This document shows, piece by piece, positions 1 through 64,000 of a DNA stretch of 64,000 nt. The DNA lies in assembly GCA_964522435.1 (NCBI GenBank), contig CAZFUL010000003.1:57542-121541 (forward strand). Reading direction: 5' to 3'. The notes below the pieces were generated by a model, which saw only the letters and a list, made by a program, of their open reading frames with translations, ran no database searches and had not been told where the DNA came from. Positions within the stretch are counted from its first letter, which is position 1. Every line of letters begins with the position of its first letter. Source of the stretch: an uncultured Gammaproteobacteria bacterium (GTDB taxonomy: Bacteria > Patescibacteriota > Patescibacteriia > Magasanikbacterales > UBA922). The translations under genes and the position numbers were made by a program.

Positions 1-971
1 ATGATATCGTATCCTTCTGCCAAAAAGGTATAGTTGTCCCATTTGTATTCACCTAAAAGAATAGCACCAGCACCATTGGTCGTAACGGTCGTATCTACGC
101 GTAACACATTTGGATTTGTTCCAATTAATTCCGCGCCAAATATACGGATATCTACTTGTGGAATTGGCTCACACAAGCTATTGAGTGTTTGTAGATCTAT
201 GGAAGCGTGGCTATCAATAGTAAAGGTTACTTGCGTCAGTGATTGTGCAATAACAGATACGGGGGGTTGTGTTGGGTTTGGATTATCTATGCTACTTGTA
301 TATGTTTGGTCAGAGTTAAAGCCTCCTTTACTAATAGTAATATGGTAGCTTTCTTGACCAGGAGGAAGGTCGACTAAGGTTACTTTTCCATTATTATTGG
401 TGGTATCAGTAAGGTCAATAATTGGATCAGTGTTTGTTGCACTAATATGCACGCTAGCTCCTTGGACGGGTTGGCCGTTTGCATTTAATACTTCAATAAG
501 GAGAGCGCCATGATTGGGATTTCCTTCTAGATATTTGGGAGGAATAAGGGTATTCAAAAAAATAGGTTTTTGTTGAGGACAGGCAACACAACTAATTTCT
601 AAGTTAACAAATTTATAATCTGCAGGAGAAAGGTCGGTGCCTAATTCAATCGTCCCATCAAAGGGGTCATCAATATTCCGTATCGTCCTGGTAATAATAA
701 AATCAATATTGTTTCTTGTTGTGGTTGTTGTGCGGGGCAATACGCCGGCAGGGCTTCCATTTACAATGCCAACATCCTCAAAAGGCATGTTGCGAAGAAT
801 TTCTATCTGTTCATTAAGAATAGCTGTTTCTAAAATTTTTAAACGAGAGTGATACACTGTTTTGAATGTGTATTGAATACTACTATAAATGCCAACAGCA
901 AATAACATAAATATGCCAAGCGCAACAACAATTTCAAGAAGGCTGGTTCCTTGTTTATTTGTGACAGGCAT
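1..971 (-). CDS. Prepilin-like (type IV pilin / pseudopilin) protein, C-terminal part outside window; contains carboxypeptidase-regulatory-like beta domain
   Basis: Reverse-strand translation starting at ATG (complement of 969-971) gives MPVTNKQGTSLLEIVVALGIFMLFAVGIYSS: class III signal/prepilin motif (G|TSLLE, Glu at +5) followed by hydrophobic helix; downstream Gly/Thr/Asn-rich beta-type sequence (NGKVTLVDLPPGQESYHITISKGGF). Open frame continues to window edge; not in ORF track because truncated. Confidence 0.6.
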   Translation of the reverse strand, partial: MPVTNKQGTSLLEIVVALGIFMLFAVGIYSSIQYTFKTVYHSRLKILETAILNEQIEILRNMPFEDVGIVNGSPAGVLPRTTTTTRNNIDFIITRTIRNIDDPFDGTIELGTDLSPADYKFVNLEISCVACPQQKPIFLNTLIPPKYLEGNPNHGALLIEVLNANGQPVQGASVHISATNTDPIIDLTDTTNNNGKVTLVDLPPGQESYHITISKGGFNSDQTYTSSIDNPNPTQPPVSVIAQSLTQVTFTIDSHASIDLQTLNSLCEPIPQVDIRIFGAELIGTNPNVLRVDTTVTTNGAGAILLGEYKWDNYTFLAEGYDI

Positions 972-1012
972 AAAAATAAATGTTGATATACGAGTAGTAT
1001 ATCATACCGTAG

Positions 1013-1516
1013 CTATACTTGTGCTAAGAGTTTTGCTACGGACGCGTGTGCCACCTCTTTTCTTGTTTCTTCTGACCATTCAGGATGTTGTTTTTGTAAG
1101 TCCTGCTCATAGGCAGTAACAAGATCATCTTGCATATGAAGAAGCTCTTCATGGTGTTCCTGTATTTGTTTTTTTAGTTTTGCTATATGTTGTTCATCAT
1201 GTACGAGCGAGGTGCTTGTGTCAGACTGTTGTTGCAGTTGGAGTTGTTTTCGAATAGCGGTGATCATCTGTTGTACCTGGGTCATGTGTAAAAGAATATT
1301 TGCGATTTGCTGTTTATTGCTTTTTACTTCTTTTACCAATAAGTCGGCTCGTTCAAGTGTGGCGGCCGCAAGCAACTCTGGATCAATTTCTTTTTCTTTT
1401 TGTTCGCGAGACTCTCTGTTTTTTTCTTTTTCTGCGGGTGAATATACTTCAGGGCTAGGCATACAATAACAGGATAAAATTTTCTCTAGTATAGTGCAAA
1501 TAGCGTACTCTCGCAA
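1013..1516 (-). CDS. Hypothetical coiled-coil protein (Gln/Glu/Lys-rich); likely true start ATG at 1462 (MPSPEVYSPAEKEK)
   Basis: ORF track 167 aa beginning with a TTG codon that overlaps a sigma70-like promoter; the internal ATG at 1462 is 25 nt downstream of TTGCGA-N17-TATACT. Heptad-like charged sequence, no recognizable domain. Confidence 0.4.
   Translation of the reverse strand: MREYAICTILEKILSCYCMPSPEVYSPAEKEKNRESREQKEKEIDPELLAAATLERADLLVKEVKSNKQQIANILLHMTQVQQMITAIRKQLQLQQQSDTSTSLVHDEQHIAKLKKQIQEHHEELLHMQDDLVTAYEQDLQKQHPEWSEETRKEVAHASVAKLLAQV
1488..1516 (-). promoter_or_regulatory. Sigma70-like promoter TTGCGA-N17-TATACT for the coiled-coil/pilin-like genes
   Basis: Read on minus strand: TTGCGAgagtacgctatttgcacTATACT, 17-nt spacer, about 25 nt upstream of ATG 1462. 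Confidence 0.4.
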
Positions 1517-1522
1517 TAAAAA

Positions 1523-1546
1523 AACCCCGATTCAATCGGGGTTTTT
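1523..1546 (-). terminator. Rho-independent terminator (recurrent CCCCGATTGAATCGGGG hairpin) after rpsR; bidirectional
   Basis: aaCCCCGATTCAATCGGGGttttt; perfect 6-bp GC-rich stem, A-run upstream and T-run downstream. Confidence 0.8.
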
Positions 1547-1547
1547 A

Positions 1548-1766
1548 CTATTTTGAGAATGGGAGGAGTCCTGCGATACGAGCTTGTTTGATTGCTTTTG
1601 CTACTTTGCGTTGAAACATTGAGGAAAGACCACTTCTTCTTCGTGGACGAATTTTTCCATAAGAAGAAAGGAATTTTTTTAATGTTTCTACATCTTTATA
1701 ATCAACATGTTGAATATTGTTTGATTTAAAGTAACATGCGCGTTTTTGTTTTCCTGTTTTTACCAT
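1548..1766 (-). CDS. rpsR: 30S ribosomal protein S18
   Basis: 72 aa; [38 protein letters not shown]...[13 protein letters not shown] matches S18 family; operon context rpsF-ssb-rpsR. Confidence 0.9.
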
Positions 1767-1781
1767 AAGGGAGGGATGTTA

Positions 1782-2222
1782 TTAAAATGGGATATCTTCA
1801 ACTTTTATTTCTTCTCCATCTTCAGGCAGTGGTGGCATAGAGTCACTTGCTCCAGATGAGGAACTAGATCCTGGGTTTGCTGCTCCTTCACCTCGAGGGC
1901 CATCAAGCATAATGAGATTGTCGACAATAATTTCTGTTCTATATCGTTTTACGCCATCTTGCCCATCCCAACTACGGGTTTCAATGCGTCCTTCCATATA
2001 CACTCGGCGACCTTTACTGAGGTATTGTCCGGCGATTTCAGCGAGTTTTCCCCATAACACACAGTTATGAAATTCGCTTCTCTCTTGTTTGACACCGCTT
2101 TTGTCTGTCCAAACGCGGCCGGTAGCAACTGAGATAGTTGCAACCTGTTGACCACTGGGCGTGGTCTTTACTTCTGGGTCTCGGGTTAGTCTCCCGAGAA
2201 TGGTGGCTCTGTTGAGATCCAT
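1782..2222 (-). CDS. ssb: Single-stranded DNA-binding protein
   Basis: 146 aa; OB-fold sequence LNRATILGRLTRDPEVKTTPSGQQVATISVAT, Gly/Ser-rich linker and acidic C-terminal tail ending DIPF. Confidence 0.9.
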   Translation of the reverse strand: MDLNRATILGRLTRDPEVKTTPSGQQVATISVATGRVWTDKSGVKQERSEFHNCVLWGKLAEIAGQYLSKGRRVYMEGRIETRSWDGQDGVKRYRTEIIVDNLIMLDGPRGEGAANPGSSSSSGASDSMPPLPEDGEEIKVEDIPF

Positions 2223-2291
2223 ATGAATGATACGTTAAATATTACCTCCTTTAACCCACGTTTTAGTTAACGTTTAGGATTAAATCTATGT

Positions 2292-2798
2292 TTAAACGTC
2301 TCCGATTGACTCATCACCTAATATTTTATCTAATTCTTTATCAATATCAGCAATAGTTGTTGGGGCTTCAACTGCTTGTTCAGCAGGTTTTTCTGTTTTC
2401 TTTTCTTCTTCTTTTACCGCTACTTCTGCTTCGTCATCGGTATGAAAGGCTGGAGTTTTTTCTCCTTGCGCTTGCATTTCTGCCATACGTGATACGTATT
2501 GATTTTGTTTTTCTTCGTTATATTTTTGAATCATGACACGTAATAAGTCAGTCATGAGGCCTAATTTTTTTTGAATCGCAGGCACTTGTGCTGGATCTGC
2601 TTGAAACAAGGCGCGGTAAAAGTACCCATAGCGGATATGTTTCATTGGGTATGCCAAGCGATTTTTGCCCATGTCAGTAACAGCAACCCCTGTTCCACCT
2701 TGTTCTTCAATTGCGGTTGTAATAGAAGCAATATGAGGAGGAAGTTCGTCTTCAGCAAAAGTCCCTGGGAGAATACAAAGCAGTTCGTATGTATGCAT
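2292..2798 (-). CDS. rpsF: 30S ribosomal protein S6 with acidic C-terminal extension
   Basis: 168 aa; MHTYELLCILPG...GKNRLAYPMKHIRYGYFY matches S6; conserved rpsF-ssb-rpsR order. Confidence 0.85.
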   Translation of the reverse strand: MHTYELLCILPGTFAEDELPPHIASITTAIEEQGGTGVAVTDMGKNRLAYPMKHIRYGYFYRALFQADPAQVPAIQKKLGLMTDLLRVMIQKYNEEKQNQYVSRMAEMQAQGEKTPAFHTDDEAEVAVKEEEKKTEKPAEQAVEAPTTIADIDKELDKILGDESIGDV

Positions 2799-2988
2799 AA
2801 TAAAAATAAATACAGTAGGTAAAATACGGTTTAGTAATAAAAAGATACCACATGTAAAGTGTCGCTACTATATCAGGGGTTTTTGAGGCTGTCAAGGCCA
2901 ATAAAGGCTTTTTTTAGCGTTTTTTTATTATTTTCTGTTCTAAGGGGAGTATGCTATACTTATTCTATAATGTTAGATATATAGTACT

Positions 2989-4026
2989 ATGCGATCTGCG
3001 GTATCTTATTTTTTATTTTTTGCTCTATTAAGCAATTTTTTTCTTCCTCAGCTGGTTCGCGCTAATATGACAGGCGGGGGGTTTGCTATTTATGCGGATT
3101 CGTTTTCTATTGTGAGTGATGAATATACAACTGGGGGTAACTTTGGATTATTTGGAACGGCGGGAGAATTTGGTGCGGGCATTATTCAAAGTCCTATTCA
3201 AGGAAGTATTGTTCAGGTAGATGAATATATTGCTCACTCGAATTTAACCCATGAAATAACTATAGGTGATGGAGTTGTTACAACTACCTTTGCTCTTCGC
3301 AATGGTGCAGGATTATTAAATGGCCAACTATTAGATGGTGTCGGGCCGGAGATTGTTATTGATTGGGGTGGAGCAGCATCAACGAATCAAGGACTATTGT
3401 CTGATAGAATTGCTCAGGCAATTAATGCCGAAACGCATAATCTTGCAATATATGCGCAAAGTGATGGGGTAGACAGTGTTTTTCTTACCAACATTCGAAC
3501 AGAGGGGGCTCAAGCCGTTGCTATTGTAGAAAACATTACCGAAGATGCCATGACTTTTTCAGGCATGTCTCAAAATGGGACACGTTCCTTACGTGGTGGG
3601 TTTCAGGCTATGGAATTAGGCGCAGTTTCTCTTACCTTTAATACCACTACGGTTAATTTATCAGATTTAACGCTTCTAAGTGTTGCGAGTTCGTCTATCA
3701 CTGCAACCGTTACGTCAGATGGGGGGTATGTATTAAGCGCTCAAGAAGATGGGAATTTACGTACGGGTATTCATGATATCGATGATGTTATTGGGGGCGC
3801 CGTTGTTGCAGGAACAGAAGGTTATGGGATACGCACGAGTGGTGATGATGGCCAACAAAATGGCGCCGATGTTGCGTTAACGGGGATTGATCTTACGATT
3901 GCGAGTAATATAGGATCTGTCGTTGGAGAAGATACGATCATTGATTTTCGAGCAGCGATCGATCAAGACAGTATTGGCGGAGACTACAGTCATATTGTTA
4001 CCTTTACTATTACTTCATCATTATGA
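2989..4026 (+). CDS. Secreted hypothetical protein (signal peptide; Gly/Thr/Ser-rich beta-type sequence)
   Basis: 345 aa; N-terminal hydrophobic signal MRSAVSYFLFFALLSNFFLPQLVRA; first gene of a 4-gene plus-strand envelope cluster; stop overlaps next start (ATGA). Confidence 0.55.
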   Translation: MRSAVSYFLFFALLSNFFLPQLVRANMTGGGFAIYADSFSIVSDEYTTGGNFGLFGTAGEFGAGIIQSPIQGSIVQVDEYIAHSNLTHEITIGDGVVTTTFALRNGAGLLNGQLLDGVGPEIVIDWGGAASTNQGLLSDRIAQAINAETHNLAIYAQSDGVDSVFLTNIRTEGAQAVAIVENITEDAMTFSGMSQNGTRSLRGGFQAMELGAVSLTFNTTTVNLSDLTLLSVASSSITATVTSDGGYVLSAQEDGNLRTGIHDIDDVIGGAVVAGTEGYGIRTSGDDGQQNGADVALTGIDLTIASNIGSVVGEDTIIDFRAAIDQDSIGGDYSHIVTFTITSSL

Positions 4027-4877
4027 CCTTGCGTAGGATATATTCATTTTTTATAGCAGGAGTATTTCTTTTTGGATTTCCTCAAGCTTTGTTCGCCCTG
4101 ACCCTTGGTCCTTCTAAACAAACGATTGTGGTTGATCAAGGACAAACAGCCACTGCGAACATTTTTGTTCTCAATGATGGAGAGACTCCCCAAACATATA
4201 TTGGAGAAGTAGATGCCTTCGTTGCTTCTGCAGATGGGGTGACCCCGGTGTTTGGTCAGACGGATGAGGCAAAAAAATGGATATCTATTCAACCCGCTAC
4301 CCTTTCTTTGGACCCAGGAGAAAAAGGAATAATGACCTTTTCTATTTCTATTCCTCAAGGAACGGCCCCAGGCGCACATTATCTTGGATTATTTGCGCGG
4401 CAACAAGCGGCGGAAGGACAAGTAGGAATTGCCAGTCGAGCAGGATCGTTGTTGTTTTTATATGTATCTGGAGCTATTGAGGAAGAGTTGCAGCTACAAG
4501 AACTGAGTGTAGAAGGAAACTTTTTTTCAAAAGAACGAAAGCTTTTTGTACAAACAAAAAATTTGGGAAATATTCATATTATTCCTAAAGGAACAGTGAG
4601 TATAAAAAATATGTCGCAGACTTCCTTGTTTCAACGAGAGCTTAATCCTCACACAAAAAGCGTGTATGTGGGGCAGACCTGGAAATTTCAAGAAGATATG
4701 GTATTGCCAAGTGTACGAGCGATAGGAAAAAATAGCGCAGACCTGCAGGTTCACTATGGGGTATCTGAAAAAATAATAACGGGACAGGTATCATTTTGGT
4801 ATATACCGCTGTGGCTTTTTTATACCGTTGGTGCCATGATTATTGCTGTAAGTATCTTCTTTTTTCGCCGTCGATAA
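4023..4877 (+). CDS. Cell-surface protein: signal peptide, beta-rich ectodomain, C-terminal TM anchor with basic tail (DUF916/CscA-like architecture, inference)
   Basis: 284 aa; N-terminal signal (FIAGVFLFGFPQALFA), C-terminal WYIPLWLFYTVGAMIIAVSIFFFRRR; translationally coupled to upstream gene. Confidence 0.55.
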   Translation: MTLRRIYSFFIAGVFLFGFPQALFALTLGPSKQTIVVDQGQTATANIFVLNDGETPQTYIGEVDAFVASADGVTPVFGQTDEAKKWISIQPATLSLDPGEKGIMTFSISIPQGTAPGAHYLGLFARQQAAEGQVGIASRAGSLLFLYVSGAIEEELQLQELSVEGNFFSKERKLFVQTKNLGNIHIIPKGTVSIKNMSQTSLFQRELNPHTKSVYVGQTWKFQEDMVLPSVRAIGKNSADLQVHYGVSEKIITGQVSFWYIPLWLFYTVGAMIIAVSIFFFRRR

Positions 4878-4883
4878 TACGCT

Positions 4884-7442
4884 ATGACTATTCGGAATCA
4901 ACTTGTATTTCTTTATGGCTGCATGACGGCCTGCTTTTTTTTGAGTAGTATTTTATGGTGGGTGAGTGTTGTTCGAGCACAAGATATTACGATAGATGTA
5001 ACGGTTCCCGCCATTTGTGGTAATGGCGTTCAAGAAGGAGCAGAAGAGTGTGATGAGGCTGATTTAAATGATCAAACTTGTGCTAATGAGGGATTCGCTG
5101 GTGGTGGCAATTTAGCCTGTCAGGTAGATTGTACCTTTGACACCAATGATTGTCGTGTTGGTGGTGGGGGTGGGGGCGGCGGAGGTGGTCCACAACTACC
5201 AGATCCTGAGCCGCAACCAGAACCCGAACCTCCGGTCCTACCTAATCCTGTATGTGGAGATGGTATAAAAGAAGGGGCAGAAGGTTGTGATGACGGAAAT
5301 CTTTTAGATACAGATTTTTGTAATTCCCAGTGCCAACCACGAGTCATTGTTTGTGGAAATGCATTAGTAGAAGTAGATGAACAATGTGACGATGGAAATG
5401 TGCAAAATGCAGATGGCTGTAGTAATCAATGTCGTGTTGAAGCACCGCTTGCTATTTGTGGTAATGGACAAATAGAGGCCGCAGAACAATGTGATGATGG
5501 GAATCTGCAAAATGCGGATGGCTGTAGTAATCAATGTACCATCGAGCTCCCGGCACCGATCTGTGGTAATCGTCAGATAGAACAAGGAGAACAATGTGAT
5601 GATGGAAATGCGCAAAACGCGGATGGGTGTAGTGATCAATGCCGGGTTGAAATTCCTGTTATTCCTCCTCAGGTGATTCCTCCTATCATTAACCCCCCAG
5701 TTGATCCTATTGCTGGTGGAGAAAATGGAGATGGCGGCGGGGGAGCGGATAGAGAACGAATAACTCTGGGACAAGTAGTATTTTGGATCGCAAATGGAGC
5801 TTTTGTGGTAACGCCCGATGAGCAACAACAGTTGCGAACAGTACAGGGGGATGCTCTTATTATTGGAATCCATGAGCATAATATTCCTCAAGCCGATGTT
5901 GCGCAAATTATCATTCGTGTGGGAGAAAAACAATTCGCGTTTACCTATTCTGCAACCGATGGTAGGTATTATGTCACTGTTCCTGTATCATCCGGTGTTG
6001 CCAATGCTACCGTAAGCATTACGTACAAAGAAGGAATGGAAGATCGTATCTCGTTTCGTATTCTTGGGGTACCGCTTGGCCGCATAATAGATGAAGAAAA
6101 AAATCCACTCTCTCAAGTGCGGGTTTCTCTTATCAATAATGAAACGCAACAGCTAGTAAATGTTGCCGTGGTTGGAGGGACAAATCCCTCTGTAACCGTT
6201 GCAGATGGGCAATATTATTTTCTTGTGCCTAATGGTCGCTATAGCTTGCGCATAGAAAAAGAAGGATTTCATATACGCAATACCCTCGCTTTTGTTGTGA
6301 ATGATCACATCATTAATCAAGAATATGTGTTAATAAAAAAACAGGAAACGATTTTAGAGGCTTTGGCAGGACTTGATGAGAATGCCCCTATTACTGAACG
6401 AGCAACCGTATTATCGCAAGCAATCGTAAATAATGTTCAAGAACAAAGCGCGTTAATTACTCAACAAATAACAGAACGTCTTGCCCTTGTTAATGACGTT
6501 GCGGATGATCCGCAAGTAGAAGAAACAGTAGAAATATTTGTAGCCCCGAGTGTTGTTGGGGTATCTGCGGCGATTATTGTTCCTTCCCTATGGTCGAGTA
6601 TTTTTCCCTTGTTGCGCTATATATTTTTACAACCACTTTTGTTATTGGGAAAACGTACCCGTCGAGAATGGGGTATTGTATACAACAGTTTAACAAAACT
6701 TCCTTTGGATTTGGCGGTTGTTCGTCTTATTGATGCCGCCACAGGTAAAGTAAAACAATCTCGCGTAACAGACACGCATGGACGATATTTATTTATTACT
6801 GAACCGGGGGAATATACGGTTGAAGTAGCAAAAGCAGGATTTACCTTTCCTTCTCAAATTATTCGTCATGTGCGCAATGATGGAAAATTTGTAGACGTAT
6901 ATCATGGAGAAACAATTCGGGTAGCATCTGATAATGTTACTATTACTCCCAATGTTCCACTTGATCCTGCCGGAGAAGTAAAAACACCCAAGAGAGTTGT
7001 TTGGGAGACACGATTGCGTATCCTGCAACAGACTATCTCGGTTTTTGGTATTCTCTTGGCGCTTATTTCTGTATATATTAGCCCAACGGTCTTTACGATT
7101 GGTTTTTTGATACTCCATATGGCGATGTATATTGGTTTCCGTGCATGGATTCAACCCAAACAGCCCAAAGGCTGGGGTATTGTATATAATGAAATCAATA
7201 AAGAACCAGTTTCTGGTGCGGTGGTACGACTCTTTACAAAAGAATATAATAAATTGGTCGCAACGCAAATAACGGATCGCAAAGGACGCTACGCGTTTTT
7301 AGTTGGTCCAAGTACGTATTATGTCACGTCACAAAAAACTGGATATGACAGAGTACAAACAGGAGAAATTGCTATCGACACCAACGAAGAACAATCGTTT
7401 TTAAAAGAAGATGTTCCTATGTCGCAGCATCCTAAGGAATAA
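4884..7442 (+). CDS. Large membrane/surface protein with five cysteine-rich repeats (CGNGxxExxExCDDGNxxNxDGCSxxC), Gly and Pro-Glu low-complexity linkers, three carboxypeptidase-regulatory-like domains and internal TM helices
   Basis: 852 aa; N-terminal TM; repeats at aa ~45-260 (Myxococcus-type cysteine-rich repeat, by memory); G11 run then PEPQPEPEPP; three GRY(x)F...G(x)Y beta-sandwich motifs each preceded by a hydrophobic helix. Confidence 0.7.
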   Translation: MTIRNQLVFLYGCMTACFFLSSILWWVSVVRAQDITIDVTVPAICGNGVQEGAEECDEADLNDQTCANEGFAGGGNLACQVDCTFDTNDCRVGGGGGGGGGGPQLPDPEPQPEPEPPVLPNPVCGDGIKEGAEGCDDGNLLDTDFCNSQCQPRVIVCGNALVEVDEQCDDGNVQNADGCSNQCRVEAPLAICGNGQIEAAEQCDDGNLQNADGCSNQCTIELPAPICGNRQIEQGEQCDDGNAQNADGCSDQCRVEIPVIPPQVIPPIINPPVDPIAGGENGDGGGGADRERITLGQVVFWIANGAFVVTPDEQQQLRTVQGDALIIGIHEHNIPQADVAQIIIRVGEKQFAFTYSATDGRYYVTVPVSSGVANATVSITYKEGMEDRISFRILGVPLGRIIDEEKNPLSQVRVSLINNETQQLVNVAVVGGTNPSVTVADGQYYFLVPNGRYSLRIEKEGFHIRNTLAFVVNDHIINQEYVLIKKQETILEALAGLDENAPITERATVLSQAIVNNVQEQSALITQQITERLALVNDVADDPQVEETVEIFVAPSVVGVSAAIIVPSLWSSIFPLLRYIFLQPLLLLGKRTRREWGIVYNSLTKLPLDLAVVRLIDAATGKVKQSRVTDTHGRYLFITEPGEYTVEVAKAGFTFPSQIIRHVRNDGKFVDVYHGETIRVASDNVTITPNVPLDPAGEVKTPKRVVWETRLRILQQTISVFGILLALISVYISPTVFTIGFLILHMAMYIGFRAWIQPKQPKGWGIVYNEINKEPVSGAVVRLFTKEYNKLVATQITDRKGRYAFLVGPSTYYVTSQKTGYDRVQTGEIAIDTNEEQSFLKEDVPMSQHPKE
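5352..5666 (+). repeat. Three tandem 105-bp direct repeats (each encoding one Cys-rich module) inside CDS 4884..7442; two degenerate copies upstream (~5010-5100, ~5252-5340)
   Basis: Repeat units start at 5352, 5457, 5562 (tgtggWaat...gatggNtgtagtaatcaatg), about 85-90% identity, in frame. Confidence 0.8.
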
Positions 7443-7463
7443 TAACTTTCAAGAACCACGAAC

Positions 7464-7490
7464 AGCCCCAAATAATTTGGGGTTGTTTTT
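7464..7490 (+). terminator. Rho-independent terminator after the Cys-rich repeat protein gene
   Basis: agCCCCAAATaatTTTGGGGttgttttt hairpin plus T-run 20 nt after stop. Confidence 0.7.
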
Positions 7491-7567
7491 ATATTTTCAT
7501 TTTTTTTCATTATTTTTTTGCTACTCTTCTAACAGAAAGAGTATTCATTTATGTTAAGGAGGAACAT

Positions 7568-10500
7568 ATGCGTTATCGTATTTTTATTGTGGGTATATTA
7601 GTACTTATTGGCGTGTTAGGCATTTTTTATAATAGTTATACACAAGGTTCTGCAATTATTATTTCCGAAATTGGCGCCAGCGAAGCAAGTGGACTTGAGT
7701 GGATAGAACTCTACAATAGGAGTAATGAGGCAATCGATGTGACTGATTGGATTTTTTTTGAAGCAGAGACAAATCATACCCTAACCCTGGTACAGGGAAC
7801 GAGCACGATTCAGGCGAAAGAATTTTTTGTTGTTGCACAAGATAGCACCCAGTTGCTTGAACGAGATGCATTATCCGGGATTACAGTATTTGATAGTGCC
7901 TGGGGGAGCTTAAACGAAAAAGGAGAATCTCTTGCAATAAAAGATCAAATCGGAAATATTGTTGAGCAATTTGTATATATCGCAAGTAGCAATTTTTCCT
8001 TAGAAAAAATAGATCTTGATGCATTTATCTATTCAGCAGAAAATTGGAAGGAACATCCCACTGGGCATTCTTTAGGAAAAGAAAATTATTGGAGTAGTGT
8101 ACCAACAGAAGATTTGCCGCCTGAAAACGAGGGAGAACCAGATGTTCAAGAACATGGGTTTATCCCTATTGTGATAAACGAAGTGGTATCAGATCCGGAG
8201 AGCGGTGGTGAATGGATAGAGTTACTGTCACTTGCTACGACAAGCGTGCAAGTAGCAAACTGGGAGATCTATGATAGTAGTGGAAAGATAGCTACCGTAT
8301 CAAGCACTCTTGAACCAGGATCTTTTTTTGTGGTGGAGCTTGCACGTTCTGTACTAAATAATACTGGTGACACGGTGATATTGCGGAATCATACTGGCAT
8401 AGAGGTGGAGCGTATCGTCTATGGGGTTGCGGATGGTGCCGTTGTTTCTGCGCCCCAAAAAGGCCAAAGTATTGCAAGAACGATGCCGGCTAGTGGCGAG
8501 TTTGTGATCACAACAACTATTACGAAAGGAGAAAAAAATAGTATCGTTTTTCCTGTACCTGAAGAAGGTTCTTCTCCACAAGAACCACCAGCTTCCCCGA
8601 GTAGCACACCAACCCCCACGGGTGTTATTGGTGATATTGTTATTAATGAATTGGTCTCTGATCCTGCTGATGACTCCGAAGAATTTATTGAATTATATAA
8701 TAGTACTCAGGCCACCGTGAGTATTGATGGCTGGTATATAGAAGATGGAAGTGAAGGTAAAACAGTATTGCAGGGGAATATTCCTGGGCAAGGATTTTTT
8801 GTCGTAGAAAAACCAAAAGGAAGTTTAAATAATGCCGGAGATTTAGTGCTGTTGTTTGATGCGTATCGAGATCAAATGGATAGTGTGGCGTATGGGAGTT
8901 GGGACGATGGAAATAAAGCAGATAATGCTCCGGTGGCAAAAGATCCACAATCCTTGTCGCGCAAATCCGATGGCAGTGACACGGATTATGACTATCATGA
9001 TTTTGTCATAACTGATGTGGTAACACCAGGAGAATCAAATCGTATTCATGAGAGCGGTATGCTTGGGCAAGGAATATATACAAAAGATCTTCGTATTTCA
9101 GAACTCTTTCCCAATCCCAAAGGAAGTGATACGGAACAGGAATTTATTGAACTGTTTAATTACGGAGAGATTCCTATTGCCTTACAAGGCTGGCAGATGG
9201 GGGATAACTCTAAAAAAATTTTTCGTTTTACAGACAACCACGAAATTCATCCCTTTTCATATCTCCTGTTGTATCGTTCTGAAACAGGCATTTCTTTGAA
9301 CAATTCTGGTACAGAAGAAGTACATGTATTTGCACCCAATGGAGAAATAATAGATTCGTTGCAATATAGCGGATCAGTAAAAGAGGAGAGTAGCTTTGCT
9401 CGATTTGGGGATACGAGAACTGACTGGACGACTCTTGCGACGCCAGGAAAAGAAAATGTGTTACAAGGACAAGCCGCGGCACCACAGATTGTTTTTCAAT
9501 CAATACCAGATGCCTTTGTCAATGAACCGATTTCTTTTGATGCGTCAGATACTATTGATGAGGATAGTGATAGCTTGTCTTTTTTTTGGGATCTGGGAGA
9601 CACGACAACCAGTAGTAACGAATCATTTATCCACCGCTATACCCAACCCGGAATATATACGATTCAATTAACGGTTCAAGACAGTGAAGCAAATAGTTCA
9701 ACGATGCAACGCATGATACGTATCAGTGATGTTATTGGGGCGACCGAACAGTTTGCTACGTCGTCGTATCATGCCCTGCGGATTACTGAGTTAGTCCCTA
9801 ATCCAGAAGGGACAGACGATACAGAGTTTATTGAATTATTTAATGCAGGATTTGTGGATATAGATATTTCAGATTTGTTTCTTGATGATGAAGATGGTGG
9901 TTCGAAGCCCTATCGCTTTCCTTCTGGTACGAGTATTGCGGCTCAATCATATCGGGTGTTTTCTCGTACTGAGACAAAATTAGCATTAAATAATACCGCA
10001 GACCATGTGCGTTTGTTGAGTAAAGAAAAAGATATATTATTAGATGTGGCATATGATGGAAGTGTGGAAGGGGCTGCATATGTCCTAGATGATGTCGGAA
10101 ATTGGGTATGGTCACAGCGTATTACTCCAGGAGAAATATCGTATGTTGAGGAATTGGATATCATATTATCTTCTACGAAAAAAAATAATAAAGAAAAAAT
10201 AGTTCTGTCCACCACGATTGCGGGGGCAAAACAACAAGATGTTGGAGATATGGTAGATGTGTATGGCGTTGTTGCCGTTGAACCAGGTGTCTTTGGGACG
10301 CAATATTTTTATATGGTTGATGAAGAACAACAAGCCATACAGGTGTATATGTATAAAAAAGATTTTCCCTCACTTTCTATTGGAGATGGCATGTATGTGC
10401 GAGGTGAATTGGCAATGACAAAAGGAGAGTGGAGAATAAAAACAAGTGACAAAGAAGATATTCGTGCACATGATCACCCGAATCTTGAGGATATTATGAC

Positions 10501-10948
10501 AGAAGACATTGCGCATATTAAAGAGGCGCAGATACAATTTGTTCGTATTGCTGGAGAGGTTACAGAAGCAAAGTCTTCGTATTTGTATGTGGATGATGGG
10601 ACGGATGAAATAAAAATATATCTAAAAAAAGGAGCAAACGTTCCTAAAAAGTTTGTCTCTGTGGGAGACCTTGTTGACGTTACGGGTATATTGATTACGA
10701 GTGGAGAAGAATTACAACTCTTACCCAGATCGTCAAAAGATATAATAAAAACCGGCGTTGTAGAAGAATCAATTATTGATAAAGGAATAGGAGATTCAGT
10801 GAACGAGGGAAGTGTTGCACAAACATATTTAACAGCAACTGCTGGAGGTATTAGTTCATTGCTACTCGGCATGTTAGCTAAAGTGCACGGCGCTACTATT
10901 TGGAGGAGAACAACGTACGTGCTAGAAAAAATTATTCGGCGTGCATAA
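7568..10948 (+). CDS. Giant membrane-anchored surface protein: N-terminal TM, five lamin-tail domains (LTD), one PKD domain, two C-terminal OB-fold-like domains, C-terminal hydrophobic segment
   Basis: 1126 aa; strong SD (aggagg) 8 nt upstream; LTD signatures IIISEIGASE...EWIELYN, IVINEVVSDPESGGEWIEL, IVINELVSDPADDSEEFIELYN, LRISELFPNPKGSDTEQEFIELFN, LRITELVPNPEGTDDTEFIELFN; PKD-like FFWDLGDTTTS...YTQPGIYTIQLTVQD; OB-like VDVYGVVAVEPG...QYFYMVDE and IAGEVTEAK...LYVDDGTDEIKIY; no nuclease catalytic motifs recognized. Confidence 0.75.
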   Translation: MRYRIFIVGILVLIGVLGIFYNSYTQGSAIIISEIGASEASGLEWIELYNRSNEAIDVTDWIFFEAETNHTLTLVQGTSTIQAKEFFVVAQDSTQLLERDALSGITVFDSAWGSLNEKGESLAIKDQIGNIVEQFVYIASSNFSLEKIDLDAFIYSAENWKEHPTGHSLGKENYWSSVPTEDLPPENEGEPDVQEHGFIPIVINEVVSDPESGGEWIELLSLATTSVQVANWEIYDSSGKIATVSSTLEPGSFFVVELARSVLNNTGDTVILRNHTGIEVERIVYGVADGAVVSAPQKGQSIARTMPASGEFVITTTITKGEKNSIVFPVPEEGSSPQEPPASPSSTPTPTGVIGDIVINELVSDPADDSEEFIELYNSTQATVSIDGWYIEDGSEGKTVLQGNIPGQGFFVVEKPKGSLNNAGDLVLLFDAYRDQMDSVAYGSWDDGNKADNAPVAKDPQSLSRKSDGSDTDYDYHDFVITDVVTPGESNRIHESGMLGQGIYTKDLRISELFPNPKGSDTEQEFIELFNYGEIPIALQGWQMGDNSKKIFRFTDNHEIHPFSYLLLYRSETGISLNNSGTEEVHVFAPNGEIIDSLQYSGSVKEESSFARFGDTRTDWTTLATPGKENVLQGQAAAPQIVFQSIPDAFVNEPISFDASDTIDEDSDSLSFFWDLGDTTTSSNESFIHRYTQPGIYTIQLTVQDSEANSSTMQRMIRISDVIGATEQFATSSYHALRITELVPNPEGTDDTEFIELFNAGFVDIDISDLFLDDEDGGSKPYRFPSGTSIAAQSYRVFSRTETKLALNNTADHVRLLSKEKDILLDVAYDGSVEGAAYVLDDVGNWVWSQRITPGEISYVEELDIILSSTKKNNKEKIVLSTTIAGAKQQDVGDMVDVYGVVAVEPGVFGTQYFYMVDEEQQAIQVYMYKKDFPSLSIGDGMYVRGELAMTKGEWRIKTSDKEDIRAHDHPNLEDIMTEDIAHIKEAQIQFVRIAGEVTEAKSSYLYVDDGTDEIKIYLKKGANVPKKFVSVGDLVDVTGILITSGEELQLLPRSSKDIIKTGVVEESIIDKGIGDSVNEGSVAQTYLTATAGGISSLLLGMLAKVHGATIWRRTTYVLEKIIRRA

Positions 10949-11012
10949 AAACATAACAGAAACAAAAAAATTTGTTATACTACAAGACATTATATAGTAT
11001 AACAATATATGT

Positions 11013-12707
11013 ATGATTGATTCTGTTTTTGCTCAGCTCAGTATATTACTTGGGATTACGGTCACTATCGCTTGTGTGATGCGTTTTCTCCGACAACCAT
11101 TAATGGTTGGGTATCTCATATCAGGTATTATTGCTGGACCCTTTGTCTTAAATATTTTTCAAGGACATACGGAACTGTTTGATGCCTTAGCAGAGTTAGG
11201 TGTAGTGTTGTTGCTTTTTGTTGTTGGTCTTAGTTTAAATTTTGATCATATCAAAAGAATTGGGAAAGTGTCTTTGATTGCTGGAGTATCCCAAGTATTA
11301 TTTACCTGTATTTTTGGGTTTTTAATGCTCTTTTTCTTTTTAAACATGGGTTTTTCTTCTGCCTTGTATTTAGCCATAGCAATTACTTTTTCAAGTACTA
11401 TTATTATCATTAAGTTATTGACCGATAAAAAAGATACAGAATCGGTATATGGGCGATATACCATTGGTCTCATGATTGTTCAAGATCTTATCGCGTTATT
11501 TATTATTGTTTTATTGACCTCGTTCAGTGAAGGGGTAACGGGCATGGAATTTATCAGTGCTCTTTTATTAAAAGTGATTGTGTTGTCGGCCTTTGTCTTT
11601 TTTATGGGGCGCTACATTATTCCTCGTGTCATGCCCCATGTTGCTTCTTCATCAGAATTCTTATTTTTATTTACCGTTGCGTGGTGTTTTGGTATTGCCA
11701 GTCTGTTATTTTGGCTAGGTTTTTCTGCGGAAGTAGGTGCACTTATTGCTGGTCTCACATTGGGATCTTCTCCGTATCAGGCAGAAATAAGTAGTCGAGT
11801 AAAGCCGTTACGAGATTTTTTTATTGTGTTATTTTTTATCATTTTGGGAAGTGAATTACACTTAGGAAATATTGGTGATTCACTTATCCCCGGAATTGTA
11901 TTATCCCTCTTTATTTTGATTGGAAACCCACTTATTTTTTATTGGGTATTTCGTCGGTTAAAATTTACTCGACGTAATAGTTTTTTAGCAGGGCTTACTG
12001 CAGCACAGGTGAGTGAGTTTGGTTTCGTGTTATTGCTTACTGGAAAAAAATTAGGTCATATACAAGGGACCGAGATGGAAATATTTACTCTTGTTGCCCT
12101 AGGGACGATTATTATCTCTTCCTATCTGATTACCTATAATGAAAAAATATATCATTGGCTTATGCCGGTGTTTACTCTTTTTGGAAAAGATAAGTATCGT
12201 CAAAAAGAAGAAAAAGAAGCAAGTTATGATGTGTGGCTTTTTGGCTATCATCGCTTAGGGTGGAAAATTTATGAGGCCTTACAACAAAAAGGAATGAGCG
12301 TGGGTGTTGTAGATTTTAATCCAACAACAATTCAAAAATTAAAAGATCGGAATATTCCTGCATACTTTGGGGATGCGGGCGATGTAGAATTTTTAGATCA
12401 ATTGCCTCTTCATAAAGCAAAAATGATTATCTCTACTATGCCGGATGTTGATGATCAAGTGACGCTTATAAAGCATGTGAAAGCAAAGAGTGAAAAACCT
12501 CTTTGTGTGGCAACGACCTATCATTTGGATTATATGCACCAGTTATATGGTGCTGGTGCACACTATGTACTTATGCCTCATGTTATTGGAGGAACCTGGT
12601 TTGCAGAACAATTAGAGGGATCAGCGTGGACTAAAAAAACATTTGCGTTATTAAAAAAACAGCAGAAAGAAGAATTACAGATGAGAGAACATTCTGGTAT
12701 AGCCTAA
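11013..12707 (+). CDS. Monovalent cation:proton antiporter (CPA2/Kef-type) with C-terminal RCK/TrkA-N domain
   Basis: 564 aa; ~12 TM helices then Rossmann-like WLFGYHRLGWKIYEALQQKGMSVGVVDFNP...GDAGDVEFL. Confidence 0.8.
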   Translation: MIDSVFAQLSILLGITVTIACVMRFLRQPLMVGYLISGIIAGPFVLNIFQGHTELFDALAELGVVLLLFVVGLSLNFDHIKRIGKVSLIAGVSQVLFTCIFGFLMLFFFLNMGFSSALYLAIAITFSSTIIIIKLLTDKKDTESVYGRYTIGLMIVQDLIALFIIVLLTSFSEGVTGMEFISALLLKVIVLSAFVFFMGRYIIPRVMPHVASSSEFLFLFTVAWCFGIASLLFWLGFSAEVGALIAGLTLGSSPYQAEISSRVKPLRDFFIVLFFIILGSELHLGNIGDSLIPGIVLSLFILIGNPLIFYWVFRRLKFTRRNSFLAGLTAAQVSEFGFVLLLTGKKLGHIQGTEMEIFTLVALGTIIISSYLITYNEKIYHWLMPVFTLFGKDKYRQKEEKEASYDVWLFGYHRLGWKIYEALQQKGMSVGVVDFNPTTIQKLKDRNIPAYFGDAGDVEFLDQLPLHKAKMIISTMPDVDDQVTLIKHVKAKSEKPLCVATTYHLDYMHQLYGAGAHYVLMPHVIGGTWFAEQLEGSAWTKKTFALLKKQQKEELQMREHSGIA

Positions 12708-12722
12708 AAAATAGATAATAAA

Positions 12723-12748
12723 AAGCCCCGATTATATCGGGGCTTTTT
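12723..12748. terminator. Bidirectional rho-independent terminator (variant of the recurrent GC hairpin) between the antiporter gene and the tRNA-Pro end of the minus-strand tRNA operon
   Basis: aaaGCCCCGATtatATCGGGGCttttt, A-run and T-run on either side. Confidence 0.75.
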
Positions 12749-12749
12749 G

Positions 12750-12824
12750 TCGGAGTGATAGGACTCGAACCTACGACCTCATGGTCCCAAACCACGCGCT
12801 CTAGCCAACTGAGCTACACTCCGC
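12750..12824 (-). tRNA. tRNA-Pro (anticodon UGG)
   Basis: Reverse complement folds as cloverleaf: acceptor CGGAGUG/CACUCCG, anticodon stem CGUGG/CCAUG, loop UUUGGGA (UGG), T-loop GGTTCGAGTCC; CCA not encoded. Confidence 0.8.
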
Positions 12825-12912
12825 CTATGCCTTCGCTACGCTCAGGCTTCGGCGGACATGTCCGCTATTTATAATGAAGCTTCGCGTATAAGAAATTTTC
12901 TTAGCAAAGGAG

Positions 12913-12984
12913 TGCCGAGGGGCAGGATCGAACTGCCGACACGAGGATTTTCAGTCCTCTGCTCTACCACTGAGCTACCTCGGC
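12913..12984 (-). tRNA. tRNA-Phe (anticodon GAA)
   Basis: Reverse complement GCCGAGGTAGCTCAGTGGTAGAGCAGAGGACTGAAAATCCTCGTGTCGGCAGTTCGATCCTGCCCCTCGGCA; anticodon loop CUGAAAA; 7-bp acceptor stem. Confidence 0.85.
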
Positions 12985-13071
12985 CTTATAAAACAAGTAA
13001 CAGGTAACTTGTAACAGCTAACGTCTCGTCGGAGCTTGTTAATTGTTAAAAATTACCTGTTACTTGTTATT

Positions 13072-13147
13072 TGGTGGACCAGAGAGGATTCGAACCCCCT
13101 ACCTCCTCGGTGCAAACGAGGCGCTCTACCAAGTGAGCTACTGGCCC
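13072..13147 (-). tRNA. tRNA-Ala (anticodon UGC), CCA encoded
   Basis: Reverse complement GGGCCAGTAGCTCACTTGGTAGAGCGCCTCGTTTGCACCGAGGAGGTAGGGGGTTCGAATCCTCTCTGGTCCACCA; G3:U70 identity pair, anticodon loop UUUGCAC. Confidence 0.85.
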
Positions 13148-13170
13148 ATAATGTAAATTTATGTGCGAGA

Positions 13171-13199
13171 AGTATAGCAATACACGATAAAGAAGTCAA
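13171..13199 (-). promoter_or_regulatory. Sigma70-like promoter TTGACT-N17-TATACT driving the tRNA-Ala/Phe/Pro operon
   Basis: Minus-strand reading TTGACTtctttatcgtgtattgcTATACT about 25 nt upstream of the tRNA-Ala 5' end. Confidence 0.55.
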
Positions 13200-13276
13200 T
13201 AGAATATACACAGTTGAGAGTTTTATCAATACCCTCTATGATAGAGGGGGTATTGTATATATTATTTTTATGATCT

Positions 13277-14926
13277 ATGAAAGCTGCTGATTTATTAGTA
13301 AAAGCCTTGGAACATGAAGGAGTAAGTTTTATTGTGGGTGTTCCTGGAGAAGAAAATTTGGATGTTGTTGAGTCACTCCGACAATCACGCATCACCCTTA
13401 TCCCTACGCGTCATGAACAGAGTGCGGGATTTATTGCCGCAACCGTAGGAAGGTTAACAGGAAAACCCGGGGTTGCTCTTTCTACCCTTGGGCCGGGCGC
13501 AACTAATTTTGCAACAGCCGCTGCCTATGCAACGTTGGGGGGGATGCCCCTACTTATGATTACCGGACAAAAACCAATTCATTCAAGTAAGCAAGGACAT
13601 TTTCAAATTCTTGATATTGTACAAATGATGCAGCCCTTATGTAAGTCTACGAAACAAATAACGAATGCAAATATGCTTGCTGCTACGGTGCGAGAGTCAT
13701 TTCGTATTGCTACAGAAGAGCGTCCCGGCGCCGTACATATTGAGTTGCCTGAAGACATTGCTGCGGAAGATACCTCCCTGACGACATTATTTCCTATCAC
13801 AAAAATTCGTCGTCCTATTGCCGAACAGAAAGCCATTCAACAAGCTGTAGAGAGTATCCGTGCTGCGAAACATCCCCTGTTGTTGATTGGTGCTGGAGCA
13901 AATAGAAAATTAACCTCAACCATGCTTCTTGAATTTATTGAACAAACACAGATTCCATTTTTTAATACGCAAATGGGGAAAGGGGTTGTTGATGAACGTC
14001 ATCCCTGTTTCATCGGGACTGCCGCTTTGAGTAGTAATGATCTCATCCATAAAGCGGTTGAACATGCCGATGTTATTATCAATATTGGGCATGATGTGGT
14101 AGAAAAACCGCCGTTTATCATGAACAGAGAACAACAGGTTATTCATATAAATTTTTATGGTGCAAAAGTTGATAACATTTATTTTCCCCAAGTAGAAGTA
14201 ATTGGCGATATTGCAAACGCAATTTGGCAAATCAAAGAAGGTTTGCGAGCTCAGCAATCTGAACAGACTTGGGATACCTCTTTTTTCTTTCAAATAAAAC
14301 AGGCAATTGATACACATATCGCTCGAGATACGCAGAACCCAGCGTTTCCTCTTATTCCCCAGCGCATTGTTGCTGATGTACGAAAAATAATGCCAGAAGA
14401 TGGTATTGTTGCGCTCGATAATGGTATGTATAAACTTTGGTTTGCACGTAATTATCGTACGTATGCGTCTAATACGTTGTTATTAGATAACGCGCTTGCA
14501 ACTATGGGGGCAGGATTGCCAAGTGCTATGGCAGCAAAAATGATATATCCGGATAAAGCCGTCCTTGCCGTGTGTGGTGATGGAGGCTTTATGATGAATT
14601 CTCAAGAAATAGAAACCGCGTTACGGTTGCAACTGCATTTGGTTATTTTAATTTTAGATGATGGAGGGTATGGCATGATTAAATGGAAGCAGGAGCTTGG
14701 TGGTTTTATTAATTATGGGTTAGATTTTCATAATCCAGATTTTGTACGCTATGCAGAAAGTTATGGTGCGTATGGCTATAGAGTGACGCATGCTGATGAA
14801 TTGTGCACCCTTATGACTAAGGCATTTGCTATTCCTGGTGTTCACATTATTGATGTTCCGATTGATTATCGACCGAATATAGATGTGTTATCCACAGAAC
14901 TTATGGAGTTAACAAAACAGGTATGA
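13277..14926 (+). CDS. Thiamine-pyrophosphate enzyme of the acetolactate synthase/2-oxoacid decarboxylase family (possible 2-oxoglutarate decarboxylase)
   Basis: 549 aa; N-terminal Pyr domain (GVPGEENLDVVESL...HEQSAGF), C-terminal TPP-binding GDGGFMMN motif; no small regulatory subunit adjacent; coupled to an aldehyde dehydrogenase. Confidence 0.75.
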   Translation: MKAADLLVKALEHEGVSFIVGVPGEENLDVVESLRQSRITLIPTRHEQSAGFIAATVGRLTGKPGVALSTLGPGATNFATAAAYATLGGMPLLMITGQKPIHSSKQGHFQILDIVQMMQPLCKSTKQITNANMLAATVRESFRIATEERPGAVHIELPEDIAAEDTSLTTLFPITKIRRPIAEQKAIQQAVESIRAAKHPLLLIGAGANRKLTSTMLLEFIEQTQIPFFNTQMGKGVVDERHPCFIGTAALSSNDLIHKAVEHADVIINIGHDVVEKPPFIMNREQQVIHINFYGAKVDNIYFPQVEVIGDIANAIWQIKEGLRAQQSEQTWDTSFFFQIKQAIDTHIARDTQNPAFPLIPQRIVADVRKIMPEDGIVALDNGMYKLWFARNYRTYASNTLLLDNALATMGAGLPSAMAAKMIYPDKAVLAVCGDGGFMMNSQEIETALRLQLHLVILILDDGGYGMIKWKQELGGFINYGLDFHNPDFVRYAESYGAYGYRVTHADELCTLMTKAFAIPGVHIIDVPIDYRPNIDVLSTELMELTKQV

Positions 14927-16290
14927 CCACAGAACAAATAAATCCTGCGACAGGAGAAGCTATCGATAGTTATTCATATATGGATTTTTCTGTTGTTGAA
15001 ACTATGTTGCACAACATGCAAGTAGCCCAACATGTTTGGAAAGAACAATCCTTTCAATACAAAGCAGTCTGCTTTCGGTCACTTGCAACATTGTTACGAG
15101 CAGAAAAAGAATCTTGTGCCCGCATGATTACTCGCGAGATGGGAAAAGCAATAACAGAATCTTTTGCCGAAGTGGAAAAGTGTGCAACGTTGGCTGAGTA
15201 TCTTGCAGAACATGCGGAATCTTGGTTAAAACCGAGAACATTGCATGCTGATGGAAAAAAACATGAGTTGCACTTTGACCCCTTGGGGATCATTTGTTTA
15301 GTGATGCCATGGAACTTTCCATTTTGGCAGCCCCTAAAGGTTGGTTTACCGCCACTTTTAGCAGGGAATGCCATCGTGTTAAAACACGCAAAAAATGTTA
15401 GTGGCAGTAGTCTCTTATTAGAGAGGCTTATGGTACAGGCCGGATTTCCTAAAGATATATTTCGTAGTATTATTGTTGATCATTCTGTGTTAGCGCAAGT
15501 AATAGCACACCCAGCGATTGCGGCGGGTTCATTAACAGGAAGTGAAAAAGCTGGTTCTATCTTTGCGGCTCAAGCTGGAAAACAGCTCAAAAAAGTCGTA
15601 ATGGAATTGGGTGGCTCTGATGTGGCGATTGTTTGTAAGGATGCGGACATTCCTTTAGCTGCAAAAGGAATAGCAAAAGGGAGAATGATGAATGCTGGAC
15701 AGGTCTGTATTGCAACAAAACGTATTCTTGTTCATCAATCAATTGAAGTTCAATTTCTACAAGCGCTTGTGCAAGAAGTACGTGCACTGCGCGTAGGTGA
15801 TCCAGAACAAGATGCTATTGATATGGGGCCATTGGTGAATGAACAAGCGGTTAAGGATATGGAATCATTTGTAGAAGACGCATTAAATCAAGGAGCGCAT
15901 TGTGTGTTAGGCGGAAAGCGAATTAACCAATCCGGAGCATATTTTGAACCAACAATTCTTACAAACGTAACACCAAACATGCGAGTGATGCGTGAAGAAG
16001 TATTTGGACCAATTGCTCCTGTCATGGCTTTTACAAATGAGGAAGAAGCAATCACTGTTGCCAATAACAGTACCTATGGATTATCTGCAACTGTGTGGAC
16101 TCGGGATATGCAACAAGGAGAACGGATAGCAAAAGCACTTCAAACAGGATCTGTATTTATTAACTCCTTATCAAAAACTGACCCACGACTTCCTGTGGGT
16201 GGCATAAAGAATAGCGGTTTTGGTCGCGAGTTATCCGAATATGGTATTCGAGAGTTTGTGAACATAAAAACAATAAATGTTTACTCATAG
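14923..16290 (+). CDS. NAD(P)-dependent succinate-semialdehyde dehydrogenase-like aldehyde dehydrogenase (Sad/YneI-type short ALDH)
   Basis: 455 aa; INPATGE...MITREMGKAITESFAEVEKCA...EHAESWLKP closely parallels the E. coli Sad/YneI N-terminus (from memory); catalytic ELGG and GQVCIA Cys motifs; start overlaps upstream stop (ATGA). Confidence 0.75.
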   Translation: MTTEQINPATGEAIDSYSYMDFSVVETMLHNMQVAQHVWKEQSFQYKAVCFRSLATLLRAEKESCARMITREMGKAITESFAEVEKCATLAEYLAEHAESWLKPRTLHADGKKHELHFDPLGIICLVMPWNFPFWQPLKVGLPPLLAGNAIVLKHAKNVSGSSLLLERLMVQAGFPKDIFRSIIVDHSVLAQVIAHPAIAAGSLTGSEKAGSIFAAQAGKQLKKVVMELGGSDVAIVCKDADIPLAAKGIAKGRMMNAGQVCIATKRILVHQSIEVQFLQALVQEVRALRVGDPEQDAIDMGPLVNEQAVKDMESFVEDALNQGAHCVLGGKRINQSGAYFEPTILTNVTPNMRVMREEVFGPIAPVMAFTNEEEAITVANNSTYGLSATVWTRDMQQGERIAKALQTGSVFINSLSKTDPRLPVGGIKNSGFGRELSEYGIREFVNIKTINVYS

Positions 16291-16302
16291 TGGTATAATA
16301 AA

Positions 16303-16334
16303 AAACCAGCGTAACGTCCACGCTGGTTTTTTAT
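16303..16334. terminator. Bidirectional rho-independent terminator between aldehyde dehydrogenase gene (+) and small membrane protein gene (-)
   Basis: aaaaaACCAGCGTaacgtccACGCTGGTtttttatt. Confidence 0.75.
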
Positions 16335-16546
16335 TATACGAGTCGATCAATCGTATAATGGGTAATGGTAATAATGGCAATTCCTAGTAGGAGTGAAAAA
16401 AGATAACTCATGGGAAGATTCCCTGGAAGCAGATACATATCTAAAAATCCCCAAATACCCCGCCATAAACCAATTAAACCAGAAAGAATAATTAAGTTAA
16501 AAACTAATTGATGATGTTTTTTAAGTTTAAATAATTTTTTTAGCAT
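16334..16546 (-). CDS. Small hypothetical membrane protein (two predicted TM helices)
   Basis: 70 aa; LVFNLIILSGLIGLWRGIWGF and YLFSLLLGIAIITITHY hydrophobic segments; terminator immediately downstream. Confidence 0.4.
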   Translation of the reverse strand: MLKKLFKLKKHHQLVFNLIILSGLIGLWRGIWGFLDMYLLPGNLPMSYLFSLLLGIAIITITHYTIDRLV

Positions 16547-16636
16547 AGAAAAATGAACATATCTCGGTAACGTACATAGTATAGCACAGTGTTAAAAAAA
16601 ACGCCTTGGTGGTATTCTATCTAAAATAGATGTTAT

Positions 16637-16891
16637 ATGTTTTATCATCCTATGGAAAATAAAAAAATAATTGTTGGAGGGATATATCAGCATTATAAAC
16701 GTCTTTCTTTGTATCAGATTGTCGCTCTTGCATTACATAGTGAAACAAAAGAAGAGATGGTGGTGTATCAATCAATAGATAAGGAAACAGAATATTGGGT
16801 GCGTCCCCTCGCGTTGTTTTGTGAAAATGTTATTGTTGATGGTATTTCACAACCACGCTTTCGCTATATAAAAATGAATATCTCTCTCTAA
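16637..16891 (+). CDS. DUF1653-family small protein
   Basis: 84 aa; GGIYQHYKRLSLYQIVALALHSETKEEMVVYQSIDKETEYWVRPLALFCENV matches the DUF1653 pattern (Y.HYKG..Y.V...A.HSET.E..VVY..L....WVRP...F); hairpin terminator at ~16895-16935. Confidence 0.55.
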   Translation: MFYHPMENKKIIVGGIYQHYKRLSLYQIVALALHSETKEEMVVYQSIDKETEYWVRPLALFCENVIVDGISQPRFRYIKMNISL

Positions 16892-17046
16892 AACAAAGAA
16901 CTCTCCTTACTTAAGAGGAGAGTTCTTTTTTTGCCATACAGTGCTAGGGGAAACTGTATAGTTATGGAATAATTATAGCAGTTCTTAAAAAAGAACTCAA
17001 TTAGCTACAAGCGTGGGTGTGGATATTCTTTTTTCTTCTGTGGCGA

Positions 17047-17075
17047 TTGACAAATTTGAAACAAGTACGTATACT
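17047..17075 (+). promoter_or_regulatory. Sigma70-like promoter TTGACA-N17-TATACT upstream of tRNA-Gly(UCC)
   Basis: TTGACAaatttgaaacaagtacgTATACT, 20 nt before the tRNA 5' end. Confidence 0.55.
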
Positions 17076-17095
17076 ACGCCTCGTAGCAAATAGCT

Positions 17096-17167
17096 GCGGA
17101 TGTCGTATAATGGTTATTATCTCGGCCTTCCAAGCCGATGACGCCGGTTCGATTCCGGTCATCCGCT
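17096..17167 (+). tRNA. tRNA-Gly (anticodon UCC)
   Basis: GCGGATGTCGTATAATGGTTATTATCTCGGCCTTCCAAGCCGATGACGCCGGTTCGATTCCGGTCATCCGCT; anticodon loop CUUCCAA, U73 discriminator. Confidence 0.85.
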
Positions 17168-17256
17168 CTCGGTAGCAATAAACATTTAGCTATTGACAAT
17201 TGACGTGTTTTCAAAGATAGTGAGTTGGTAGTAGCTAAATGTTTATTGTTAGTTAT

Positions 17257-17329
17257 AGCGAGATAGAGCAATTGGCAGCTCGTCGGGCCCATAACCCGAA
17301 GGTTCCAGGTTCGAGTCCTGGTCTCGCAA
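17257..17329 (+). tRNA. Initiator tRNA-fMet (anticodon CAU) with C at position 33
   Basis: AGCGAGATAGAGCAATTGGCAGCTCGTCGGGCCCATAACCCGAAGGTTCCAGGTTCGAGTCCTGGTCTCGCAA; near-identical to the E. coli tRNA-fMet anticodon arm (TCGGGCTCATAACCCGA) including three consecutive G-C pairs; A1xA72 mismatch typical of bacterial initiators; loop is CCCATAA rather than CUCAUAA. Confidence 0.75.
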
Positions 17330-17340
17330 CAAAAGCCTAT

Positions 17341-17414
17341 GCGGTAATAGCTCAGCTGGCTAGAGCGCCTCCTTGCCAAGGAGGAGGTCGCCGGTTCGAA
17401 TCCGGTTTACCGCT
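17341..17414 (+). tRNA. tRNA-Gly (anticodon GCC)
   Basis: GCGGTAATAGCTCAGCTGGCTAGAGCGCCTCCTTGCCAAGGAGGAGGTCGCCGGTTCGAATCCGGTTTACCGCT; anticodon loop UUGCCAA. Confidence 0.85.
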
Positions 17415-17427
17415 CACATGGATAGAA

Positions 17428-17457
17428 AAAACACCCAGTAGCATGGGTGTTTTTTTG
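17428..17457 (+). terminator. Rho-independent terminator after the tRNA-Gly/fMet/Gly cluster
   Basis: aaaaaACACCCAgtagcaTGGGTGTttttttt. Confidence 0.75.
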
Positions 17458-17487
17458 TATAAGGGGGGTGGGTAGAAAATAGAGAGG

Positions 17488-17943
17488 TTAACATTCTTCC
17501 CATCGACTGTCGTTTGCTGTCTCTCGAGCAAGACGAGGAGTACGACAGTTTGCGCACACAATAGAACAGTCTACCCAACTGTCTGTGTGGATATTCGGGT
17601 TTTCCGTGGCAAACGTTATGGTAGCAACAAGTGCGTTGCTTTTGCCACACCCTGAACACAATTTTTTCGCGTACGCGCGATATTTTTTATACCATGGCAC
17701 GTAGCCTTCTCCTTTTTCTCTTGTTTGCGCAAGTATGCAGGGATATACACTGTTTGTCAACAAGAGAAGGTATTCCTGTACACTGTCTCTGTGTGTGAAG
17801 ATCAAGCCTTGATTGTGTAAGAGCGTGTATGCTAAAGTGACTTCATTATGCACCATATCGACCATATCCGTCTTCATAAAACATCCCTCGACATGCGTTG
17901 GGCAATACTTCGATGTATGCGAGAATGGTTTTGGCAACAACAC
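17488..17943 (-). CDS. Hypothetical cysteine-rich protein with C-terminal CxxC...CxxC zinc-ribbon-like motif; start probably internal (~17877)
   Basis: 151 aa in ORF track; CSGCGKSN...CSIVCANC; 5' end overlaps divergent epmA, so an internal Met start is more likely. No family recognized. Confidence 0.35.
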   Translation of the reverse strand: MLLPKPFSHTSKYCPTHVEGCFMKTDMVDMVHNEVTLAYTLLHNQGLIFTHRDSVQEYLLLLTNSVYPCILAQTREKGEGYVPWYKKYRAYAKKLCSGCGKSNALVATITFATENPNIHTDSWVDCSIVCANCRTPRLARETANDSRWEEC

Positions 17944-18879
17944 TTTATTGAAGTAGAGACACCAATTATATTAGGTTTGCCTGGTCAAGAACCCTACCTA
18001 TCTCCCATGGAACTCACGGTGCATAATGAGCAGGGGAGAGCTTTTTCTGCGTATTTACACACCTCACCAGAATATACATTAAAAAAAATGTTGGCAGCAG
18101 GATATACCAACATTTTTTCGCTTACAAAAACATTTCGTGACTATGAATCATTTGGTGGAACACACAATCCAGAATTTACGATGATTGAGTGGTATCGGAC
18201 AAATGCAACTATTGTTGATCTCATGAATGATGTTGAACAGTTGATGAGACAAGTGTGTAGTTATATAGGACAACACTATCCTGAACAGCAAGAACGATTA
18301 GAATTTATCAATCTGCCACAGGGTATACGGCGAGTGTCTATGAAAGAATTGTGGCAAGAAACAATACAAATAAATTTAGATGAGTATCTAACAACAGAAT
18401 CGTTATATACCCTTTCTATTTCTAAAGGGTACCATCCGCAAAAAGAAGAACGATATGAAGATGTCTTTTATCGCATATTTTTAAACGAAATTGAACCCAG
18501 ATTATCATCTATGGGGGTAGTCATGCTGCATCATTATCCAGCACAAATGGCAGCTTTGTCTCGTTTATCTCCAGATGATTCCCGGTATGCAGAACGAGTA
18601 GAGGTGTATATCGATGGGATAGAATTAGCAAATGGGTTTAGTGAATTAACTCATGCGCAGGAACAACGAGATCGTCTTGTAAGAGAACAACAACACAGAA
18701 AAGAGCTAGGAAAAACGGTATACCCAATTGACGAGGAATTTATTGCCGCCGTTCAACAATTGCCTTCTTGCGCGGGGATTGCCTTGGGAGTTGATCGTTT
18801 AGTGCAGCTCGTAACTGGTTGCAAAAATATTAATGACGTGTTAGTGTTACCCATGTCTCGCATGGTGGATTCTGTATAA
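17848..18879 (+). CDS. epmA: Elongation factor P--(R)-beta-lysine ligase (EpmA/PoxA, class II LysRS paralog)
   Basis: 343 aa; FWQQHFIEVETPII, FRDYESFGGTHNPEFTMIEWY, class II aaRS motifs, no anticodon-binding domain; immediately upstream of efp whose target loop carries Lys. Start may be at the Met of MRWAIL (17893). Confidence 0.75.
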   Translation: MHHIDHIRLHKTSLDMRWAILRCMREWFWQQHFIEVETPIILGLPGQEPYLSPMELTVHNEQGRAFSAYLHTSPEYTLKKMLAAGYTNIFSLTKTFRDYESFGGTHNPEFTMIEWYRTNATIVDLMNDVEQLMRQVCSYIGQHYPEQQERLEFINLPQGIRRVSMKELWQETIQINLDEYLTTESLYTLSISKGYHPQKEERYEDVFYRIFLNEIEPRLSSMGVVMLHHYPAQMAALSRLSPDDSRYAERVEVYIDGIELANGFSELTHAQEQRDRLVREQQHRKELGKTVYPIDEEFIAAVQQLPSCAGIALGVDRLVQLVTGCKNINDVLVLPMSRMVDSV

Positions 18880-18902
18880 ATCATGCATATTTATTTTTAT
18901 TA

Positions 18903-19478
18903 TTGTATTTTATGGCAGATACGAGTGCAATTAAAAAAGGTGCTGTTATTCAACATCAAGGTGACTTGTATGTGGTAACGGTGTTCCAATTTGTAAATCC
19001 AGGTAAAGGCGCGGCGTTTACCAAAACAAAAATGAAAAGTATTTCTACAGGTAAGACAATTGAAATTACCTATAAAAGTAGTGAATCGGTAGATGTGGTA
19101 CAGGTACAACGTCAAAATATGCAATTTTTGTATAAAACAGGCAGTACCTTTTCTTTCATGAATAAAGATACCTATGAAACAATTGACGTTTCAGAAGATA
19201 TTTTAGGTGATGATGGAGCGTATTTAAAAGAAGGGTTAGAAGTTATTGCGGTATTATATAACGATGCGGTAGTGGCAATTGACTTACCAAAAAAGATACA
19301 ATACACGGTTAAAAGTGCGCCACCTGCAGTGAAAGGTGATAGTGCAAGTGGTAATGTTACCAAAGAAATTGAATTAGAAAATGGATTAAAAGTGCAAGCG
19401 CCTATTTTTATTAAAGAAGGCGAAGAAATTTTAGTGAATACCGAAACAGGAGAATACGGTGGGCGAGTAACTGAATAA
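18903..19478 (+). CDS. efp: Translation elongation factor P (lysine-type loop PGKGAA)
   Basis: 191 aa; KKGAVIQHQGDLYVVTVFQFVNPGKGAAFTKTKMKS; three-domain length; adjacent epmA. Confidence 0.85.
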   Translation: MYFMADTSAIKKGAVIQHQGDLYVVTVFQFVNPGKGAAFTKTKMKSISTGKTIEITYKSSESVDVVQVQRQNMQFLYKTGSTFSFMNKDTYETIDVSEDILGDDGAYLKEGLEVIAVLYNDAVVAIDLPKKIQYTVKSAPPAVKGDSASGNVTKEIELENGLKVQAPIFIKEGEEILVNTETGEYGGRVTE

Positions 19479-19492
19479 TATTAATATAAAAA

Positions 19493-19521
19493 ACACCCCG
19501 ATTGAATCGGGGTGTTTTTTA
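19493..19521. terminator. Bidirectional terminator (recurrent CCCCGATTGAATCGGGG hairpin) between efp (+) and tkt (-)
   Basis: aaaACACCCCGATTGAATCGGGGTGTttttttat. Confidence 0.8.
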
Positions 19522-19543
19522 TATCCTACTACCGTAAAACATA

Positions 19544-21454
19544 CTATGTGCGCATGATCTGTTTTACTGTGTTTGTAATTCCCACTGCATCAATCCCCGC
19601 CGCCATATAGAGATCCTCCGCGGTTCCAGATAACTGATATGCATCTACGCCCAGCATGCTGAAAGACTCTACCCTAATTGAGCGAAGCTGTAATTCTCGG
19701 GCGAGCATTGCGCCTATCCCAGAGTGCGTCGTGTGATCTTCTACGGTAATGACCCGCTTTGTTTTTTGGATAGAATCAAATAGGGTTGCATCAAATGTTT
19801 TCGGTGAACTGGCAATGATAATTTCTGCAGAGATATGTTTTTCTTTGAGGGCAGTTTGTGCACGCAGTGCCTCAATAACGATTGGCCCACTTGCCACAAT
19901 GGTGATATCTGTTCCTGTTCGTAACAGGTCACATTTCCCATAGGTATACACATAGGTGTTATCAAAAAACACCTCGCCATTTTCTTTGGTTAATACAGGA
20001 ATTTTATGTCTGCCCATGCGAACATAATAGTTTCCATAATGAGAAGCAACATAGCGAATAATTCGGTCACAATGGTTCGGATCAGCGGGCTCAATGATTC
20101 CGGTATTCAATAATCCTAAAAATGAGCCCATATCATCAATGGCTTGGTGCGTTGGTCCGTCTTCTCCTACAGACAGACCACAGTGGGTTGCCACCATTTT
20201 GACATTTGTTTGGTTGATATCATTCACCCGCGCTTGGTCTTTTGCACGACTCGTCATAAATACACCAAAAGTAGAACAAAAAGGAATTATTCCAGATAAA
20301 CTTAATCCTCCTGCACAAGAAAGCATTTGCTGTTCTGCTACGCCACAATCAATATGTTGGTTGGGCAGGGCTTCTTTTACCTGTTGTGTTTTTACTGATT
20401 CAGCAAGGTCAGCCGTAAGGGCAATAATTTGTTTATTTTTTTGAGCAATATCCAAAAGAGCATTACCATATGCGCTACGGCAATCAGTGAGTGTTTCTTT
20501 TTCATATAGGCGAGGTGTTTCTATTGAAAGAGTTATTTTTTCCCCGATTGGAGAAACTGTTGGTGTTTTTGGTTTCCATTGGATATTTTTTCTCCAAGAT
20601 GTAATCAGATTTTTTTCCTTATCTGTTATTGCATTTTGTGTGAGCCAAGAAGTTGCAAGTTCTTTTGGAGGTGCTTTTCCATGCCAGGTCGCTTTTCGTT
20701 TTTTTCCTTGCTCTTCCATAAACGAAACACCTTTTCCCATAATAGTATGGCCAAGTAACAGTGTTGGACGACGTGTTTCTTTATAAGCAGCCTGTAAGCC
20801 ATGCCACATGTCTTGCATATCATGACCGTTTACTTCAATAACCTGCCACCCTGCAGCAGTCCACTGTTTTTTGGGATTAATCGGCATGATCTGTTTTATT
20901 CCATCAGAGAGTTGTACTTGATTATAATCCATGAAGACAATTAAATTGTGTAATTTATATTTATGAGCAAAGTTCATCATTTCATAGACTTGTCCTTCTT
21001 GAGACTCGCCATCACCAACAAGGGCGAATACTTTTTTTGGTTCTTTCTGTGACTTATATGTTTCTGCTAAGGCAAAGCCAGTGGCTGCAGAAACGCCAAC
21101 ACCAAGCGGACCGGTTCCATACCATACTCCCTTCACATGACGGGTCACATGGCCTTCATAAGGAAAACCAAATTGACGAAATCCGTCACGTAATTTTTTT
21201 CCTGATATATAGCCCGCTTCTGCAAGAATAGCATATGCGGCAGGAGAAATGTGTCCATTTGAAATAACAATTTTTTCACCGCTGACAGAAATAATTTGTG
21301 TATATAAGAGTGCTAGGTAATCAATACAACTCAAAGATCCTCCTGGATGACCGCTTTGTGATTGCACGAGCATATCAATAATTCGCTGTCTGCAAGAACG
21401 GGCGACAAGCTCACTAAGCTGCTGTTGTTTTTTTGATAATGGGGGAAGTGTCAT
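19544..21454 (-). CDS. tkt: Transketolase
   Basis: 636 aa; GHPGGSLS, TPP-binding GDGESQEG, transketolase pyrimidine-binding and C-terminal domains. Confidence 0.85.
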   Translation of the reverse strand: MTLPPLSKKQQQLSELVARSCRQRIIDMLVQSQSGHPGGSLSCIDYLALLYTQIISVSGEKIVISNGHISPAAYAILAEAGYISGKKLRDGFRQFGFPYEGHVTRHVKGVWYGTGPLGVGVSAATGFALAETYKSQKEPKKVFALVGDGESQEGQVYEMMNFAHKYKLHNLIVFMDYNQVQLSDGIKQIMPINPKKQWTAAGWQVIEVNGHDMQDMWHGLQAAYKETRRPTLLLGHTIMGKGVSFMEEQGKKRKATWHGKAPPKELATSWLTQNAITDKEKNLITSWRKNIQWKPKTPTVSPIGEKITLSIETPRLYEKETLTDCRSAYGNALLDIAQKNKQIIALTADLAESVKTQQVKEALPNQHIDCGVAEQQMLSCAGGLSLSGIIPFCSTFGVFMTSRAKDQARVNDINQTNVKMVATHCGLSVGEDGPTHQAIDDMGSFLGLLNTGIIEPADPNHCDRIIRYVASHYGNYYVRMGRHKIPVLTKENGEVFFDNTYVYTYGKCDLLRTGTDITIVASGPIVIEALRAQTALKEKHISAEIIIASSPKTFDATLFDSIQKTKRVITVEDHTTHSGIGAMLARELQLRSIRVESFSMLGVDAYQLSGTAEDLYMAAGIDAVGITNTVKQIMRT

Positions 21455-21480
21455 AAGCCGTGCAGATGCGGAGCAAGAAG

Positions 21481-21801
21481 TTAAAATAAGGCTGATTGTC
21501 TTTGTTGTTGAAGAAGGTAGGTAACAAGAATCGCTGCATGGATGAGAACAATAAGAAATAACACGAACTGAAAGCTGATTTTTTTTGTTTTGTGACGAAA
21601 GAGCATCATCGCAGCGATAGCACCTAAACTACCGCCAATAAAAGCAAAGAACCACAGTGTTTTTTCTGATACCCGTCGTCTCGCTCCATAGGATAATGAT
21701 TTATCTGCCCCATACAGAAAAAACGTAACCACATTGATAAGGATACTATAGATAATAATGCTTTGTGTCAGTAGGGTAAACTCTTGAAATGCTAATGGCA
21801 T
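21481..21801 (-). CDS. DUF1294-family membrane protein
   Basis: 106 aa; YGADKSLSYGARRRVSEKTL and three hydrophobic segments match the DUF1294 pattern. Confidence 0.5.
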   Translation of the reverse strand: MPLAFQEFTLLTQSIIIYSILINVVTFFLYGADKSLSYGARRRVSEKTLWFFAFIGGSLGAIAAMMLFRHKTKKISFQFVLFLIVLIHAAILVTYLLQQQRQSALF

Positions 21802-21804
21802 AGA

Positions 21805-22371
21805 TTACTCAGTATCATCGGAAGCAAGATTTGGGTAATGAAATTTACGATCTATATGAGAAAATTGAATAAGATCTTCTCGTATCTTATTTGGACGGTA
21901 AATATTTTTAAAGACAATATGCACATTATTTGACGCTGTTTTTACGGTAACGGTGCCATAATTAAATACTGTTGCAAATAGGCCGTGTACGTCTGTGGTA
22001 ACATCTTGGATACGAAATAAATCCAGTTCAGATATGGTCCGAGAAAAAAGGCCCAATTGTTCCACATCAACGATACGATCATTCGTTACTACCCACATAT
22101 CAAGATAGAAAATAATGAATTGTTCATAAAAAAATAAAAGAATACCAAGATAATAAATACTTGCAAATAATACACTACAGGTAAAAAATATTTCATTAAA
22201 AAAGAGGGTTGGGAAGAGGGATTGAAAAATAAAATAGACAATAGGGATCGTAGAAATAAGGAGAAGAAAGAGGAGTATTTTGGGTAAAAATGTTATTGGA
22301 TGGCGACGCAAAACATACTCAACTTTTTCATATGATTTTTGTTTAATAAGGTGTGAGACATTCATATACAA
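21805..22371 (-). CDS. Membrane protein with bacterial PH (bPH_2/YdbS-like) domain
   Basis: 188 aa; two N-terminal TM helices then YYLDMWVVTNDRIVDVEQLGLFSRTISELDLFRIQDVT typical of the membrane-flanked PH domain. Confidence 0.5.
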   Translation of the reverse strand: MYMNVSHLIKQKSYEKVEYVLRRHPITFLPKILLFLLLISTIPIVYFIFQSLFPTLFFNEIFFTCSVLFASIYYLGILLFFYEQFIIFYLDMWVVTNDRIVDVEQLGLFSRTISELDLFRIQDVTTDVHGLFATVFNYGTVTVKTASNNVHIVFKNIYRPNKIREDLIQFSHIDRKFHYPNLASDDTE

Positions 22372-22375
22372 AAAA

Positions 22376-22654
22376 CTAAAAAGAAGAAGAGGAAGTAAAT
22401 ATCGTAGATAGCCATGCAGGGTTAAATAAGGTAATGCCGTTTTTCCAATCTATTCCTGCGCCATTTAAGAGCGTTATGGTGACATATAATATCAGTGCGG
22501 TAGCGGAAAATGCAAAAAATGTCATGAAAAAACTCCCAATAGTAAATGAGGCGGTTGATATAATATGATAGAGCATGATGAGCATGAATATCGCAAACAC
22601 CGCTAATGCCAAAATATAGAGAAAGAGGAATATATACAAGGGAAGCGTAATCAT
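22376..22654 (-). CDS. Small hypothetical integral membrane protein
   Basis: 92 aa, three hydrophobic helices; sits between ruvB and the bPH gene on the same strand. Confidence 0.35.
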   Translation of the reverse strand: MITLPLYIFLFLYILALAVFAIFMLIMLYHIISTASFTIGSFFMTFFAFSATALILYVTITLLNGAGIDWKNGITLFNPAWLSTIFTSSSSF

Positions 22655-22668
22655 ACAAAACCGATGAG

Positions 22669-23859
22669 TTAGGAGAGAATATGCTGGTGTGCGAGTATGG
22701 TCGCAATGCGACCGCGAGGGGTTCGCTCTAACATGCCTATTTGCAATAAATAGGGTTCATAAATAGTTTCTATCGTATCAATATCTTCCGCAATAGAAGC
22801 AGAAAGTGTCTGAAGACCAACTGGACCACCTTGAAATTTATGAATAATCGTTGCGAGGAGCTTTCTATCGATAGGGTCGAGTCCGTGGGTGTCTATTTGT
22901 AAAAGAGACAGCGCGTTTATTACTAAATCATCGGTAATTATACCATCTGCTGTTACTTGTGCATAGTCACGGACGCGTCGTAGTAACCGGTTGGCAATAC
23001 GCGGGGTATGACGAGAGCGAGAGCCAATTAATGATGTCGCAGAAGAAGGAATAGTAATACCTAAACGAGAAGCATTTTTTTGAATAATCGTATCAATTTC
23101 TGATGGTGTATAAAAATCTAAATGAAATAAGTGGCCAAAGCGGTCTCTAAGCGGGTTGGAGAGGAGATGTAATTTCGTGGTTGCGCCAACTAAGGTAAAG
23201 GGTTCTACCGGCATGCGAAGGGTTTTTGCTCCAGGGCCTTTTCCTACAATAATATCAATCGCATAATCCTCCATGGCAGTATACAGTACTTCCTCAATGG
23301 TTCTATTAATACGATGGATTTCATCAATAAATAATACATCACCTTTTCCTAAATGAGAGAGAATCGCCGCCAAATCTCCCACTCGCTCTAAGGCTGGGCC
23401 GGCCGTAATGGTCATATGTGCCTCCATTTCTTTTGCAACAATACTCGCCAGAGTTGTTTTTCCTAATCCAGGATTCCCATAAAGAAGCAGATGTTCCATG
23501 GGCTCTTGTCTTTTTTTTGCTGCCTCCATAGAGATCGACAGGGGACGTTTTACCTGTTCTTGACCAATAAAATCAGCCAATCGTTCTGGACGCATGGCAT
23601 AATCATGTTTTATTTCTTCTGGCTGTGTTTTTGCGGTCACGATCCGCTCTTCGTCAAGAAGCTCCGATTCATCAAAAATCATAAAGATAAAGAAGGAATA
23701 GCTATACGGGCTCATCGTACCATAGCTTGAGTGATATGGAAACAGGGATATAGATAAAAAATTGTCTGAGAGAGTTGTTTTTTTATACGAAATCGCAGGC
23801 ACTTTTTTAGGGTTGTATGTTTCTGTGGATAACATGCGGATACGATTATTTTGCGACAT
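22669..23859 (-). CDS. ruvB: Holliday junction ATP-dependent DNA helicase RuvB (true start probably near 23682)
   Basis: RPERLADFIGQEQVK, Walker A GNPGLGKTT, Walker B VLFIDEIHR, sensor and winged-helix regions; the first ~60 codons of the ORF (low-complexity Ser/Tyr/Phe) look like leader read-through. Confidence 0.85.
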   Translation of the reverse strand: MSQNNRIRMLSTETYNPKKVPAISYKKTTLSDNFLSISLFPYHSSYGTMSPYSYSFFIFMIFDESELLDEERIVTAKTQPEEIKHDYAMRPERLADFIGQEQVKRPLSISMEAAKKRQEPMEHLLLYGNPGLGKTTLASIVAKEMEAHMTITAGPALERVGDLAAILSHLGKGDVLFIDEIHRINRTIEEVLYTAMEDYAIDIIVGKGPGAKTLRMPVEPFTLVGATTKLHLLSNPLRDRFGHLFHLDFYTPSEIDTIIQKNASRLGITIPSSATSLIGSRSRHTPRIANRLLRRVRDYAQVTADGIITDDLVINALSLLQIDTHGLDPIDRKLLATIIHKFQGGPVGLQTLSASIAEDIDTIETIYEPYLLQIGMLERTPRGRIATILAHQHILS

Positions 23860-23952
23860 TTTTTTACTGCTTGGTTGTGCATATTTTAATGAAATAGGGT
23901 TTATTCTGGTCGCATGTATGTGAATGTGTTATACTACGTATCCAACGTTGAA

Positions 23953-24000
23953 ACACAATATATCGTGGTGTATATATAAATATGACACTATATATAGTAA
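23953..24000 (+). promoter_or_regulatory. Two candidate NrdR boxes (ACACaATATATcGTG and ACACTATATATAGT) spaced ~32 bp, upstream of nrdA
   Basis: Palindromic ACAC-N-ATATAT-N-GTGT-like 16-mers at 23953-23971 and 23985-24000 in the 220-bp leader of the ATP-cone-containing RNR operon. Confidence 0.45.
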
Positions 24001-24080
24001 TTTATAACGTTTCGTAAGGGGCTGTTTTCATTAAAGCAACAGCACTTTATCGCTCTCATTCACTCTCTTTATTTTATTGT

Positions 24081-26927
24081 ATGGCCCTCACCAGTACTAT
24101 TACGCGTATTGTTAAAAGAAACGGTTCTGTTGTTCCGTTTGAACCGTCTAAAATTAGTGTTGCAATGGAAAAAGCGTTTATTGCCACACGGGGGAGTGTT
24201 GTTCCTGAAGAGCTGCATCGCTTGTTAGTGGCGGTGCTTGGTTTTGCGGAAAATCATTTTGGTGAAAATACGCCAACGGTGGAAGATCTTCAAAATATTG
24301 TTGAAAAAACCCTCATGGAAAACAATTATTTTGATGTGGCAAAACATTATATTATCTATCGCTACGAACACACCAAACAACGCGTAGAAAAAAAACAAGA
24401 AATGGTGAAAAAAATTGAGAGCGGTGGGTTGTATGTCATAAAAAGAAATGGTGATCGGGTGCCATTTTCCATGGAAAAATTGAAAAAAAGTATTCGCTAT
24501 TTTGTTACTGGATTTGAAGACGTGATTAATATCGATGTTATTGCAGAACACTGTCGCTTAGAATTGCATGAAGATATGCCAACAAGAGACATTACTCGTT
24601 CTCTTATTATGATCGTTCGTTCTCTCATAGAGCAAGATCCAGCATATGCTAAAGTAGCGGCACGATTATTACTTGATCAATTAAATAAAGATATTATTGG
24701 CAATGATGTTGTTGATTTTACCCAAAAAGATGCTCAGCTTCGTGCGGCTTTCCCAGAAGCTATTCGTAAAGGGGTTGCTTGTGGTCGCCTTGACCCACGC
24801 TTACTCGCTTTTGATTTATCTGCCCTTGCAAAAGAGTTAGTCTTTGAACGAGACGATGTCCTCGACTACATGGCCATGCAAACTTTAGCTGAACGCTATT
24901 TTGTTCAAGATCCTGTGAGTAAGGCAGTTTTTGAAAATCCTCAATTTTTTTGGATGCGTGTGGCTATGGGCTTGGCCTTGTCTGAAAAAAAACGAGAAGA
25001 ATGGTCAGTTTCGTTTTATCATGTTATGTCTGACATGAAATATACGCCTTCTACCCCAACGTTATTTCATGCGGGAACAACCCATCCTCAAATGAGTTCT
25101 TGCTACTTAAACACGGTAGAAGATTCATTAGATCATATTTTTAAAGTGTTTTCTGACAATGCGCAACTGTCTAAATGGTCTGGGGGTATTGGAACAGATT
25201 GGACAAATTTGCGTGGAACGGGTGCACTTATTCGTGGAACAGGGGTAGCTAGTCAAGGAACCGTCCCATTTTTGAAAATTGCCAATGACACGACCGTTGC
25301 TATTAACCGAAGTGGAAAACGACGTGGAGCAACCTGCGCGTATATGGAATTATGGCACTGGGATGTAGAAGACTTTTTGGAATTACGTAAAAACACTGGA
25401 GACGAACGACGCAGAACTCACGATATGGATACCGCGTTATGGATTCCAGATTTATTTATGGAACGTGTACGCACCAATGGTAAATGGACCTTATTTTCTC
25501 CAGAAGAAACACCAGAATTACATCATGTGTATGGACAAGAATTTGCTCGTCGATATGCAGAGTATGAAGAAAAAGCAGCAGCGGGAGAAATTACTTTATC
25601 AAAAACCTTAGACGCAAAAGATTTGTGGAAAAAGATGGTGACCATGTTATTTGAAACAGGTCATCCATGGATGACCTGGAAAGATCCAAGTAATGTCCGT
25701 TCTCCACAAGATCATGTTGGTGTTGTCCATAACTCTAACTTGTGTACAGAAATTACCTTAAACACCTCAGCAGAAGAAACAGCGGTGTGTAATTTAGGCT
25801 CTGTAAATTTTGCGAGTCATGTGGTTAATGGTGTGTTTGATCACGCTCTCGTACAACAAACCGTTCGTCTTGCGATGCGCATGCTTGATAATGTCATTGA
25901 TTTAAACTTTTACCCAACAAAAGAAGCGTTGTCCTCGAACATGCGGCACCGTCCGGTTGGCTTGGGTATCCTTGGATTTCAAGATGCCTTGTATAAGTTA
26001 GATATTCCTTTTGATAGTGAGGCAGCGGTTCGTTTTGCCGATACCAGTATGGAAATCGTTTCTTACTATGCAATTCTTGGATCATCTGAATTAGCAAAAG
26101 AACGAGGACGCTACCAAAGTTATCGTGGATCAAAATGGGATCGAAATCTCTTTCCTGTTGATACGATTGCGTTATTGGAACAAGAACGAGGAATGATGAT
26201 TAATGTTGATCGGAGTAGTACCATGGATTGGAGTATTGTTCGTGACCATGTTCGCCAATATGGGATGCGTAATTCTAACTGTATGGCTATTGCGCCAACA
26301 GCAACCATATCAACATTAAATGGGACAGTGCCAAGTATTGAACCTATTTACAAAAACATGTATGTAAAATCAAATCAGACAGGAGATTTTATTGTGGTGA
26401 ATGAATATTTAATTGCTGATTTGAAAAAGTTAGGGTTATGGGATTTTGAAATGCTTGGAAAAATTAAATACCATGATGGTTCTATTAAAGAAATTGCAGA
26501 AATTCCAGAAAAGATAAAAACAAAATATAAAGAAGCATTTGATGTTGATCCTCGTTGGGTTATTACGCAAGCCGCGTATCGTGGAAAATGGATTGACCAA
26601 AGTCAATCAGTGAACATTTTTTATGGGGGAAAGAGTGGAAAAGAAATTAGCGAGATATACATGTTCGCGTGGGAAATGGGGTTAAAAACAACCTATTATT
26701 TACGCAGTCTCGGTGCGTCACAAGTTGAAAAATCAACGGTTGATACCAAGCAATATGGATCAACACATGAACGAAAACAATTTTTTGATGCAGCTCCAGC
26801 AGCAGAACCGTTATCTGTTCCTTCTGTTACCCCTGTTATGGTGGCGACAAGTACTCCTGTCGCTGCAGTATCTGCTGACCTAAAATTATGCAAGATTACC
26901 GATCCCAGTTGTGAATCTTGCCAATAA
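24081..26927 (+). CDS. nrdA: Ribonucleoside-diphosphate reductase class Ia alpha subunit with two N-terminal ATP-cone domains
   Basis: 948 aa; ATP-cones VKRNGSVVPFEPSKI and VIKRNGDRVPFSMEKL; catalytic Cys/Asn/Glu region NLCTEI; C-terminal redox Cys pair CESCQ. Confidence 0.9.
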   Translation: MALTSTITRIVKRNGSVVPFEPSKISVAMEKAFIATRGSVVPEELHRLLVAVLGFAENHFGENTPTVEDLQNIVEKTLMENNYFDVAKHYIIYRYEHTKQRVEKKQEMVKKIESGGLYVIKRNGDRVPFSMEKLKKSIRYFVTGFEDVINIDVIAEHCRLELHEDMPTRDITRSLIMIVRSLIEQDPAYAKVAARLLLDQLNKDIIGNDVVDFTQKDAQLRAAFPEAIRKGVACGRLDPRLLAFDLSALAKELVFERDDVLDYMAMQTLAERYFVQDPVSKAVFENPQFFWMRVAMGLALSEKKREEWSVSFYHVMSDMKYTPSTPTLFHAGTTHPQMSSCYLNTVEDSLDHIFKVFSDNAQLSKWSGGIGTDWTNLRGTGALIRGTGVASQGTVPFLKIANDTTVAINRSGKRRGATCAYMELWHWDVEDFLELRKNTGDERRRTHDMDTALWIPDLFMERVRTNGKWTLFSPEETPELHHVYGQEFARRYAEYEEKAAAGEITLSKTLDAKDLWKKMVTMLFETGHPWMTWKDPSNVRSPQDHVGVVHNSNLCTEITLNTSAEETAVCNLGSVNFASHVVNGVFDHALVQQTVRLAMRMLDNVIDLNFYPTKEALSSNMRHRPVGLGILGFQDALYKLDIPFDSEAAVRFADTSMEIVSYYAILGSSELAKERGRYQSYRGSKWDRNLFPVDTIALLEQERGMMINVDRSSTMDWSIVRDHVRQYGMRNSNCMAIAPTATISTLNGTVPSIEPIYKNMYVKSNQTGDFIVVNEYLIADLKKLGLWDFEMLGKIKYHDGSIKEIAEIPEKIKTKYKEAFDVDPRWVITQAAYRGKWIDQSQSVNIFYGGKSGKEISEIYMFAWEMGLKTTYYLRSLGASQVEKSTVDTKQYGSTHERKQFFDAAPAAEPLSVPSVTPVMVATSTPVAAVSADLKLCKITDPSCESCQ

Positions 26928-26945
26928 TTTTCTTTATTCTCCTCT

Positions 26946-27995
26946 TTGATTGTTGTTGCTATGCCTCTCACTAAAACACATGAACGAATTAACATTAATA
27001 ACCGTCGGGTTATTAATGGTGCGGATGCGGATGTTATCCAGCTTTATCCCATGAAGCATACCTTTGCCTGGAATGCCTACAATGTCGGTAATGCCAATCA
27101 TTGGCTTCCAACAGAAATTGCCATGCAAAAAGATATTGAACAATGGCGTTCTCCAACCATTTTAACGGATGATGAACGAAAAGCATTAAAAACCGTCCTT
27201 GGATTTTTTACCACTGCGGATTCTATTGCAGCAAACAATATCGTTATTGCGATGTATCGTCATATCACCAGTCCGGAGTGTCGCATGTACTTATTGCGCC
27301 AAGCGTATGAAGAAGCGATTCATACGCACGCCTATCAATACATTGTTGAATCTTTAGCCTTAGATGAAGGAGAAATTTTTAACATGTATCGAGAAGTAGA
27401 TGCAATTTATAACAAAGCCTCATTTATCTTAAGTTTTAATGAAGGAATCTTTGATCCAAATTTTAAAACAGGAACGTTTGAAAATGACCAAAAATTCTTA
27501 GAAAATATCGCGGTATTTTCATTGATTATGGAAGGTATTTTTTTCTATAGTTCTTTTGCGGTGATGTTTGGATTTCAACGTCAAAGTAAAATGACTGGGA
27601 GTGCTGAACAAATTCAATATATTATGCGTGATGAATCACAGCATTTGAATTTTGGTATTAACCTCATCAACACGATAAAAGAAGAACAACCAGAATTGTG
27701 GACCGAAGCATTTCAACAACGCATTATCAACTTAGTAAAAGAAGCGGCGGTGTTAGAATATACGTTTGCAGAAACGGTATTTCCAAAAGGAATATTTGGC
27801 ATGAATGCTGATGGGTTTAAAAAATATATTGAACACATTGCAGATCGTCGGTTAACTCGTATTGGCTTACCAGAGCAGTTTCATACACCAAATCCATTTC
27901 CTTGGATGAGTGAAGCGATTGACTTATCGAAAGAAAAAAACTTTTTTGAGACACGTGTGACTGAGTATCAAGTGGGTGGAACATTAGATTGGTAA
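26946..27995 (+). CDS. nrdB: Ribonucleoside-diphosphate reductase beta subunit (diiron, tyrosyl radical)
   Basis: 349 aa; EEAIHTHAY (E..H + radical Tyr four residues after His), RDESQHLNFG second iron site. Confidence 0.9.
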   Translation: MIVVAMPLTKTHERININNRRVINGADADVIQLYPMKHTFAWNAYNVGNANHWLPTEIAMQKDIEQWRSPTILTDDERKALKTVLGFFTTADSIAANNIVIAMYRHITSPECRMYLLRQAYEEAIHTHAYQYIVESLALDEGEIFNMYREVDAIYNKASFILSFNEGIFDPNFKTGTFENDQKFLENIAVFSLIMEGIFFYSSFAVMFGFQRQSKMTGSAEQIQYIMRDESQHLNFGINLINTIKEEQPELWTEAFQQRIINLVKEAAVLEYTFAETVFPKGIFGMNADGFKKYIEHIADRRLTRIGLPEQFHTPNPFPWMSEAIDLSKEKNFFETRVTEYQVGGTLDW

Positions 27996-28120
27996 TAAAA
28001 AAATAACAGGCATCGGACGTCAGACCTGCTTTACTTGGTAAATTGTGTCTGAGGTCTGATGCCTGGCTGCAAAGCAGGTTTCTCGTTCAAGCAGACCCTC
28101 CATGCTTGTCGTGTGGAAGA

Positions 28121-28146
28121 GCCCCGATTGTTTCGGGGTTTTTTTG
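28121..28146 (+). terminator. Rho-independent terminator after nrdB (variant of the recurrent GC hairpin)
   Basis: GCCCCGATTGtttCGGGGttttttt. Confidence 0.7.
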
Positions 28147-28151
28147 TTGTA

Positions 28152-28883
28152 TTATTTTCCTTTATTCCTCTTTTGTTCCTGAAACCAGGCAATAGCCTGA
28201 TTCAAATCGTTAGGAGAAAAGGCAGGCCATTGTATTTGTGTAAAGTATAGTTCTGCATAGGTACTTTGCCAGGGGAGATAGTTGGATAATCGTTGGTCAC
28301 CACCCGTGCGAATTACCATATCAACATCAGGAATACCTTTTGTATCTAAATAGGCTTGAACCGTTGCCTCTGTTACCTCTAAGGATGTTAGCCCATCGGA
28401 CATCATGCGTTGTATTGTTCGGACAATTTCGTCTCGGCCGCCATAATTAGCGGCAAGGGTAAGAGTAAGGGTTTTGTTTTGTGCTGTTTGTTCTACAACC
28501 TCTGTCATGTTTCTTTGCACAGAATCTGGAAGTTTGGAAATATCACCAATAAGACGCAAGCGGACATCTTGTTTAAGAAAATCTTCGAGATAATCAACTA
28601 TTTTTTCAAAGAGAGAAAATAAGTAATTCAGTTCTTCTTCGGAACGATTTTTTATATTTTCTGTCGATAAAATATACATGGTAATATAGGGCACGCCAGC
28701 ATCAAGGGCTGCTTGCACAATCCGTTTTACATTTTTTGATCCTTCCATATGCCCCATCATTTTTGGGAGGCCTTTATTTGTTGCCCAGCGACGATTTCCG
28801 TCTAAAATAAGGGCGATATGTTGTGGGGGGGAGAATTGTTCCATAGGAGAACGGTTAGAAGATATAACAAAGAAAGTATACAT
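28152..28883 (-). CDS. uppS: Undecaprenyl-diphosphate synthase (cis-isoprenyl transferase)
   Basis: 243 aa; HIALILDGNRRWA, ...FSTENIKNRSEEE..., RLSNYLPWQSTYAELYF. Confidence 0.9.
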   Translation of the reverse strand: MYTFFVISSNRSPMEQFSPPQHIALILDGNRRWATNKGLPKMMGHMEGSKNVKRIVQAALDAGVPYITMYILSTENIKNRSEEELNYLFSLFEKIVDYLEDFLKQDVRLRLIGDISKLPDSVQRNMTEVVEQTAQNKTLTLTLAANYGGRDEIVRTIQRMMSDGLTSLEVTEATVQAYLDTKGIPDVDMVIRTGGDQRLSNYLPWQSTYAELYFTQIQWPAFSPNDLNQAIAWFQEQKRNKGK

Positions 28884-28967
28884 AGTTCATGGCCAATAGC
28901 CAATACTTTATATAGACTTGAAATTTTTTTTATCTTCTGATATTCTTGTATACGATTAGACACAACT

Positions 28968-29053
28968 GCCCGGGTGGTGGAATGGTAGACACGAGGGACT
29001 TAAAATCCCTTGACCGTAAGGTCGTGCGGGTTCGATCCCCGCCCTGGGTACCA
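28968..29053 (+). tRNA. tRNA-Leu (anticodon UAA), long variable arm, CCA encoded
   Basis: GCCCGGGTGGTGGAATGGTAGACACGAGGGACTTAAAATCCCTTGACCGTAAGGTCGTGCGGGTTCGATCCCCGCCCTGGGTACCA; anticodon loop CUUAAAA. Confidence 0.8.
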
Positions 29054-29064
29054 CTATACAAAAA

Positions 29065-29091
29065 AAGATGGTAAATAACCATCTTTTTTTG
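29065..29091. terminator. Bidirectional terminator between tRNA-Leu (+) and AI-2E transporter gene (-)
   Basis: aaaaaAAGATGGTaaataACCATCTTtttttt. Confidence 0.7.
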
Positions 29092-29108
29092 GTATCAATA
29101 AGCAGTTA

Positions 29109-30164
29109 TTAATTTCTTTGAAGCGGCGTTTTATAGTAATGGTCGTACATGTTCATAACCGCTAAAAACAACGCCATAATGATTGGTCCGATAATAAATC
29201 CAGACATACCAAACAGAACAATACCCCCAAGCGTAGAGAATAATACCAAAATAGGATGCATTTGCGTCTCTTTTTGGATAAGTGCTGGTCGGAGTAAATT
29301 ATCAATGTTACTTATAATAACAGCGCCGACTAATAAAATCGTTACCCCTTCCCACAAATTACCAGTTAAGAGCATAATACAGCCTACAGGGAACCAGACT
29401 AAAAACGAACCTACCGCGGGAATAATTGCAATAACCGTCATAATCACGGCCCAAACAAAGGCTGCTTCTACGCCAGTAATCGCAAAGGTAATCCAACCCA
29501 GTAGCCCTTGGATACCCCCAATAATAAAGGTCCCTTTTAAGGTTGCTCGTGTCATGGAGGTAAACCGTTCAGAAAGCATTTCTTCGTATTTTTCTCCTAA
29601 GGGAGAGAGATGCATGAGACGCTTGAGCATGCGCGTCCCATCTTTAAAAAAGTAATATAGGGTATAGAGCATGATAAAAAACATAAACGTAAAGCGAATA
29701 GAGTTTTGGGTGATGCTCTTTACGTTTTCGAAAATAAAGACACTAATATTTTTTGCAATATTTGCTGCTTGGGTAGACCATTCTGTGCGTATTTTATCTA
29801 CCACAGGGGAGAGGAGTTCGCTATCGAGTTGCAAGGTAACGGCGTCTACTTTTTGAACATAGTCTCCAGCAGATATGCGTTGATAGAGGTTCACTGATTC
29901 ATTTACCAAAAGTGTAGAAATAAGGATTAATGGTAAGAACAGTACGATAATAACGGAAATAACTGAAATAATAGAACTTAAGCTTGGATGTTTCAGATAT
30001 TTATCAATCCATCGATAGAGCGGATGAAATAGGACGGCAATTACTGCAGCCCAAAAAATTGGGAAAAAAAATGGGCGAATAAGATACAGAGCAACAACGC
30101 CAAGTAACACAATCAATGCGAGAAAAAATCCAGACTGCACCGTATTAAATTGAAGTGGACGCAT
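29109..30164 (-). CDS. AI-2E family transporter (UPF0118/PerM-like permease)
   Basis: 351 aa; ~8 TM helices, ...IFWAAVIAVLFHPLY... and C-terminal GGIVLFGMSGFIIGPIIMALF typical of the family. Confidence 0.7.
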   Translation of the reverse strand: MRPLQFNTVQSGFFLALIVLLGVVALYLIRPFFFPIFWAAVIAVLFHPLYRWIDKYLKHPSLSSIISVISVIIVLFLPLILISTLLVNESVNLYQRISAGDYVQKVDAVTLQLDSELLSPVVDKIRTEWSTQAANIAKNISVFIFENVKSITQNSIRFTFMFFIMLYTLYYFFKDGTRMLKRLMHLSPLGEKYEEMLSERFTSMTRATLKGTFIIGGIQGLLGWITFAITGVEAAFVWAVIMTVIAIIPAVGSFLVWFPVGCIMLLTGNLWEGVTILLVGAVIISNIDNLLRPALIQKETQMHPILVLFSTLGGIVLFGMSGFIIGPIIMALFLAVMNMYDHYYKTPLQRN

Positions 30165-30310
30165 AGGACAATAAAACAGAGATAAATGTATATAGCTAGT
30201 GTAGCAACAATACGGACTTGTGTACAGCTGTAAGCCTTCTTTTTGAGATAAGATAAAGTGTGCTATAATTATATATACATACTATTCTTCATGCTCTATT
30301 TTATTTTTTT

Positions 30311-31291
30311 ATGAAAGAACCAACCTATCGCAATGCACTTGCTCATGCCTGGCAGATAACAAAAACACAAAAGATGCTGTGGTTTTTTGGTTTTTTTGCT
30401 GCGTGGTTAGGACAAATGGGGCTTATGGATATGGTGGCGCATATGATTGTTACGCAAAAAGAGTTTGCTTGGTATCCAACGGTATTTAGTATAAAAACGC
30501 AGATTCCTGCTATTCTTCAATCGTTTGAAGCCGTAGATTTTTCTTTTGCTGATAAGTTATGGTTTGGTTGGTTAGGTCTATTTTTACTTGGTGTTGGTAT
30601 TGCCTTGATTTGTGTATCAATTGCCTCCCAAGGAGCGCTTATTCACGGAATTTCTCAATCATTTTCTCGGGTAAAAAAACATATTGATGTTTCAACCGCT
30701 TGGCATAGTGGGGTATCCCATTTGGGAAGATTATTTTTTGTCCAATTACTGAAAAAAGGAATTATTTTTGTGATCACCTTCTTTTTAGGCTTAGCCTTGG
30801 TCAATGTTATTGATACAGGAAAACAGGCACAAGAACTTGTTGTATTTTTTGCCTTATTTATTCTGGGAACCTTTGTGGGGGTTGTGGTCTCATTACTGTC
30901 TGTATATGCGGCGGGATATATTGTCATTGAAAAGTATGGTTTTGTTCAGGCAATTCATGAGGCATGGAATTTATTTAAAGCGCATTGGCTTGTATCGTTA
31001 GAAATTGGCGTTATGTTGTTGTTTGTTAACCTGTTAGCAGCAATGCTTATTTTTTGTATTGGACTTTTCTTTTTAGTAGAAATGGGGATACTGTGGGCAG
31101 CTGCTATCAGCATACAGAGTACATTTTTGTGGATGATCAGTGTATTTTTTGGTATAGGGCTGTTGATTGTAAGTATTGCGGCTGTTGGAACCGCCATGAA
31201 TGTATTTACTACCTCAGTATGGACATATCTCTTTGTTCGTATGCATAAAAAAGGAATGGTGAGTCGTATTCTTCATCTGTTAGTAAAGTAA
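30311..31291 (+). CDS. Hypothetical polytopic membrane protein
   Basis: 326 aa, 7-8 hydrophobic helices, no catalytic motif recognized; stop 3 nt before pilB start. Confidence 0.45.
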   Translation: MKEPTYRNALAHAWQITKTQKMLWFFGFFAAWLGQMGLMDMVAHMIVTQKEFAWYPTVFSIKTQIPAILQSFEAVDFSFADKLWFGWLGLFLLGVGIALICVSIASQGALIHGISQSFSRVKKHIDVSTAWHSGVSHLGRLFFVQLLKKGIIFVITFFLGLALVNVIDTGKQAQELVVFFALFILGTFVGVVVSLLSVYAAGYIVIEKYGFVQAIHEAWNLFKAHWLVSLEIGVMLLFVNLLAAMLIFCIGLFFLVEMGILWAAAISIQSTFLWMISVFFGIGLLIVSIAAVGTAMNVFTTSVWTYLFVRMHKKGMVSRILHLLVK

Positions 31292-31294
31292 CCT

Positions 31295-33022
31295 ATGGGA
31301 ACAGGATTTAGTTCGATTGAAGACTTACTTGGTGCATCAAAAAAAACAGGGTCATCAGGAAAAGCACCAGCATATGGTAGTCCAGAAGATCTGTTTCACA
31401 AAAAGATGAAGCAAGTCTCTCAAAAAGAAAAAGAAGTTGAGGTGCAACGATCGGCTGCCCTTGTTTCTGTTCCGTATATTTCGTTAGAACATTTTCCGGT
31501 GAGCCATGAAGCCTTGCGTCAAATTCCAGAACAAGAGGCCCGAGACAAACAAGTGGTCTGTTTTTTTGCTACACCAGAAGAGTTTCGTTTAGGAGCCGTA
31601 TCTCCGACAGATGGGCAGGCAGATGAGCTCTTGCATGTTCTTGAAGAAAAAAATAACTCGCACGGAAAAATATATTCTATTTCTGAAGCCAGTTTGCAGC
31701 ATGTGTTGTTGTTATATAAAACGCTTCCTGTGGTACATGCAATTAGTAAAGACGTTTCGATTCAAGCATCCGAATTAGAGCAAGTACAAGCCTCGGTGAA
31801 TGATTTTTTGCAGTTTCAAGAACAATTACGCAAGAGTACGACAACAGATTTGCTCACCTTTATTATGGGGGCTGCGTTAAAGCTAGAAGCCTCTGATGTG
31901 CATATTGAAGCAGAAGAACAGCGGATTGTGTTGCGTTTTCGTATTGATGGTATTTTGCACGATGCGGCAAGTATTACTTCTGAGCAGTATAAAAAACTGG
32001 TTTCTCGGTTAAAATTACTGTCCTCATTAAAAATCAATATCACGGATAAACCGCAAGATGGACGCTTTACCGTAAAAACAAGTACGGGAGATATTGATAT
32101 TCGTGTTTCTCTTATTCCAACTATTTATGGAGAGAGTATTGTTATGCGTTTGTTGGTACAACGCCAAGAAGCCTATTCTTTTGAAGAGTTGGGTTTACGT
32201 GGGCAACAGCTTGACCGGTTAAAACGAGAGATGGATCGTCCCAATGGTATGATTATTACGACTGGGCCAACAGGGTCGGGGAAGACAACAACGTTATATG
32301 CCATGATGCATCAGTTAAATAAACCAGATGTTAAAATTATTACGCTCGAAGATCCAGTAGAATATAAAATGCCGGGCATTAACCAAAGTCAAATTGATAG
32401 GAGCAGTGATTATACATTTGCAAAAGGATTACGTTCATTATTACGCCAAGATCCTGATATTGCCATGGTGGGAGAAATTCGTGACTTAGAAACAGCTGAC
32501 ATTGCCATTCAGGCAGCATTAACAGGTCATTTAATGCTTTCTACGGTGCATACGAATGACGCTTTTGGGGCCATTGCTCGATTTTTATCTATGGGAGTAC
32601 AACCCTTTTTATTAGCCCCTGCATTAAACTGTGTGATTGGACAGCGCTTAGTTCGACGCTTGCGTGATGATTTGAAGCAACCAACGACCTTAACGGCAAG
32701 TCAACAAGAACGAGTGACGGCACTTATTGAAGATCTACCAGAACCTCTCCGTGCGGAAGTAAAAAATAGACCGCAAGTATTTTATTCTGTTCCAGAAGAA
32801 AATCCTCAAGGTGAGTTAGGATACCAAGGACGCTTAGGTATTTATGAGGTGTTTGTGGTTGATGATGACATTGAAGCTGCGATTAGTGCGGGAAACGTTG
32901 GAGAAGTCGATATTCGTCGTCTTGCAAAGAAACAAGGTACCATTACCATGGCGCAAGACGGTATATTAAAAGCGCTTGATGGCCTTACCTCTGTTGAAGA
33001 AGTCTTTCGTGTGATAGAATAG
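31295..33022 (+). CDS. pilB: Type IV pilus assembly / type II secretion ATPase (GspE/PilB family)
   Basis: 575 aa; N-terminal GspE_N-like region, Walker A TGPTGSGKTTT, Asp box LEDPVEY, Walker B/His box MVGEIRD...TGHLMLSTVHTN. Confidence 0.85.
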   Translation: MGTGFSSIEDLLGASKKTGSSGKAPAYGSPEDLFHKKMKQVSQKEKEVEVQRSAALVSVPYISLEHFPVSHEALRQIPEQEARDKQVVCFFATPEEFRLGAVSPTDGQADELLHVLEEKNNSHGKIYSISEASLQHVLLLYKTLPVVHAISKDVSIQASELEQVQASVNDFLQFQEQLRKSTTTDLLTFIMGAALKLEASDVHIEAEEQRIVLRFRIDGILHDAASITSEQYKKLVSRLKLLSSLKINITDKPQDGRFTVKTSTGDIDIRVSLIPTIYGESIVMRLLVQRQEAYSFEELGLRGQQLDRLKREMDRPNGMIITTGPTGSGKTTTLYAMMHQLNKPDVKIITLEDPVEYKMPGINQSQIDRSSDYTFAKGLRSLLRQDPDIAMVGEIRDLETADIAIQAALTGHLMLSTVHTNDAFGAIARFLSMGVQPFLLAPALNCVIGQRLVRRLRDDLKQPTTLTASQQERVTALIEDLPEPLRAEVKNRPQVFYSVPEENPQGELGYQGRLGIYEVFVVDDDIEAAISAGNVGEVDIRRLAKKQGTITMAQDGILKALDGLTSVEEVFRVIE

Positions 33023-33050
33023 TATCAGTATTTTTTAATTTGCCTGTTAT

Positions 33051-34193
33051 ATGGTGTCTCGTCGTTCACAAACAAGTATTGTTCAGGAACAGCCAGTTCG
33101 TTTTTATAAACTTATTGCCTTAACATTTTTGGTATTAACCATTGCCTTATTAGGTATTGTTGTATTTATGTCTGCGAAGCGAGCAGAAATTACTATTAGT
33201 ACAAAAGTTGCTCCTATTGATATTACTTCTGACATTGTATTTTCTTCTGATCAAACACATGGCGTTGCCTATGAAATGGCAACTACCACAATAACTGAAG
33301 AGCGTCAATTTAAACCAAGTGGAACTAGAGAAGAGTTAGGAATTGCCGAAGGTATGGTGACCTTGCATAATGAAAGTACCCTTGATCAACCCTTGGTTGC
33401 GACAACCCGACTTCAGCAAGGAGATATTGTCTTTCGACTAAAAGAACGAGTTGTTGTTCCTGCGAAAGCGACGGTACAAAACGTTGCTGTGTATGCTGAT
33501 AAAGAGGGGGCTGAGTATCATTTACCGCCCACACGCTTTATTATTCCTGGTTTGCAAGAAGCAAAACAAAAAGAAATATATGCAACGAGCGATGCGCCTA
33601 TGACTGGCGGGATACGAAATATTGGTATTATTTCTTCTGAAGATATGGAGCAGGCGATTGCCAGTATGCGTGCGTATATTGAAAAAAAAGCCGCAGAAAC
33701 ATTTTCACCCGAATCAAGCAGTGGCAAACAAGCGCTTTTTCATGTGCAATCATTAGCCGTGGTACCCTCGCATGAGGTGGGTGAAGAAATTGATGCCTTT
33801 ACCCTTCAAGCAACTGCTGAGGTATTGATTGTGTCTTATGCGAGTGATGCCCTGCAGCAATGGGCGAAACAGGAGCTCACTAAACGTTCTTTAGAACATA
33901 CAGATCTTATACAACCGAGTGATAAAGCCCCTACCGTCACCTTTGTTCATTATGATGCGTCTAAGCAAGAAGCCACCGCACGTGTATTTTATGATGGGAC
34001 GGTAAGTTTATCCGCCGAAAGTAAACAAATAGAAAAGGCATTATTTTTTGGAAAAGATAAAAATGAAGTACGTCGATATTTATTAGGATTGGACCATGTA
34101 CATAGTGTTGACGTGAAATTACATCCTGCTTGGATTCAAACAGTGCCACACATTGCAGATCATGTAACCGTTATTATCCAAGAAGTAGAATAA
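33051..34193 (+). CDS. Hypothetical membrane-anchored protein (single N-terminal TM, large extracytoplasmic domain) downstream of pilB
   Basis: 380 aa; KLIALTFLVLTIALLGIVVFMSA anchor; no family recognized. Confidence 0.4.
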   Translation: MVSRRSQTSIVQEQPVRFYKLIALTFLVLTIALLGIVVFMSAKRAEITISTKVAPIDITSDIVFSSDQTHGVAYEMATTTITEERQFKPSGTREELGIAEGMVTLHNESTLDQPLVATTRLQQGDIVFRLKERVVVPAKATVQNVAVYADKEGAEYHLPPTRFIIPGLQEAKQKEIYATSDAPMTGGIRNIGIISSEDMEQAIASMRAYIEKKAAETFSPESSSGKQALFHVQSLAVVPSHEVGEEIDAFTLQATAEVLIVSYASDALQQWAKQELTKRSLEHTDLIQPSDKAPTVTFVHYDASKQEATARVFYDGTVSLSAESKQIEKALFFGKDKNEVRRYLLGLDHVHSVDVKLHPAWIQTVPHIADHVTVIIQEVE

Positions 34194-34202
34194 AAAATTT
34201 TC

Positions 34203-34480
34203 TTGACAAAAATATATCGCGAGCGTACTATGTAGGTACGCTCTTTTGTTTCGTTTGTATAAGAATCAACCCAGAGTACACCGCTCGTTATAGAGAGGGA
34301 AAAGAGTTGCTGAAACTTTTCCTAACGAGAATTGCTCATGGTACCAGTCTTAAAGAAACCACAATACATAAAAGTAAAATAATTGGGTGGAACCGCCTTT
34401 GTTAACAGTTATTCTCAGGCCCCGATATAGTAGGTAATAAACGTCTTGTTTGTTGCATACTATATCGGGGTTTTTTATAT
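34203..34480 (+). promoter_or_regulatory. T-box riboswitch leader of thrS: promoter TTGACA-N17-TACTAT, Stem I with AGAGA and Thr codons, T-box sequence AAUUGGGUGGAACCGCC, terminator hairpin + U-run
   Basis: Promoter 34203-34231; T-box consensus AATTGGGTGGAACCGCC at 34381-34397; 13-bp terminator stem CCCCGATATAGTA...TACTATATCGGGG (34420-34470) followed by TTTTTT; GAAACU (34312-34317) and AAACC (34356-34360) provide ACU/ACC Thr specifier candidates; 23 nt from U-run to thrS ATG. Confidence 0.7.
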
Positions 34481-34502
34481 ATAATTAATTATTTATCTAT
34501 CT

Positions 34503-36260
34503 ATGAGTATGCATGACAAACAGTATCTTGAACACCTTCGTCATTCTGCTGCGCATTTGCTTGCCGCTGCCATTATGGAATTATGGCCAAACAGCAAAAG
34601 AACGATTGGTCCTTCTATAGAAAATGGGTTTTATTTTGATTTCGATTTTGGTGATATAAAAATTTCTGAAGCAGATTTTCCTGCTATTGAAAAAAAAATG
34701 CATGACTTGCTGCCCAGTTGGAAAGGGTTTGAACGGCATGAACTCTCCGGGGATGACGCAAAAAAAGAATATCCAGACAATGCGTTTAAGCATGAATTAA
34801 TTGATGAATTTACCAAAAATGGAGAACTGGTATCTTTTTATAAATCAGGAAATTATTGGGATTTATGTCGTGGGGGGCATGTGAATCATCCGGATCAAGA
34901 AGTACAATATTTTAAGCTGCTTTCTGTTGCTGGAGCCTACTGGCGTGGAAGTGAAAAAAATCCTATGCTTACCCGCATTTATGGGACAGCATTTCCTTCT
35001 CAACAAGCATTAGATGAACATTTACAGATGCTTGAAGAAGCAAAAAAACGTGATCATAGAAAAATTGGTCAAGAACAAGGATTGTTTTTTATTGATGACA
35101 TGGTAGGAAAAGGGTTGGTGTTATGGCAACCAAACGGCATGATTATTCGTGAACAAGTAGAACAGTTGGCAAAAGAAAAAGAACGGGCTGCGGGCTATAA
35201 ACGGGTCGCAACACCGCATCTCGCCAAAGAAGAGCTTTTTTTAACCTCAGGACATTTGCCTTATTATAAAGAGGGGATGTATCCTCCAATGGTGATGGAT
35301 GATGGCACATATTATTTAAAAGCCATGAATTGTCCGCATCATCATATTATCTATAACCATGAGCCGCATAGCTATCGCCAATTACCGTTGCGATTAGCAG
35401 AATATGGAACCTGTTATCGAAACGAGCTGTCTGGGACCCTTGCTGGGCTATTACGGGTGCGGGGACTGGCCATGAACGATGCGCATATCTATTGTCGAAA
35501 AGATCAAATTGAAGAAGAATTTCGTTCTGTTATGACCTTAACCATGGAGTATTTTGCGATTTTTGGTTTACAAAATTATTGGTTCCGCTTGTCAAAATGG
35601 AGTAAAGATCATACAGACAAATATATTAATGAACCAGAACATTGGGAATATGCAGAAGGAGTATTGCGTACCGTCCTTCAAGATATGAAGGTACCGTTTG
35701 TGGAAGTCGATGATGAAGCAGCGTTCTATGGACCAAAAGTCGATGTACAGTTTAAATCAGCCGTTGGAAGAGAAGAAACCATGTCTACCATTCAATTAGA
35801 TTTTGCTGCAAAAAAACGTTTTGGATTAGTATATACGGATCAAGAAGGCAAAGAAAATAACGAGGTATTTGTGATTCATCGTGCCCCACTATCAACGCAC
35901 GAACGCTTTACCGCCTTTTTGATTGAACATTACGCAGGAGTATGGCCTGTGTGGCTTGCACCGGTTCAAGTAGCTATCTTACCTGTTTCTACAGACAAAC
36001 ATCTTTCTGGCGCACAAGCATTTGCAAAAGAATGTGAGAAAAAAGGATTGCGGGTCTGGGTGGATGATGCTGCTGAAACGGTTGGGAAAAAAATCCGTAA
36101 TGCCTCTAAGAGTAAAATTCCGTATGTGCTTGTGATGGGAGATAAAGAATTATCTGGTGACCTGTTAACTGTTCGTTTTCGAGGGCAAGAGGAACAACGA
36201 GAAATGCTGAAACAACAGTTTATTGACCAGGTTTCTCAAGAAATAGCAGAAAAAAAATAG
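34503..36260 (+). CDS. thrS: Threonyl-tRNA synthetase (lacks N-terminal TGS domain; editing domain present)
   Basis: 585 aa; editing-site HxxxH (HLRHSAAHLL) and Cys (WDLCRGGH); class II core CPHHHIIYNHEPHSYRQLPLRLAEYGTCYRNE; anticodon-binding domain. Confidence 0.9.
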   Translation: MSMHDKQYLEHLRHSAAHLLAAAIMELWPNSKRTIGPSIENGFYFDFDFGDIKISEADFPAIEKKMHDLLPSWKGFERHELSGDDAKKEYPDNAFKHELIDEFTKNGELVSFYKSGNYWDLCRGGHVNHPDQEVQYFKLLSVAGAYWRGSEKNPMLTRIYGTAFPSQQALDEHLQMLEEAKKRDHRKIGQEQGLFFIDDMVGKGLVLWQPNGMIIREQVEQLAKEKERAAGYKRVATPHLAKEELFLTSGHLPYYKEGMYPPMVMDDGTYYLKAMNCPHHHIIYNHEPHSYRQLPLRLAEYGTCYRNELSGTLAGLLRVRGLAMNDAHIYCRKDQIEEEFRSVMTLTMEYFAIFGLQNYWFRLSKWSKDHTDKYINEPEHWEYAEGVLRTVLQDMKVPFVEVDDEAAFYGPKVDVQFKSAVGREETMSTIQLDFAAKKRFGLVYTDQEGKENNEVFVIHRAPLSTHERFTAFLIEHYAGVWPVWLAPVQVAILPVSTDKHLSGAQAFAKECEKKGLRVWVDDAAETVGKKIRNASKSKIPYVLVMGDKELSGDLLTVRFRGQEEQREMLKQQFIDQVSQEIAEKK

Positions 36261-36273
36261 CGTGTTGCTCTAT

Positions 36274-36305
36274 AAAAAAACCCCGATTGAATCGGGGTTT
36301 TTTAT
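36274..36305. terminator. Bidirectional terminator (recurrent CCCCGATTGAATCGGGG hairpin) between thrS (+) and hypothetical gene (-)
   Basis: aaaaaaaCCCCGATTGAATCGGGGttttttat. Confidence 0.8.
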
Positions 36306-36313
36306 CATATATG

Positions 36314-38098
36314 TTATTGCTGTACTGACATCGATTCAATAACCCAATTTCCTCCTTTTTTCGCAGCTACAACTTTATCTCCAACATGAACTAAATTAGG
36401 TACTTTTGCTATTGGTTGTAAAAGGTCATTATCATTGGTAATGTTACTACTTTCACGTACCACTTTTCTCGCAATAGCGATTGCTTCTTTAGGCGATACC
36501 TTATCTGCTTCTGCAATCGTACGAGCAAGTGCTTTAATAACACCCATTCCCTCTGCTTGTTCAAAAACAATAGTATATGCATCACTATGGTGTTTTTCAA
36601 TCCGTAATCCATCTACTGAGTAAATACCACGAATTCCTTTTTTTTCTGGAGCAGCAGCTTGTTGGGTTTTTTCAGAAACAGCTGAATCCTTTTCTCGTGT
36701 TGCTGTTTCAATGGTATGCTTAGGTTTTGATTGTTCCGCTGCAGTGGTTGTTTCTTGATGTCTCCCATCAATAGAATTGCTGTCTGGAGTTGCTCTGCCA
36801 GCTGTGAGTCCTAAAAATAATCCTACTGCTGTTAACCCTCTTCCAATTTTACCAAAGAATCCTTTTTTGGCTACTGGTGGGGTTGGAGTGACTACCGTTG
36901 CTACCGGAATAGCTGTTACCCTGACGGTAGGGTCAACACTTTTTGATTTTTTTTCTGGGGGAATGGTTGTGTCTTCTGGGGATGTACGCGCTATTTCTAC
37001 CACTGGGTGGAGTGATTTTTTTGGGCTAGGTGCTTGTCCTTCTTTAAATGCTGCAAATAGAACATCTAATTCCCTTGTATCATATTGCACTTGTATGTTT
37101 CCACGGTCTTGCTCTTGTTGATCTAAAAATCCGAGTAACATTCTTGGATCTTCTGATAGATGGTTTGTTATAAATTCTCTAAAATAATTGTTTACTCTAT
37201 AATACGAAAATAATTTTATATGCTCTGATCGTGCGGTTACGTCATTTTTTGATAGATCGAGTACATATAAACATGCTAATTTTGTGTCAGCGGCGGTGGT
37301 AGGGTTAAGTGCCAACACCATTTCTACTTTTTCAACTATTTCTCCATTTGTGTAATGAGGCATTAGTTCATTAACAATATCAGCCACTTGTGGATTACCC
37401 TTTGTTTCGTAACTTGGTGTATCAGCTGATAAATCCTTTTTAATTTTTTGGTTCAATTGTTCCAAGCTGTGGGTTTGGGTAACGTGATCTGTTGTTAATG
37501 CAAAATCGTCTGTTTCATAATCATCAACAGGAGGTGTTGCTGCTCTAATTGGTTCGATGCCAACGTTAATAATAGTAGATGAAGGCGCTTGTTCTGTTCC
37601 TCGAATTGTATCAACACCGATGGCGTGTATAACAGCGGCTGGTTTTTCTTCTTGTGTGGTTTCGCTTCTTTCAGTTTCTTGAAATTGTTCTTTAGAAAGA
37701 CGAATATGAATGCGGTTTATTTTTTTTGCGAGGGGGTTGAGTTTTTCTGGTGGCATTCTTTTCCAGGCAGTACCCTTAAATTCTTCTATACCAAGACCTA
37801 TAAGCGTATCCTTCCCATGTTGAAGAATATAGCCTTCTATTTCTTGTAAGAGATCCGCTTTTTCTTGATCTCTTTTTTTATACATTTCTGATAAATCTCG
37901 TGCAATAATATCTAAATCATTAGCTACTTTTTTTCGTTCAGCAGCTTGCTCGTCGATGTGGCTTAAAGCCTGTCTTATTTTGAGACCTTTTTCATTATCC
38001 CCTCTTACTTCTTTAGGATCAGGAATTTGAGTTGCCTTTTTTTTATCTACCAAGGGGTTACGTTGACCAGGTTCGTAAATGGGTGGTTTTTCTGGCAT
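36314..38098 (-). CDS. Hypothetical bitopic membrane protein: ~450-aa charged cytoplasmic region, one TM (GFFGKIGRGLTAVGLFLGLTAG), ~130-aa C-terminal ectodomain
   Basis: 594 aa; no recognizable catalytic motif; Pro/Thr-rich segment before the TM. Confidence 0.4.
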   Translation of the reverse strand: MPEKPPIYEPGQRNPLVDKKKATQIPDPKEVRGDNEKGLKIRQALSHIDEQAAERKKVANDLDIIARDLSEMYKKRDQEKADLLQEIEGYILQHGKDTLIGLGIEEFKGTAWKRMPPEKLNPLAKKINRIHIRLSKEQFQETERSETTQEEKPAAVIHAIGVDTIRGTEQAPSSTIINVGIEPIRAATPPVDDYETDDFALTTDHVTQTHSLEQLNQKIKKDLSADTPSYETKGNPQVADIVNELMPHYTNGEIVEKVEMVLALNPTTAADTKLACLYVLDLSKNDVTARSEHIKLFSYYRVNNYFREFITNHLSEDPRMLLGFLDQQEQDRGNIQVQYDTRELDVLFAAFKEGQAPSPKKSLHPVVEIARTSPEDTTIPPEKKSKSVDPTVRVTAIPVATVVTPTPPVAKKGFFGKIGRGLTAVGLFLGLTAGRATPDSNSIDGRHQETTTAAEQSKPKHTIETATREKDSAVSEKTQQAAAPEKKGIRGIYSVDGLRIEKHHSDAYTIVFEQAEGMGVIKALARTIAEADKVSPKEAIAIARKVVRESSNITNDNDLLQPIAKVPNLVHVGDKVVAAKKGGNWVIESMSVQQ

Positions 38099-38209
38099 AG
38101 GTACGGTTTAAGTATTAAGAGACTGAATATAAATATCATATCACAAGATGAACTTTTTATTCCAGTGATATAAAAAACCAACGAAGGGATACTCGTTGGT
38201 TTTAGAATA

Positions 38210-38809
38210 TTATGCACGTTTAAATAACCCACTAAATAATCCAGAAACACGCGACCATGCTGATTTTTTTGGTGAAGAAGTAAACTGTGGTATAACTGGG
38301 TCTGTCACTGATGACATTTTTTGTTCCGCTGGTTGTGGAGGAACATTTGGGTAATGGTTAAGAAGGTCATTTCGTGCGGCAGCAATGCGCGCCAACCGTT
38401 CTTGTTTCGGTCTATCTTCTTTCAAAAAGTCTATGGTTGGGGGAGGAAGCTTTTCCATTGCCTCTCTAATTTTGGGATCAGTAATATGTTCAGGAATTTC
38501 TGAATATACATCCTCATCATTCATAAATGGGGCTTCTGCTTCTTCGTAAATTTTATTATATTCTTCTTCTCCTAATAAGGCTCTCGCTTCGTCTACACGT
38601 CGTTTTTCTTCTGCATCACTCATTATTGGAGAAATTTCTAATAAGGGTTTACTTGGGTTGTTTTTTGGTTTTTCTGCGAATTCTGCAATAGGAGGAAGAT
38701 AGGCTTCTGGCGGCAGTGGCGGTCTTGGAATGTCTCTATACCGTTTTTTATCACTTTTTACTAAAGAATCATTAAAACAGACATTCGAATGTTGTAATAC
38801 GACTGGCAT
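38210..38809 (-). CDS. Hypothetical acidic, Pro/Glu-rich protein
   Basis: 199 aa, low-complexity; hairpin terminator at ~38167-38195 downstream. Confidence 0.35.
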   Translation of the reverse strand: MPVVLQHSNVCFNDSLVKSDKKRYRDIPRPPLPPEAYLPPIAEFAEKPKNNPSKPLLEISPIMSDAEEKRRVDEARALLGEEEYNKIYEEAEAPFMNDEDVYSEIPEHITDPKIREAMEKLPPPTIDFLKEDRPKQERLARIAAARNDLLNHYPNVPPQPAEQKMSSVTDPVIPQFTSSPKKSAWSRVSGLFSGLFKRA

Positions 38810-38950
38810 AAAGAGTTACGTTATTTTTAGCTAAATTAAGCCAAAATACACTTCTATTATAGCATAAAAAAGCGGTTTTGTCAATCCGTGGTAGTTTTGT
38901 CGCTCTGTTTCTTGATTTTTTTTATATAAAAAGGTACACTTTGTCTCGTA

Positions 38951-40303
38951 TTGAGACAAATTATGCACAAATTAGCAAAAAAATACGCCTATCACATCAT
39001 GACCTTTGGCTGCCAAATGAATAAAAATGACTCAGAGCGGCTTGCTACGCTCTTGAATGGCTTATCTATGACAGAAAGCCCAACCGTAGAGGCGGCCGAT
39101 ATCATTATCATGAATAGTTGTAGTGTGCGGGAACGGGCAGAACACCGTATGTATGGCTTAGCACGGCGCTTTGCAGAGATGAAAAAGACCAAACCAGAGC
39201 TATTATTGTGTATTACGGGTTGTATGCCGGGGCGCGATAAGGATCAGGCGATGCGTAAAAAATTGCCTATGGTGGACTTTTTTTTCCCCACCAAAGACAT
39301 GACGCAGCTTCCTACCTGGCTTGCACAAGTGCGTCCAGAATTACGCCCCATGGAAGATTTAGATAAAGACTACTTATCCTTGCGGCCAAGTATAAAAAAG
39401 AAATATCAAGCATTTATCACCATTCAAACGGGTTGTAATCATTTTTGCAGCTATTGTGTGGTGCCCTTTTCTCGTGGGTTAGAACAAAATCGCTCACTGC
39501 ACGATATTCTTGCTGAAGCGCGTGCGTTGGCAGAACAGGGCTGTGTTGAAATAACCCTCTTAGGGCAAATTGTGAACCATTATATTGCCCCAGATCCGCA
39601 ATATTTTTCTCCTAATAATCCGTATACAAAAAGTCATTTTGCCAAATTACTGTGGGAAATGAATCACATACCAGGCATTGAACGAGTGCATTTTACCGCG
39701 CCACATCCTATTTTTATGACAGAGGAGGTTATTGATGCGCTGACACTTCCCAAACAACTTAACTATCTGCACCTTCCTGTTCAATCTGGAAATAACGACG
39801 TATTGCGCCGCATGAACCGTCGGCATACGCGAGAATTCTATATTGATTTGATCAAAAAAATTCGTGCAAAAAAACCAGATATTGCTATTGGGACAGATAT
39901 TATTGTCGGTTTCTGTGGAGAGACAGAAGAACAATTTCAAGATACAATAGAGTTGTATACGCAATGCGATTTTGATATTTCGTATACTGCACAATACTCT
40001 AGTCGCACGGGTACCCTGGCAGTAAAAATTTTTGAAGATGATGTCTCTATAGAAGAAAAAAAGAAACGCTGGTGGACATTGCAGCAGCAAATGGAACAAA
40101 CGGTGTTACGAAAAAATCAACAATATCTTAATACCACGGTATCCGTTTTGGTAGAAGAATGTCATGCCGGATGGTGTACAGGCAATTCACGAGAAATGAA
40201 ACGAATAAAATTTAAAGGAGATGCGTCGTTAATTGGAAAGATTGTATTGGTTGATATTTATAAAATAAGTGAATGGGTCTTGTGGGGGAGAAAAAGTCTA
40301 TGA
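38951..40303 (+). CDS. miaB: tRNA-2-methylthio-N6-dimethylallyladenosine synthase (radical SAM methylthiotransferase, MiaB type)
   Basis: 450 aa; MTF domain YHIMTFGCQMNKNDSE, radical SAM CNHFCSYCVVP, C-terminal TRAM; followed by miaA. Confidence 0.85.
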   Translation: MRQIMHKLAKKYAYHIMTFGCQMNKNDSERLATLLNGLSMTESPTVEAADIIIMNSCSVRERAEHRMYGLARRFAEMKKTKPELLLCITGCMPGRDKDQAMRKKLPMVDFFFPTKDMTQLPTWLAQVRPELRPMEDLDKDYLSLRPSIKKKYQAFITIQTGCNHFCSYCVVPFSRGLEQNRSLHDILAEARALAEQGCVEITLLGQIVNHYIAPDPQYFSPNNPYTKSHFAKLLWEMNHIPGIERVHFTAPHPIFMTEEVIDALTLPKQLNYLHLPVQSGNNDVLRRMNRRHTREFYIDLIKKIRAKKPDIAIGTDIIVGFCGETEEQFQDTIELYTQCDFDISYTAQYSSRTGTLAVKIFEDDVSIEEKKKRWWTLQQQMEQTVLRKNQQYLNTTVSVLVEECHAGWCTGNSREMKRIKFKGDASLIGKIVLVDIYKISEWVLWGRKSL

Positions 40304-41259
40304 CAGATATGCAAAAAAATTCATTACAAAAAGTAGTGGTAATCGTTGGACCAACCGCAAGTGGAAAAACCTCTTTTGTGTTAGATATTGCGAAACATCT
40401 TCCTATTGAAGTTATTTCTGCAGATTCACGACAGCTGTATAAAAAAATGACTATTGGAACAGCGAAGCCTACTGGTGAATGGAAATGGCACACGAGTTGG
40501 CGTGGATTACGCCATACGTTTTATGTTGATGCAGTGGCGCATCACTTAGTCGATATTATTGATCCTGGTACTCGCTTTACGGTGGCGGAATTTCGAGATC
40601 GTGCCATGAAATATATAAAATTAGCCTATAAAAATGATCGTATTCCTTTTGTTGTTGGTGGAACTGGCTTATACGTATCCTCTTTGGTTGATAATTATAA
40701 AATTCCTCGTATTGCGGCGAATAAAAAATTACGAAATTCTTTAGAAGAAAAAAGTCATGAGCAATTGCTTCGATTATTAACAGAAATGGATCCCTTAAGC
40801 GCTGAAACAATTGATAAACATAATAAACGTCGATTGATTCGTGCGCTAGAGGTGTGTATATTATCCGGAGGTAAATTTTCTGCACATCGCCAAAAAGGAG
40901 AACCCATGTTTGATTTTTTACAAGTGGGTATTGATGTCCCACGGCCGCTTTTATATGAACGAATTAATACGCGCATTGATGCCATGATGGCTGAAGGGCT
41001 TCTTGATGAAATACAAGCACTCCGTAAGCAAAAATATAGCTGGGAATTACCGAGTATGAGTGGTATTGGCTATCGTCAGTTTAAAGAGCATTTGGATGGG
41101 GATATGTCACTTGAAACAGCGGTAGAACAATTAAAAAGAGACACGCGGCGTTACGCACGGCGACAAATGAGTTGGTTTCGACGCGATAAACGGATTGAAT
41201 GGTTTTCTGATGCGTTAGCGCTGGAACAGCGAGTGAAAGAATTTCTTGAATTACCTTAA
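40273..41259 (+). CDS. miaA: tRNA dimethylallyltransferase
   Basis: 328 aa; P-loop VVIVGPTASGKTS, DSRQLYKKMTIGTAKPT; overlaps miaB stop by 31 nt. Confidence 0.85.
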   Translation: MGLVGEKKSMTDMQKNSLQKVVVIVGPTASGKTSFVLDIAKHLPIEVISADSRQLYKKMTIGTAKPTGEWKWHTSWRGLRHTFYVDAVAHHLVDIIDPGTRFTVAEFRDRAMKYIKLAYKNDRIPFVVGGTGLYVSSLVDNYKIPRIAANKKLRNSLEEKSHEQLLRLLTEMDPLSAETIDKHNKRRLIRALEVCILSGGKFSAHRQKGEPMFDFLQVGIDVPRPLLYERINTRIDAMMAEGLLDEIQALRKQKYSWELPSMSGIGYRQFKEHLDGDMSLETAVEQLKRDTRRYARRQMSWFRRDKRIEWFSDALALEQRVKEFLELP

Positions 41260-41306
41260 GAGTAGCGGCCGTTGTGTCGCTGTGGTACACTAACTACCTA
41301 GAGTGA

Positions 41307-42014
41307 TTGTCCGTAGTATATTTGTATATGCCTGGCGTATTACCTCCTACATTACCTTCTTCTCACCCGTCAACTGGTGCACCGTTTGGATTGCCAAAAC
41401 CGAACATCAAAAGTTCTGTATTTAGCGACGAAAGAAAACAGGCGGTTGTCTCTATCCATCAAAAAGAAGTTGGCGATAATCGGCCAAGTACCTCTATAAC
41501 GCATATTGGGGCAGAGGGAGAAACAGCCACAACCTCTGTTGCCCGTGAACAACAACATGCGGCAAGAACCTCTATTTATGGTGAGGAAAGACAAGAGACT
41601 GATCCAGGGCAAGATGAACGCCGCTATGACTATATTCGTCGTATTGTTCGGGCGCGTCAAGCAAAACAAGCTGCAGAAGCAGAAGAGCAAGCGGCTCAGA
41701 AAGCGGCAAGTGCTTCTCAAGGAGGTATATTTCATCCGGGAAAAGGGGCAGGTTTTGGCAAAGTTGGATTCCACAAAAAGATTCGATCATTTTTTAGTGA
41801 TAATCGGGAAAAATATAAAAATATTTCTGTTGAAGATAGACAAGTCTTAGAAAATATTGTCAGTGAACGAGCCACACACAAGTCTGTTGGGCAAGGATTT
41901 ACTGGAAGAGATAAAAGACAAATGCGCTTAGCAGCAAAACGGGCAAAATTACGAGGAGAAATTTCTAAAGAAGACGTAAAAGATTTTACAAAAATTATTA
42001 GTTCGTTAGAATAG
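41307..42014 (+). CDS. Hypothetical basic/acidic low-complexity protein
   Basis: 235 aa; Arg/Lys/Glu/Gln-rich, no domain recognized; bidirectional hairpin terminator 42044-42078 downstream. Confidence 0.35.
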   Translation: MSVVYLYMPGVLPPTLPSSHPSTGAPFGLPKPNIKSSVFSDERKQAVVSIHQKEVGDNRPSTSITHIGAEGETATTSVAREQQHAARTSIYGEERQETDPGQDERRYDYIRRIVRARQAKQAAEAEEQAAQKAASASQGGIFHPGKGAGFGKVGFHKKIRSFFSDNREKYKNISVEDRQVLENIVSERATHKSVGQGFTGRDKRQMRLAAKRAKLRGEISKEDVKDFTKIISSLE

Positions 42015-42092
42015 TCAATGACCAACGAACAATGAGTAAATAAAAAACCATCTTTATGGTATGCATAGATGGTTTTTTATTTTTGTTCATTG

Positions 42093-43658
42093 CTAATCCT
42101 TGATTGCTAATTTATTGGTAAAAGCTTGCTCCAATAGCTGTGGATCTGCCGTTCCTTCGGACGCCTTCATCGCCATACCAACAAGAAATTGTAAGACCGT
42201 GGTTTTTCCCTCTTGATATTCTTTTACTTGTTTAGGATAACTGATAAGAACCGTATCAACCAGCTGTTGAATAGTTGCGTCATCGCGGACTTGTCCATAG
42301 CCTTTTTCTTCCATAATATGATTGGGATCAACATCAGTACCCAGAGTAAGCATATCAGCAAGAAGTTTTTGTGCGTTGGTAGAATTTATTTTTTCTGTAT
42401 ATATCAAAAAGATAAGCTCAGCAAAATTTTCTGCAGAAATACGCACATCAGTGATTACCATTGCTCGTTCATAGAGTTGTCCTTGCAATTTCGTTCCTAA
42501 CCAGCCACCAACCAAGCGAGCAATTTTTTGTTTTTTTTCTTCCAAAATTTCATCACTGTCTTTATCTATCTCTGGTGAAGCGTGCAGCCATTCAATAGTC
42601 TCACTCATAACAGCTTCGGTAAATGCCGCAAGGTGGCGATCGGTACTGAGTAAGCGGGCGTCAGCATAGGAAAAACCATATTCTTCTCGAAAGCGTTGTC
42701 GTTTTGCAATGGGGAGTTCTGGCAGCGCAATATGGCCGGCGATTATTTCTGGATGGAAAGGAGGAATATCTGGTTCGGGAAAATAGCGATAATCAGCGGC
42801 ATTTTCTTTCAGCCGTTGCATAACGGTTTCTCCTGTTTTATCATCCCACCCCCTTGTTTGTTGCTGCCAAGATTCTCCCTGTTCGAGTAATCCGGTTTGG
42901 CGGTGTATTTCGTAGAGGATCGCTTTTTCAACCGCCTTAAATGAATTAAGATTTTTAATTTCGACTTTTGCATTAAGGCGATAGCCCTCTTTGGGCACCA
43001 CTGCGCCGTCAATAATATCAAAACGCCCTTCTTCTTGGAGAGAAATGTTTACTTCACAACGCATGTGCCCTTTTTCCATATCGGCATCACTTACCTGAAG
43101 CGCTTTAAGAAGGAGTTGTAATTCTTGGCAATATACTTTTGCTTCTGTGGCGGATTGGATATCTGGGTCTGTAACAATTTCAACTAAAGGCGTGCCAGAA
43201 CGGTTAAAGTCAACGAGCGTACTGCCATCTGCTTGGTGAATAAGTTTTGCTGTATCTTCTTCTAAATGAATACGACGAATGCCAATAGTAGCGGCGGGTC
43301 GATTATTCTCTTCTAATTCAAACGTTAGCGTGAACGATCCATGCTCTGCGATAGGTTGGTCGTATTGAGAAATTTGGTAGCCTTTAGGAAGATCTGGATA
43401 AAAATAATGTTTCCGATCAAATTTTGAAAGGGGACGAATAGTACAATTAAGGGCTTTCCCTATGGCTACGGTCCAGGCGATTGCTTGTTTATTTACTAAG
43501 GGCAATGTCCCTGGATGACCGAGACAAATAGGACAAATATGATGATTGGCTTCTTTTGTATCCGGATTATTAGTACACGCGCAAAACATGCCACTCTTTG
43601 TTTTTAACTCTACATGCACTTCCATGCCAATAATTGGGGTATATGTTTTTTTACTCAT
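42093..43658 (-). CDS. gatB: Aspartyl/glutamyl-tRNA(Asn/Gln) amidotransferase subunit B
   Basis: 521 aa; MEVHVELKTKSGMFCACTN N-terminus, GatB/YqeY C-terminal domain. Confidence 0.85.
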   Translation of the reverse strand: MSKKTYTPIIGMEVHVELKTKSGMFCACTNNPDTKEANHHICPICLGHPGTLPLVNKQAIAWTVAIGKALNCTIRPLSKFDRKHYFYPDLPKGYQISQYDQPIAEHGSFTLTFELEENNRPAATIGIRRIHLEEDTAKLIHQADGSTLVDFNRSGTPLVEIVTDPDIQSATEAKVYCQELQLLLKALQVSDADMEKGHMRCEVNISLQEEGRFDIIDGAVVPKEGYRLNAKVEIKNLNSFKAVEKAILYEIHRQTGLLEQGESWQQQTRGWDDKTGETVMQRLKENAADYRYFPEPDIPPFHPEIIAGHIALPELPIAKRQRFREEYGFSYADARLLSTDRHLAAFTEAVMSETIEWLHASPEIDKDSDEILEEKKQKIARLVGGWLGTKLQGQLYERAMVITDVRISAENFAELIFLIYTEKINSTNAQKLLADMLTLGTDVDPNHIMEEKGYGQVRDDATIQQLVDTVLISYPKQVKEYQEGKTTVLQFLVGMAMKASEGTADPQLLEQAFTNKLAIKD

Positions 43659-43766
43659 ACAGTACTGATAAAAGCCGTATCAGGATTGTATCATGAGGGG
43701 GTAAAATTACAAGTTCGGAACAGTATAAAAACAGACATCAGGGTTGTTTGCCCTGATGGTTGTTGA

Positions 43767-44501
43767 TTATGCCTTTGTTTGTTTGAGTTCTTCGTACAAA
43801 ATGGTAATGGCACTCGTAGATAACGGCGTGAGGAGGAGACTGAGCAATGTTGATAGTAATGCGATCATACCAGAGAGGGCTAACGCAATTGTAGGGGTAG
43901 CCGTTTCTGGTAAGACAAATGATAGTATGAGAGAAAGGATGCCATCTGCGATAAGCGCAAAGAGAATAAACACTACGGTGGGTGCTACTAAACGACCAAG
44001 TACAGGGAAGAATCTTCCGGCTACTAACATTTTACTTTCTTTGAGTGCAGCCATTCCTTTTGTTCCATCAATACTTACATGATAAAAGGCAAAAACATAC
44101 CAAATAATAAAGACAATGCCTGGGATAAATAAGAGAAATAGTCCTCCAAGAACAATGAGTCCTGTTAATATGGATACCCAAAGTGTTGGAAGAAAAAGAG
44201 CGCTTGCTTCTTTGAGTGATGCGTTGATAGGGCCAGTGGTTTGCGTGGTGTAGGCTTTTGCCGTAGCGCGGATAAAGGCAATAGAAATCCAGAGGCTACT
44301 ACTATATACAATGACAAACAAGACAATACTCAGAATTCGCGCAGCGAGGCCTTGAAGTTCCGCCATTGCCCCAAGGATGCTGATCATTACTGCTAGGGCT
44401 GTTGGAATAAATAAAAGAAGCATGTAGCGGATAAATACTCTGTAATGGACTTTGTATAAAAAGATGCTACGTTTAATAATATCTGTAGAAGAGAGGAGCA
44501 T
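43767..44501 (-). CDS. Hypothetical polytopic membrane protein
   Basis: 244 aa, 6 hydrophobic helices; no family recognized. Confidence 0.4.
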   Translation of the reverse strand: MLLSSTDIIKRSIFLYKVHYRVFIRYMLLLFIPTALAVMISILGAMAELQGLAARILSIVLFVIVYSSSLWISIAFIRATAKAYTTQTTGPINASLKEASALFLPTLWVSILTGLIVLGGLFLLFIPGIVFIIWYVFAFYHVSIDGTKGMAALKESKMLVAGRFFPVLGRLVAPTVVFILFALIADGILSLILSFVLPETATPTIALALSGMIALLSTLLSLLLTPLSTSAITILYEELKQTKA

Positions 44502-44559
44502 AGAAAAAATCTAAAATCAAAATATATAGATGAAGTATAGCAAAAAGTAAGAAATAAGA

Positions 44560-45141
44560 CTATTGGCGTATCTGTGTGTTGACGATCTGCCACAGGTGTT
44601 CATGAATGCTGTCGATTGATTGATTCGCGTCTATTGGCAGCCAGCCACGTTCTTGCGCCAGTTGTTTATGTGCCTCACGGACGACCGTCATAAGCGCATC
44701 ATTGGTTTCATGTTTATGGCCTTGTTCTGTTGCTTCGGTAAATCGTTCTCCATCAAACAAAAAAGCAAGATCTTCTTGTAATAAGTGCGCATTAATGGTT
44801 TCGAGGTATGGTTTATCAACCCCTGCACCAATTCCCCAGGCAATGCCTGTTCCGGTATAATCTTCTGCAACAATATGTATTCCCTTTGCCAAGAATTGTT
44901 TGAGTGTTTCTTCGTATTGGGTTCTGTTTAACGCGTAAATTGTTTGACCTTCTCTTGCAGAGAGGTTGAAGGGGTTACCTTGTCGTAAATACGCATTGAG
45001 CATTGTGCCAGAGGGATGAATATCATAAATAGGGTATTTAAGATATTGTGCAGGATAGCCTTCTTTATTCAAGCGCTCTACCAATTTTTTTGCTTGAGTG
45101 GATTTTCCCAGGTTGTTGATACCGTAGAGGACAATGAACAT
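44560..45141 (-). CDS. tmk: Thymidylate kinase-like P-loop kinase (last gene of thyA-folA-tmk unit)
   Basis: 193 aa; P-loop IVLYGINNLGKST, EDY...GIAWGIGAG resembles the Tmk DRY/LID region; operon context with thyA and folA. Confidence 0.5.
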   Translation of the reverse strand: MFIVLYGINNLGKSTQAKKLVERLNKEGYPAQYLKYPIYDIHPSGTMLNAYLRQGNPFNLSAREGQTIYALNRTQYEETLKQFLAKGIHIVAEDYTGTGIAWGIGAGVDKPYLETINAHLLQEDLAFLFDGERFTEATEQGHKHETNDALMTVVREAHKQLAQERGWLPIDANQSIDSIHEHLWQIVNTQIRQ

Positions 45142-45149
45142 ACAAAATA

Positions 45150-45620
45150 TTATTTTTTGATATAGGTGACAAAAGAAAATAGGGGATGATCTTCTCGTTC
45201 AATTTCTTTCCATATTGTCGGGTCGATTGCGGGGAAAAAGGCATCACCATCTACTGTTTGATCAACATGCGTGATATATAAGCGATCTGAGAGAGCAATG
45301 GTTTGCGCATAGAGTTCTGCGCCACCAATAATAAAGAGCTGTTCGTTTGCATGGGCATCGAGTGCCGCTTGCGGCGAGCCATAGCGAAGAACCTCTTGGG
45401 GAAGAGGGTATTGTTCTTGTCGAGTAATAACAATATTTTTTCTATTTGGCAGGGGACGAAATTGTTCTGGGAGAGATTCCCATGTTTTTCTTCCCATCAT
45501 AACCGTTGCGTCAGTTGTGAGGCGTTTAAAATGCGCCAAATCTTCTGGAAGATGCCACGGCAGTGTGCCATTGTTTCCAATACAATTATTTTTAGCAATC
45601 GCGGCAATTAATGCAATCAT
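45150..45620 (-). CDS. folA: Dihydrofolate reductase
   Basis: 156 aa; MIALIAAIAKNNCIGNNGTLPWHLPEDLAHFKRLT...VMMGRKTWESL. Confidence 0.9.
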   Translation of the reverse strand: MIALIAAIAKNNCIGNNGTLPWHLPEDLAHFKRLTTDATVMMGRKTWESLPEQFRPLPNRKNIVITRQEQYPLPQEVLRYGSPQAALDAHANEQLFIIGGAELYAQTIALSDRLYITHVDQTVDGDAFFPAIDPTIWKEIEREDHPLFSFVTYIKK

Positions 45621-46495
45621 ACAGCAATAGGAAAAGAAATACGGGGATGACTTTGGTAATTTTTGAGAATGGTATCTGTGTAGGTCCAGTCAAATATACT
45701 TGAGAAGCTGCTTGTTTCAATCTGAGGTAGAGGATAGAGATGGGGATCTCTTTGTAATTGTTCTTTTGCTCCCTCAATATGATTAAGATAAATATGGGTG
45801 TCTGCCAAAAAGCCAACCAATTTTCCTTCTTGTAATCCAGATTCTTTTGCTAAGAGATGTAATAATAAAGCATAACTCGCGATATTAAATGGCAAACCCA
45901 ACATAACATCTACCGATCGTTGGTTCCAGAGTAAATTCAATTTACCGTCAATAACGGTTATTTGAAAATTATAATGACAAGGGGGGAGTGCCATCTGGTT
46001 CATCATGCTTGGGTTCCATGCGCACACTAATAGGCGACGGCTAGACGGATCTTTTTTCAGGGTATCAACTAATTGTTTGAGTTGATCAATCCCTTGTCCA
46101 TCATAATTACTATCCCAATTTTCATAGCGTGCATTATAATGCCGCCATTGAAATCCATACACGGGGCCAAGATCACGCTCTTGTTGCATCCGTTCTTTTG
46201 CGGCTTCATCGTGGCCATAGGCTGCTTTTTGTGGATTTGCCCATTCATCCCAAATATGATTATTTCTGTCTTTGAGCCATTGCTTGTCTGTAATGCCTTT
46301 AATAAAAAATTCTAACTCAGAGGCAATCAGAGAGAAGGGCATTTTTTTTGTGGTTAACAGAGGAAATCCTTGTGCCATGTCGTGTTCAAACATGGTGCCC
46401 GCAATGGCAAGGGTACCGGTACCGGTTCTATCTTCTTTTTTGACGCCGGTAGTGAGTACCTGGCGGACAATATTCAAATATGCATCCATAATCAA
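45617..46495 (-). CDS. thyA: Thymidylate synthase (ThyA, folate-dependent)
   Basis: 292 aa; RTGTGT, ...LPPCHYNFQ active-site Cys region; stop overlaps folA start. Confidence 0.9.
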   Translation of the reverse strand: MIMDAYLNIVRQVLTTGVKKEDRTGTGTLAIAGTMFEHDMAQGFPLLTTKKMPFSLIASELEFFIKGITDKQWLKDRNNHIWDEWANPQKAAYGHDEAAKERMQQERDLGPVYGFQWRHYNARYENWDSNYDGQGIDQLKQLVDTLKKDPSSRRLLVCAWNPSMMNQMALPPCHYNFQITVIDGKLNLLWNQRSVDVMLGLPFNIASYALLLHLLAKESGLQEGKLVGFLADTHIYLNHIEGAKEQLQRDPHLYPLPQIETSSFSSIFDWTYTDTILKNYQSHPRISFPIAV

Positions 46496-46506
46496 ACAAT
46501 TAACGC

Positions 46507-48639
46507 TTATGCTGGTGTTTGGGGTGGTTTTTTCAATAATTTACCTTTGCGAATATCTGGTGGTTTTACTACTGTCGCGGGTGTAGGAGGGGTACTTACT
46601 TTTTGTGATCGAGGTTGTGGGGTACTGATGAAAACATCATCATCCTCCTCTTGTGATGCAGCTTGTACCATGGCCTCTTGTGCGAATGAGGCTTCGACTA
46701 ATTGAGCGATATTTGCTTCAATATCTTGTTTTTGTCTTGCTTCAAATTGTGCGAACTTTTCTTCTTGACTGATCGCGGGTCCTTCTGGGTACGTATCTTT
46801 TTCTTCAGTATTTAAGATACGAATCGGTTCTTCAGGAGAAGGAGTATCTTCTAAAAAGGTAGGAGAAAACGCCTCTTTGTAGCTAGCGCCAAGTGCCTCT
46901 GATTGATCTGTCATGAGTGGCTGTGAAGGATCACCTTTGGCGGTGGTTGTGTCGGCGAGATCTTCTATTGCTTGAGAGATGTCTCCTTTAAAGGAGGATT
47001 GTCTATTTTTTTCTTTTACTGCTGTTGTTATTTTTTCACGAGCTGAGACATGATCTGCGCCTATTTGATCAACAAATGTTTTGAGCGTATCTTTCCAATT
47101 TGGTTCGGTAATGTTAATCACCATTGTATTATCTTCTTTTTCACGTGTAGATTCTTTATCACTAAAATAGACACGGATTGGCTTGTCTTTTGGGATATCT
47201 AAAAGAGGATCCGCCATAAGGATTGTTTCTATATCTTTTCCATGTTCTTCTATAAAATCTTTTGGGATATGTTCTACATCCGCTCTAACGCGCATAATAA
47301 CAGGAACCTCTGGCATACGCTCGCGAAGCTGCGCGGTGAGGGTACGTTCAGTTGCGAAGCGTTTTGCGTTCTTCATGCTGTCAATGGCACGTGTCAATTT
47401 TTCTTGCCAATTAAATTCTTTAAGGTTTACGTTAATAATCGGAGATGCTGGATCCTCGAGTGGATTACCCGTTGGTTCATGAAGACTAAAAAAGAAAAAG
47501 GTTCCTTTCCATACATCATGAGATAATTTTTCTTGTAATATATCAGAAAGATCAGCAAGTGTTGCTTCACTCATCTGTTCATACACCGCGCGATCTTTGG
47601 GGTTTTGCATATCGCGGGTTGCAAAGTCTGCCAAAAATTTTCCTAAGAATGGTCGGAATTTTTCTGTGAGTTGTTGTAGCTGGTCCTCTTTACCTGGATC
47701 ACTATCTATTCGATCCACCATAGCCGTGATTTCTTCATTTGAAACATCGTTAAGTGTTTCTGCTGGAGTTATTTTTTCCATTGACCAAGTTCCATTGTCT
47801 ATATTTTTTTGTAGTTCCTCAAATAAATCCGTGGACCAAGGAAGAAGCTCCCATTCCTGATCACCTGTTGTGATCATTTGTTTTGTCTTTGTATCATAGC
47901 CAACAATAATCATCTCTGTTGTATCACCACTTGCGGGCTCCCTGATGCTATATTTTTCTCCTGGAATAAATTCTTGTCCACCAAAAATAAATGCATTTTT
48001 TGTATCAATATCTTTTTGATATGCTTGGTCAACAATAACAGAAGGTTCTTCTTCATCTGGCGTATTATTTATGGTATCAGCCTCCGCTTGCATTGCTGCT
48101 AAGTCTTCTGGGCTAATGAGTGGTTTATCTTGAACCACCTCAGTATCATCCGCATTTATATCTGCTGCTTCTTTTTCCCATGCTGCTAATTGTGCAGGGT
48201 CAATAAGAGGTTCTTTATCTAATAAAGGTGCCACTGCTGTATCCACCGCTTCTGCTACTGCTTGATCTGCTTGTACTTCTGCTTCTAATGCCGCAATTTC
48301 TTCTGCCGCGTCAGTTTGTCCACTCTCTTGTAATACCTTCTTTTTGGTATCCATGTTTCTGAGGATAGAGAGGGCATTGTCAATTGTTTTTACTTTTTCT
48401 TGAGAAAGTTGTTCTGCCTTTTGTTTCAGTTCTGCTTCTTCTTTGGCGTACTCAGCTTCTGTCATACCCATGAGTTTCATGTATTCTTTTTTCCAACGGT
48501 CTCCTTTTCCAAAACTATCTTTTGCTTTGTCTACAGTACCAACATCAGCCGATTTTTTTTCCAAAACGACAGGAGCTTCTTGTGAGGGGGCTTTTTCTTC
48601 TTCTGCAAGTTGTACATTTTTTTTAAACCAATTTGGCAT
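46507..48639 (-). CDS. Large hypothetical acidic, low-complexity protein encoded immediately upstream of thyA
   Basis: 710 aa; Glu/Asp/Lys-rich with Ala/Glu repeat stretches; no recognized domain; stop 12 nt before thyA start. Confidence 0.45.
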   Translation of the reverse strand: MPNWFKKNVQLAEEEKAPSQEAPVVLEKKSADVGTVDKAKDSFGKGDRWKKEYMKLMGMTEAEYAKEEAELKQKAEQLSQEKVKTIDNALSILRNMDTKKKVLQESGQTDAAEEIAALEAEVQADQAVAEAVDTAVAPLLDKEPLIDPAQLAAWEKEAADINADDTEVVQDKPLISPEDLAAMQAEADTINNTPDEEEPSVIVDQAYQKDIDTKNAFIFGGQEFIPGEKYSIREPASGDTTEMIIVGYDTKTKQMITTGDQEWELLPWSTDLFEELQKNIDNGTWSMEKITPAETLNDVSNEEITAMVDRIDSDPGKEDQLQQLTEKFRPFLGKFLADFATRDMQNPKDRAVYEQMSEATLADLSDILQEKLSHDVWKGTFFFFSLHEPTGNPLEDPASPIINVNLKEFNWQEKLTRAIDSMKNAKRFATERTLTAQLRERMPEVPVIMRVRADVEHIPKDFIEEHGKDIETILMADPLLDIPKDKPIRVYFSDKESTREKEDNTMVINITEPNWKDTLKTFVDQIGADHVSAREKITTAVKEKNRQSSFKGDISQAIEDLADTTTAKGDPSQPLMTDQSEALGASYKEAFSPTFLEDTPSPEEPIRILNTEEKDTYPEGPAISQEEKFAQFEARQKQDIEANIAQLVEASFAQEAMVQAASQEEDDDVFISTPQPRSQKVSTPPTPATVVKPPDIRKGKLLKKPPQTPA

Positions 48640-48857
48640 AGAAAAACATTAAAGGGTATCGATGGTTTTGTGAATGTTGGTTAAATCAGCCTGCTCTTTT
48701 TGCTGTATCGCAGTAGTAAAGATCTGGTTGGCTTTTTGTTGGAGCGCATCATCTTTTTGTTGTATAGCAAACAAACGCTGCAAGAGAGTGTCGAAATGTT
48801 TTTTAATAGAAGGGAAGTTCATATACTTGTTAGTATAGCGAAATTTTTTTATCTTGC

Positions 48858-49295
48858 CTATCCTGTTGTCCCAAATCCACCACGATTTTTTTTATTCATA
48901 CTCTCTACTTCTACCAGTGTTGCTTGATCCGCGCGTACGAGCAGTGCTTGGGCAATACGTTCTCCTTTTTCTATGCGAACCGCTTCATCAGTAAGATTTT
49001 GTACGAGAAGGTAAATCTCGTCAGCATCACCACAATAATCTTGATCAATAACAGCAATGCCATTTCGCATAGACAGACCCTTCTTTTTGGCAGAGCTAGA
49101 GCGGGCTGCAATAATAAGCGCATAGCCCTGTGGTATCTCTACCACAATATTTGCGGGTAATAACAAAAATTCCCGAGGGGGAATGGTGGCTTCAATTCTT
49201 GTGTACAGATCAAATGCCACTGCCCCGGGAGTTTGGTAAGCTGGGAGCGGCAGCGTGGTGTCAATACGTTTAATGCGTAACTCCATAGCGTTCAA
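48858..49295 (-). CDS. dut: dUTP diphosphatase
   Basis: 145 aa; AFDLY, ...IIAARSSSAKKKGL, ...IDQDYCGD..., GERIAQ dUTPase motifs. Confidence 0.85.
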   Translation of the reverse strand: MNAMELRIKRIDTTLPLPAYQTPGAVAFDLYTRIEATIPPREFLLLPANIVVEIPQGYALIIAARSSSAKKKGLSMRNGIAVIDQDYCGDADEIYLLVQNLTDEAVRIEKGERIAQALLVRADQATLVEVESMNKKNRGGFGTTG

Positions 49296-49845
49296 TAAGT
49301 GTGGTTAATTGGCGATGAAGATCTTGTTTATCACCATTATTATCAATATGTTCTGTACTGTGTTGTATGACCTCTAAAATACTCAATTCTGTTGATCGTT
49401 CATGATCCGCTAAAAATTGTTCATAGGTCTTTTTTTGATCATCCGCGTTCTCGCTTCTTGCGATAAGACGTTCATAACGAATACGGGGATCCGCAGATAC
49501 GTCTACTAAGACAAATCCTGGAATTGCTTGTAAATAAGCAATATCTGCCATACGGCGGATACCATCAACGACGATTAATTGGTGGGAATCTTCTTGTACA
49601 TCATGGGCAATAGTTTTTGCCAACACATCTTCTCCAAAATCGTTGCGGAGACTTTCAGAAATTTTTATTAAATGATCACGCGTATGTTCTACATACACCC
49701 GATCTAATATATCTCGTAAAATAGTAGAAAAACGGTAGCTTTTGGCTCCAAAGGTTTGTTCGAGGTACGCAGCACAGGTTCCTTTGCCACTGGCAAGGAG
49801 GCCTGTTAATCCAATAATACAGCGTTTGTTGTTATTGTCCTGCAT
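49270..49845 (-). CDS. P-loop nucleotide/deoxynucleotide monophosphate kinase-like protein
   Basis: 191 aa; CIIGLTGLLASGKGT Walker A, IVVDGIRR; placed between dut and dCMP deaminase. Confidence 0.4.
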   Translation of the reverse strand: MQDNNNKRCIIGLTGLLASGKGTCAAYLEQTFGAKSYRFSTILRDILDRVYVEHTRDHLIKISESLRNDFGEDVLAKTIAHDVQEDSHQLIVVDGIRRMADIAYLQAIPGFVLVDVSADPRIRYERLIARSENADDQKKTYEQFLADHERSTELSILEVIQHSTEHIDNNGDKQDLHRQLTTLIERYGVTH

Positions 49846-50353
49846 ATTGTTCTACCATGTCATCAAAATAATGTAGCGCTATACCCACTTGACGGAACAT
49901 ATCTTCACTTTCTGCTCCGGCATGATATTTCTTTTCGCACACTACCCGCACAATGCCCGCATTAATAATCATTTGGGCACACACGCGGCAGGGGGTCATT
50001 TTGCAATATAATACAGAGCCTTCAATACTGACGCCTAGTTTTGCGGCTTGAACAATAGCATTTTGTTCGGCATGGGTGGTGCGAACACAGTGTTGGGTTT
50101 CGTGACCATCTTGGTGACGAACAATTTTAAATAAATGGCCAAGCTCATCACAATGAGGTAATCCTGCGGGAGCACCAACATAGCCGGTTACGAGAATTTG
50201 TTTGTTTTTTGCAATCACACAGCCAGAACGACCGCGATCACAGGTTGCCCGTTGCGCAACGGCTCTTGCTACCTCCATAAAATACTCATCCCACGAAGGG
50301 CGATAATGTTGTTCTTGGGTCATATAAAAGAGGATAAAAAAGACAGGCAGCAA
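49832..50353 (-). CDS. dCMP deaminase (cytidine/deoxycytidylate deaminase family)
   Basis: 173 aa; zinc motifs HAEQNAI and PCRVCAQ. Confidence 0.8.
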   Translation of the reverse strand: MLPVFFILFYMTQEQHYRPSWDEYFMEVARAVAQRATCDRGRSGCVIAKNKQILVTGYVGAPAGLPHCDELGHLFKIVRHQDGHETQHCVRTTHAEQNAIVQAAKLGVSIEGSVLYCKMTPCRVCAQMIINAGIVRVVCEKKYHAGAESEDMFRQVGIALHYFDDMVEQYAGQ

Positions 50354-50399
50354 GCAAAGTGTAGCAAGTTTTTAGAGGACAATCAAATCAGGTGAGAGA

Positions 50400-50437
50400 T
50401 GGGAGGATAAAAAAATCCTGCACCATTCTGGTGCAGG
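50400..50437 (-). terminator. Rho-independent terminator after rplA
   Basis: Minus-strand reading ATCCTGCACCagaaTGGTGCAGGATtttttttatcc. Confidence 0.7.
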
Positions 50438-50456
50438 ATTTTATGTATCTGATATA

Positions 50457-51260
50457 TTAGGCTGTTACGTCAACTTTTACACTTGGCCCCATTGCAGAGG
50501 TAAGATACAGTGCTTTGATGTAGGTTCCTTTTGCGGTATTTGGTTTTGCACGGCGAAGCGCATCAAGGAACGCAACGATGTTTTCTTTTAATTGTTGTTC
50601 TGAAAAACTGACTTTTCCTACCACTTGGTGAATATTTGCGGTATCGTCATTTTTACAAGAGATTTTTCCTTTTTTGAGCTCTGTTACCATTTTAGCCACG
50701 TCAGTACCAACAGTATCAGTCTTTGGATTCGGCATGAGCCCTCGGGGTCCAAGAACACGAGCGATCATCGCGAGTTTCGGCATCATATCTGGGGTAGCAA
50801 TAGCGACATCAAAATCTACTTTACCGGTGTCTTTAATAGTTTTAATATCTTCGTCAGTAAAGATAAAGTCTGCTCCAGCATCTTTTGCTGCTTTTTCACT
50901 GTTTGGGTTTACAAAGGCAGCGACGCGTTTTGTTTTACCCACACCATGTGGAAGGGTAAGGGTCATACGAATGTGTTGGTCTGTTTTTTTGGTATTAATA
51001 CCAAGACGAGCATGCACTTCTACAGATGCGTCGAATTTTACGGTGCTTGTTGCTTTAATCAGCGGAAGGGCTTGATCAAGCGAATACAGCTTTGTACGGT
51101 CGATTTGGGCTGCCGCAGCAGTCATTCTTTTAGACATATATATGGATATACCCGACTTTGCTACGCTTCGTCGGGCACGCGTGGTACATACCTCTGAATG
51201 ATCAGAGTCCCACATAAAAATAAGTAGGCTGACTATACGAAAAAAATGCGATATTGTCAA
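50457..51260 (-). CDS. rplA: 50S ribosomal protein L1 (true start probably ATG at 51137, MSKRMTAAAAQ)
   Basis: L1 signature ...KFDASVEVHARLGINTKKTDQHIRMTLTLPHG...; the first 41 codons of the ORF are non-L1 sequence. Confidence 0.85.
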   Translation of the reverse strand: MTISHFFRIVSLLIFMWDSDHSEVCTTRARRSVAKSGISIYMSKRMTAAAAQIDRTKLYSLDQALPLIKATSTVKFDASVEVHARLGINTKKTDQHIRMTLTLPHGVGKTKRVAAFVNPNSEKAAKDAGADFIFTDEDIKTIKDTGKVDFDVAIATPDMMPKLAMIARVLGPRGLMPNPKTDTVGTDVAKMVTELKKGKISCKNDDTANIHQVVGKVSFSEQQLKENIVAFLDALRRAKPNTAKGTYIKALYLTSAMGPSVKVDVTA

Positions 51261-51271
51261 GCACTCAGGGC

Positions 51272-52402
51272 TTATTGGTTGAGTTGCATAGGCATAGCCC
51301 AGCGTGTTTCAAGCCTCCCTTTGCCAATAGCTTCTTGATCAATAGTGCCCATACCGAGTGGAGCCAGAGCCCCAAGAATACGTTCTGTCGTGCTTGCATT
51401 TGCTATAAATGGCTGGCTCAGGGTATTTATGCTAATAGGAATAAGGTCATAGCTTGCTTGAATGTGCTCATCGGTTTTTTCTATTGTTATACCAAGGGTT
51501 AAGCCCTGCATGGTTTCTTCAGAAAAATATTGATCAAAAATAAAGTTTCCGAGACTATAAAAAATAAGCCGATCATTATATTGTTCAATTGGTTGAATAA
51601 CATGCGGATGTGCCCCAATCACCATGTCTACGCCAGCATCAATAAGGGCATGAGCTTCTTGGATTTGTTGGGTATTTGGTTTGTCTGTGACATATTCTGT
51701 TCCCCAGTGTGGCATAGCAATAAGAACATCTACCTCGCTATTTAATCGTTCTGCTTCGTTGACCACCTCATCAAATCCACTACCAATAAGTTCATGAAAG
51801 CCAAGAAATCCTAAGGTAATACCATGGCTACTGGTCGTAAATGATAAAAACAAGGGATCGTTATTGGGATCACCAAAAAAAGCAATGCCCGTCTCTGTTA
51901 ACACTGTTTTGGTTTGCTCTAATCCTGCTTGGCCAAAGTTATGGGTATGATTATTTGCCAAACTGAGGATATCAAAACGTCTGGATAATGGTTCTGCGAA
52001 TAATGGCGAAAAGGTAAAGGTAAAGCGGGCGCCCCCGGTGCCATTGGCAATAGATTGAAAGTTGGTGATAGGGCCTTCTAAGTTGCCGAGCCGAAGGTCG
52101 TAGTCAGAAAATAATGCGTCAATCAACAAAAAGGGGTGATCATAGCTCCCGGCTGCTTTGGTTTTTAACCAAACACTGCGGTCAAGCATCATATCTCCCA
52201 CGGCTAATAAGCGGACTACCTCTTTGGAGGGTATTTCTGGGGCTGCGGCAAGCTCCAGCTGAGATGGCGTATTAGGAAAAGGAAGAGTCGTTTTTGGAAA
52301 TAGGGATCTATTAAACAGCAATACAACAACGCTTGTTGCAAGAAACACCAGCAAACAAATAATCGCAATCAGAACATATCGTTGTGCAGCAGATAAGGGC
52401 AT
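51272..52402 (-). CDS. CapA/PGA-capsule-synthesis-family metallophosphoesterase-like protein, N-terminal TM
   Basis: 376 aa; LLAVGDMMLDR, LGNLEGP, ANNHTHNFG, IAMPHWGTEY, GAHPHVIQP motifs of the CapA (PGA_cap) family. Confidence 0.7.
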   Translation of the reverse strand: MPLSAAQRYVLIAIICLLVFLATSVVVLLFNRSLFPKTTLPFPNTPSQLELAAAPEIPSKEVVRLLAVGDMMLDRSVWLKTKAAGSYDHPFLLIDALFSDYDLRLGNLEGPITNFQSIANGTGGARFTFTFSPLFAEPLSRRFDILSLANNHTHNFGQAGLEQTKTVLTETGIAFFGDPNNDPLFLSFTTSSHGITLGFLGFHELIGSGFDEVVNEAERLNSEVDVLIAMPHWGTEYVTDKPNTQQIQEAHALIDAGVDMVIGAHPHVIQPIEQYNDRLIFYSLGNFIFDQYFSEETMQGLTLGITIEKTDEHIQASYDLIPISINTLSQPFIANASTTERILGALAPLGMGTIDQEAIGKGRLETRWAMPMQLNQ

Positions 52403-52412
52403 GTGAAGAAGA

Positions 52413-53339
52413 TTATTTTTTGAGAATCACCGTACAAGAACTTGGGCTGCTATCTTCGTCAAATCCTGCAGGGCAGCTATTGTTGAGGTCGTTACTCGGG
52501 TTACACATAAGAGTCCCATCTGCACGATAGAGGGTACTAAAACAGTTGGGACAGTTTTCTATTTGAAGATAATAGGTATTTCCTGCAACGCGACAACGTG
52601 CCACTGAGGCTGATTGTACAGAAGGGTTGTCTTTTAAAAGAGAAAATGGAACGGCTACCCAATCTGGAATACCTTGTTCTGTATAAATGGGTTCTGGCGC
52701 ACTGTAATCTGGAACCGTCGGAGGAGGAGTATTAGAATTATTTTGGGATTCATTATTTGACTGTTGTTGTGAGGATCCTGTTTGAGATCCTGGTCGGCTG
52801 GGTTCTGGAACAATAGGAGGATTTGTTGGTTCTTGGCCAATAGAGCAGGTGCCTATATGTGCTACGGTTACCTGTTGTTGAGCCGCAATACATTCGTTAC
52901 TATAGGTTCTTCCGTTTGTCCCACAGATGGGGTTTGCAATGGGTTCACAAAAACGTGGAGCGTCATACACATCTTCTGCATTCGCACTGGTTGTTGGTGT
53001 ACTCAGCGCTAAAGCCGTATCAATGCCGCAGTCGCCAGATAAAAAGGCAAGGGCGTCACAACGACGTGCATCGGTTAAGACGCAATCAAACACATAGCCT
53101 TGGTCGGTCGTAATAATATCAAAGCTATTTCCATTATAGACACACCAGGCATAGGCTTGTTGCTCTTGTGTACTTGGCACGACGGTTTCATTATTGGTTA
53201 CGGGGGGTTGTTCTGTTTCTTCTTGAACACGAGAACAGCCAGCACCAAGAATAACCAAGATGCTGAGTGAAAGGAGAATACGCAAAAGAGGAATACGCAT
53301 AACACTATGACAAAACCATGTTACTGGGCGAATGAGCAA
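52413..53339 (-). CDS. Lipoprotein with Kazal-type serine protease inhibitor domain and additional Cys-rich modules
   Basis: 308 aa; lipobox LVILGAGC; CEPIANPICGTNGRTYSNECIAAQQQVTVAHIGTC matches the Kazal spacing (C-x6-C-x7-C-x6-Y-x3-C-x..-C) with the PxCG.nG.TY.N.C core; Ser/Gln/Asn/Pro-rich linker. Confidence 0.65.
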   Translation of the reverse strand: MLIRPVTWFCHSVMRIPLLRILLSLSILVILGAGCSRVQEETEQPPVTNNETVVPSTQEQQAYAWCVYNGNSFDIITTDQGYVFDCVLTDARRCDALAFLSGDCGIDTALALSTPTTSANAEDVYDAPRFCEPIANPICGTNGRTYSNECIAAQQQVTVAHIGTCSIGQEPTNPPIVPEPSRPGSQTGSSQQQSNNESQNNSNTPPPTVPDYSAPEPIYTEQGIPDWVAVPFSLLKDNPSVQSASVARCRVAGNTYYLQIENCPNCFSTLYRADGTLMCNPSNDLNNSCPAGFDEDSSPSSCTVILKK

Positions 53340-54504
53340 GATAGCTATGAATATTTTCTATACCTGTATCTAAAATACGTTGAATTGCTTCTTGGCTGTT
53401 AAAGGCATTATGTGGGGTAACGAGTACTTGGGGATGATCAACGAGCACGTTATTAATAAGACTGACCCGTGTTTCTTCAGCAGAATGCTGTGAGAGTAAT
53501 TTTATCGAATCTTGCATCACATCTTCCCCTTCTAATACGTCTAAGCCAGCTCCTGCAACAATCTTGTTGTTGAGGCCATAGAGGAGTGCCTCTGAATCAA
53601 TAAGTGCGCCACGAGCCGTGTTAATAAGAATAACACCTGGTTTCATTTTTTTTATGGCTTTTTTATCTATAAGATGATAGGTGCTGTCAAACAACGGAAC
53701 ATGTAACGAAATAATATCTGATTGTTTTAAGAGTTGTGAAAGCGAAACATAGCGAAAACGATATTCTTGTTGTAATTCTTTTTTTGGCATGGTGTCAAAG
53801 GCAACAATATTTGTATGGAATCCTTGCAACATACGAATGGTGTGAATGCCAATTTTTCCTGTTCCAATAATGCCCACGGTTTTATCTTTTAAATCCATGC
53901 CGCATAAACCATGATAGTCAAAATTGCCTTCTTTTACCCGTTTAATCGCTGGAAACATTTGGCGACTTAAACAAAGCATAAGGGCAATGGTATATTCTGC
54001 CACCGTATGTTCGCCATAATTAGGAACATTGCACACGGGAATATGTTTTTTCTTTGCGTAACCAATATCAATATGATCATAGCCCGTTGAGAGCGTAACA
54101 ATCAATTGTAATTTTGGTAACGCATCAATGATTTTTTTTGATACAGGAGAATCTACAAACACCACCAGGATATTCGTTTCTTTATCAAGCGTTTCTTGGC
54201 TGAGTGGGGTATGACAAACACGCAGCGTAAGGCCGCGCAGTTTTGTGCGAAGATATGTTTTGTGTTCTGGAGTAAGCGTAAGGTAGGCGCTCACGATCGT
54301 TTTTTTCTTTAGCATAGTATCCGTAGTATAACAAAACTCGCCAGAGTTGGCGAGTTTCGTATATTGTATATGCGTACGTCCCTTCTCGGTATACAAGCAC
54401 GAAAACGTCCTCGCGTTAGGGTACCTGCTGTACCCTGCGCTGTGGATGTTTTCTTTGCCTGTATACCGTAGCGGGACTGATAGATGTGGCAGATTAGCCT
54501 TCAA
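53305..54504 (-). CDS. D-isomer-specific 2-hydroxyacid dehydrogenase (true start probably 54315, MLKKKTIV)
   Basis: NAD-binding [12 protein letters not shown], catalytic Arg/Glu/His region LINTARG...D; N-terminal 63 codons of ORF overlap rplK 3' region and look non-coding. Confidence 0.75.
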
Positions 54505-54919
54505 TTTTTACGCCCATTTGTTTTGCGGTTCCAGCAATAATCTTCATTGCTGCGTCCACATCATTTGCGTTTAAGTCAGGCATTTTGGTTTCTGCGATTT
54601 CACGGAGTTGCGCTTTGGTAATAGTACCTGCTTTATCTTTTAATGGATTTGCAGCACCAGATTTAATACCAGCTGCTTTTTTAATCAATGAACTTGCCGG
54701 AGCAACTTTCATGATAAAGTCAAAACTGCGGTCGTCGTACACACTAATAACCACAGGAACAACTTCTCCTTTTTTGTCTGCAGTTCTATTATTAAACTGT
54801 CCACAAAAATCTTGAATGTTTAACCCGTGTTGTCCAAGTGCTGGACCGACTGGAGGTGCTGGGTTAGCAGCGCCACCAACAATTTGTAATTTAATTTGGG
54901 TGACTAATTTTTTTGCCAT
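54494..54919 (-). CDS. rplK: 50S ribosomal protein L11
   Basis: 141 aa; [36 protein letters not shown]. Confidence 0.9.
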
Positions 54920-55040
54920 AGGTTTGATAGGATCAACTGCCTAAATAATCGACAGGAGTAAATACATTCTATTAGGGGAGAAGCTTCTGTGTTGTATTGC
55001 AGAACGCCCTAAATAAAATGTACTTACCCGACTAAAGAAA

Positions 55041-55586
55041 TTATACTTTTTTTACTTGTAAGGCATCTAATTCAACCGGTGTTTCTCGGCCAAACATGTT
55101 TACAAATACTTTAATTTTTCCACGAGTTTCGTCTACCGCGTTTACTTTTCCTTCAAATCCTTTAAACGGACCGTCGACAATCTGTACCATATCGTTCATG
55201 TTCACATCAATCTTGTGACTTGGGTCATTCACGCCCATACGTTTTTGTAAGGCATCCATTTCTTTTGCATCAATGGGGGTAGGGGTAACGCCAGAACCAA
55301 CGAATCCCGTAACATTTGGGGTGTTACGCACCACATACCAAGAATCATCGTTGACGACCATTTCTACCAACACATACCCAGGGAAGATTTTTTCTTCCAC
55401 GACTAAACGTTTTCCATTTTTAATTTTAATTTTCTTTTCTTTTGGAACCAATACCGCAAAAATACGGTCTTCCATACCAAAGGTTTCAACACGTTGCTCT
55501 AAGTTCCGTTTTACATTTTCTTCGTAACCACTGTAGGTGTGAAGAACATACCAACGTTTTCCAAGATCCTGGGTTTGTTTTGCCAT
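55041..55586 (-). CDS. nusG: Transcription termination/antitermination factor NusG
   Basis: 181 aa; NGN domain RWYVLHTYSGYEENV, C-terminal KOW GFEGKV. Confidence 0.85.
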   Translation of the reverse strand: MAKQTQDLGKRWYVLHTYSGYEENVKRNLEQRVETFGMEDRIFAVLVPKEKKIKIKNGKRLVVEEKIFPGYVLVEMVVNDDSWYVVRNTPNVTGFVGSGVTPTPIDAKEMDALQKRMGVNDPSHKIDVNMNDMVQIVDGPFKGFEGKVNAVDETRGKIKVFVNMFGRETPVELDALQVKKV

Positions 55587-55640
55587 ATAGATGAAGAACT
55601 AGGGTTGTGGTGGTGGGCACCAGCAAAAAGAAGTAAATAA

Positions 55641-55823
55641 TTATGAAATAAGAGAAGAAAGTCCAAGGTTGAGGAAGTAATCGAGAAGTCCAAAAAAGAG
55701 GGCAACCGTAATACTTAAAATAACCACTACTGCTGAGTAATAGGTCGTTTGTTTCTTGGTTGGCCAAGTGACTTTTTTCATTTCATGAATTGCTTCAATG
55801 AGATAGTTTTTGAGGGCGGTCAT
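55641..55823 (-). CDS. secE: Preprotein translocase subunit SecE (short form; ORF track extension 55824-55988 is leader)
   Basis: MTALKNYLIEAIHEMKKVTWPTKKQTTYYSAVVVILSITVALFFGLLDYF; 61 aa from ATG 55823. Confidence 0.7.
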   Translation of the reverse strand: MTALKNYLIEAIHEMKKVTWPTKKQTTYYSAVVVILSITVALFFGLLDYFLNLGLSSLIS

Positions 55824-55935
55824 AAAAAAAGAGTTAAAAGGCTTAAGGGGAGTACAGAGCACTGAGCTATTGCTCTCTATTCCTATTGAGCCTTTTTTTG
55901 TATCTAAAAACCGGCTTTTGGCCAGTTCTTTGCTT

Positions 55936-55964
55936 AGTATAGGGAAAAATATCTTGTTTGTCAA
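55936..55964 (-). promoter_or_regulatory. Sigma70-like promoter TTGACA-N17-TATACT for secE-nusG-rplK
   Basis: Minus-strand reading TTGACAaacaagatatttttcccTATACT ~110 nt upstream of secE ATG. Confidence 0.5.
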
Positions 55965-56001
55965 TATGGGAGGAGGGGATAACCTCATACATTGGTGTTA
56001 T

Positions 56002-56445
56002 TTAATCGGTGCTTACGGGAAAGCTATTTGCTATATCCTTAAATGTCGTATATCGGATAATTGAAGGAAGATTCCATTCTTTATTGGCCGGATTTTCTGA
56101 GAACAAGGCTTCGGTATAAGGAATTGAGAGACTTTGTTCTATTGCCATAATGGTTGGCTTACCCATACCAGCAAAGTACCCTGCGTCCCAGCCTCGGCCT
56201 TCGCTACTATCATCGGTCGGAAATAGACAAAGGGCGACATCGCATTGTTTACACAATGCATATGCCTGTCGCACTGCTTCTGATTTTGACAGGACATTTG
56301 TATCCAAATTCCACCCTTGAATATTGCTAATCATGGTAACTACTTCATGGCCATTATTTTCTAATAATACAACTAGCTCATTGAGTTGTTTTTTCAATGT
56401 CTCTAAATCAGCACCGCGAAATTTATAGGCTAACCAAATTTTCAT
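56002..56445 (-). CDS. Nucleoside 2-deoxyribosyltransferase-like protein
   Basis: 147 aa; KIWLAYKFRGAD...CDVALCLFPTDDSSEGRGWDAGYFAGMGKPTIMAIE resembles the Nuc_deoxyrib_tr/Rcl fold pattern (flavodoxin-like, conserved acidic residue, GKP). Confidence 0.45.
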   Translation of the reverse strand: MKIWLAYKFRGADLETLKKQLNELVVLLENNGHEVVTMISNIQGWNLDTNVLSKSEAVRQAYALCKQCDVALCLFPTDDSSEGRGWDAGYFAGMGKPTIMAIEQSLSIPYTEALFSENPANKEWNLPSIIRYTTFKDIANSFPVSTD

Positions 56446-56494
56446 AGGTTCTTTTATTGTATATAGTAATCCAATTTATAGCCGCACGCAACAA

Positions 56495-56524
56495 ATAAAA
56501 AACACCCCATATTTGGGGTGTCGT
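56495..56524 (-). terminator. Rho-independent terminator after gyrB
   Basis: Minus reading aaacgACACCCCAAATATGGGGTGTttttatttg. Confidence 0.7.
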
Positions 56525-56539
56525 TTATTATGATAGGAT

Positions 56540-58597
56540 TTAGATATCCAAATTCTTCACTGCTTTCGCATGTGTTTGAATAAACTTTTTGCGAGGGACA
56601 ACGTCGCTGCCCATAAGAATATCAAAGATTTCACTGGCTTTTTCTGCGTCTTCAATCACCACTTGTTTCACCACACGGCTTTCTGGATTCATGGTTGTTT
56701 CCCACAATTGTTCTGGGTTCATTTCTCCCAACCCTTTATAACGTTGGATGTTGAGTTTGGATTTACTTGCCGCCTTTGTTTCTACCACAGCTTTTTCTTC
56801 GGTGTCTTCCGTTTCAGAACCTTCTTCATAATTCACTTCCAAATCTTCACTTTTTACACCGTACTTTTGTTTAAAGGTTTCCAAATCATGTTCATTATAT
56901 ATCCAGGTCATTTCTTTTCCTTGTTTAATACTAAACAGGGGAGGCTGGGCAATATATAAGTGTCCCATATTAATAACATCTGGGAAGTAGCGGAAGAACA
57001 AGGTTAACAGCAGGGTACGAATGTGAGATCCGTCCACGTCCGCATCGGTCATGATAATAATTTTGTGATAGCGGAGTTTACTTAAATCAAACATTTCGCC
57101 AATGTTGGTACCCATGGCAATAATCAAAGATTTCAACTCATTATTAGTTAAAATTTTATCCAAGCGTGCTCGTTCTACATTTAATACTTTTCCACGCAGT
57201 GGCAAAATGGCTTGGGTTTCTCGGTCGCGTCCTTGTTTGGCACTTCCACCAGCTGAGTCACCCTCTACAATGAAAATTTCTGAATTTTCTGCTTTGCGAC
57301 TAGAACAGTCGGCTAATTTTCCAGGTAGGGTAAAGCCATCGAGGGCGCCTTTGCGTAATACCGCATCACGCGCAGAGCGTGCGGCTTTGCGTGCTTTGGA
57401 CGCCAACACACATTTTCCAATAATCGCTTCACCGTCCCGAGGATTTTCTTCAAGAAAAATCATGAAGGCATCAGAAAAAACCGTATCAACGGCGGGGCGT
57501 ACTTCTGGGTTTCCTAATTTTCCTTTGGTTTGTCCTTCAAATTGAGGATCAGGAATTTTTACAGAAATAACAGCAGTTAACCCTTCGCGCACATCTTCAC
57601 CACCCAAATTATCATCTTTTTCTTTTAAAAGATTTTTTTTGCGTGCATAGGTATTAATAGCGCGAGTAAGGGCACTTCTAAATCCTGCCACATGCATCCC
57701 ACCTTCTGGATTGGTAATGTTATTGGCAAAGGGATGGAGAGATTCGGTATATTCATCGGTATATTGTAAGGCAACTTCAACAAGTACATGCTCTACTTGT
57801 TTTTCGACATAAAAGATATTGCTGTGTTTTGCTTCGCGGTTGCGGTTAATGTATTTTACATAACTCGCAATACCACCTTCAAAATAAAATTGATATTTTC
57901 CTGCTTGCTCAACAATAGCGCTACTATCGGCTTTTTTATCTTCCTCCGTACGTTCATCAGTAACCGTAATTTTTACGCCTTTGTTTAAGTAGGCTTGTTG
58001 GCGCAAATGGTCGATAATGGTTTTCCAAGAAAAATCAATGGTATCAAAAATTTTATTATCTGGTTGAAAGCTAATAATGGTCCCGCGTTTTTTGGTGGTA
58101 CCAATAGACTTTACTTTTGCTTTTGGTTTTCCGTAGGTATATTCTTGTACCCAAATTTTTCCTTCACGGTGCACTTCTGCTTTTACGTTTACTGATAACG
58201 CGTTTACGACAGAAACACCTACCCCGTGTAACCCACCAGATACTTTATAGCCGCCATCACCAAATTTTCCTCCGGCATGAAGGGTGGTTAATACGACTTC
58301 TAAGGCACTGACTTTTTTTTGTGGATGAATGTCAACAGGAATACCACGTCCATTATCTTCTACAGAGATCCAATGATCAGGGAGGAGGGTAATGGTAATT
58401 TCATTACAGTGTCCAGCCATGGCTTCGTCAAACGAATTATCCACGACTTCCCAAATCATATGGTGCAACCCCGCAGTACCTGTTGACCCAATATACATAC
58501 CCGGGCGTTTTCGCACGGCTTCGAGTCCTTCTAAGACGCTAATGCTCGCGGCGCTGTATTCACCTGGTTTTTTTGTTTTTTGTTTAGTTTCAGCCAT
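56540..58597 (-). CDS. gyrB: DNA gyrase subunit B
   Basis: 685 aa; GHKL ATPase (VVDNSFDEAMAGH), TOPRIM (EGDSAGGSAKQGRDRETQAILPLRGK), C-terminal tail. Confidence 0.85.
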   Translation of the reverse strand: MAETKQKTKKPGEYSAASISVLEGLEAVRKRPGMYIGSTGTAGLHHMIWEVVDNSFDEAMAGHCNEITITLLPDHWISVEDNGRGIPVDIHPQKKVSALEVVLTTLHAGGKFGDGGYKVSGGLHGVGVSVVNALSVNVKAEVHREGKIWVQEYTYGKPKAKVKSIGTTKKRGTIISFQPDNKIFDTIDFSWKTIIDHLRQQAYLNKGVKITVTDERTEEDKKADSSAIVEQAGKYQFYFEGGIASYVKYINRNREAKHSNIFYVEKQVEHVLVEVALQYTDEYTESLHPFANNITNPEGGMHVAGFRSALTRAINTYARKKNLLKEKDDNLGGEDVREGLTAVISVKIPDPQFEGQTKGKLGNPEVRPAVDTVFSDAFMIFLEENPRDGEAIIGKCVLASKARKAARSARDAVLRKGALDGFTLPGKLADCSSRKAENSEIFIVEGDSAGGSAKQGRDRETQAILPLRGKVLNVERARLDKILTNNELKSLIIAMGTNIGEMFDLSKLRYHKIIIMTDADVDGSHIRTLLLTLFFRYFPDVINMGHLYIAQPPLFSIKQGKEMTWIYNEHDLETFKQKYGVKSEDLEVNYEEGSETEDTEEKAVVETKAASKSKLNIQRYKGLGEMNPEQLWETTMNPESRVVKQVVIEDAEKASEIFDILMGSDVVPRKKFIQTHAKAVKNLDI

Positions 58598-58644
58598 ACA
58601 TTAATCATACAAAATAATACAGGCCTATAGTACCACAGGGGAGG

Positions 58645-59646
58645 TTGGCTCACAAGAGGACGATGAAGAGGTGCGGGGAGAGGCATTTTGGTGTATACTA
58701 TGTAGGGATATTAGTAACATATTTTCTCATGTCTCTTTTTTCTAAAAAACCTAAAGACCCGCTTTTTCGCTACCAAGACCCAACAGGTGAATTTGATAAT
58801 CGCCAGTTAACGAGAGGGTTATGGTTTGCCAAACATCGCGAACAATTGCGTAAAGCTCTTATTATAACCGCCATTATTTGGTGTGTGTTGAGTGTGGGTG
58901 GAAGTGTTGTCCTTTGGATAAAATATGTGAGCTACGATCTTTGGATTGATAACGCGGCTCTTATTCGGCAAACACAGGAATTTACCAATTTTACCGAGGT
59001 GCAAGAACAATATCGCGCCCTTCCATTACAATTTGCTCCAAGTCAGGTATTTCAAAGTAATAGTAACCGCTATGATTTTGTCACACCCGTAAAAAATGAC
59101 AATGAGCGTTTTTTGGCACGCGTGTTTTATCATTATGAATATGCAGGGGGAGAAACCCCAGCGCAGACAATACTCTTATTACCATCAAGCGAGGCGGTGC
59201 TTATTGCTTTAGGACAAGAGACCGGCAGCGGGTTTCCTTCTCAAGCTCGCTTGGTTATTGATGATATTCGTTGGAAACGGATTAATCCACATGTGATTGC
59301 TGATATCGAGCAGTATACAAAAGATCACCTCATGATTCCCATGAGTGACTTTGTGTTTCAACCAGAACAAATAGCTCAAGGGTTATTTCATTCAGAAGTT
59401 TCTTTTACTATAACTAATAATACCGCGTATTCGTACTGGGAAATGCCTATCCAAGTGGTATTATTTCGCGGCCAAAATATGGTTGGCGTGTTATATACCT
59501 TGTTGCCAGAATTTTTATCTGGGGAGCAACGTCGGATAGAGTTATTTACTCCTGCACCATTATCTTCTGTGGATAGTATTGAGCTCCATCCTATTATCAA
59601 TATTTTTGATCCATCGGTATATATTGACGTGGGTACGAATATATAA
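58645..59646 (+). CDS. Hypothetical membrane-anchored protein upstream of ftsW
   Basis: 333 aa; TM at ALIITAIIWCVLSVGGSVVLWI; no family recognized; start uncertain. Confidence 0.4.
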   Translation: MAHKRTMKRCGERHFGVYYVGILVTYFLMSLFSKKPKDPLFRYQDPTGEFDNRQLTRGLWFAKHREQLRKALIITAIIWCVLSVGGSVVLWIKYVSYDLWIDNAALIRQTQEFTNFTEVQEQYRALPLQFAPSQVFQSNSNRYDFVTPVKNDNERFLARVFYHYEYAGGETPAQTILLLPSSEAVLIALGQETGSGFPSQARLVIDDIRWKRINPHVIADIEQYTKDHLMIPMSDFVFQPEQIAQGLFHSEVSFTITNNTAYSYWEMPIQVVLFRGQNMVGVLYTLLPEFLSGEQRRIELFTPAPLSSVDSIELHPIINIFDPSVYIDVGTNI

Positions 59647-59693
59647 TCTGTTGTGTTGCAAGCTGCTCCAAGTCAGGGTAGTATAGTGACGAT

Positions 59694-60800
59694 ATGCATC
59701 GTCTATTTTTATTTTTAAAATTATTTGATTGGGTATTATTGTTACCCGTTTTTTTGTTATCTATTATTGGCCTATCTGCGATTTATAGTATTGATATTTC
59801 TCGCAACGACACGCTTATTTTTTTTCCGACGCAATCCATTGCATTGGGTTTGGGAATGATGACTGTTATGATAGCGACGCTTATTCATAAAACGCGCTAC
59901 GAGTCATTGGCAAAAATTGGGTATATTATTGGCTTAGTGTTATTAGTGTCTGTATTATTTTTTGGGGTAACCATTCGTGGAACAACCGGATGGTTTCGGT
60001 TGGCTGGATTTTCTTTTCAACCAGCAGAAGTTGCAAAAATTTCTTTAATTTTATTATTGGCTTGGCTTATTCAAAAACAGGGTAGACGGTTTGAAAAAAT
60101 GGAGTTTGTGGTTTCGAGTATCTTTGCGGTAGGATTTTATGCTGGGCTTATACTCTTGCAGCCGGATTTAGGGTCAACGTTAGTATTGGGGGGTATTTGG
60201 TTTGGGTTATTATTGGCTGCAGGTATTCCTAAAAAATATATTATTACCTTTATCAGTATCGCCCTTTTCGTCGCCAGTTGTGCCTGGCTATTTTTATTCC
60301 AGGATTACCAAAAAGAACGGGTACTCACCTTTTTGCATCCTGAGCGTGACCCCCTTGGCAGTGGCTATAATGTCAATCAATCGTTGATTGCTATAGGATC
60401 TGGCCAGTTATTTGGGCGTGGGTTAGGATTTGGTTCACAAAGCCAGCTGCACTTTTTACCAGAAGCCCAAACAGATTTTATTATTGCGGTTATTGGCGAA
60501 GAATTGGGCTTTGTGGGCTTATGTGTCGTATTGCTGTTGTTTTATCTCTTATTATGGCGCTTGCTCTGGTTAAGTCAACGAGTAAAAGATGATTTTTCTT
60601 CGTATACCCTTATTGGGATTGCCTGCTTATTTTTTATCCAGCTGAGCGTGAATATTGGGGGAGCCACCGGATTGTTACCGGTTACGGGGGTTACCTTGCC
60701 GTTTGTGAGTTATGGGGGATCATCTATATTGATTAATTATGCCTTAATTGGCATTGCGGGGAGTATTGCACAAAGTAATGCTCGCTTTCGTCTATCCTAG
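59694..60800 (+). CDS. ftsW: SEDS-family peptidoglycan glycosyltransferase (FtsW/RodA)
   Basis: 368 aa; 10 TM; QPDLGST, ...DPLGSGYNVNQSLIAIGSGQLFGRGLG..., TDFIIAVIGEELGF. Confidence 0.8.
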   Translation: MHRLFLFLKLFDWVLLLPVFLLSIIGLSAIYSIDISRNDTLIFFPTQSIALGLGMMTVMIATLIHKTRYESLAKIGYIIGLVLLVSVLFFGVTIRGTTGWFRLAGFSFQPAEVAKISLILLLAWLIQKQGRRFEKMEFVVSSIFAVGFYAGLILLQPDLGSTLVLGGIWFGLLLAAGIPKKYIITFISIALFVASCAWLFLFQDYQKERVLTFLHPERDPLGSGYNVNQSLIAIGSGQLFGRGLGFGSQSQLHFLPEAQTDFIIAVIGEELGFVGLCVVLLLFYLLLWRLLWLSQRVKDDFSSYTLIGIACLFFIQLSVNIGGATGLLPVTGVTLPFVSYGGSSILINYALIGIAGSIAQSNARFRLS

Positions 60801-60838
60801 AAGACTTGTCTGATTACGATAAAAAGGGTATAGTATGA

Positions 60839-61267
60839 ATGTATCGTATAGCGTCTCTTCTTGACAGACCTACGTTGTTTTGTTATTATTTGCCCGCTAC
60901 TATGAGTCAGCAACAACCCTCACAACCTGGGGCTCAAGCATCATCTTTTTTGCCAAAAATGATACAGCAGTGTCCTTTATGCACAAAAGAATATGCACAG
61001 ACCGATGTGCTCTTGGTTGGAGAAGCAGATGGAACACAGCTTATTCATATTACTTGCCCGTCTTGTAAGCATGCGATTGTTGCTTTAATCGTATTATCAC
61101 AAGTAGGAGTAAGTTCTATTGGTATGTTAACTGACTTAAACGCACAAGAATTACGTCGTTTATTGCACAAAACACCTATAGCCGATACAACGGTACTGGG
61201 CTTTCACGATCTTCTTGTAAAACAACCCTCACATTTGATTTATTTACTTTCACAGCAAACCGTATGA
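60839..61267 (+). CDS. Hypothetical zinc-ribbon protein (CPLC...CPSC)
   Basis: 142 aa; likely start at MSQQQPSQ (60902); stop overlaps rplY start. Confidence 0.35.
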   Translation: MYRIASLLDRPTLFCYYLPATMSQQQPSQPGAQASSFLPKMIQQCPLCTKEYAQTDVLLVGEADGTQLIHITCPSCKHAIVALIVLSQVGVSSIGMLTDLNAQELRRLLHKTPIADTTVLGFHDLLVKQPSHLIYLLSQQTV

Positions 61268-61920
61268 ATCTAACGCTGAACGCACAAAAACGTATTGGAA
61301 AAGTTGAAGCTATTCGTGCACAAGGAAATATTCCTGCCGTTGTGTATGGTCCTCATATGGAGGCAATGTCTTTTTCTGTTGATGCATCAACCTTTAACAA
61401 AATTTACCAAGAAGCAGGGGAATCAACCTTGATTAATTTGTCTATTGATGGAGCAGAACCACTCATGGTGTTGATCCAAGACATTCAAGTAGATCCTGTA
61501 AAAAGAACCATTATCCATGCTGATTTTCGTCATGTAACCATGGGAGAAGAAATGGATGTTACAATCCCATTGGTATTTGTTGGCGTTTCTCTTGCCGAAA
61601 AAGAACAAGGTGGTACCTTATTGAAACCAAAAGAAGAGCTCAATGTTCGTTGTTTACCACAAAATTTGGTGGACCACATTGATATTGATTTAAGTGTGTT
61701 AAAAACCTTTAGTGATGCAATTCATGTAAGCGATATCGTGCTTCCTCCAGGGTTAACCGTATTAGATGGTGCAGAAGAAATGATCGCTACGGTGAACCCA
61801 CCATTATCTGCAGATCAACTTGCTGCCTTAGAACAACCCGTTGACGTAAGTCTAGACAAGATTGAAGTAGAAGCAAAAGGCAAGAAAGAAGAAGAAAGTG
61901 CTGATGCTGACAAAAAATAA
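61264..61920 (+). CDS. rplY: 50S ribosomal protein L25 / general stress protein Ctc form
   Basis: 218 aa; QKRIGKVEAIRAQGNIPAVVYG..., two-domain Ctc architecture with acidic tail. Confidence 0.8.
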   Translation: MNLTLNAQKRIGKVEAIRAQGNIPAVVYGPHMEAMSFSVDASTFNKIYQEAGESTLINLSIDGAEPLMVLIQDIQVDPVKRTIIHADFRHVTMGEEMDVTIPLVFVGVSLAEKEQGGTLLKPKEELNVRCLPQNLVDHIDIDLSVLKTFSDAIHVSDIVLPPGLTVLDGAEEMIATVNPPLSADQLAALEQPVDVSLDKIEVEAKGKKEEESADADKK

Positions 61921-61932
61921 GTATACAAATAA

Positions 61933-61960
61933 ACACCCCGATTGAATCGGGGTGTTTTGT
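61933..61960 (+). terminator. Rho-independent terminator (recurrent ACACCCCGATTGAATCGGGGTGT hairpin) after rplY
   Basis: aaACACCCCGATTGAATCGGGGTGTtttgtt. Confidence 0.8.
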
Positions 61961-62000
61961 TATTGTCAAAAACAGTATGATTCGGTATTATTGATTCACT

Positions 62001-63086
62001 ATGAAAAAACACATTCTTTCTTTTATAAAAAGTATTCCACAAACAACCTGGCTCTATGTGTTTGCTGGGGTAATTATAAGTATTGCTCTTGGATTGATTG
62101 CGTGGTTTTGGTATCAGTCTGTTCATGAAAAAGCACGCGAGGTGATTACCTTTGATGAGCCACAAGGGAATAGTAGTTCAACGGCCTATTGTGAATTTTC
62201 TCATGTATTGGATGGTGTTTGTGTCGCGTCTGTGGAAGAACAACAAACTCGTATTATTGGGGTCATGGTAGAAAACCATTATGAAGCACAACCTCTTGCT
62301 GGGATTGCGGCGGCTTCTCTTGTGTATGAATCTCCTGTTGAAGGAGGGATTCCTCGCTTATTTGCGGTATACAAAGAAGGAACTGTTGTGGCAAAAGTTG
62401 GTCCGGTGCGCAGTGCGCGTGCGTATTACCTTGATTGGTTGGCAGAATATGGCAGTGCGATGTATATGCATGTGGGCGGCTCACCTGAGGCCATTGATCT
62501 TATTGAAAAGCGACAAGTATTTGACCTCAACGAATTTTATCGTGGTTGGTATTATTATCGCAGTGATGATAGGTCTGCTCCTCATAATGTTTACAGCAAT
62601 AGTGAATTATGGGAATCTGCCTTAGCACGCTATGCCCCGTCTACGACGGAGCCATTTGTTGGTTGGAGCTTTCGCCACATAGATGCGTGTACCAATGCCT
62701 GTACGAAGGGAGTCGATATTATATATGGCGGTGGCTATGATGTATCATGGCAATTTAATTCAAGTACGAAACAATATGACCGTCGGCAGTTTGGTAAATT
62801 TCATCGTGATCAAGACGGAACGCCCTATGTTGCGGATACCGTCTTGATTCAAGAAGTAGAGGCAAAGGTATTAGATGATATTGGCCGCTTGGGAATCGAA
62901 ACAATGGGTTCTGGAAAAGGGTATATATTACGAGATGGATTTTTATTTGATGCGACTTGGCGTAAAGAGTCTCTTACCCAAAGAACCCGATGGTATGATG
63001 AACAGGATCAAGAAATTTCCTTAAAACCTGGGAAAATTTGGGTGGAGATTGTAACGAAATTTCAGAGAGTGGAGATAGTAGAATAA
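62001..63086 (+). CDS. DUF3048-domain protein (YerB-like), N-terminal TM
   Basis: 361 aa; GVMVENHYEAQPLAGIAAASLVYESPVEGGIPRLFAVY...VGPVRSARAYY matches the DUF3048 pattern. Confidence 0.55.
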   Translation: MKKHILSFIKSIPQTTWLYVFAGVIISIALGLIAWFWYQSVHEKAREVITFDEPQGNSSSTAYCEFSHVLDGVCVASVEEQQTRIIGVMVENHYEAQPLAGIAAASLVYESPVEGGIPRLFAVYKEGTVVAKVGPVRSARAYYLDWLAEYGSAMYMHVGGSPEAIDLIEKRQVFDLNEFYRGWYYYRSDDRSAPHNVYSNSELWESALARYAPSTTEPFVGWSFRHIDACTNACTKGVDIIYGGGYDVSWQFNSSTKQYDRRQFGKFHRDQDGTPYVADTVLIQEVEAKVLDDIGRLGIETMGSGKGYILRDGFLFDATWRKESLTQRTRWYDEQDQEISLKPGKIWVEIVTKFQRVEIVE

Positions 63087-63090
63087 AAAA

Positions 63091-63116
63091 AATTCCGAGG
63101 TACCTCGGAATTTTTT
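63091..63116. terminator. Bidirectional terminator between DUF3048 gene (+) and isomerase gene (-)
   Basis: aaaaaaaATTCCGAGGTACCTCGGAATtttttat. Confidence 0.75.
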
Positions 63117-63138
63117 ATGTATCATATATTCATGCGAG

Positions 63139-64000
63139 TTATCCAATCATTTTCTTAAACTCTTCGACCATCGGGACTTGTTCTGATTCCAAGCCATAGT
63201 GTGCTGCAATTGCGACCGCTGTCCAATCTGCTAACAATAGTGATTGAAATATTTTTTGTTGTACTGTTGATCCTTCTAACAAAATACTCTCTACGGCTAA
63301 GCCCCGTTTTTTATATAACTTCTTCATGACCGCCATGCGTTGTTGATTTTTTGGGTGATCAGTTTTATCTTCTAAAAATAAAAAGATGAATGATTTGGAT
63401 AGATGCGCGCTTGACGCTGCCACATCAAAGCCGGTCATTTCATTATGATTGAGTTCTGGAAATATATTATAGAATGCAGGAATTTTTCCTGTTTCATTGA
63501 GTTTAATTTTCCAGTTGTAGGCAACGGCCAGATTGGCTTTTGAACTATATATAACAGGAACTCGATCCACTAATTTTTTTGCCAGTGCTTTTCCTTTTGC
63601 TTCCCATTTTTTTGGTTGAAGGGTTTTATGAAGGGATTGAAGTTCTTTTGCTAATTTGCTTTCTCCCATAAGAGCAAGAAGGCCAACAACACTAAATCCC
63701 AAGGCACTGCGTGGTTGAATACCCGTGTTCGGTACTTGAATATAGGCTAACTTTTTTTGCTTTGCGATATCAATCATTTTTCCCCCAACCGAAATAACCG
63801 CAACCGCTAATTTTTGTTTGAGTGCAAGCTGTAGTCCTTCAAGTACTTCTTCTGTATTCCCCGAGTATGAACTAGCAATAATCAAGCTGTCTTGTAACTC
63901 TTGTTTTGATAGGGAGGGTAAGCCGTAGTCGCTATACACCATAAGAGGAAGTGTTGGTTTTATGGCAGCAATCACATCCGCGCCTAAATGAGATCCGCCC
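63139..64000 (-). CDS. Bifunctional phosphoglucose/phosphomannose isomerase-family SIS protein (N-terminus probably beyond window edge)
   Basis: SIS-domain sequence ...IIASSYSGNTEEVLEGLQLALKQKLAVAVISVGG...; ORF track begins at a GTG at 63975 but the frame stays open to the window end. Confidence 0.6.
   Translation of the reverse strand, partial: GGSHLGADVIAAIKPTLPLMVYSDYGLPSLSKQELQDSLIIASSYSGNTEEVLEGLQLALKQKLAVAVISVGGKMIDIAKQKKLAYIQVPNTGIQPRSALGFSVVGLLALMGESKLAKELQSLHKTLQPKKWEAKGKALAKKLVDRVPVIYSSKANLAVAYNWKIKLNETGKIPAFYNIFPELNHNEMTGFDVAASSAHLSKSFIFLFLEDKTDHPKNQQRMAVMKKLYKKRGLAVESILLEGSTVQQKIFQSLLLADWTAVAIAAHYGLESEQVPMVEEFKKMIG

Follow-up and report, generated by a model that had tools for sequence, protein, structure and literature searches.

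T-box riboswitches are taught as a feature of the Firmicutes and of a few other Gram-positive-type phyla. In their canonical transcriptional form (RF00230), of which the Bacillus subtilis thrS and tyrS leaders are examples, they are placed before aminoacyl-tRNA synthetase genes and combine a Stem I carrying a K-turn, an S-turn and the specifier codon with Stem II, the IIA/B pseudoknot, Stem III and an antiterminator that competes with an intrinsic terminator. The glycine T-boxes of the glyQS type are smaller: they consist of Stem I, a linker and the discriminator, without Stem II or pseudoknot, and act by transcription termination, and they have kept K-turn, S-turn and Stem III as well as a G•U pair at the foot of helix A2. 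Their loss of Stem II has been explained by the all-G/C pairing of GGC with GCC (PMC7583486). In the same work the discriminator is described by the motif 5'-RRRxG, Stem III, AA-3', Stem III is said to be "indispensable" for the binding of the tRNA 3' end, an antiterminator without it showed no appreciable tRNA binding, the G•U pair at the A2 base is regarded as the primary steric sensor of the aminoacyl group, and transcriptional T-boxes are said to need a platform for the tRNA elbow (PMC7583486).

The TBDB paper uses class I and class II models, the latter being searched in Actinobacteria. The actinobacterial ileS elements (class II, translational) have an intermediate Stem I, with the specifier in a side loop beneath a short hairpin, or an ultrashort one, with the specifier in an apical loop of 7-8 nt; helix A2 is often extended. 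They sequester the Shine-Dalgarno sequence and hold the codon-anticodon duplex by means of Stem II and the pseudoknot. A tRNA-related logic also governs thrS in E. coli, where a translational operator that mimics the tRNA-Thr anticodon arm is bound by threonyl-tRNA synthetase (ThrRS).

We analysed a stretch of 64 kb of DNA (hereafter the window) in which the region 34203-34480, upstream of thrS, is with a probability of about 0.85 a T-box transcription attenuator that responds to tRNA-Thr and has a reduced design peculiar to the CPR. Sequence motifs, two mutually exclusive folds, helix covariation, a conserved Thr codon and an association with thrS only are what the data provide. A first-pass annotation had already described a T-box-type leader before thrS, with a Thr specifier and an antiterminator that excludes a terminator, and this core description holds. 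It gave the gap before thrS as 310 nt; between the end of the upstream ORF (34193) and the thrS ATG (34503) we measured 309 nt, and all the features it listed are present in the gap. The features of the locus are the following (related loci are given by L numbers).

34203..34231, + strand: promoter, with -35 box TTGACA (34203-08), 17-nt spacer and -10 box TACTAT (34226-31); 10/12 positions match
34260..34352, + strand: Stem I, long form, in the minimum-free-energy fold; P1-P3 covary in seven relatives
34260-64:34348-52: helix P1, UAAGA:UCUUA
34265-70: specifier loop, 5' side, AUCAAC
34271-73:34339-41: helix P2, CCA:UGG
34274-78:34333-37: helix P3, GAGUA:UGCUC
34279-83 / 34330-32: internal loop between P3 and P4, CACCG / AAU
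34284-90:34323-29: helix P4, CUCGUUA:UAACGAG
34291..34315, + strand: predicted platform for the tRNA elbow, formed by the AG bulge, the 5' strand of P5 and the distal loop
34291-97: AG bulge, UAGAGAG
34298-304:34316-22: helix P5, GGAAAAG:CUUUUCC
34305-15: distal loop, 11 nt, AGUUGCUGAAA
34338: bulged A
34342-47, + strand: specifier loop, 3' side, UACCAG
34353..34382, + strand: A-rich linker, 30 nt, containing the purine string AAAAG (34370-74), U (34375) and AAAA (34376-79)
34383..34425, + strand: antiterminator; the isolated region folds thus by itself (-8.8 kcal/mol)
34383-87:34421-25: helix A1, UUGGG:CCCGA
34388-94: T-box bulge, 7 nt, UGGAACC
34395-98:34417-20: helix A2, GCCU:AGGC, with an 18-nt loop and basal pair G34395-C34420
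34418..34476, + strand: intrinsic terminator (-33.7 kcal/mol), core 34420-32:34458-70 (13 bp)
34434-42:34448-56: inner stem of the terminator, 9 bp
34471-76: U6, ending 26 nt before the thrS ATG
34503..36260, + strand: thrS, threonyl-tRNA synthetase (585 aa; Pfam PF00587, PF03129, PF07973), the regulated gene

With the canonical transcriptional T-box this leader shares its position before an aminoacyl-tRNA synthetase gene, the cognate specifier codon followed by a purine in Stem I, an AG bulge and a distal loop at canonical spacing, the T-box sequence, and a 7-nt UGGNACC bulge between A1 and A2 in a structure that competes with an intrinsic terminator. Unlike the canonical form, it has no recognisable K-turn or S-turn and no Stem II, IIA/B pseudoknot or Stem III, carries a G-C pair at the foot of A2 where G•U is usual, belongs to a CPR/Patescibacteria host, and possesses a highly conserved specifier loop (5' AYCARC, 3' YACCAS).

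No T-box was reported by the Rfam model RF00230 over the whole window at its gathering score (93 bits), and a scan of 401 nt with permissive filters gave 17.1 bits (E 0.1) against that score of 93. The Rfam scan, which the first-pass annotation had put forward as a check, thus formally goes against it, and support comes instead from comparative analysis; the other point on which it had staked its claim, alternative antiterminator and terminator pairing, is borne out, both folds being present and overlapping. Weak as it is, the RF00230 alignment falls on the diagnostic parts: the T-box sequence, the AGAGA bulge and the distal loop, the last two at high posterior probability. It treats as deletions the model's positions for K-turn, lower Stem I, Stem II and Stem III. 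In the comparison set, canonical-looking thrS leaders from outside the CPR scored 78-90 bits, and CPR leaders scored <=34 bits or were unreported. Rfam-based annotation would miss the whole class.

A covariance model (R1) was built from seven related leaders aligned without the window and annotated with P1, P2, P3, A1 and A2. Over both strands of the window it gave a single match, at 34253-34426 (64.6 bits, E 6.7e-13), in which 55 nt at the tip of Stem I were handled as an insertion. Over 167 related loci its matches fell solely upstream of thrS or of a thrS operon. On the relatives the R1 structure was 93.9% paired, against <=52% when the 3' partners were slid, and ten base pairs in the R1 alignment have changes on both sides. 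These results bear on the reading of the element as a coincidental likeness, or as a decayed T-box relic without function beside an ordinary terminator-like hairpin. The Rfam score far under threshold is what such a reading would lead one to expect, as is the promoter scan, which by itself stands at chance level (3 sites found vs 2.9 expected). Against it stand the E value obtained with an independent model, the covarying helices, the conservation of the element in syntenic genomes whose ThrRS are just ~70% identical, and a Thr codon that varies solely to a synonymous codon. The comparative data already contradict this explanation, which is poorly supported and which we consider hardly credible.

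A motif scan together with the covariance model found no T-box outside thrS leaders, either in the window or in any of the loci. Two extra motif matches, in L004 and L053, were discarded: they are homologues of one another, far from thrS, and resemble coding sequence. The large ORFs of the window include no further synthetase gene, which leaves the window without a comparison by which to judge if T-box control is confined to thrS.

The promoter TTGACA-N17-TACTAT named in the first-pass annotation is present at 34203-31, and nearly all related leaders have a TTGACA or TTGACC -35 box at the corresponding place. Transcription would start near 34238. A second promoter-like site (34402-31), which sits within the antiterminator and terminator, was treated as a chance occurrence. 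A G+C-rich hairpin of 9 bp with a T-run behind it (34221-34243) extends over the -10 box of the thrS promoter; this hairpin may be the terminator of the upstream gene, which encodes a protein of 380 aa, and if so terminator and promoter share sequence.

In the Stem I fold the conserved specifier is the codon ACC at 34343-45, which is followed by the purine A34346 in the internal loop. The two candidates for this role in the first-pass annotation were both misplaced: GAAACU exists at 34312-17 and forms part of the distal loop and P5, and GAAACC exists at 34356-61, in a linker that is not conserved among relatives. A third ACC (34280-82), in the internal loop between P3 and P4, was ruled out, being missing in L164 and L167. 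The block AUGGYACCAS around the specifier is invariant across all window-type leaders, and every thrS T-box examined shows a Thr codon in a Stem I loop. This codon is ACC in all the others, canonical leaders (e.g. GAAAACCAC) and CPR leaders with an ultrashort Stem I (ACC and A in the apical loop, e.g. CUACCAA) included, except in L161, L163 and L166, which have ACU followed by A. The base after the codon is A in nearly all thrS T-boxes, and C in a few (L015, L058, L120). A triplet that varies solely to a synonymous codon is as expected of a codon that reads the anticodon of tRNA-Thr.

The three leaders with ACU (L161:9700-9725, L163:9842-9868 and L166:9800-9826) have ultrashort Stem I hairpins in which the codon lies in an 8-nt apical loop, GAUACUAA. 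Their specifier departs from the T-box 'C rule' for the third codon position, and the intrinsic terminator is still present.

The identity of the triplet also bears on the possibility that the region is an operator bound by ThrRS through tRNA mimicry, as at E. coli thrS, or some other protein-dependent attenuator, and not a tRNA-sensing RNA. E. coli thrS is autoregulated through tRNA-like operators (PMC9976931), and in the window the palindrome UGGUACCA includes GGU, the Thr anticodon. Nevertheless, what is conserved in the loops is a codon, ACC or ACU, and not the anticodon-like loops (NGU) of the E. coli operator, and the GGU is GGC in L088 and missing from the ultrashort loops. Moreover, the E. 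coli mechanism is protein-mediated and translational, its loops adjoining the ribosome-binding site, and neither a UGGAACC bulge nor a competition between A1/A2 and a terminator plays any part in it. An operator of this kind is poorly supported and very improbable, and we retain the tRNA-sensing T-box as the reading of the leader.

The upper part of Stem I is close to that of canonical T-boxes. The AGAGA announced by the first-pass annotation is found at 34292-96. From AGAGA to the end of the distal loop there are 19 nt in the window, against 18-19 nt in canonical thrS leaders with the standard compact distal arm, and from the end of the distal loop to the ACC there are 27 nt (26-27 nt across the long arms), against 24-26 nt in canonical thrS T-boxes. 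With spacings so near the canonical ones, the geometry by which Stem I would touch both anticodon and elbow is kept. Two further long arms are found in the syntenic relatives L164 and L167, where P1, P3, P4 and P5 differ in sequence from those of the window and form the same helices; an AG-rich bulge is common to the three, and their distal loops, 11 nt in length, end in UGAAA. They were compared by an explicit, checked layout, a MAFFT alignment having put the helices out of register.

Several canonical modules could not be recognised. By inspection, no tandem G•A flanks P1 in the window or in the relatives, so that no K-turn (GA motif) is recognisable at the base of Stem I and the GA-motif region proposed in the first-pass annotation was not confirmed. 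No S-turn (AGUA/GAA) is found above the specifier, where the loop strands are AUCAAC and UACCAG; an AGUA at 34275-78 was rejected as an S-turn, as it lies within helix P3, whose sequence differs in L164 and L167. In place of Stem II and the IIA/B pseudoknot there are just 17 unstructured A-rich nt (34353-69) between Stem I and the purine string. In this arrangement of Stem I, linker and discriminator, acting through transcription termination, the leader resembles the glyQS T-boxes, although here Stem II is lacking with a codon (ACC; ACU in relatives) that is not composed of G and C only.

Stem III is likewise absent, no hairpin existing between the flanking purines AAAAG-U-AAAA (34370-79). It is also missing from L167 and from more than 12 other relatives, and a hairpin is present in L164, L023, L087 and the canonical leaders; that of L164 stands exactly at the place of Stem III (AAAGUGA-[CUUUUGC...GCAAAAG]-UAAUUC-GGGUGG). 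The basal pair of A2 is G-C in all traceable members of the window's clade, against G•U or A-U in canonical and other CPR leaders.

The conserved T-box sequence claimed in the first-pass annotation, AAUUGGGUGGAACCGCC, occupies 34381-97. The antiterminator which that annotation proposed also exists and is formed by the pairs GCCU:AGGC and UUGGG:CCCGA; the ACC that it supposed to be paired belongs to the 7-nt bulge. In the middle of A2 the window has a C-G pair and relatives have U-A, a change on both sides, and the A2 extension covaries too. Antiterminator and terminator are mutually exclusive, since the 5' arm of the latter is built from the 3' strands of both A1 and A2. The 13-bp terminator stem and U6 were correctly described in the first-pass annotation; the distance to the ATG is 26 nt and not 23, a figure that counts from the end of its interval. 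A corresponding hairpin with a U-run after it is present in all relatives, and no Shine-Dalgarno-like sequence was found in 34477-34502. In the minimum-free-energy fold of the terminated state, at 34378-34414, AAUAAUUG (34378-85) pairs with CAGUUAUU (34407-14), with GGUG:CGCC inside; in this modelled fold the pairing could sequester the T-box sequence and act as an extra anti-antiterminator.

With changes in both of the known components of the steric sieve, aminoacylation may be sensed in a modified or weaker way, and this is a real alternative. The element would then be derived from a T-box and would still bind tRNA-Thr without the canonical discrimination of charged and uncharged forms, maybe sensing total tRNA-Thr or transcription kinetics. 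Such a reading accords with the G-C in place of G•U and the missing Stem III, seen throughout the window's clade, and with the published statements that an antiterminator lacking Stem III shows no appreciable binding of tRNA and that sensing depends mainly on the G•U pair (PMC7583486). On the other hand, the purine string AAAAG-U-AAAA, the UGGAACC bulge and A1/A2 are strictly kept, which argues for continued selection on the capture of the tRNA 3' end. Moreover L164, a close relative with the same G-C pair, retains Stem III, which suggests that the hairpin can be lost without a change of mechanism. We regard altered sensing as unlikely, and continue with the aminoacylation-responsive attenuator.

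For this attenuator we infer tRNA binding and aminoacylation sensing, as well as the transcription start site, from the sequence of the thrS leader, and we propose the following mechanism. Transcription would begin downstream of TTGACA-17-TACTAT, and Stem I (34260-34352) would offer the codon ACC (34343-45) and the A after it, in the 3' strand of its internal loop, to the GGU anticodon of tRNA-Thr, while the AG bulge and the distal loop at its tip would stack on the tRNA elbow. An uncharged tRNA would pair its 3' NCCA with the UGGA of the 7-nt bulge (34388-94) and so stabilise A1 and A2, letting RNA polymerase continue into thrS. With charged tRNA, or with none, the much more stable terminator (34418-34476) would capture the 3' strands of A1 and A2, and transcription would end 26 nt before the ATG. 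The N of UGGN is A in the window, which predicts U73 in tRNA-Thr, and every tabulated thrS T-box reads UGGA. A tRNA-Thr gene was looked for in the window and in the 167 loci, and none was present. The base N73 of tRNA-Thr differs between species and does not count among the conserved threonine identity elements (PMC9976931).

Around one third of the CPR thrS loci have the core GGGUGGAACC 100-800 nt upstream of the gene, and seven of these have in common with the window the block AYCAGCCCA, a hairpin, and then AUGGYACCAC. Among the syntenic relatives Stem I is long, intermediate or ultrashort, and all of them have intrinsic terminators. The window's relatives span the same Stem I forms as the actinobacterial ileS elements, with the specifier placed likewise and A2 often extended, the window itself having a long Stem I unlike the intermediate and ultrashort ileS forms. 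Every CPR leader ends in an intrinsic terminator and a U-run, in contrast to the Shine-Dalgarno sequestration of the actinobacterial elements, and the intermediate CPR leaders have no Stem II with which to hold the codon-anticodon duplex. The close relatives with an intermediate or ultrashort Stem I lack the elbow platform and yet have clear intrinsic terminators; as predicted transcriptional T-boxes, they run counter to the rule that such elements need the platform (PMC7583486).

The surroundings of thrS vary between lineages. In L100 (878-1432) and L029 (2461-2994) a gene for a GNAT acetyltransferase (~180 aa, PF13302) is placed between the T-box terminator and thrS, and the same GNAT N-terminus was seen in L023, L041, L047, L049, L093 and L101; the window has no such gene. 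From this position of the gene a GNAT-thrS operon controlled by a Thr T-box is predicted in many CPR relatives. In nine loci of CPR, of Microgenomates/Woesebacteria type and without T-box (L007, L017, L044, L045, L051, L084, L105, L107 and L113), a tRNA-Asp(GUC)-tRNA-Val(GAC) pair is found directly upstream of thrS, which therefore has a different transcriptional context in those lineages. The order thrS-infC-rpmI-rplT is the usual Firmicute arrangement and is found in L111, a non-CPR relative with a canonical thrS T-box, where a ribosomal protein L20 leader (RF00558, 62.7 bits) follows thrS at 3277-3406.

The product of thrS contains the domains tRNA-synt_2b, HGTP_anticodon and tRNA_SAD, and has no N-terminal TGS domain. 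Its relatives at 60-74% identity all come from CPR/Patescibacteria MAGs (Magasanikbacteria, Uhrbacteria, Komeilibacteria, Woesebacteria and similar); the nearest non-self ThrRS in a large protein collection is 73% identical, and scans of genome and metagenome contigs gave nothing above ~74%. The lineage hint in the first-pass annotation, which from the T-box looked towards Firmicutes, is not borne out: the ThrRS relatives point to CPR/Patescibacteria, and on this comparison the genome of the window is assigned to that group. Three MAGs labelled DPANN or Nanoarchaeota (L052, L054 and L057) carry ThrRS 53-58% identical to that of the window, and no T-box core was found upstream of their thrS. 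The similarity of these proteins suggests gene transfer between CPR and DPANN, or mis-binning.

The 380-aa protein encoded at 33051-34193 is without a Pfam domain. It is conserved in L161-L167, where it is encoded in synteny immediately before the thrS leader, and in the window its gene is preceded by one for a T2SSE/PilB-like ATPase (31295-33022). Very large surface proteins are typical of episymbiotic CPR cells, and two very large predicted surface proteins are encoded in the window, one with five lamin-tail domains and one PKD domain (7568-10948) and another with CarboxypepD_reg and DUF4215 repeats (4884-7442).

In the open-access full text we found no literature linking T-box riboswitches with Patescibacteria, CPR or its named lineages. 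No description of a natural T-box without Stem III was found there either; an earlier description elsewhere is possible. The element shares the T-box core and fails the threshold of the curated family, as well as several features regarded as defining. From these comparisons we consider it an even chance that the CPR harbour an undescribed, miniaturised lineage of Thr T-boxes that would be working termination switches without K-turn, S-turn, Stem II, Stem III and G•U sensor, all of them modules deemed necessary on structural grounds, the platform being missing in close relatives as well. Within one syntenic clade of this putative lineage Stem I would have been rebuilt repeatedly, in long, intermediate and ultrashort forms, the reduced discriminator remaining constant.

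If functional, the CPR leaders define the true minimal T-box and are natural test cases for T-box action without K-turn or Stem III. With ~170-220 nt they offer a compact system for finding the essentials of tRNA recognition and charge sensing. The element adds the CPR, whose gene regulation is almost unknown, to the distribution of T-boxes, and it points to thrS as a regulated node in organisms of minimal metabolism.

Follow-up and report, generated by a model that had tools for sequence, protein, structure and literature searches.

A 57-aa and 710-aa accessory gene pair between dut and thyA in a thymidylate operon of Candidatus Magasanikbacteria

Introduction

Why does a compact block of thymidylate-pathway genes carry, between dut and thyA, a large gene whose product resembles none of the enzymes around it? 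The block lies on a 64,000-nucleotide stretch of bacterial DNA (the window). Its enzymes are well known; the new element is a pair of gene families not described before, coding here for proteins of 57 and 710 aa, which have no relatives in curated libraries and yet sit inside an essential operon of the candidate phyla radiation (CPR). The account that we favor, with roughly even confidence, is that the two genes form a native, dispensable, non-enzymatic accessory pair, predicted to be co-transcribed with the operon, whose large member is probably an adaptor or hub.

The Thymidylate Block and Its Enzymes

The features of the block and its boundaries, in the direction of transcription, are:

50412..50442, minus strand: strong terminator-like hairpin with a 14-bp stem and a T-run, after rplA; upstream block boundary
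49832..50323, minus strand: dCMP deaminase, 163 aa (PF00383, 5e-26)
49270..49845, minus strand: P-loop kinase, dNMP-kinase-like (AAA_17/AAA_18 in Pfam; NF006226, 1.3e-19)
48858..49295, minus strand: dUTPase, dut (PF00692, 7e-23; NF001862)
48832..48860, minus strand: weak promoter-like TAGGCA-N17-TATACT, overlapping the dut stop codon
48649..48822, minus strand: 57-aa helical protein, member of a small-ORF family
46507..48639, minus strand: acidic protein of 710 aa (net charge -57); homologues P0004 and the L010 fragment
45617..46489, minus strand: thymidylate synthase ThyA, 290 aa (PF00303, 2e-97)
45150..45620, minus strand: dihydrofolate reductase FolA (PF00186, 3e-53)
44560..45141, minus strand: thymidylate kinase Tmk, divergent type (PF02223)
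43767-44501, minus strand: multi-pass membrane protein of 244 aa (in relatives, DUF7847/UPF0259-like), conserved as the final gene of the block
43736..43758, minus strand: strong terminator-like hairpin, past the 244-aa membrane gene, where the probable transcription unit ends

A first interpretation, made from the sequence alone, had described a contiguous head-to-tail thymidylate block from the deaminase to tmk, and an ORF check of the window bears this out: the eight ORFs are all found on the minus strand, in the order dCMP deaminase, P-loop kinase, dut, 57-aa ORF, 710-aa ORF, thyA, folA and tmk. Six of the eight match curated families in Pfam and NCBIfam, where the 57-aa and 710-aa ORFs match none. 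The zinc-binding domain of the deaminase scores 91 bits (cut-off 25) and the protein also matches phrog_174, dCMP deaminase (3.5e-43). Its start is most likely ATG 50323, as the orthologues are 157-164 aa long; the TTG at 50353 proposed earlier is probably over-extended. The kinase matches phrog_139, “deoxynucleoside monophosphate kinase” (1.6e-18), and stays below the cut-off of Pfam PF21448 DNMK (17.9 vs. 27.1 bits). The dUTPase passes both of its cut-offs (PF00692, 81.2 vs. 22 bits; NF001862, 109.7 vs. 103), as does the full-length ThyA (PF00303, 325.8 vs. 24.3; TIGR03284, 312 vs. 108), whose best named matches are from Magasanikbacteria and which, read from ATG 46489, has the 290 aa of all compared relatives. 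FolA is equally clear (180.1 bits vs. 25) and falls under every NCBIfam “exception” cut-off for trimethoprim resistance. Tmk passes PF02223 (54.2 vs. 27 bits) and is under the cut-off of the TIGR00041 equivalog (53.4 vs. 83.25); it belongs to a divergent type with 64-77% identity within a subset of the relatives.

Together these enzymes would convert dCMP (deaminase) and dUTP (dut) to dUMP, dUMP to dTMP (ThyA), DHF to THF (FolA) and dTMP to dTDP (Tmk), accompanied by the dNMP-kinase-like enzyme and the conserved membrane protein. Elsewhere in the window, nrdA (24081-26927) and nrdB (26946-27995) are present as earlier proposed; the ORF at 56002, read as deoxyribosyltransferase-like, has a Nuc_deoxyrib_tr match that is sub-threshold (25.5 vs. 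28.8 bits).

Such a thymidylate/dNTP operon is ordinary and typical of the lineage, Candidatus Magasanikbacteria (Patescibacteria/CPR). Dozens of related Magasanikbacteria and Patescibacteria genomes have the same enzymes, order and flanks, namely rplA on the upstream side and the DUF7847-like membrane gene with gatB on the downstream side. In these operons dut mostly abuts thyA, whereas the window adds the 57-aa and 710-aa pair at this junction. The kinase and the deaminase resemble, respectively, the N-terminal and C-terminal halves of the anti-phage dCTP deaminase (NF041025, PADLOC “dCTPase”). That assignment is rejected: the two proteins score 30.5 and 68.2 against 400 bits, and NF041025 is a kinase-deaminase fusion, whereas the window has two genes in the opposite order, the deaminase before the kinase, within a lineage-conserved housekeeping operon.

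Packing and Predicted Transcription

The genes are tightly packed. The deaminase and kinase overlap by 14 nt and the kinase and dut by 17-26 nt; dut is followed after 35 nt by the 57-aa ORF, and this after 9 nt by the 710-aa ORF. At the 3' side, thyA and folA overlap by 4 nt, with the folA start on the thyA stop, and tmk follows folA after 8 nt. The large ORF does directly precede thyA, as had been noted, though the distance given, 12 nt, needs correction: ATG 46489 is 17 nt after the stop codon, and an alternative thyA TTG at 46495 is 11 nt past it. A terminator scan of the block finds no strong intrinsic terminator between dut and tmk, and none that would separate the 710-aa ORF from thyA, a separation that had been named beforehand as counter-evidence.

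Is the pair expressed from a promoter of its own? The sequence-only reading had assigned the 57-aa ORF its own TATACT -10 element. The hexamer exists, but the element is weak: it matches the consensus at 9 of 12 positions, and promoter-like matches in the region are no commoner than in shuffled sequence (22 vs. 19.2 +/- 4.9). The related locus L001 has a counterpart, TAGGCA-N17-TACACT, and L004 has none. Co-expression of the pair with the enzymes is plausible given the shared orientation, gaps of at most 35 nt or overlaps, terminators only at the flanks and a gene order that recurs in relatives. From these signals, the region from 50400 to 43750 is predicted to be a single, probable transcription unit including the 244-aa membrane gene. 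This gene (43767-44501) had been left out of the block as first drawn, yet lies within the probable unit.

The Large Protein

The segments of the 710-aa protein are:

48235..48561, minus strand (aa 27-135): N-terminal motif DK..DSFG.G.RW.KEY..LM and a long helix; pLDDT 60-76, z = 21.5 vs. shuffles
48067..48228, minus strand (aa 138-191): short motif in two copies (PLIDPAQLAAWEKEAADIN / PLISPEDLAAMQAEADTIN); z = 5.6
47740..48027, minus strand (aa 205-300): domain A, small beta-barrel and helix, Tudor/SH3-like at fold level only
47305..47745, minus strand (aa 299-445): domain B, helices, beta-hairpin and helix; homologous to P0005
46960..47304, minus strand (aa 446-560): domain B', repeat of the beta-hairpin-helix unit, where 403-440 resembles 507-545; z = 5.1
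46510..46782, minus strand (aa 620-710): acidic helix, DDDVF and Pro/Lys-rich basic tail (TPPTPA...KKPPQTPA); z = 7.4 and 5.0

The protein is acidic (D+E 19.9%, K+R 11.8%), contains no cysteine, and has no predicted transmembrane segment or signal peptide. The earlier label “low-complexity” fits it only in part, with an entropy of 2.9-3.9 bits in 30-residue windows and segments conserved among homologues. It matches no family in Pfam, NCBIfam, PHROGs or PADLOC, its best PDB sequence match has E = 0.22, and two remote relatives are found among 1.84 billion representatives. One of the two, P0004 (828 aa), occupies the same operon position in L001, a fully syntenic Magasanikbacteria contig. The window protein, P0004 (L001_828) and the L010 fragment are grouped in one family, defined by a colinear N-terminal motif and helix, domain A, and a C-terminal acidic helix followed by DDD(G)V(W/F) and the Pro/Lys tail. 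They are linked by BLASTP (2e-19, 6e-13, 1e-3), by jackhmmer and by shuffle z values of 5-28. The similarity to P0004 is gathered in separate segments (E 2e-19 and 6e-13); domain A is 34% identical, and aa 620-710 line up in order with the C-terminal ends of P0004 and of the L010 fragment. The 943-aa protein of L004 has two motifs of the form [FL][IV]DPE..AAM, similar to the duplicated motif of the 710-aa protein.

Structure prediction, suggested earlier as a way to uncover hidden domains, brings out domain A and the N-terminal helix; the remainder of the AF2 models is of low confidence (mean pLDDT 40.8 and 52.3), including the secondary structure of domain B'. Domain A (aa about 209-291) is modeled with moderate confidence as a 5-6-stranded barrel with a helix, and its best structural neighbors are the capped Tudor domain of Sds3 (7sxi), the RDM15 Tudor domain (7de9) and FeoA (6e55). 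Domain B is 33.6% identical (E 3e-14) to P0005, a stand-alone protein of 181 aa encoded outside any thymidylate genes and next to an integrase. A charge-hydropathy plot places every large partner on the disordered side of the boundary and every flanking enzyme on the folded side; the label “disordered” is mainly compositional, because the AF2 alignment had only three sequences.

It is possible to ask whether the ORF is a gene at all. The lack of family matches, a singleton cluster in the protein database and the low AF2 confidence would suit a decaying or spurious, non-functional ORF, a reading that the homologues effectively rule out: 2,133 uninterrupted nt in a 40% GC genome together with protein-level, segment-wise conservation in P0004 and the L010 fragment are not the product of chance, the synonymous-codon profile (gene GC 0.400) is native, within the range of the neighboring housekeeping genes, and a conserved small ORF lies upstream.

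The Small Partner

The 57-aa protein has no match in Pfam or PDB. It belongs to a family of 56-62 aa proteins aligned on a C-terminal [KR]K[IL]..[IVL][KH].KI..L, found in nine related operons, each time immediately before a large charged ORF, at 5-20 nt or overlapping it (ATGA in L017). The family is recognizable by profile (leave-one-out E 1e-12 to 0.02); the window member has a leave-one-out HMM E of 1.3e-4 and outranks all non-members among 20,858 ORFs, and it has both the profile and the place upstream of a large charged ORF in a dNTP operon that define the family. Across about 1.1 Mb of related loci and the window, the family is seen only within this operon.

The dut-thyA Junction in Related Operons

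How widely is the pair shared? In a survey of 52 related operons, dut is joined directly to thyA in 33, including sister clades whose ThyA is 75-78% identical and whose dut-thyA gap is 7-60 nt. Homologous large and small genes occupy the junction in the ThyA clade of the window (L001, L004, L010), so the neighborhood comparison proposed earlier gives a divided answer: the nearest relatives keep the gene order with both genes, and the sister clades lack them. Absence of the ORF from relatives, named beforehand as evidence against a link to the pathway, is seen in the 33 operons and not in the closest genomes. As the module is missing from so many operons, the pathway does not need it.

A highly charged large ORF is present at the junction in 11 operons, preceded by the small ORF in nine of them, and operons with the module are scattered patchily over the ThyA tree. 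These large partners range from 340 to 940 aa and are mostly unalignable; most of those from other clades have no detectable homology to the 710-aa protein, and no motif common to all of them is found. Rather than diverging members of a single family, they may be non-homologous replacements. Where ThyA is 79% identical between genomes, the large protein has about 26% identity, and at 70-78% ThyA identity it is unalignable. The evolutionary signature is unusual: the small partner remains recognizable, while the large one keeps only its physico-chemical class and terminal features. In L026 the module is found twice in the same operon, at the kinase-dut and dut-thyA junctions. Unrelated genes also occur at dut-thyA, namely a NUDIX gene in L078 and a gene for a GHKL-like 909-aa protein in L037; L093 has a 23S_rRNA_IVP gene between thyA and folA, and small acidic ORFs are found at the same or neighboring junctions in L018, L033 and L017. 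Furthermore, functionally unrelated neighbors (rplA, gatB and a Kazal-domain gene) are syntenic with the block. Position alone says little on function, since synteny at this depth also keeps unrelated neighbors.

What Could the Pair Do?

In the favored account, the pair is an optional, vertically inherited module between dut and thyA. Both proteins would most likely be made from the operon transcript, with translation of the conserved, helical 57-aa protein closely coupled to that of the soluble, largely disorder-prone 710-aa protein, and we infer that the two may form a complex. The large protein would be non-enzymatic and assembled from interaction-type parts: the N-terminal motif and long helix, duplicated short linear motifs, the barrel, the duplicated hairpin-helix and the Pro/Lys tail. 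As an adaptor or hub, it would have its abundance tied to the expression of DNA-precursor genes while being dispensable for the thymidylate pathway itself.

Alternatively, and as a tentative second choice, the dut-thyA junction may be a permissive, well-expressed insertion site at which the pair is kept by inheritance, with a role unrelated to nucleotide metabolism. Candidate roles of this kind lie in the cell cycle, envelope, cytoskeleton, conflict or host interaction, as for fast-evolving accessory genes of episymbiotic CPR bacteria. The patchy distribution, the extreme sequence turnover of the large partner, the unrelated occupants of the same or neighboring junctions (the loci named above), the equal synteny of rplA and gatB and the integrase next to domain B elsewhere are all consistent with such cargo. 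Against it, the pair has no mobility genes, repeats or compositional anomaly at its flanks, neither PADLOC nor PHROG matches nor viral relatives (PHROGs, viral contigs) are found, and the small-ORF family is seen, across the roughly 1.1 Mb of related loci and the window, only in this operon, where even the duplicate copy of L026 resides.

The sequence-only reading had suggested that the acidic protein is co-expressed with, or scaffolds, the dTMP machinery. Co-expression is plausible from packing and terminators; a dedicated scaffold, with the pair physically bringing the dTMP/dNTP enzymes together as a metabolon or condensate, is unlikely. Its appeal comes from the position directly upstream of thyA, which is found again in the nearest clade and, together with the characteristic small ORF, in several others, from the double module of L026, and from the barrel, repeated short motifs and long charged regions that resemble hub and scaffold proteins. 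The 33 operons that lack the module, among them sister clades with nearly identical enzymes, argue against it, as do the missing common motif, the stand-alone domain B outside a thymidylate context and the unrelated genes that fill the junction elsewhere. Divergence of the large protein is hard to reconcile with this role: a scaffold must keep binding conserved enzymes, but the protein becomes unalignable while ThyA remains more than 70% identical.

The outcome of such a scaffold would be analogous to the dNTP synthetase complex of phage T4, which contains dCMP deaminase, dUTPase, thymidylate synthase, DHFR, dNMP kinase and RNR. The window has this set of activities, and its kinase and deaminase match the phage families phrog_139 and phrog_174. 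To our knowledge, however, the T4 complex owes its cohesion to enzyme-enzyme contacts and gp32, with no dedicated acidic scaffold protein, and the 710-aa protein has no homologue on the phage side in PHROGs or viral contigs.

Decidedly improbable, in our judgment, is the broader proposal that the pair organizes or regulates the dTMP/dNTP enzymes of ultra-small CPR cells as a tether, condensate scaffold or proteolytically tuned regulator. It would then be kept not through alignable sequence but through its composition, short motifs and a C-terminal signal, and a cellular dNTP-synthesis complex would for the first time have a dedicated component that is not an enzyme. If the pair acts on these enzymes, it offers a handle on the organization of DNA-precursor synthesis in minimal cells. 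Otherwise, it provides a clean example of operon junctions in streamlined genomes gathering fast-evolving accessory genes. The case warns against assigning function from adjacency alone.

Bacterial disordered hub or scaffold proteins such as PopZ and the acidic A-domain of FtsY have acidic, Pro/Glu-rich regions of low hydropathy alongside interaction modules that are short helices or small folds. The 710-aa protein resembles them by analogy only, with no sequence or profile similarity and no GTPase or oligomerization domain found in it. Some of the large partners have amphipathic N-termini resembling those of FtsY and SepF (MSFFDRFRGKK, MGFLSKLFRRE).

The thymidylate block and its limits

The genes listed in a sequence-only reading of the minus strand at 50353-44560 are present, and profile searches (Pfam, NCBIfam) support six enzymes among them: dCMP deaminase, a P-loop kinase, dUTPase (dut), thymidylate synthase (thyA), dihydrofolate reductase (folA) and thymidylate kinase (tmk). 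For the P-loop kinase, dNMP-kinase-like is the most fitting description (phrog_139, E 1.6e-18). The enzymes form a conventional pathway from dCMP/dUTP through dUMP and dTMP to dTDP, in which dihydrofolate reductase recycles folate, and the block is ordinary for this lineage, Candidatus Magasanikbacteria as judged by ThyA homologs. Two further ORFs, here called the module, lie between dut and thyA:

48822-48649, minus strand, 57-aa ORF
48639-46507, minus strand, 710-aa ORF

Two boundaries need correction: the most likely start of the dCMP deaminase is ATG 50323, and ThyA starts at ATG 46489, 17 nt past the stop of the 710-aa ORF and not 12 nt. Junctions within the block are overlaps of 14, 17-26 and 4 nt and gaps of 35, 9, 17 and 8 nt. 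On this strand, strong terminator-like hairpins occur only at 50442-50412, just upstream of the deaminase, and at 43758-43736, directly after the next gene downstream, which encodes a 244-aa membrane protein. Since these hairpins flank the block and the terminator search found no strong one on this strand between dut and tmk, the predicted transcription unit probably spans about 50400-43736 and takes in the membrane protein gene, omitted in the earlier reading. Rfam searches detected no riboswitch, leader or other element in the block, apart from a sub-threshold "Thr_leader" match on the terminator hairpin, and DNA tandem repeats are absent from it. As for the wider investment in deoxynucleotide supply proposed for the window, nrdAB is indeed present, 17 kb from the block, while the deoxyribosyltransferase-like gene (56002-56445, minus strand) has only a sub-threshold Nuc_deoxyrib_tr match (25.5 vs. 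28.8 bits).

The window deaminase matches the C-terminal half, and the kinase the N-terminal half, of the anti-phage dCTP deaminase (NF041025; PADLOC dCTPase). That protein is a fusion, whereas the window genes (49270-50323) are separate, stand in the opposite order and fall far short of the cut-off score, and membership therefore fails. A defense system was rejected, with no PADLOC match and with the kinase and deaminase being genes of a housekeeping operon. The enzyme set also mirrors the T4 dNTP synthetase complex, which is not known to have a dedicated scaffold; the module has no phage relatives, either in PHROGs or in a scan of viral contigs.

The 710-aa protein

The 710-aa protein is acidic, as first described (141 D+E vs. 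84 K+R), but by computed complexity it is not truly of low complexity; it contains no Cys. In a charge-hydropathy plot it falls on the disordered side and all flanking enzymes on the folded side, and an AF2 model of the whole protein, built from the single sequence, gave no useful information (pLDDT 40.8). Internal repetition is seen twice (aa 138-161 with 167-191, and aa 403-440 with 507-545), both times with scores above all 500 shuffles. A secreted or membrane protein is ruled out, as no hydrophobic segment fits a signal peptide or TM helix. The GC content and synonymous-codon usage of the gene cannot be told apart from those of neighboring housekeeping genes, and a recent horizontal or phage origin was rejected on this ground.

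Searches of Pfam, NCBIfam, PHROGs, PADLOC and PDB sequences gave no match for the 710-aa protein, the 57-aa protein or nine large partners from relatives, and curated libraries returned just sub-threshold coiled-coil noise. When the whole 710-aa sequence was run against 5.8 billion proteins in a word-indexed search, only the query itself came back, a profile of domain A (aa 205-300, a predicted Tudor/SH3-like beta-barrel) found nothing, and the exact sequence was not on record in a contig look-up. With HMMER, a complete scan of 1.84 billion representatives for the 710-aa protein turned up two relatives. The first, P0004 (828 aa), matches at the N-terminal motif and helix, at aa 203-326 and at the C-terminus. 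The second, P0005 (181 aa), is a stand-alone homolog of domain B (aa 299-445) matching at aa 299-423 only; its gene (L002:9848-10393 and L003:6224-6769) has a tyrosine integrase/DNA methyltransferase pair on one side and a SpoU methylase on the other, follows that of an unrelated 43-aa TM peptide and lies outside any thymidylate context. Literature searches found, within the library covered, no paper on this module or arrangement. The small and large proteins are previously undescribed families with an interesting evolutionary pattern.

The dut-thyA junction in related genomes

P0004 is encoded on L001, an 18-kb contig of a close relative whose gene order agrees throughout with that of the window (rplK, 2-hydroxyacid dehydrogenase, Kazal-domain protein, rplA, deaminase, kinase, dut, small ORF, 828-aa gene, thyA, folA, tmk, DUF7847 membrane protein, gatB). 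Housekeeping proteins of the two are 62-86% identical, the large proteins about 26% and the small proteins 35%. Contigs of the closest ThyA relatives and 80 species-representative loci gave 52 non-redundant operons with a readable junction. The thyA gene follows dut directly in 33 of them, and 11 carry a large, highly charged ORF (341-943 aa) in between, immediately preceded in 9 of the 11 by an ORF of 56-62 aa. Four others hold different ORFs, namely NUDIX (L078), a GHKL-like protein of 909 aa (L037) and two unknown ones, and in another four there is nothing more than a small acidic ORF or a gap of 300-400 nt. In the ThyA tree, the window groups with L010, L001 and L004 in a clade whose members all have the module, the sister clades L005/L011 and L007/L020 are without it, and the remaining carriers are scattered.

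Homology among the large partners is detectable only in the immediate clade of the window (those of the window and L001 and an L010 fragment) and between L024 and L059; jackhmmer and shuffled Smith-Waterman comparisons found no link from the partners in L004, L017, L018, L021, L024, L044 and L059 to the window protein. The partners nevertheless form a common physico-chemical class by charge-hydropathy, without TM segments and with Pro-rich, basic C-terminal tails, and short motifs of the type [FL][IV]DPE..AAM occur in those of the window, L001 and L004. The last ORF before thyA ends in -AA in 5 of 11 module loci, compared with 0.9% of background ORFs (binomial p ~2e-8): GAKAA in L001, DEIAA in L017, KKAAA in L021, ASRAA in L024 and SQKAA in L059. 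These ends presumably resemble a C-terminal degron of the ssrA/ClpX type; the C-terminus of the window protein is -TPA.

An alignment of the ten small ORFs is nearly free of gaps. In leave-one-out searches each outranks every non-member among 20,858 ORFs (E 1e-12 to 0.02; 1.3e-4 for the 57-aa ORF of the window), and the small ORF is a conserved hallmark of the module. Outside this operon, no member of the family was found in the remainder of the window or across ~1.1 Mb of related loci; a single metagenome match (L095) to a two-member alignment was spurious and of coiled-coil nature. Because the small ORF always lies 5-20 nt from its large partner or overlaps it, the spacing suggests that translation of the two is coupled. 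In L026 (Magasanikbacteria RIFCSPLOWO2_02_FULL_44_11) the pair occurs twice in the same operon (L026:4150-5650 and L026:6163-6987); the copy between kinase and dut comprises a small ORF and a ~416-441-aa ORF, and that between dut and thyA a small-like ORF ending in KAKIKNF and a 205-aa ORF.

A further group of small ORFs, very acidic and 67-82 aa long, is found immediately upstream of thyA:

L018:4407-4643, small acidic ORF
L033:6772-6993, small acidic ORF
L017:6740-6988, small acidic ORF
L047:2825-3028, small acidic ORF

Those of L018 and L033 have KELGIKT..EDK.WDKKIA.AK in common. These ORFs may be remnants or a third component of the module.

Function of the inserted pair

The earlier proposal, that the 710-aa protein is co-expressed with, or scaffolds, the dTMP machinery, is supported in part. 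The inserted pair is native and old, and it has been lost repeatedly; the pathway therefore does not require it. It carries no catalytic signature, and its components are typical for adaptor or hub proteins. For these reasons we favor, at roughly an even chance, an accessory complex that is optional and non-enzymatic and is produced along with the operon. That the pair is a hitch-hiking accessory gene pair is a possible but rather unlikely alternative. Scaffolding of the dTMP enzymes is more doubtful still. In its favor, the module stays faithful to this operon, where L026 even has two copies of it; against it, synteny here keeps unrelated neighbors just as well. Moreover, most relatives manage without the module, its sequence turns over extremely fast beside highly conserved enzymes, domain B occurs by itself next to an integrase in an unrelated context, and unrelated genes occupy the same junction elsewhere. 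A non-functional ORF is very improbable.

Other observations

Several related operons differ in further ways. The 909-aa protein at the dut-thyA junction of L037 (L037:4268-6997) is unrelated; its motif NFVDHNPDD...GGNGIGLKQS is GHKL-ATPase-like, and it also has a single TM-like segment, a HEAAH motif at the C-terminus and no Pfam match. A gene for a 126-aa protein of the 23S_rRNA_IVP family (four-helix bundle) lies between thyA and folA at L093:3620-4000, another sign that junctions of the operon accept insertions. In Magasanikbacteria CG11_39_34 (L008/L009/L014:1-7915), two giant unannotated proteins (>1,276 and 1,749 aa) take the place of deaminase-kinase-dut before thyA-folA, and no similarity between them and the 710-aa protein could be detected. 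In otherwise syntenic operons, the identity of the dCMP deaminase to that of the window is bimodal, at ~29-47% (including L001) vs. 64-83% (L007, L018, L020, L023, L059 and others), a pattern suggesting two variants that replace each other in the operon. Tmk identity is likewise bimodal (61-77% vs. 22-33%).

Elsewhere in the window, rplK (54494-54919) and rplA (50457-51260) are split by three genes (51272-54504), for a 2-hydroxyacid dehydrogenase, a protein of the Kazal-domain/DUF6970 type and a member of the PGA_cap family. Relatives L001 and L094 share the first two of these intervening genes, and L007 shares the Kazal gene alone. Sizeable ORFs without a Pfam match lie at 36314-38098 (minus strand, 594 aa) and 58645-59646 (plus strand, 333 aa). 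Two large probable surface proteins are encoded at 4884-10948 (plus strand), one of 852 aa with CarboxypepD_reg and DUF4215 repeats and one of 1,126 aa with five Lamin-tail domains, a PKD domain and an OB-fold.

Follow-up and report, generated by a model that had tools for sequence, protein, structure and literature searches.

Does the separation of rplK from rplA by three unrelated genes mean that regulation by ribosomal protein L1 has been rewired, or has the locus only been rearranged? The question was raised by the window studied here, which is a single 64,000-nucleotide stretch of DNA. All of the genes concerned are on the minus strand, in the order secE, nusG, rplK, D-2-hydroxyacid dehydrogenase, Kazal lipoprotein, CapA and rplA, and their products passed the Pfam gathering scores:

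55641-55823, minus strand: secE (Pfam SecE, 62.9 bits, residues 60-113 of a 115-aa ORF)
55041-55586, minus strand: nusG (Pfam NusG and KOW; 80% identity to the protein of relative L001)
54494-54919, minus strand: rplK, encoding L11 (Pfam Ribosomal_L11_N and Ribosomal_L11)
53305-54315, minus strand: D-isomer 2-hydroxyacid dehydrogenase (Pfam 2-Hacid_dh_C, 179.8 bits)
52413-53300, minus strand: lipoprotein with a Kazal domain, a DUF6970-like C-terminus and the lipobox LGAGC (Pfam Kazal_1 and Kazal_2 above cut-offs)
51272-52402, minus strand: CapA/PGA_cap-family protein with an N-terminal membrane anchor (Pfam PGA_cap, 177 bits)
50457-51137, minus strand: rplA, encoding L1 (Pfam Ribosomal_L1, 188 bits; 70% identity to L1 of L001)

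The secE start was inferred to be the Met just ahead of the SecE domain, and the rplA start (MSKRM...) agrees with those of relatives. The rplK stop and the rplA start are 3356 bp apart. A 178-bp gap (54316-54493) follows rplK, and the three intervening genes are closely packed, with gaps of 4 nt and 10 nt. Among 80 species-representative genomes that were fetched with L11, 78 have rplA no more than ~700 bp after rplK, which makes the split unusual. The gene order, the gap and the two hairpins in it that had been described from sequence are therefore real, and so is the interruption of the pair by an insertion or rearrangement.

To determine whether L1 control has changed, the leader of rplA was analyzed, and the following elements were found:

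51232-51260, minus strand: predicted rplA promoter, TTGACA-17-TATAGT (11/12 consensus matches)
51181-51213, minus strand: putative L1-binding operator of 33 nt, a proposed mimic of the 23S L1 stalk (GUGG-GA-CUCUGA-UCAU-UCAGAG-GUAUGUA-CCAC)
51148-51178, minus strand: extra hairpin between the operator and the rplA start (leader fold -33 kcal/mol, z = -3.9)
50412-50442, minus strand: intrinsic terminator after rplA (14-bp stem, then a T run)

The putative operator has the architecture GUGG-GA-hairpin-7 nt-CCAC and is located downstream of the promoter at 51260-51232 and ahead of the rplA AUG at 51137. A strict-pattern search returned 51213-51181 as the sole match in the window (0.17 expected). 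A covariance model, R2, was built from 14 other genomes with the window left out, and its sole significant match in the 64-kb window was 51216-51178 (27.1 bits, E = 8.5e-5). Across 584 kb of loci the model gave 43 matches, all on the gene strand and immediately before rplA or rplK, and its best match in the E. coli rplKA region was the experimentally known L1 operator. All four pairs of the inner helix covary in the 14 genomes, with changes on both sides; two-sided changes were counted in 27 cells compared to 8.5 in shuffles (none of 500 shuffles reached 27), and 98% of cells are paired, a figure that falls to 39-59% if the partners are slid. No variation is seen in the outer helix within the 14, and L084 has GCGG/CCGC there. 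G4, G6, G7, G8, A9 and ACCAC are invariant in 30 aligned operator instances.

The same architecture is found immediately ahead of rplA in some 20 loci from Patescibacteria and also in Actinobacteria-like loci, while Firmicutes loci carry one operator before rplK and another before rplA. This distribution reproduces that of Fu et al. (2013, NAR 41:3491, PMC3616713), in which an operator before rplA was reported for Actinobacteria, Cyanobacteria and Chloroflexi and nM binding of L1 to Geobacillus sites of the same architecture was published. In every Patescibacteria locus where an operator was found it lies directly 5' of rplA, as it does here, and the suggestion that L1 regulation had been rewired was thus not borne out. 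Rfam scans of the rplA leader and of 54316-54493 gave no family match, and the window reaches gathering scores for tRNAs only. At E <= 10 over 50300-56100, the matches were at chance level, mostly to terminator-like or eukaryotic families, and none of them fell in the 54316-54493 gap, the nusG-rplK spacer or the rplA leader.

If L1 autoregulation had been lost in the lineage, the operator would be vestigial, and some of its features are what such a loss might leave behind. The near-invariant G after GGGA is a C here and in L001, L081, L082, L085 and L102, relatives that likewise do not have rplK and rplA adjacent, and 43 nt separate the operator from the AUG in the window (162 nt in L001), compared to ~8-20 nt in most relatives. 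The hairpin at 51148-51178 is an insertion in the alignment with relatives and is missing from most of them; because of this hairpin and the longer spacing, the efficiency or mode of repression could differ. However, the G-to-C change is compensated by a G on the opposite side, forming a C-G pair, and a model made from other genomes gives the window copy 27 bits. Six divergent genomes with different stem sequences have all retained GUGG, GA, the 3' strand of 7 nt and CCAC, which indicates purifying selection. A decayed operator is accordingly quite improbable.

The age of the split was assessed by the synteny comparison that the sequence-only reading had proposed. In the four closest relatives a dehydrogenase and a Kazal gene likewise lie between rplK and rplA. 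The order in L105 and L106 is rplK, 2-Hacid_dh, Kazal, rplA, and L107 has the 2-Hacid_dh, Kazal, rplA part of this order on a contig that ends before rplK. In L001 the order is rplK, L-LDH, Kazal, two hypothetical genes, rplA, with the L-LDH in the slot after rplK being unrelated to the dehydrogenase found here. In slightly more distant relatives rplA is unlinked from rplK: in L081, L082 and L102 (62-64% L1 identity) rplA is accompanied by a promoter and an operator, and rplK is absent within 10 kb, and in L002 it is rplA that is absent within 10 kb of rplK. In other Patescibacteria the interval from rplK to the operator is occupied by genes for DUF5671 membrane proteins or by other ORFs. Since the dehydrogenase and Kazal interruption is common to the lineage, it is ancestral there. 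It had been proposed that a merely ancestral order would be lineage-wide and free of regulatory structure; the first half holds, whereas a regulatory structure is present, though it is an ordinary one in its ordinary place. The same comparison bears on the idea that the split is an assembly or binning artefact on a chimeric contig. The sequence does come from an uncultured-organism assembly, and its 139-kb contig occurs a single time in the protein collection, but the order from rplK through dehydrogenase and Kazal to rplA and dCMP deaminase was assembled independently from different samples four or five times, and composition is uniform across the junctions, so that an artefact is hardly credible.

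A further possibility considered was that the three genes are a foreign island, or the cargo of a mobile element, acquired recently. None of them has a function related to translation, the GC of the Kazal gene is slightly raised (0.449 compared to a mean of 0.403), and the content of the gap varies among relatives. Against this, the codon-usage comparison placed all three within the range of the window: GC3 is 0.32-0.36 (window 0.31 +/- 0.04) and codon-usage distance is 0.13-0.16 (window 0.14 +/- 0.03). No direct or inverted repeats flanking the insert and no integrase or transposase among the ORFs were found; the insert thus shows neither the mobility genes, the flanking repeats nor the atypical composition of a genomic island, and the arrangement is common to divergent relatives. 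The Kazal homologues between rplK and rplA in relatives are only 45-61% identical (25% for the L001 copy), and the dehydrogenase-Kazal core must therefore be old. The CapA family is abundant in, and native to, Magasanikbacteria, and the nearest CapA homologues adjoin xseA, not rplA; CapA is a native family that moved into the rplK-rplA interval in this lineage only. A foreign origin is thus largely refuted and very unlikely. As to function, the dehydrogenase appears to resemble D-lactate dehydrogenases; its NCBIfam matches are all under the cut-offs, with the VanH D-lactate dehydrogenase model at the top. The C-terminus of the lipoprotein scores 26.5 bits for DUF6970, slightly under the cut-off of 27.

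The transcription signals around the insert were then used to evaluate whether its genes could share the control of their ribosomal neighbors:

55936-55964, minus strand: promoter-like TTGACA-17-TATACT upstream of secE (11/12 consensus matches)
54378-54477, minus strand: ~100-nt extended hairpin in the rplK 3' region (-57 kcal/mol, z = -9.1)
54331-54360, minus strand: terminator-like hairpin, then UUUUGUUAU (13 pairs, -19.5 kcal/mol, z = -8.3)
54325-54333, minus strand: extended -10 TGtTATACT, 9 nt before the dehydrogenase ATG (sequence and promoter scan, with TG)

The promoter and terminator assignments, those around rplA included, are consensus matches, of which the scans give approximately equal numbers in shuffled sequence. 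The site at 55936-55964 falls within the secE ORF as called mechanically, which is over-long, and ahead of the part that encodes the SecE domain; it is the probable start of a predicted secE-nusG-rplK transcript. The whole 178-bp gap after rplK folds at -79 kcal/mol (z = -8.9). The tip of the hairpin at 54477-54378 is GGGTACctgctGTACCC, a GGGTAC...GTACCC stem; this hairpin occurs once in the window, without a sequence homologue in any of the loci compared, and L003, L004 and L006 have non-homologous long hairpins at the same place. The stem at about 54360-54331 is ACTCGCCagagttGGCGAGT (ACTCGCC...GGCGAGT) and probably marks the end of the predicted secE-nusG-rplK transcript; canonical terminators occur at the same place in L001, L105 and L106. 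Its tail, UUUUGUUAU, is an interrupted U run, so read-through is possible, and the terminator scan lists the site on the opposite (plus) strand only. Of the earlier proposal that these hairpins were a terminator or a displaced L1-binding site, the first part stands for one of the two, which is terminator-like; as for an L1 site, 54316-54493 contains no match to the L1-operator model or to the search pattern. The extended -10 is probably the promoter of a nearly leaderless dehydrogenase-Kazal-CapA transcript. L105 and L106 have TGaTATACT just upstream of the dehydrogenase ATG, with identical 9-nt spacing in L106. A terminator after the Kazal gene is followed in L105, L106 and L107 by a TTGACA-17-TATACT promoter and an operator before rplA. 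A TTGACA element precedes the operator in these three and in L081, L082, L085 and L102, and in L082, L105, L106 and L107 it is joined at 17 nt to a consensus-like -10 hexamer.

Read-through could in principle have recruited the insert into the ribosomal regulon, tying the dehydrogenase and envelope proteins to growth-rate control or to L1 control. The co-directional genes with their short gaps would fit such a recruitment, as would the presence of a lactate-type dehydrogenase directly after rplK in four relatives and of an unrelated L-LDH in the same slot of L001. No terminator was found between CapA and the rplA promoter, and rplA may therefore also be transcribed from upstream. However, the interval from rplK to the dehydrogenase contains, in this window as in relatives, a terminator-like hairpin and a -10 element of its own, and a terminator follows the Kazal gene in L105, L106 and L107. 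The L1 operator lies downstream of the three genes, which therefore cannot be controlled by the known L1 mechanism. Recruitment into the regulon is thus unlikely.

We prefer, with a probability of roughly 0.8, the reading that the locus was rearranged long ago, and specifically in the lineage of a Magasanikbacteria-like clade of Patescibacteria, where the operator before rplA makes rplK and rplA separate regulatory units. This is an ordinary ancestral rearrangement and not a new kind of regulation. Because the operator precedes rplA and not rplK, the stretch from the rplK terminator to the operator can accept genes without disturbing L1 feedback. From the observed gene order, the covarying and conserved operator, the promoter and terminator motifs and the arrangement common to relatives, we infer the transcript boundaries, L1 binding and repression as follows. 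The first unit, secE-nusG-rplK, would extend from the promoter at 55964-55936 to the long and terminator-like hairpins at 54477-54331. The second would be the packed dehydrogenase-Kazal lipoprotein-CapA operon, driven by the extended -10 and having no terminator of its own. The third would be rplA, transcribed from its own TTGACA-17-TATAGT promoter with a leader of 95 nt that contains the L1 operator, and ending at a strong terminator. L1 in excess of free 23S rRNA would bind the operator, and the translation of rplA alone would be repressed.

A second structured element was found upstream of rplK:

54956-55029 (core 55013-54971), minus strand: structured nusG-rplK spacer with a conserved motif (fold z = -4.2)

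A long outer helix closes off an inner hairpin, with the asymmetric loop GCUUCUC on the 3' side, and unconstrained folds of relatives' spacers have the same architecture. Of the 22 nusG-rplK spacers from Patescibacteria, 12 contain GCUUCU (0.76 expected), and the window spacer has no match in Rfam. The motif is possibly an undescribed RNA motif, and the element could be an autoregulatory leader for L11 or another factor. That Patescibacteria rplK and rplA are each under their own cis-RNA, the L1 operator for rplA and an undescribed GCUUCU element for rplK, is a tentative and rather doubtful proposal. If true, such a two-operator design would explain the repeated opening of the rplK/rplA junction in Patescibacteria. 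At this junction some loci have DUF5671 genes and others the dehydrogenase-Kazal operon, and in further cases rplK and rplA are completely unlinked.

Taken as a rearrangement of separate units, the locus indicates that a highly conserved bacterial gene pair can be separated without the loss of feedback control when the L1 operator precedes rplA, and that genes have been inserted at the junction repeatedly in Patescibacteria. With it the known range of the L1 leader comes to include the Candidate Phyla Radiation, and a working covariance model becomes available for an RNA that no Rfam family matches. The current understanding of ribosomal-protein regulation is unchanged, and the GCUUCU motif is the sole lead that might be new.

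Compared to the canonical secE-nusG-rplKAJL-rpoBC cluster, secE-nusG-rplK are contiguous and co-directional here, and rplA is nearby on the same strand. In contrast to that cluster, 3.4 kb and three unrelated genes separate rplK from rplA, and rplJ, rplL and rpoB are not downstream of rplA, which is followed by its terminator and nucleotide-metabolism genes (dCMP deaminase, a kinase and dUTPase). The operator is similar to the L1-interacting mRNA leader known as the E. coli L11-operon operator in having a short stem and an asymmetric bulge beginning GGGA, in its location in the 5' leader of the regulated gene, and in its proposed mimicry of 23S rRNA helices 76-78. Each of its positions can be aligned with the E. 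coli operator (GGGAG-CCUC..GAGG-CGUUAUUA-CC). By eye it also matches E. coli 23S rRNA (GGUGG-GA-GGC...GCC-GACCUUGAAAUA-CCACC), a region that R2 scores at 2.1 bits because of the large helix-78 insertion. It differs in its host, as Patescibacteria (CPR) are not among the phyla named for this RNA in PMC3616713, in that rplK is not upstream on the same short transcript, in the C-G instead of G-C beside GGGA, in the extra hairpin between operator and AUG, and in having no Rfam family match. A parallel in logic is the Methanococcus vannielii L1 operon, in which, according to PMC3616713, rplK is not co-localised with rplA and an L1-binding structure lies directly before rplA. The M. vannielii rplA shares its transcript with rplJ and rplL, while here a terminator follows rplA; in both, rplA would be a self-contained autoregulated unit.

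The ORF listing and Pfam place the following genes on the minus strand, in this order: gyrB, a nucleoside-deoxyribosyltransferase-like gene, secE, nusG, rplK, a dehydrogenase gene, a Kazal-domain gene, CapA, rplA, a dCMP deaminase gene and a kinase gene. Both sources agree with the sequence-only reading that the rplK-rplA pair is split by three genes on one strand. The genes around the split were located as follows:

55586-55041, minus strand: nusG
54919-54494, minus strand: rplK
54315-53305, minus strand: D-isomer 2-hydroxyacid dehydrogenase
53300-52413, minus strand: Kazal-domain lipoprotein whose C-terminus resembles DUF6970 (DUF6970 score slightly under the Pfam cut-off)
52402-51272, minus strand: CapA/PGA_cap protein
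51137-50457, minus strand: rplA

The dehydrogenase ORF, as delimited mechanically, extends back to 54504. Because the Pfam domains start near the ATG at 54315, the 178-bp gap after rplK (54316-54493) holds. The split in the window is unusual; in 78 of the 80 species-representative genomes that were retrieved with L11, rplA is located no more than ~700 bp from rplK. Downstream of rplA comes a cluster of nucleotide-metabolism genes (dCMP deaminase, kinase and dUTPase; 49270-50353 and onward) in place of rplJ-rplL-rpoB, so the classical gene order has a second break here. In L105, one of the related loci retrieved from other genomes (all L handles denote such loci), the cluster after rplA (L105:3770-9890) also includes thymidylate synthase, DHFR and thymidylate kinase.

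When the sequence 5′ of rplA was read in the related loci, a recurring element was observed directly before the gene, in which GUGG and GA are followed by a hairpin whose sequence varies, then by 3-7 unpaired bases and CCAC. Its counterpart in the window is:

51213-51181, minus strand: putative L1 operator, GUGGGACUCUGAUCAUUCAGAGGUAUGUACCAC

This element is positioned between a near-consensus promoter, TTGACA-17-TATAGT (51260-51232), and the rplA AUG. The split had been taken to imply either rewired L1 regulation or an insertion event; the rewiring is not supported, as the putative operator lies directly before rplA, its usual place in Patescibacteria. The element is built like the L1 operator of the E. 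coli rplK leader, GGGGAGCCUCUCAGAGGCGUUAUUACCC, and it resembles the L1 stalk of 23S rRNA, GGUGGGAGGC...GCCGACCUUGAAAUACCACC, in E. coli, the one rRNA compared. The strict operator pattern matched once in the window versus 0.17 matches expected. A looser descriptor (GKGGGA with any CCAC) matched three times versus 0.57 expected and was not discriminating by itself. The distance from the end of the operator to the rplA AUG is 43 nt and includes an extra hairpin (51178-51148), unlike most relatives. The pair adjoining GGGA is C-G in the window, L001, L081, L082, L085 and L102 and G-C in most relatives; GGGAC...G is a clade-specific variant of the operator, whose near-invariant form is GGGAG...C. 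In L084 the outer helix is compensated (GCGG/CCGC).

The operator alignment comprised 14 sites whose 3′ strand is 7 nt long, and excluded those of the window and of L001, the locus most closely related to it. All four pairs of the inner helix change on both sides in this alignment, paired cells amount to 98% compared to 39-59% with the partners slid, and the observed covariation score was reached by none of 500 shuffles. The covariance model built from it, R2, was searched against both strands of the whole window with filters off, and gave a single significant match (51216-51178, 27.1 bits, E = 8.5e-5), with the runner-up at 11.3 bits (E = 1.2). A displaced L1-binding site had been suggested for the gap after rplK; neither the pattern nor R2 matched there or in the nusG-rplK spacer, and an L1 site at either place was rejected. 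Over 584 kb of related loci, R2 gave 43 matches, all on the gene strand and immediately 5′ of rplA (in Firmicutes, of rplK too), and its top match in the E. coli rplKA region was the experimentally known operator. A scan for the Rfam L1 leader, which the sequence-only reading had proposed as a check, returned neither that family nor any other relevant one, at gathering thresholds or at E <= 10. Judged by its structure, position and covariation, the window element is a putative member of the known class of L1-interacting leaders.

Two other approaches to the operator were abandoned. The preceding model, R1, built from eight GC-rich Actinobacteria-like sites, was too narrow and was replaced by R2; with R1 the window site reached 9.1 bits (E = 4), in a local alignment from which the hairpin was missing. 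MAFFT and RNAalifold applied to operators of mixed length recovered the outer helix alone because the hairpins were misaligned, a problem that disappeared once only sites having a 3′ strand of 7 nt were used.

The gene order in related loci bears on how the split arose. The closest relatives are 82-86% identical to the window in L11 and ~70% in L1. In L001 (Candidatus Magasanikbacteria CG1_02_41_34), rplK is followed by an L-lactate dehydrogenase gene (TIGR01771 above cut-off), a Kazal homologue, two hypothetical genes and rplA. L105 has rplK, 2-Hacid_dh, Kazal, rplA, dCMP deaminase and onward; L106 has secE, nusG, a 23S_rRNA_IVP-family gene, rplK, 2-Hacid_dh, Kazal and rplA; and L107 has 2-Hacid_dh, Kazal and rplA on a contig that stops short of rplK. 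In the next-closest loci (L081, L082 and L102, L1 62-64% identical), rplK and nusG are absent within 10 kb upstream, and rplA is in each case still preceded by the operator and by a promoter element, TTGACA. In L002, rplK is followed by convergent genes, with no rplA within 10 kb. In more distant Patescibacteria rplK and rplA are close, yet something often separates rplK from the operator: genes for DUF5671 membrane proteins (L005:10454-10816, L009:10446-10895, L083:1366-1809 and L084:8953-9942), an ORF recognised only by similarity to the L005 protein (L008:10456-10818), or a 128-aa ORF (L010). The DUF5671 gene is a recurrent neighbour at this junction. Since genes are inserted 5′ of the operator in these loci, the junction is a recurrent insertion point. 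The proposed insertion between rplK and rplA is borne out, and the separation, being common to the close relatives, is an ancestral trait of the clade that includes the window.

The position immediately 3′ of rplK is occupied by the D-isomer 2-hydroxyacid dehydrogenase in the window (53305-54315), L105 and L106, and by the unrelated L-lactate dehydrogenase in L001 (10664-11596), which looks like an in-place replacement by a functional analogue. The 23S_rRNA_IVP-family (four-helix-bundle) gene of L106 (L106:2009-2362) is inserted between nusG and rplK, and that junction is therefore permissive too. CapA is the sole gene specific to the window's version of the insert. Its family is common in Magasanikbacteria and its closest homologues adjoin xseA elsewhere in the genome, which suggests a native gene that moved in. 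The GC3 and codon usage of all three inserted genes, for which a comparison had been advised, are inside the normal range of the window with nothing atypical, and no flanking repeats or mobility genes were found at the three-gene insert.

The gap after rplK folds at -79 kcal/mol (z = -8.9), and both stems that had been quoted from it are present. Its elements are:

54477-54378, minus strand: extended hairpin of ~100 nt, z = -9.1, with the quoted GGGTAC stem as its tip
54360-54331, minus strand: 13-bp hairpin (the quoted ACTCGCC stem), then UUUUGUUAU
54333-54325, minus strand: extended -10 element TGtTATACT, 9 nt 5′ of the dehydrogenase ATG

In L105 and L106, rplK is followed by a canonical terminator, and TGaTATACT lies just 5′ of the dehydrogenase ATG, with the 9-nt spacing identical in L106; L001 has a strong terminator directly 3′ of rplK. 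Given these contents and the matching layout in relatives, it is most likely that the secE-nusG-rplK transcript stops within the gap and that a dehydrogenase transcript with almost no leader begins there. Very stable ~100-nt hairpins (z -5.7 to -9.9), non-homologous in sequence, occur just after rplK in several Patescibacteria (54378-54477 on the minus strand of the window, L003:5340-5470, L004:10424-10532 and L006:10424-10560), and those of L003 and L004 are made of repeated ATTCGTAAT-like words. The window hairpin was rejected as a repeated element, since neither a second copy in the window nor a homologue in the loci was found; it may stabilise the 3′ end or serve as an RNase III site. Separately, a 20-nt stretch at 23437-23456 matches the portion of the gap that comprises the terminator tail and the -10 element (CTCTGGCGAGTTTTGTTATA-like) at 95% (E = 0.04), and may be another terminator/promoter junction or a chance match.

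The nusG-rplK spacer contains a different, conserved motif, in which an outer helix is combined with an inner hairpin and, on the 3′ side, an asymmetric loop, GCUUCU(C):

54956-55029 (core 54971-55013), minus strand: GCUUCU motif

GCUUCU is present in 12 of 22 Patescibacteria spacers versus 0.76 expected (P ~4e-11, phylogeny ignored). Besides the window, the motif was found in L001, L002, L007, L009, L011, L013, L015, L024, L026, L050, L084, L105, L106, L028, L038 and L051. Three Coriobacteriia-like loci carry it, and its outer-helix sequence varies between loci. It had no Rfam match, and a search for a counterpart in E. coli 16S and 23S rRNA gave nothing convincing. A MAFFT alignment was too low in structural consistency for model building. 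A 2020 paper on 20 new ribosomal leader candidates nowhere mentions L11. The motif may be an undescribed rplK leader, and no other lead here has real potential to be new. The spacers of the Patescibacteria L003, L004, L005, L006, L008 and L034 lack GCUUCU and have in common a different small element, NUGG-UYG-hairpin-AAU-CCAN, whose outer helix covaries (AUGG/CCAU, GUGG/CCAC, CUGG/CCAG).

In summary, the split is ordinary and ancestral, a rearrangement around a regulatory RNA of a known class. The best-supported reading of the predicted transcript ends is three transcription units, secE-nusG-rplK, dehydrogenase-Kazal-CapA, and rplA, in which L1 would bind the operator and repress rplA alone. 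With no terminator between CapA and the rplA promoter, rplA probably receives some read-through transcription. Modest novelty attaches to the occurrence and placement of the operator in Patescibacteria, to the separation of rplK from rplA throughout the clade and to the repeated use of their junction for insertions. Fu et al. 2013 (PMC3616713) report that L1-interacting RNA precedes rplK in Proteobacteria, rplA in Actinobacteria, Cyanobacteria and Chloroflexi, and both genes in many Firmicutes; the loci examined here reproduce these placements, and Patescibacteria fall in the group with the RNA before rplA. The stand-alone rplA of the window, with its predicted self-regulation, resembles the archaeal situation as summarised by Fu et al. 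(PMC3616713).
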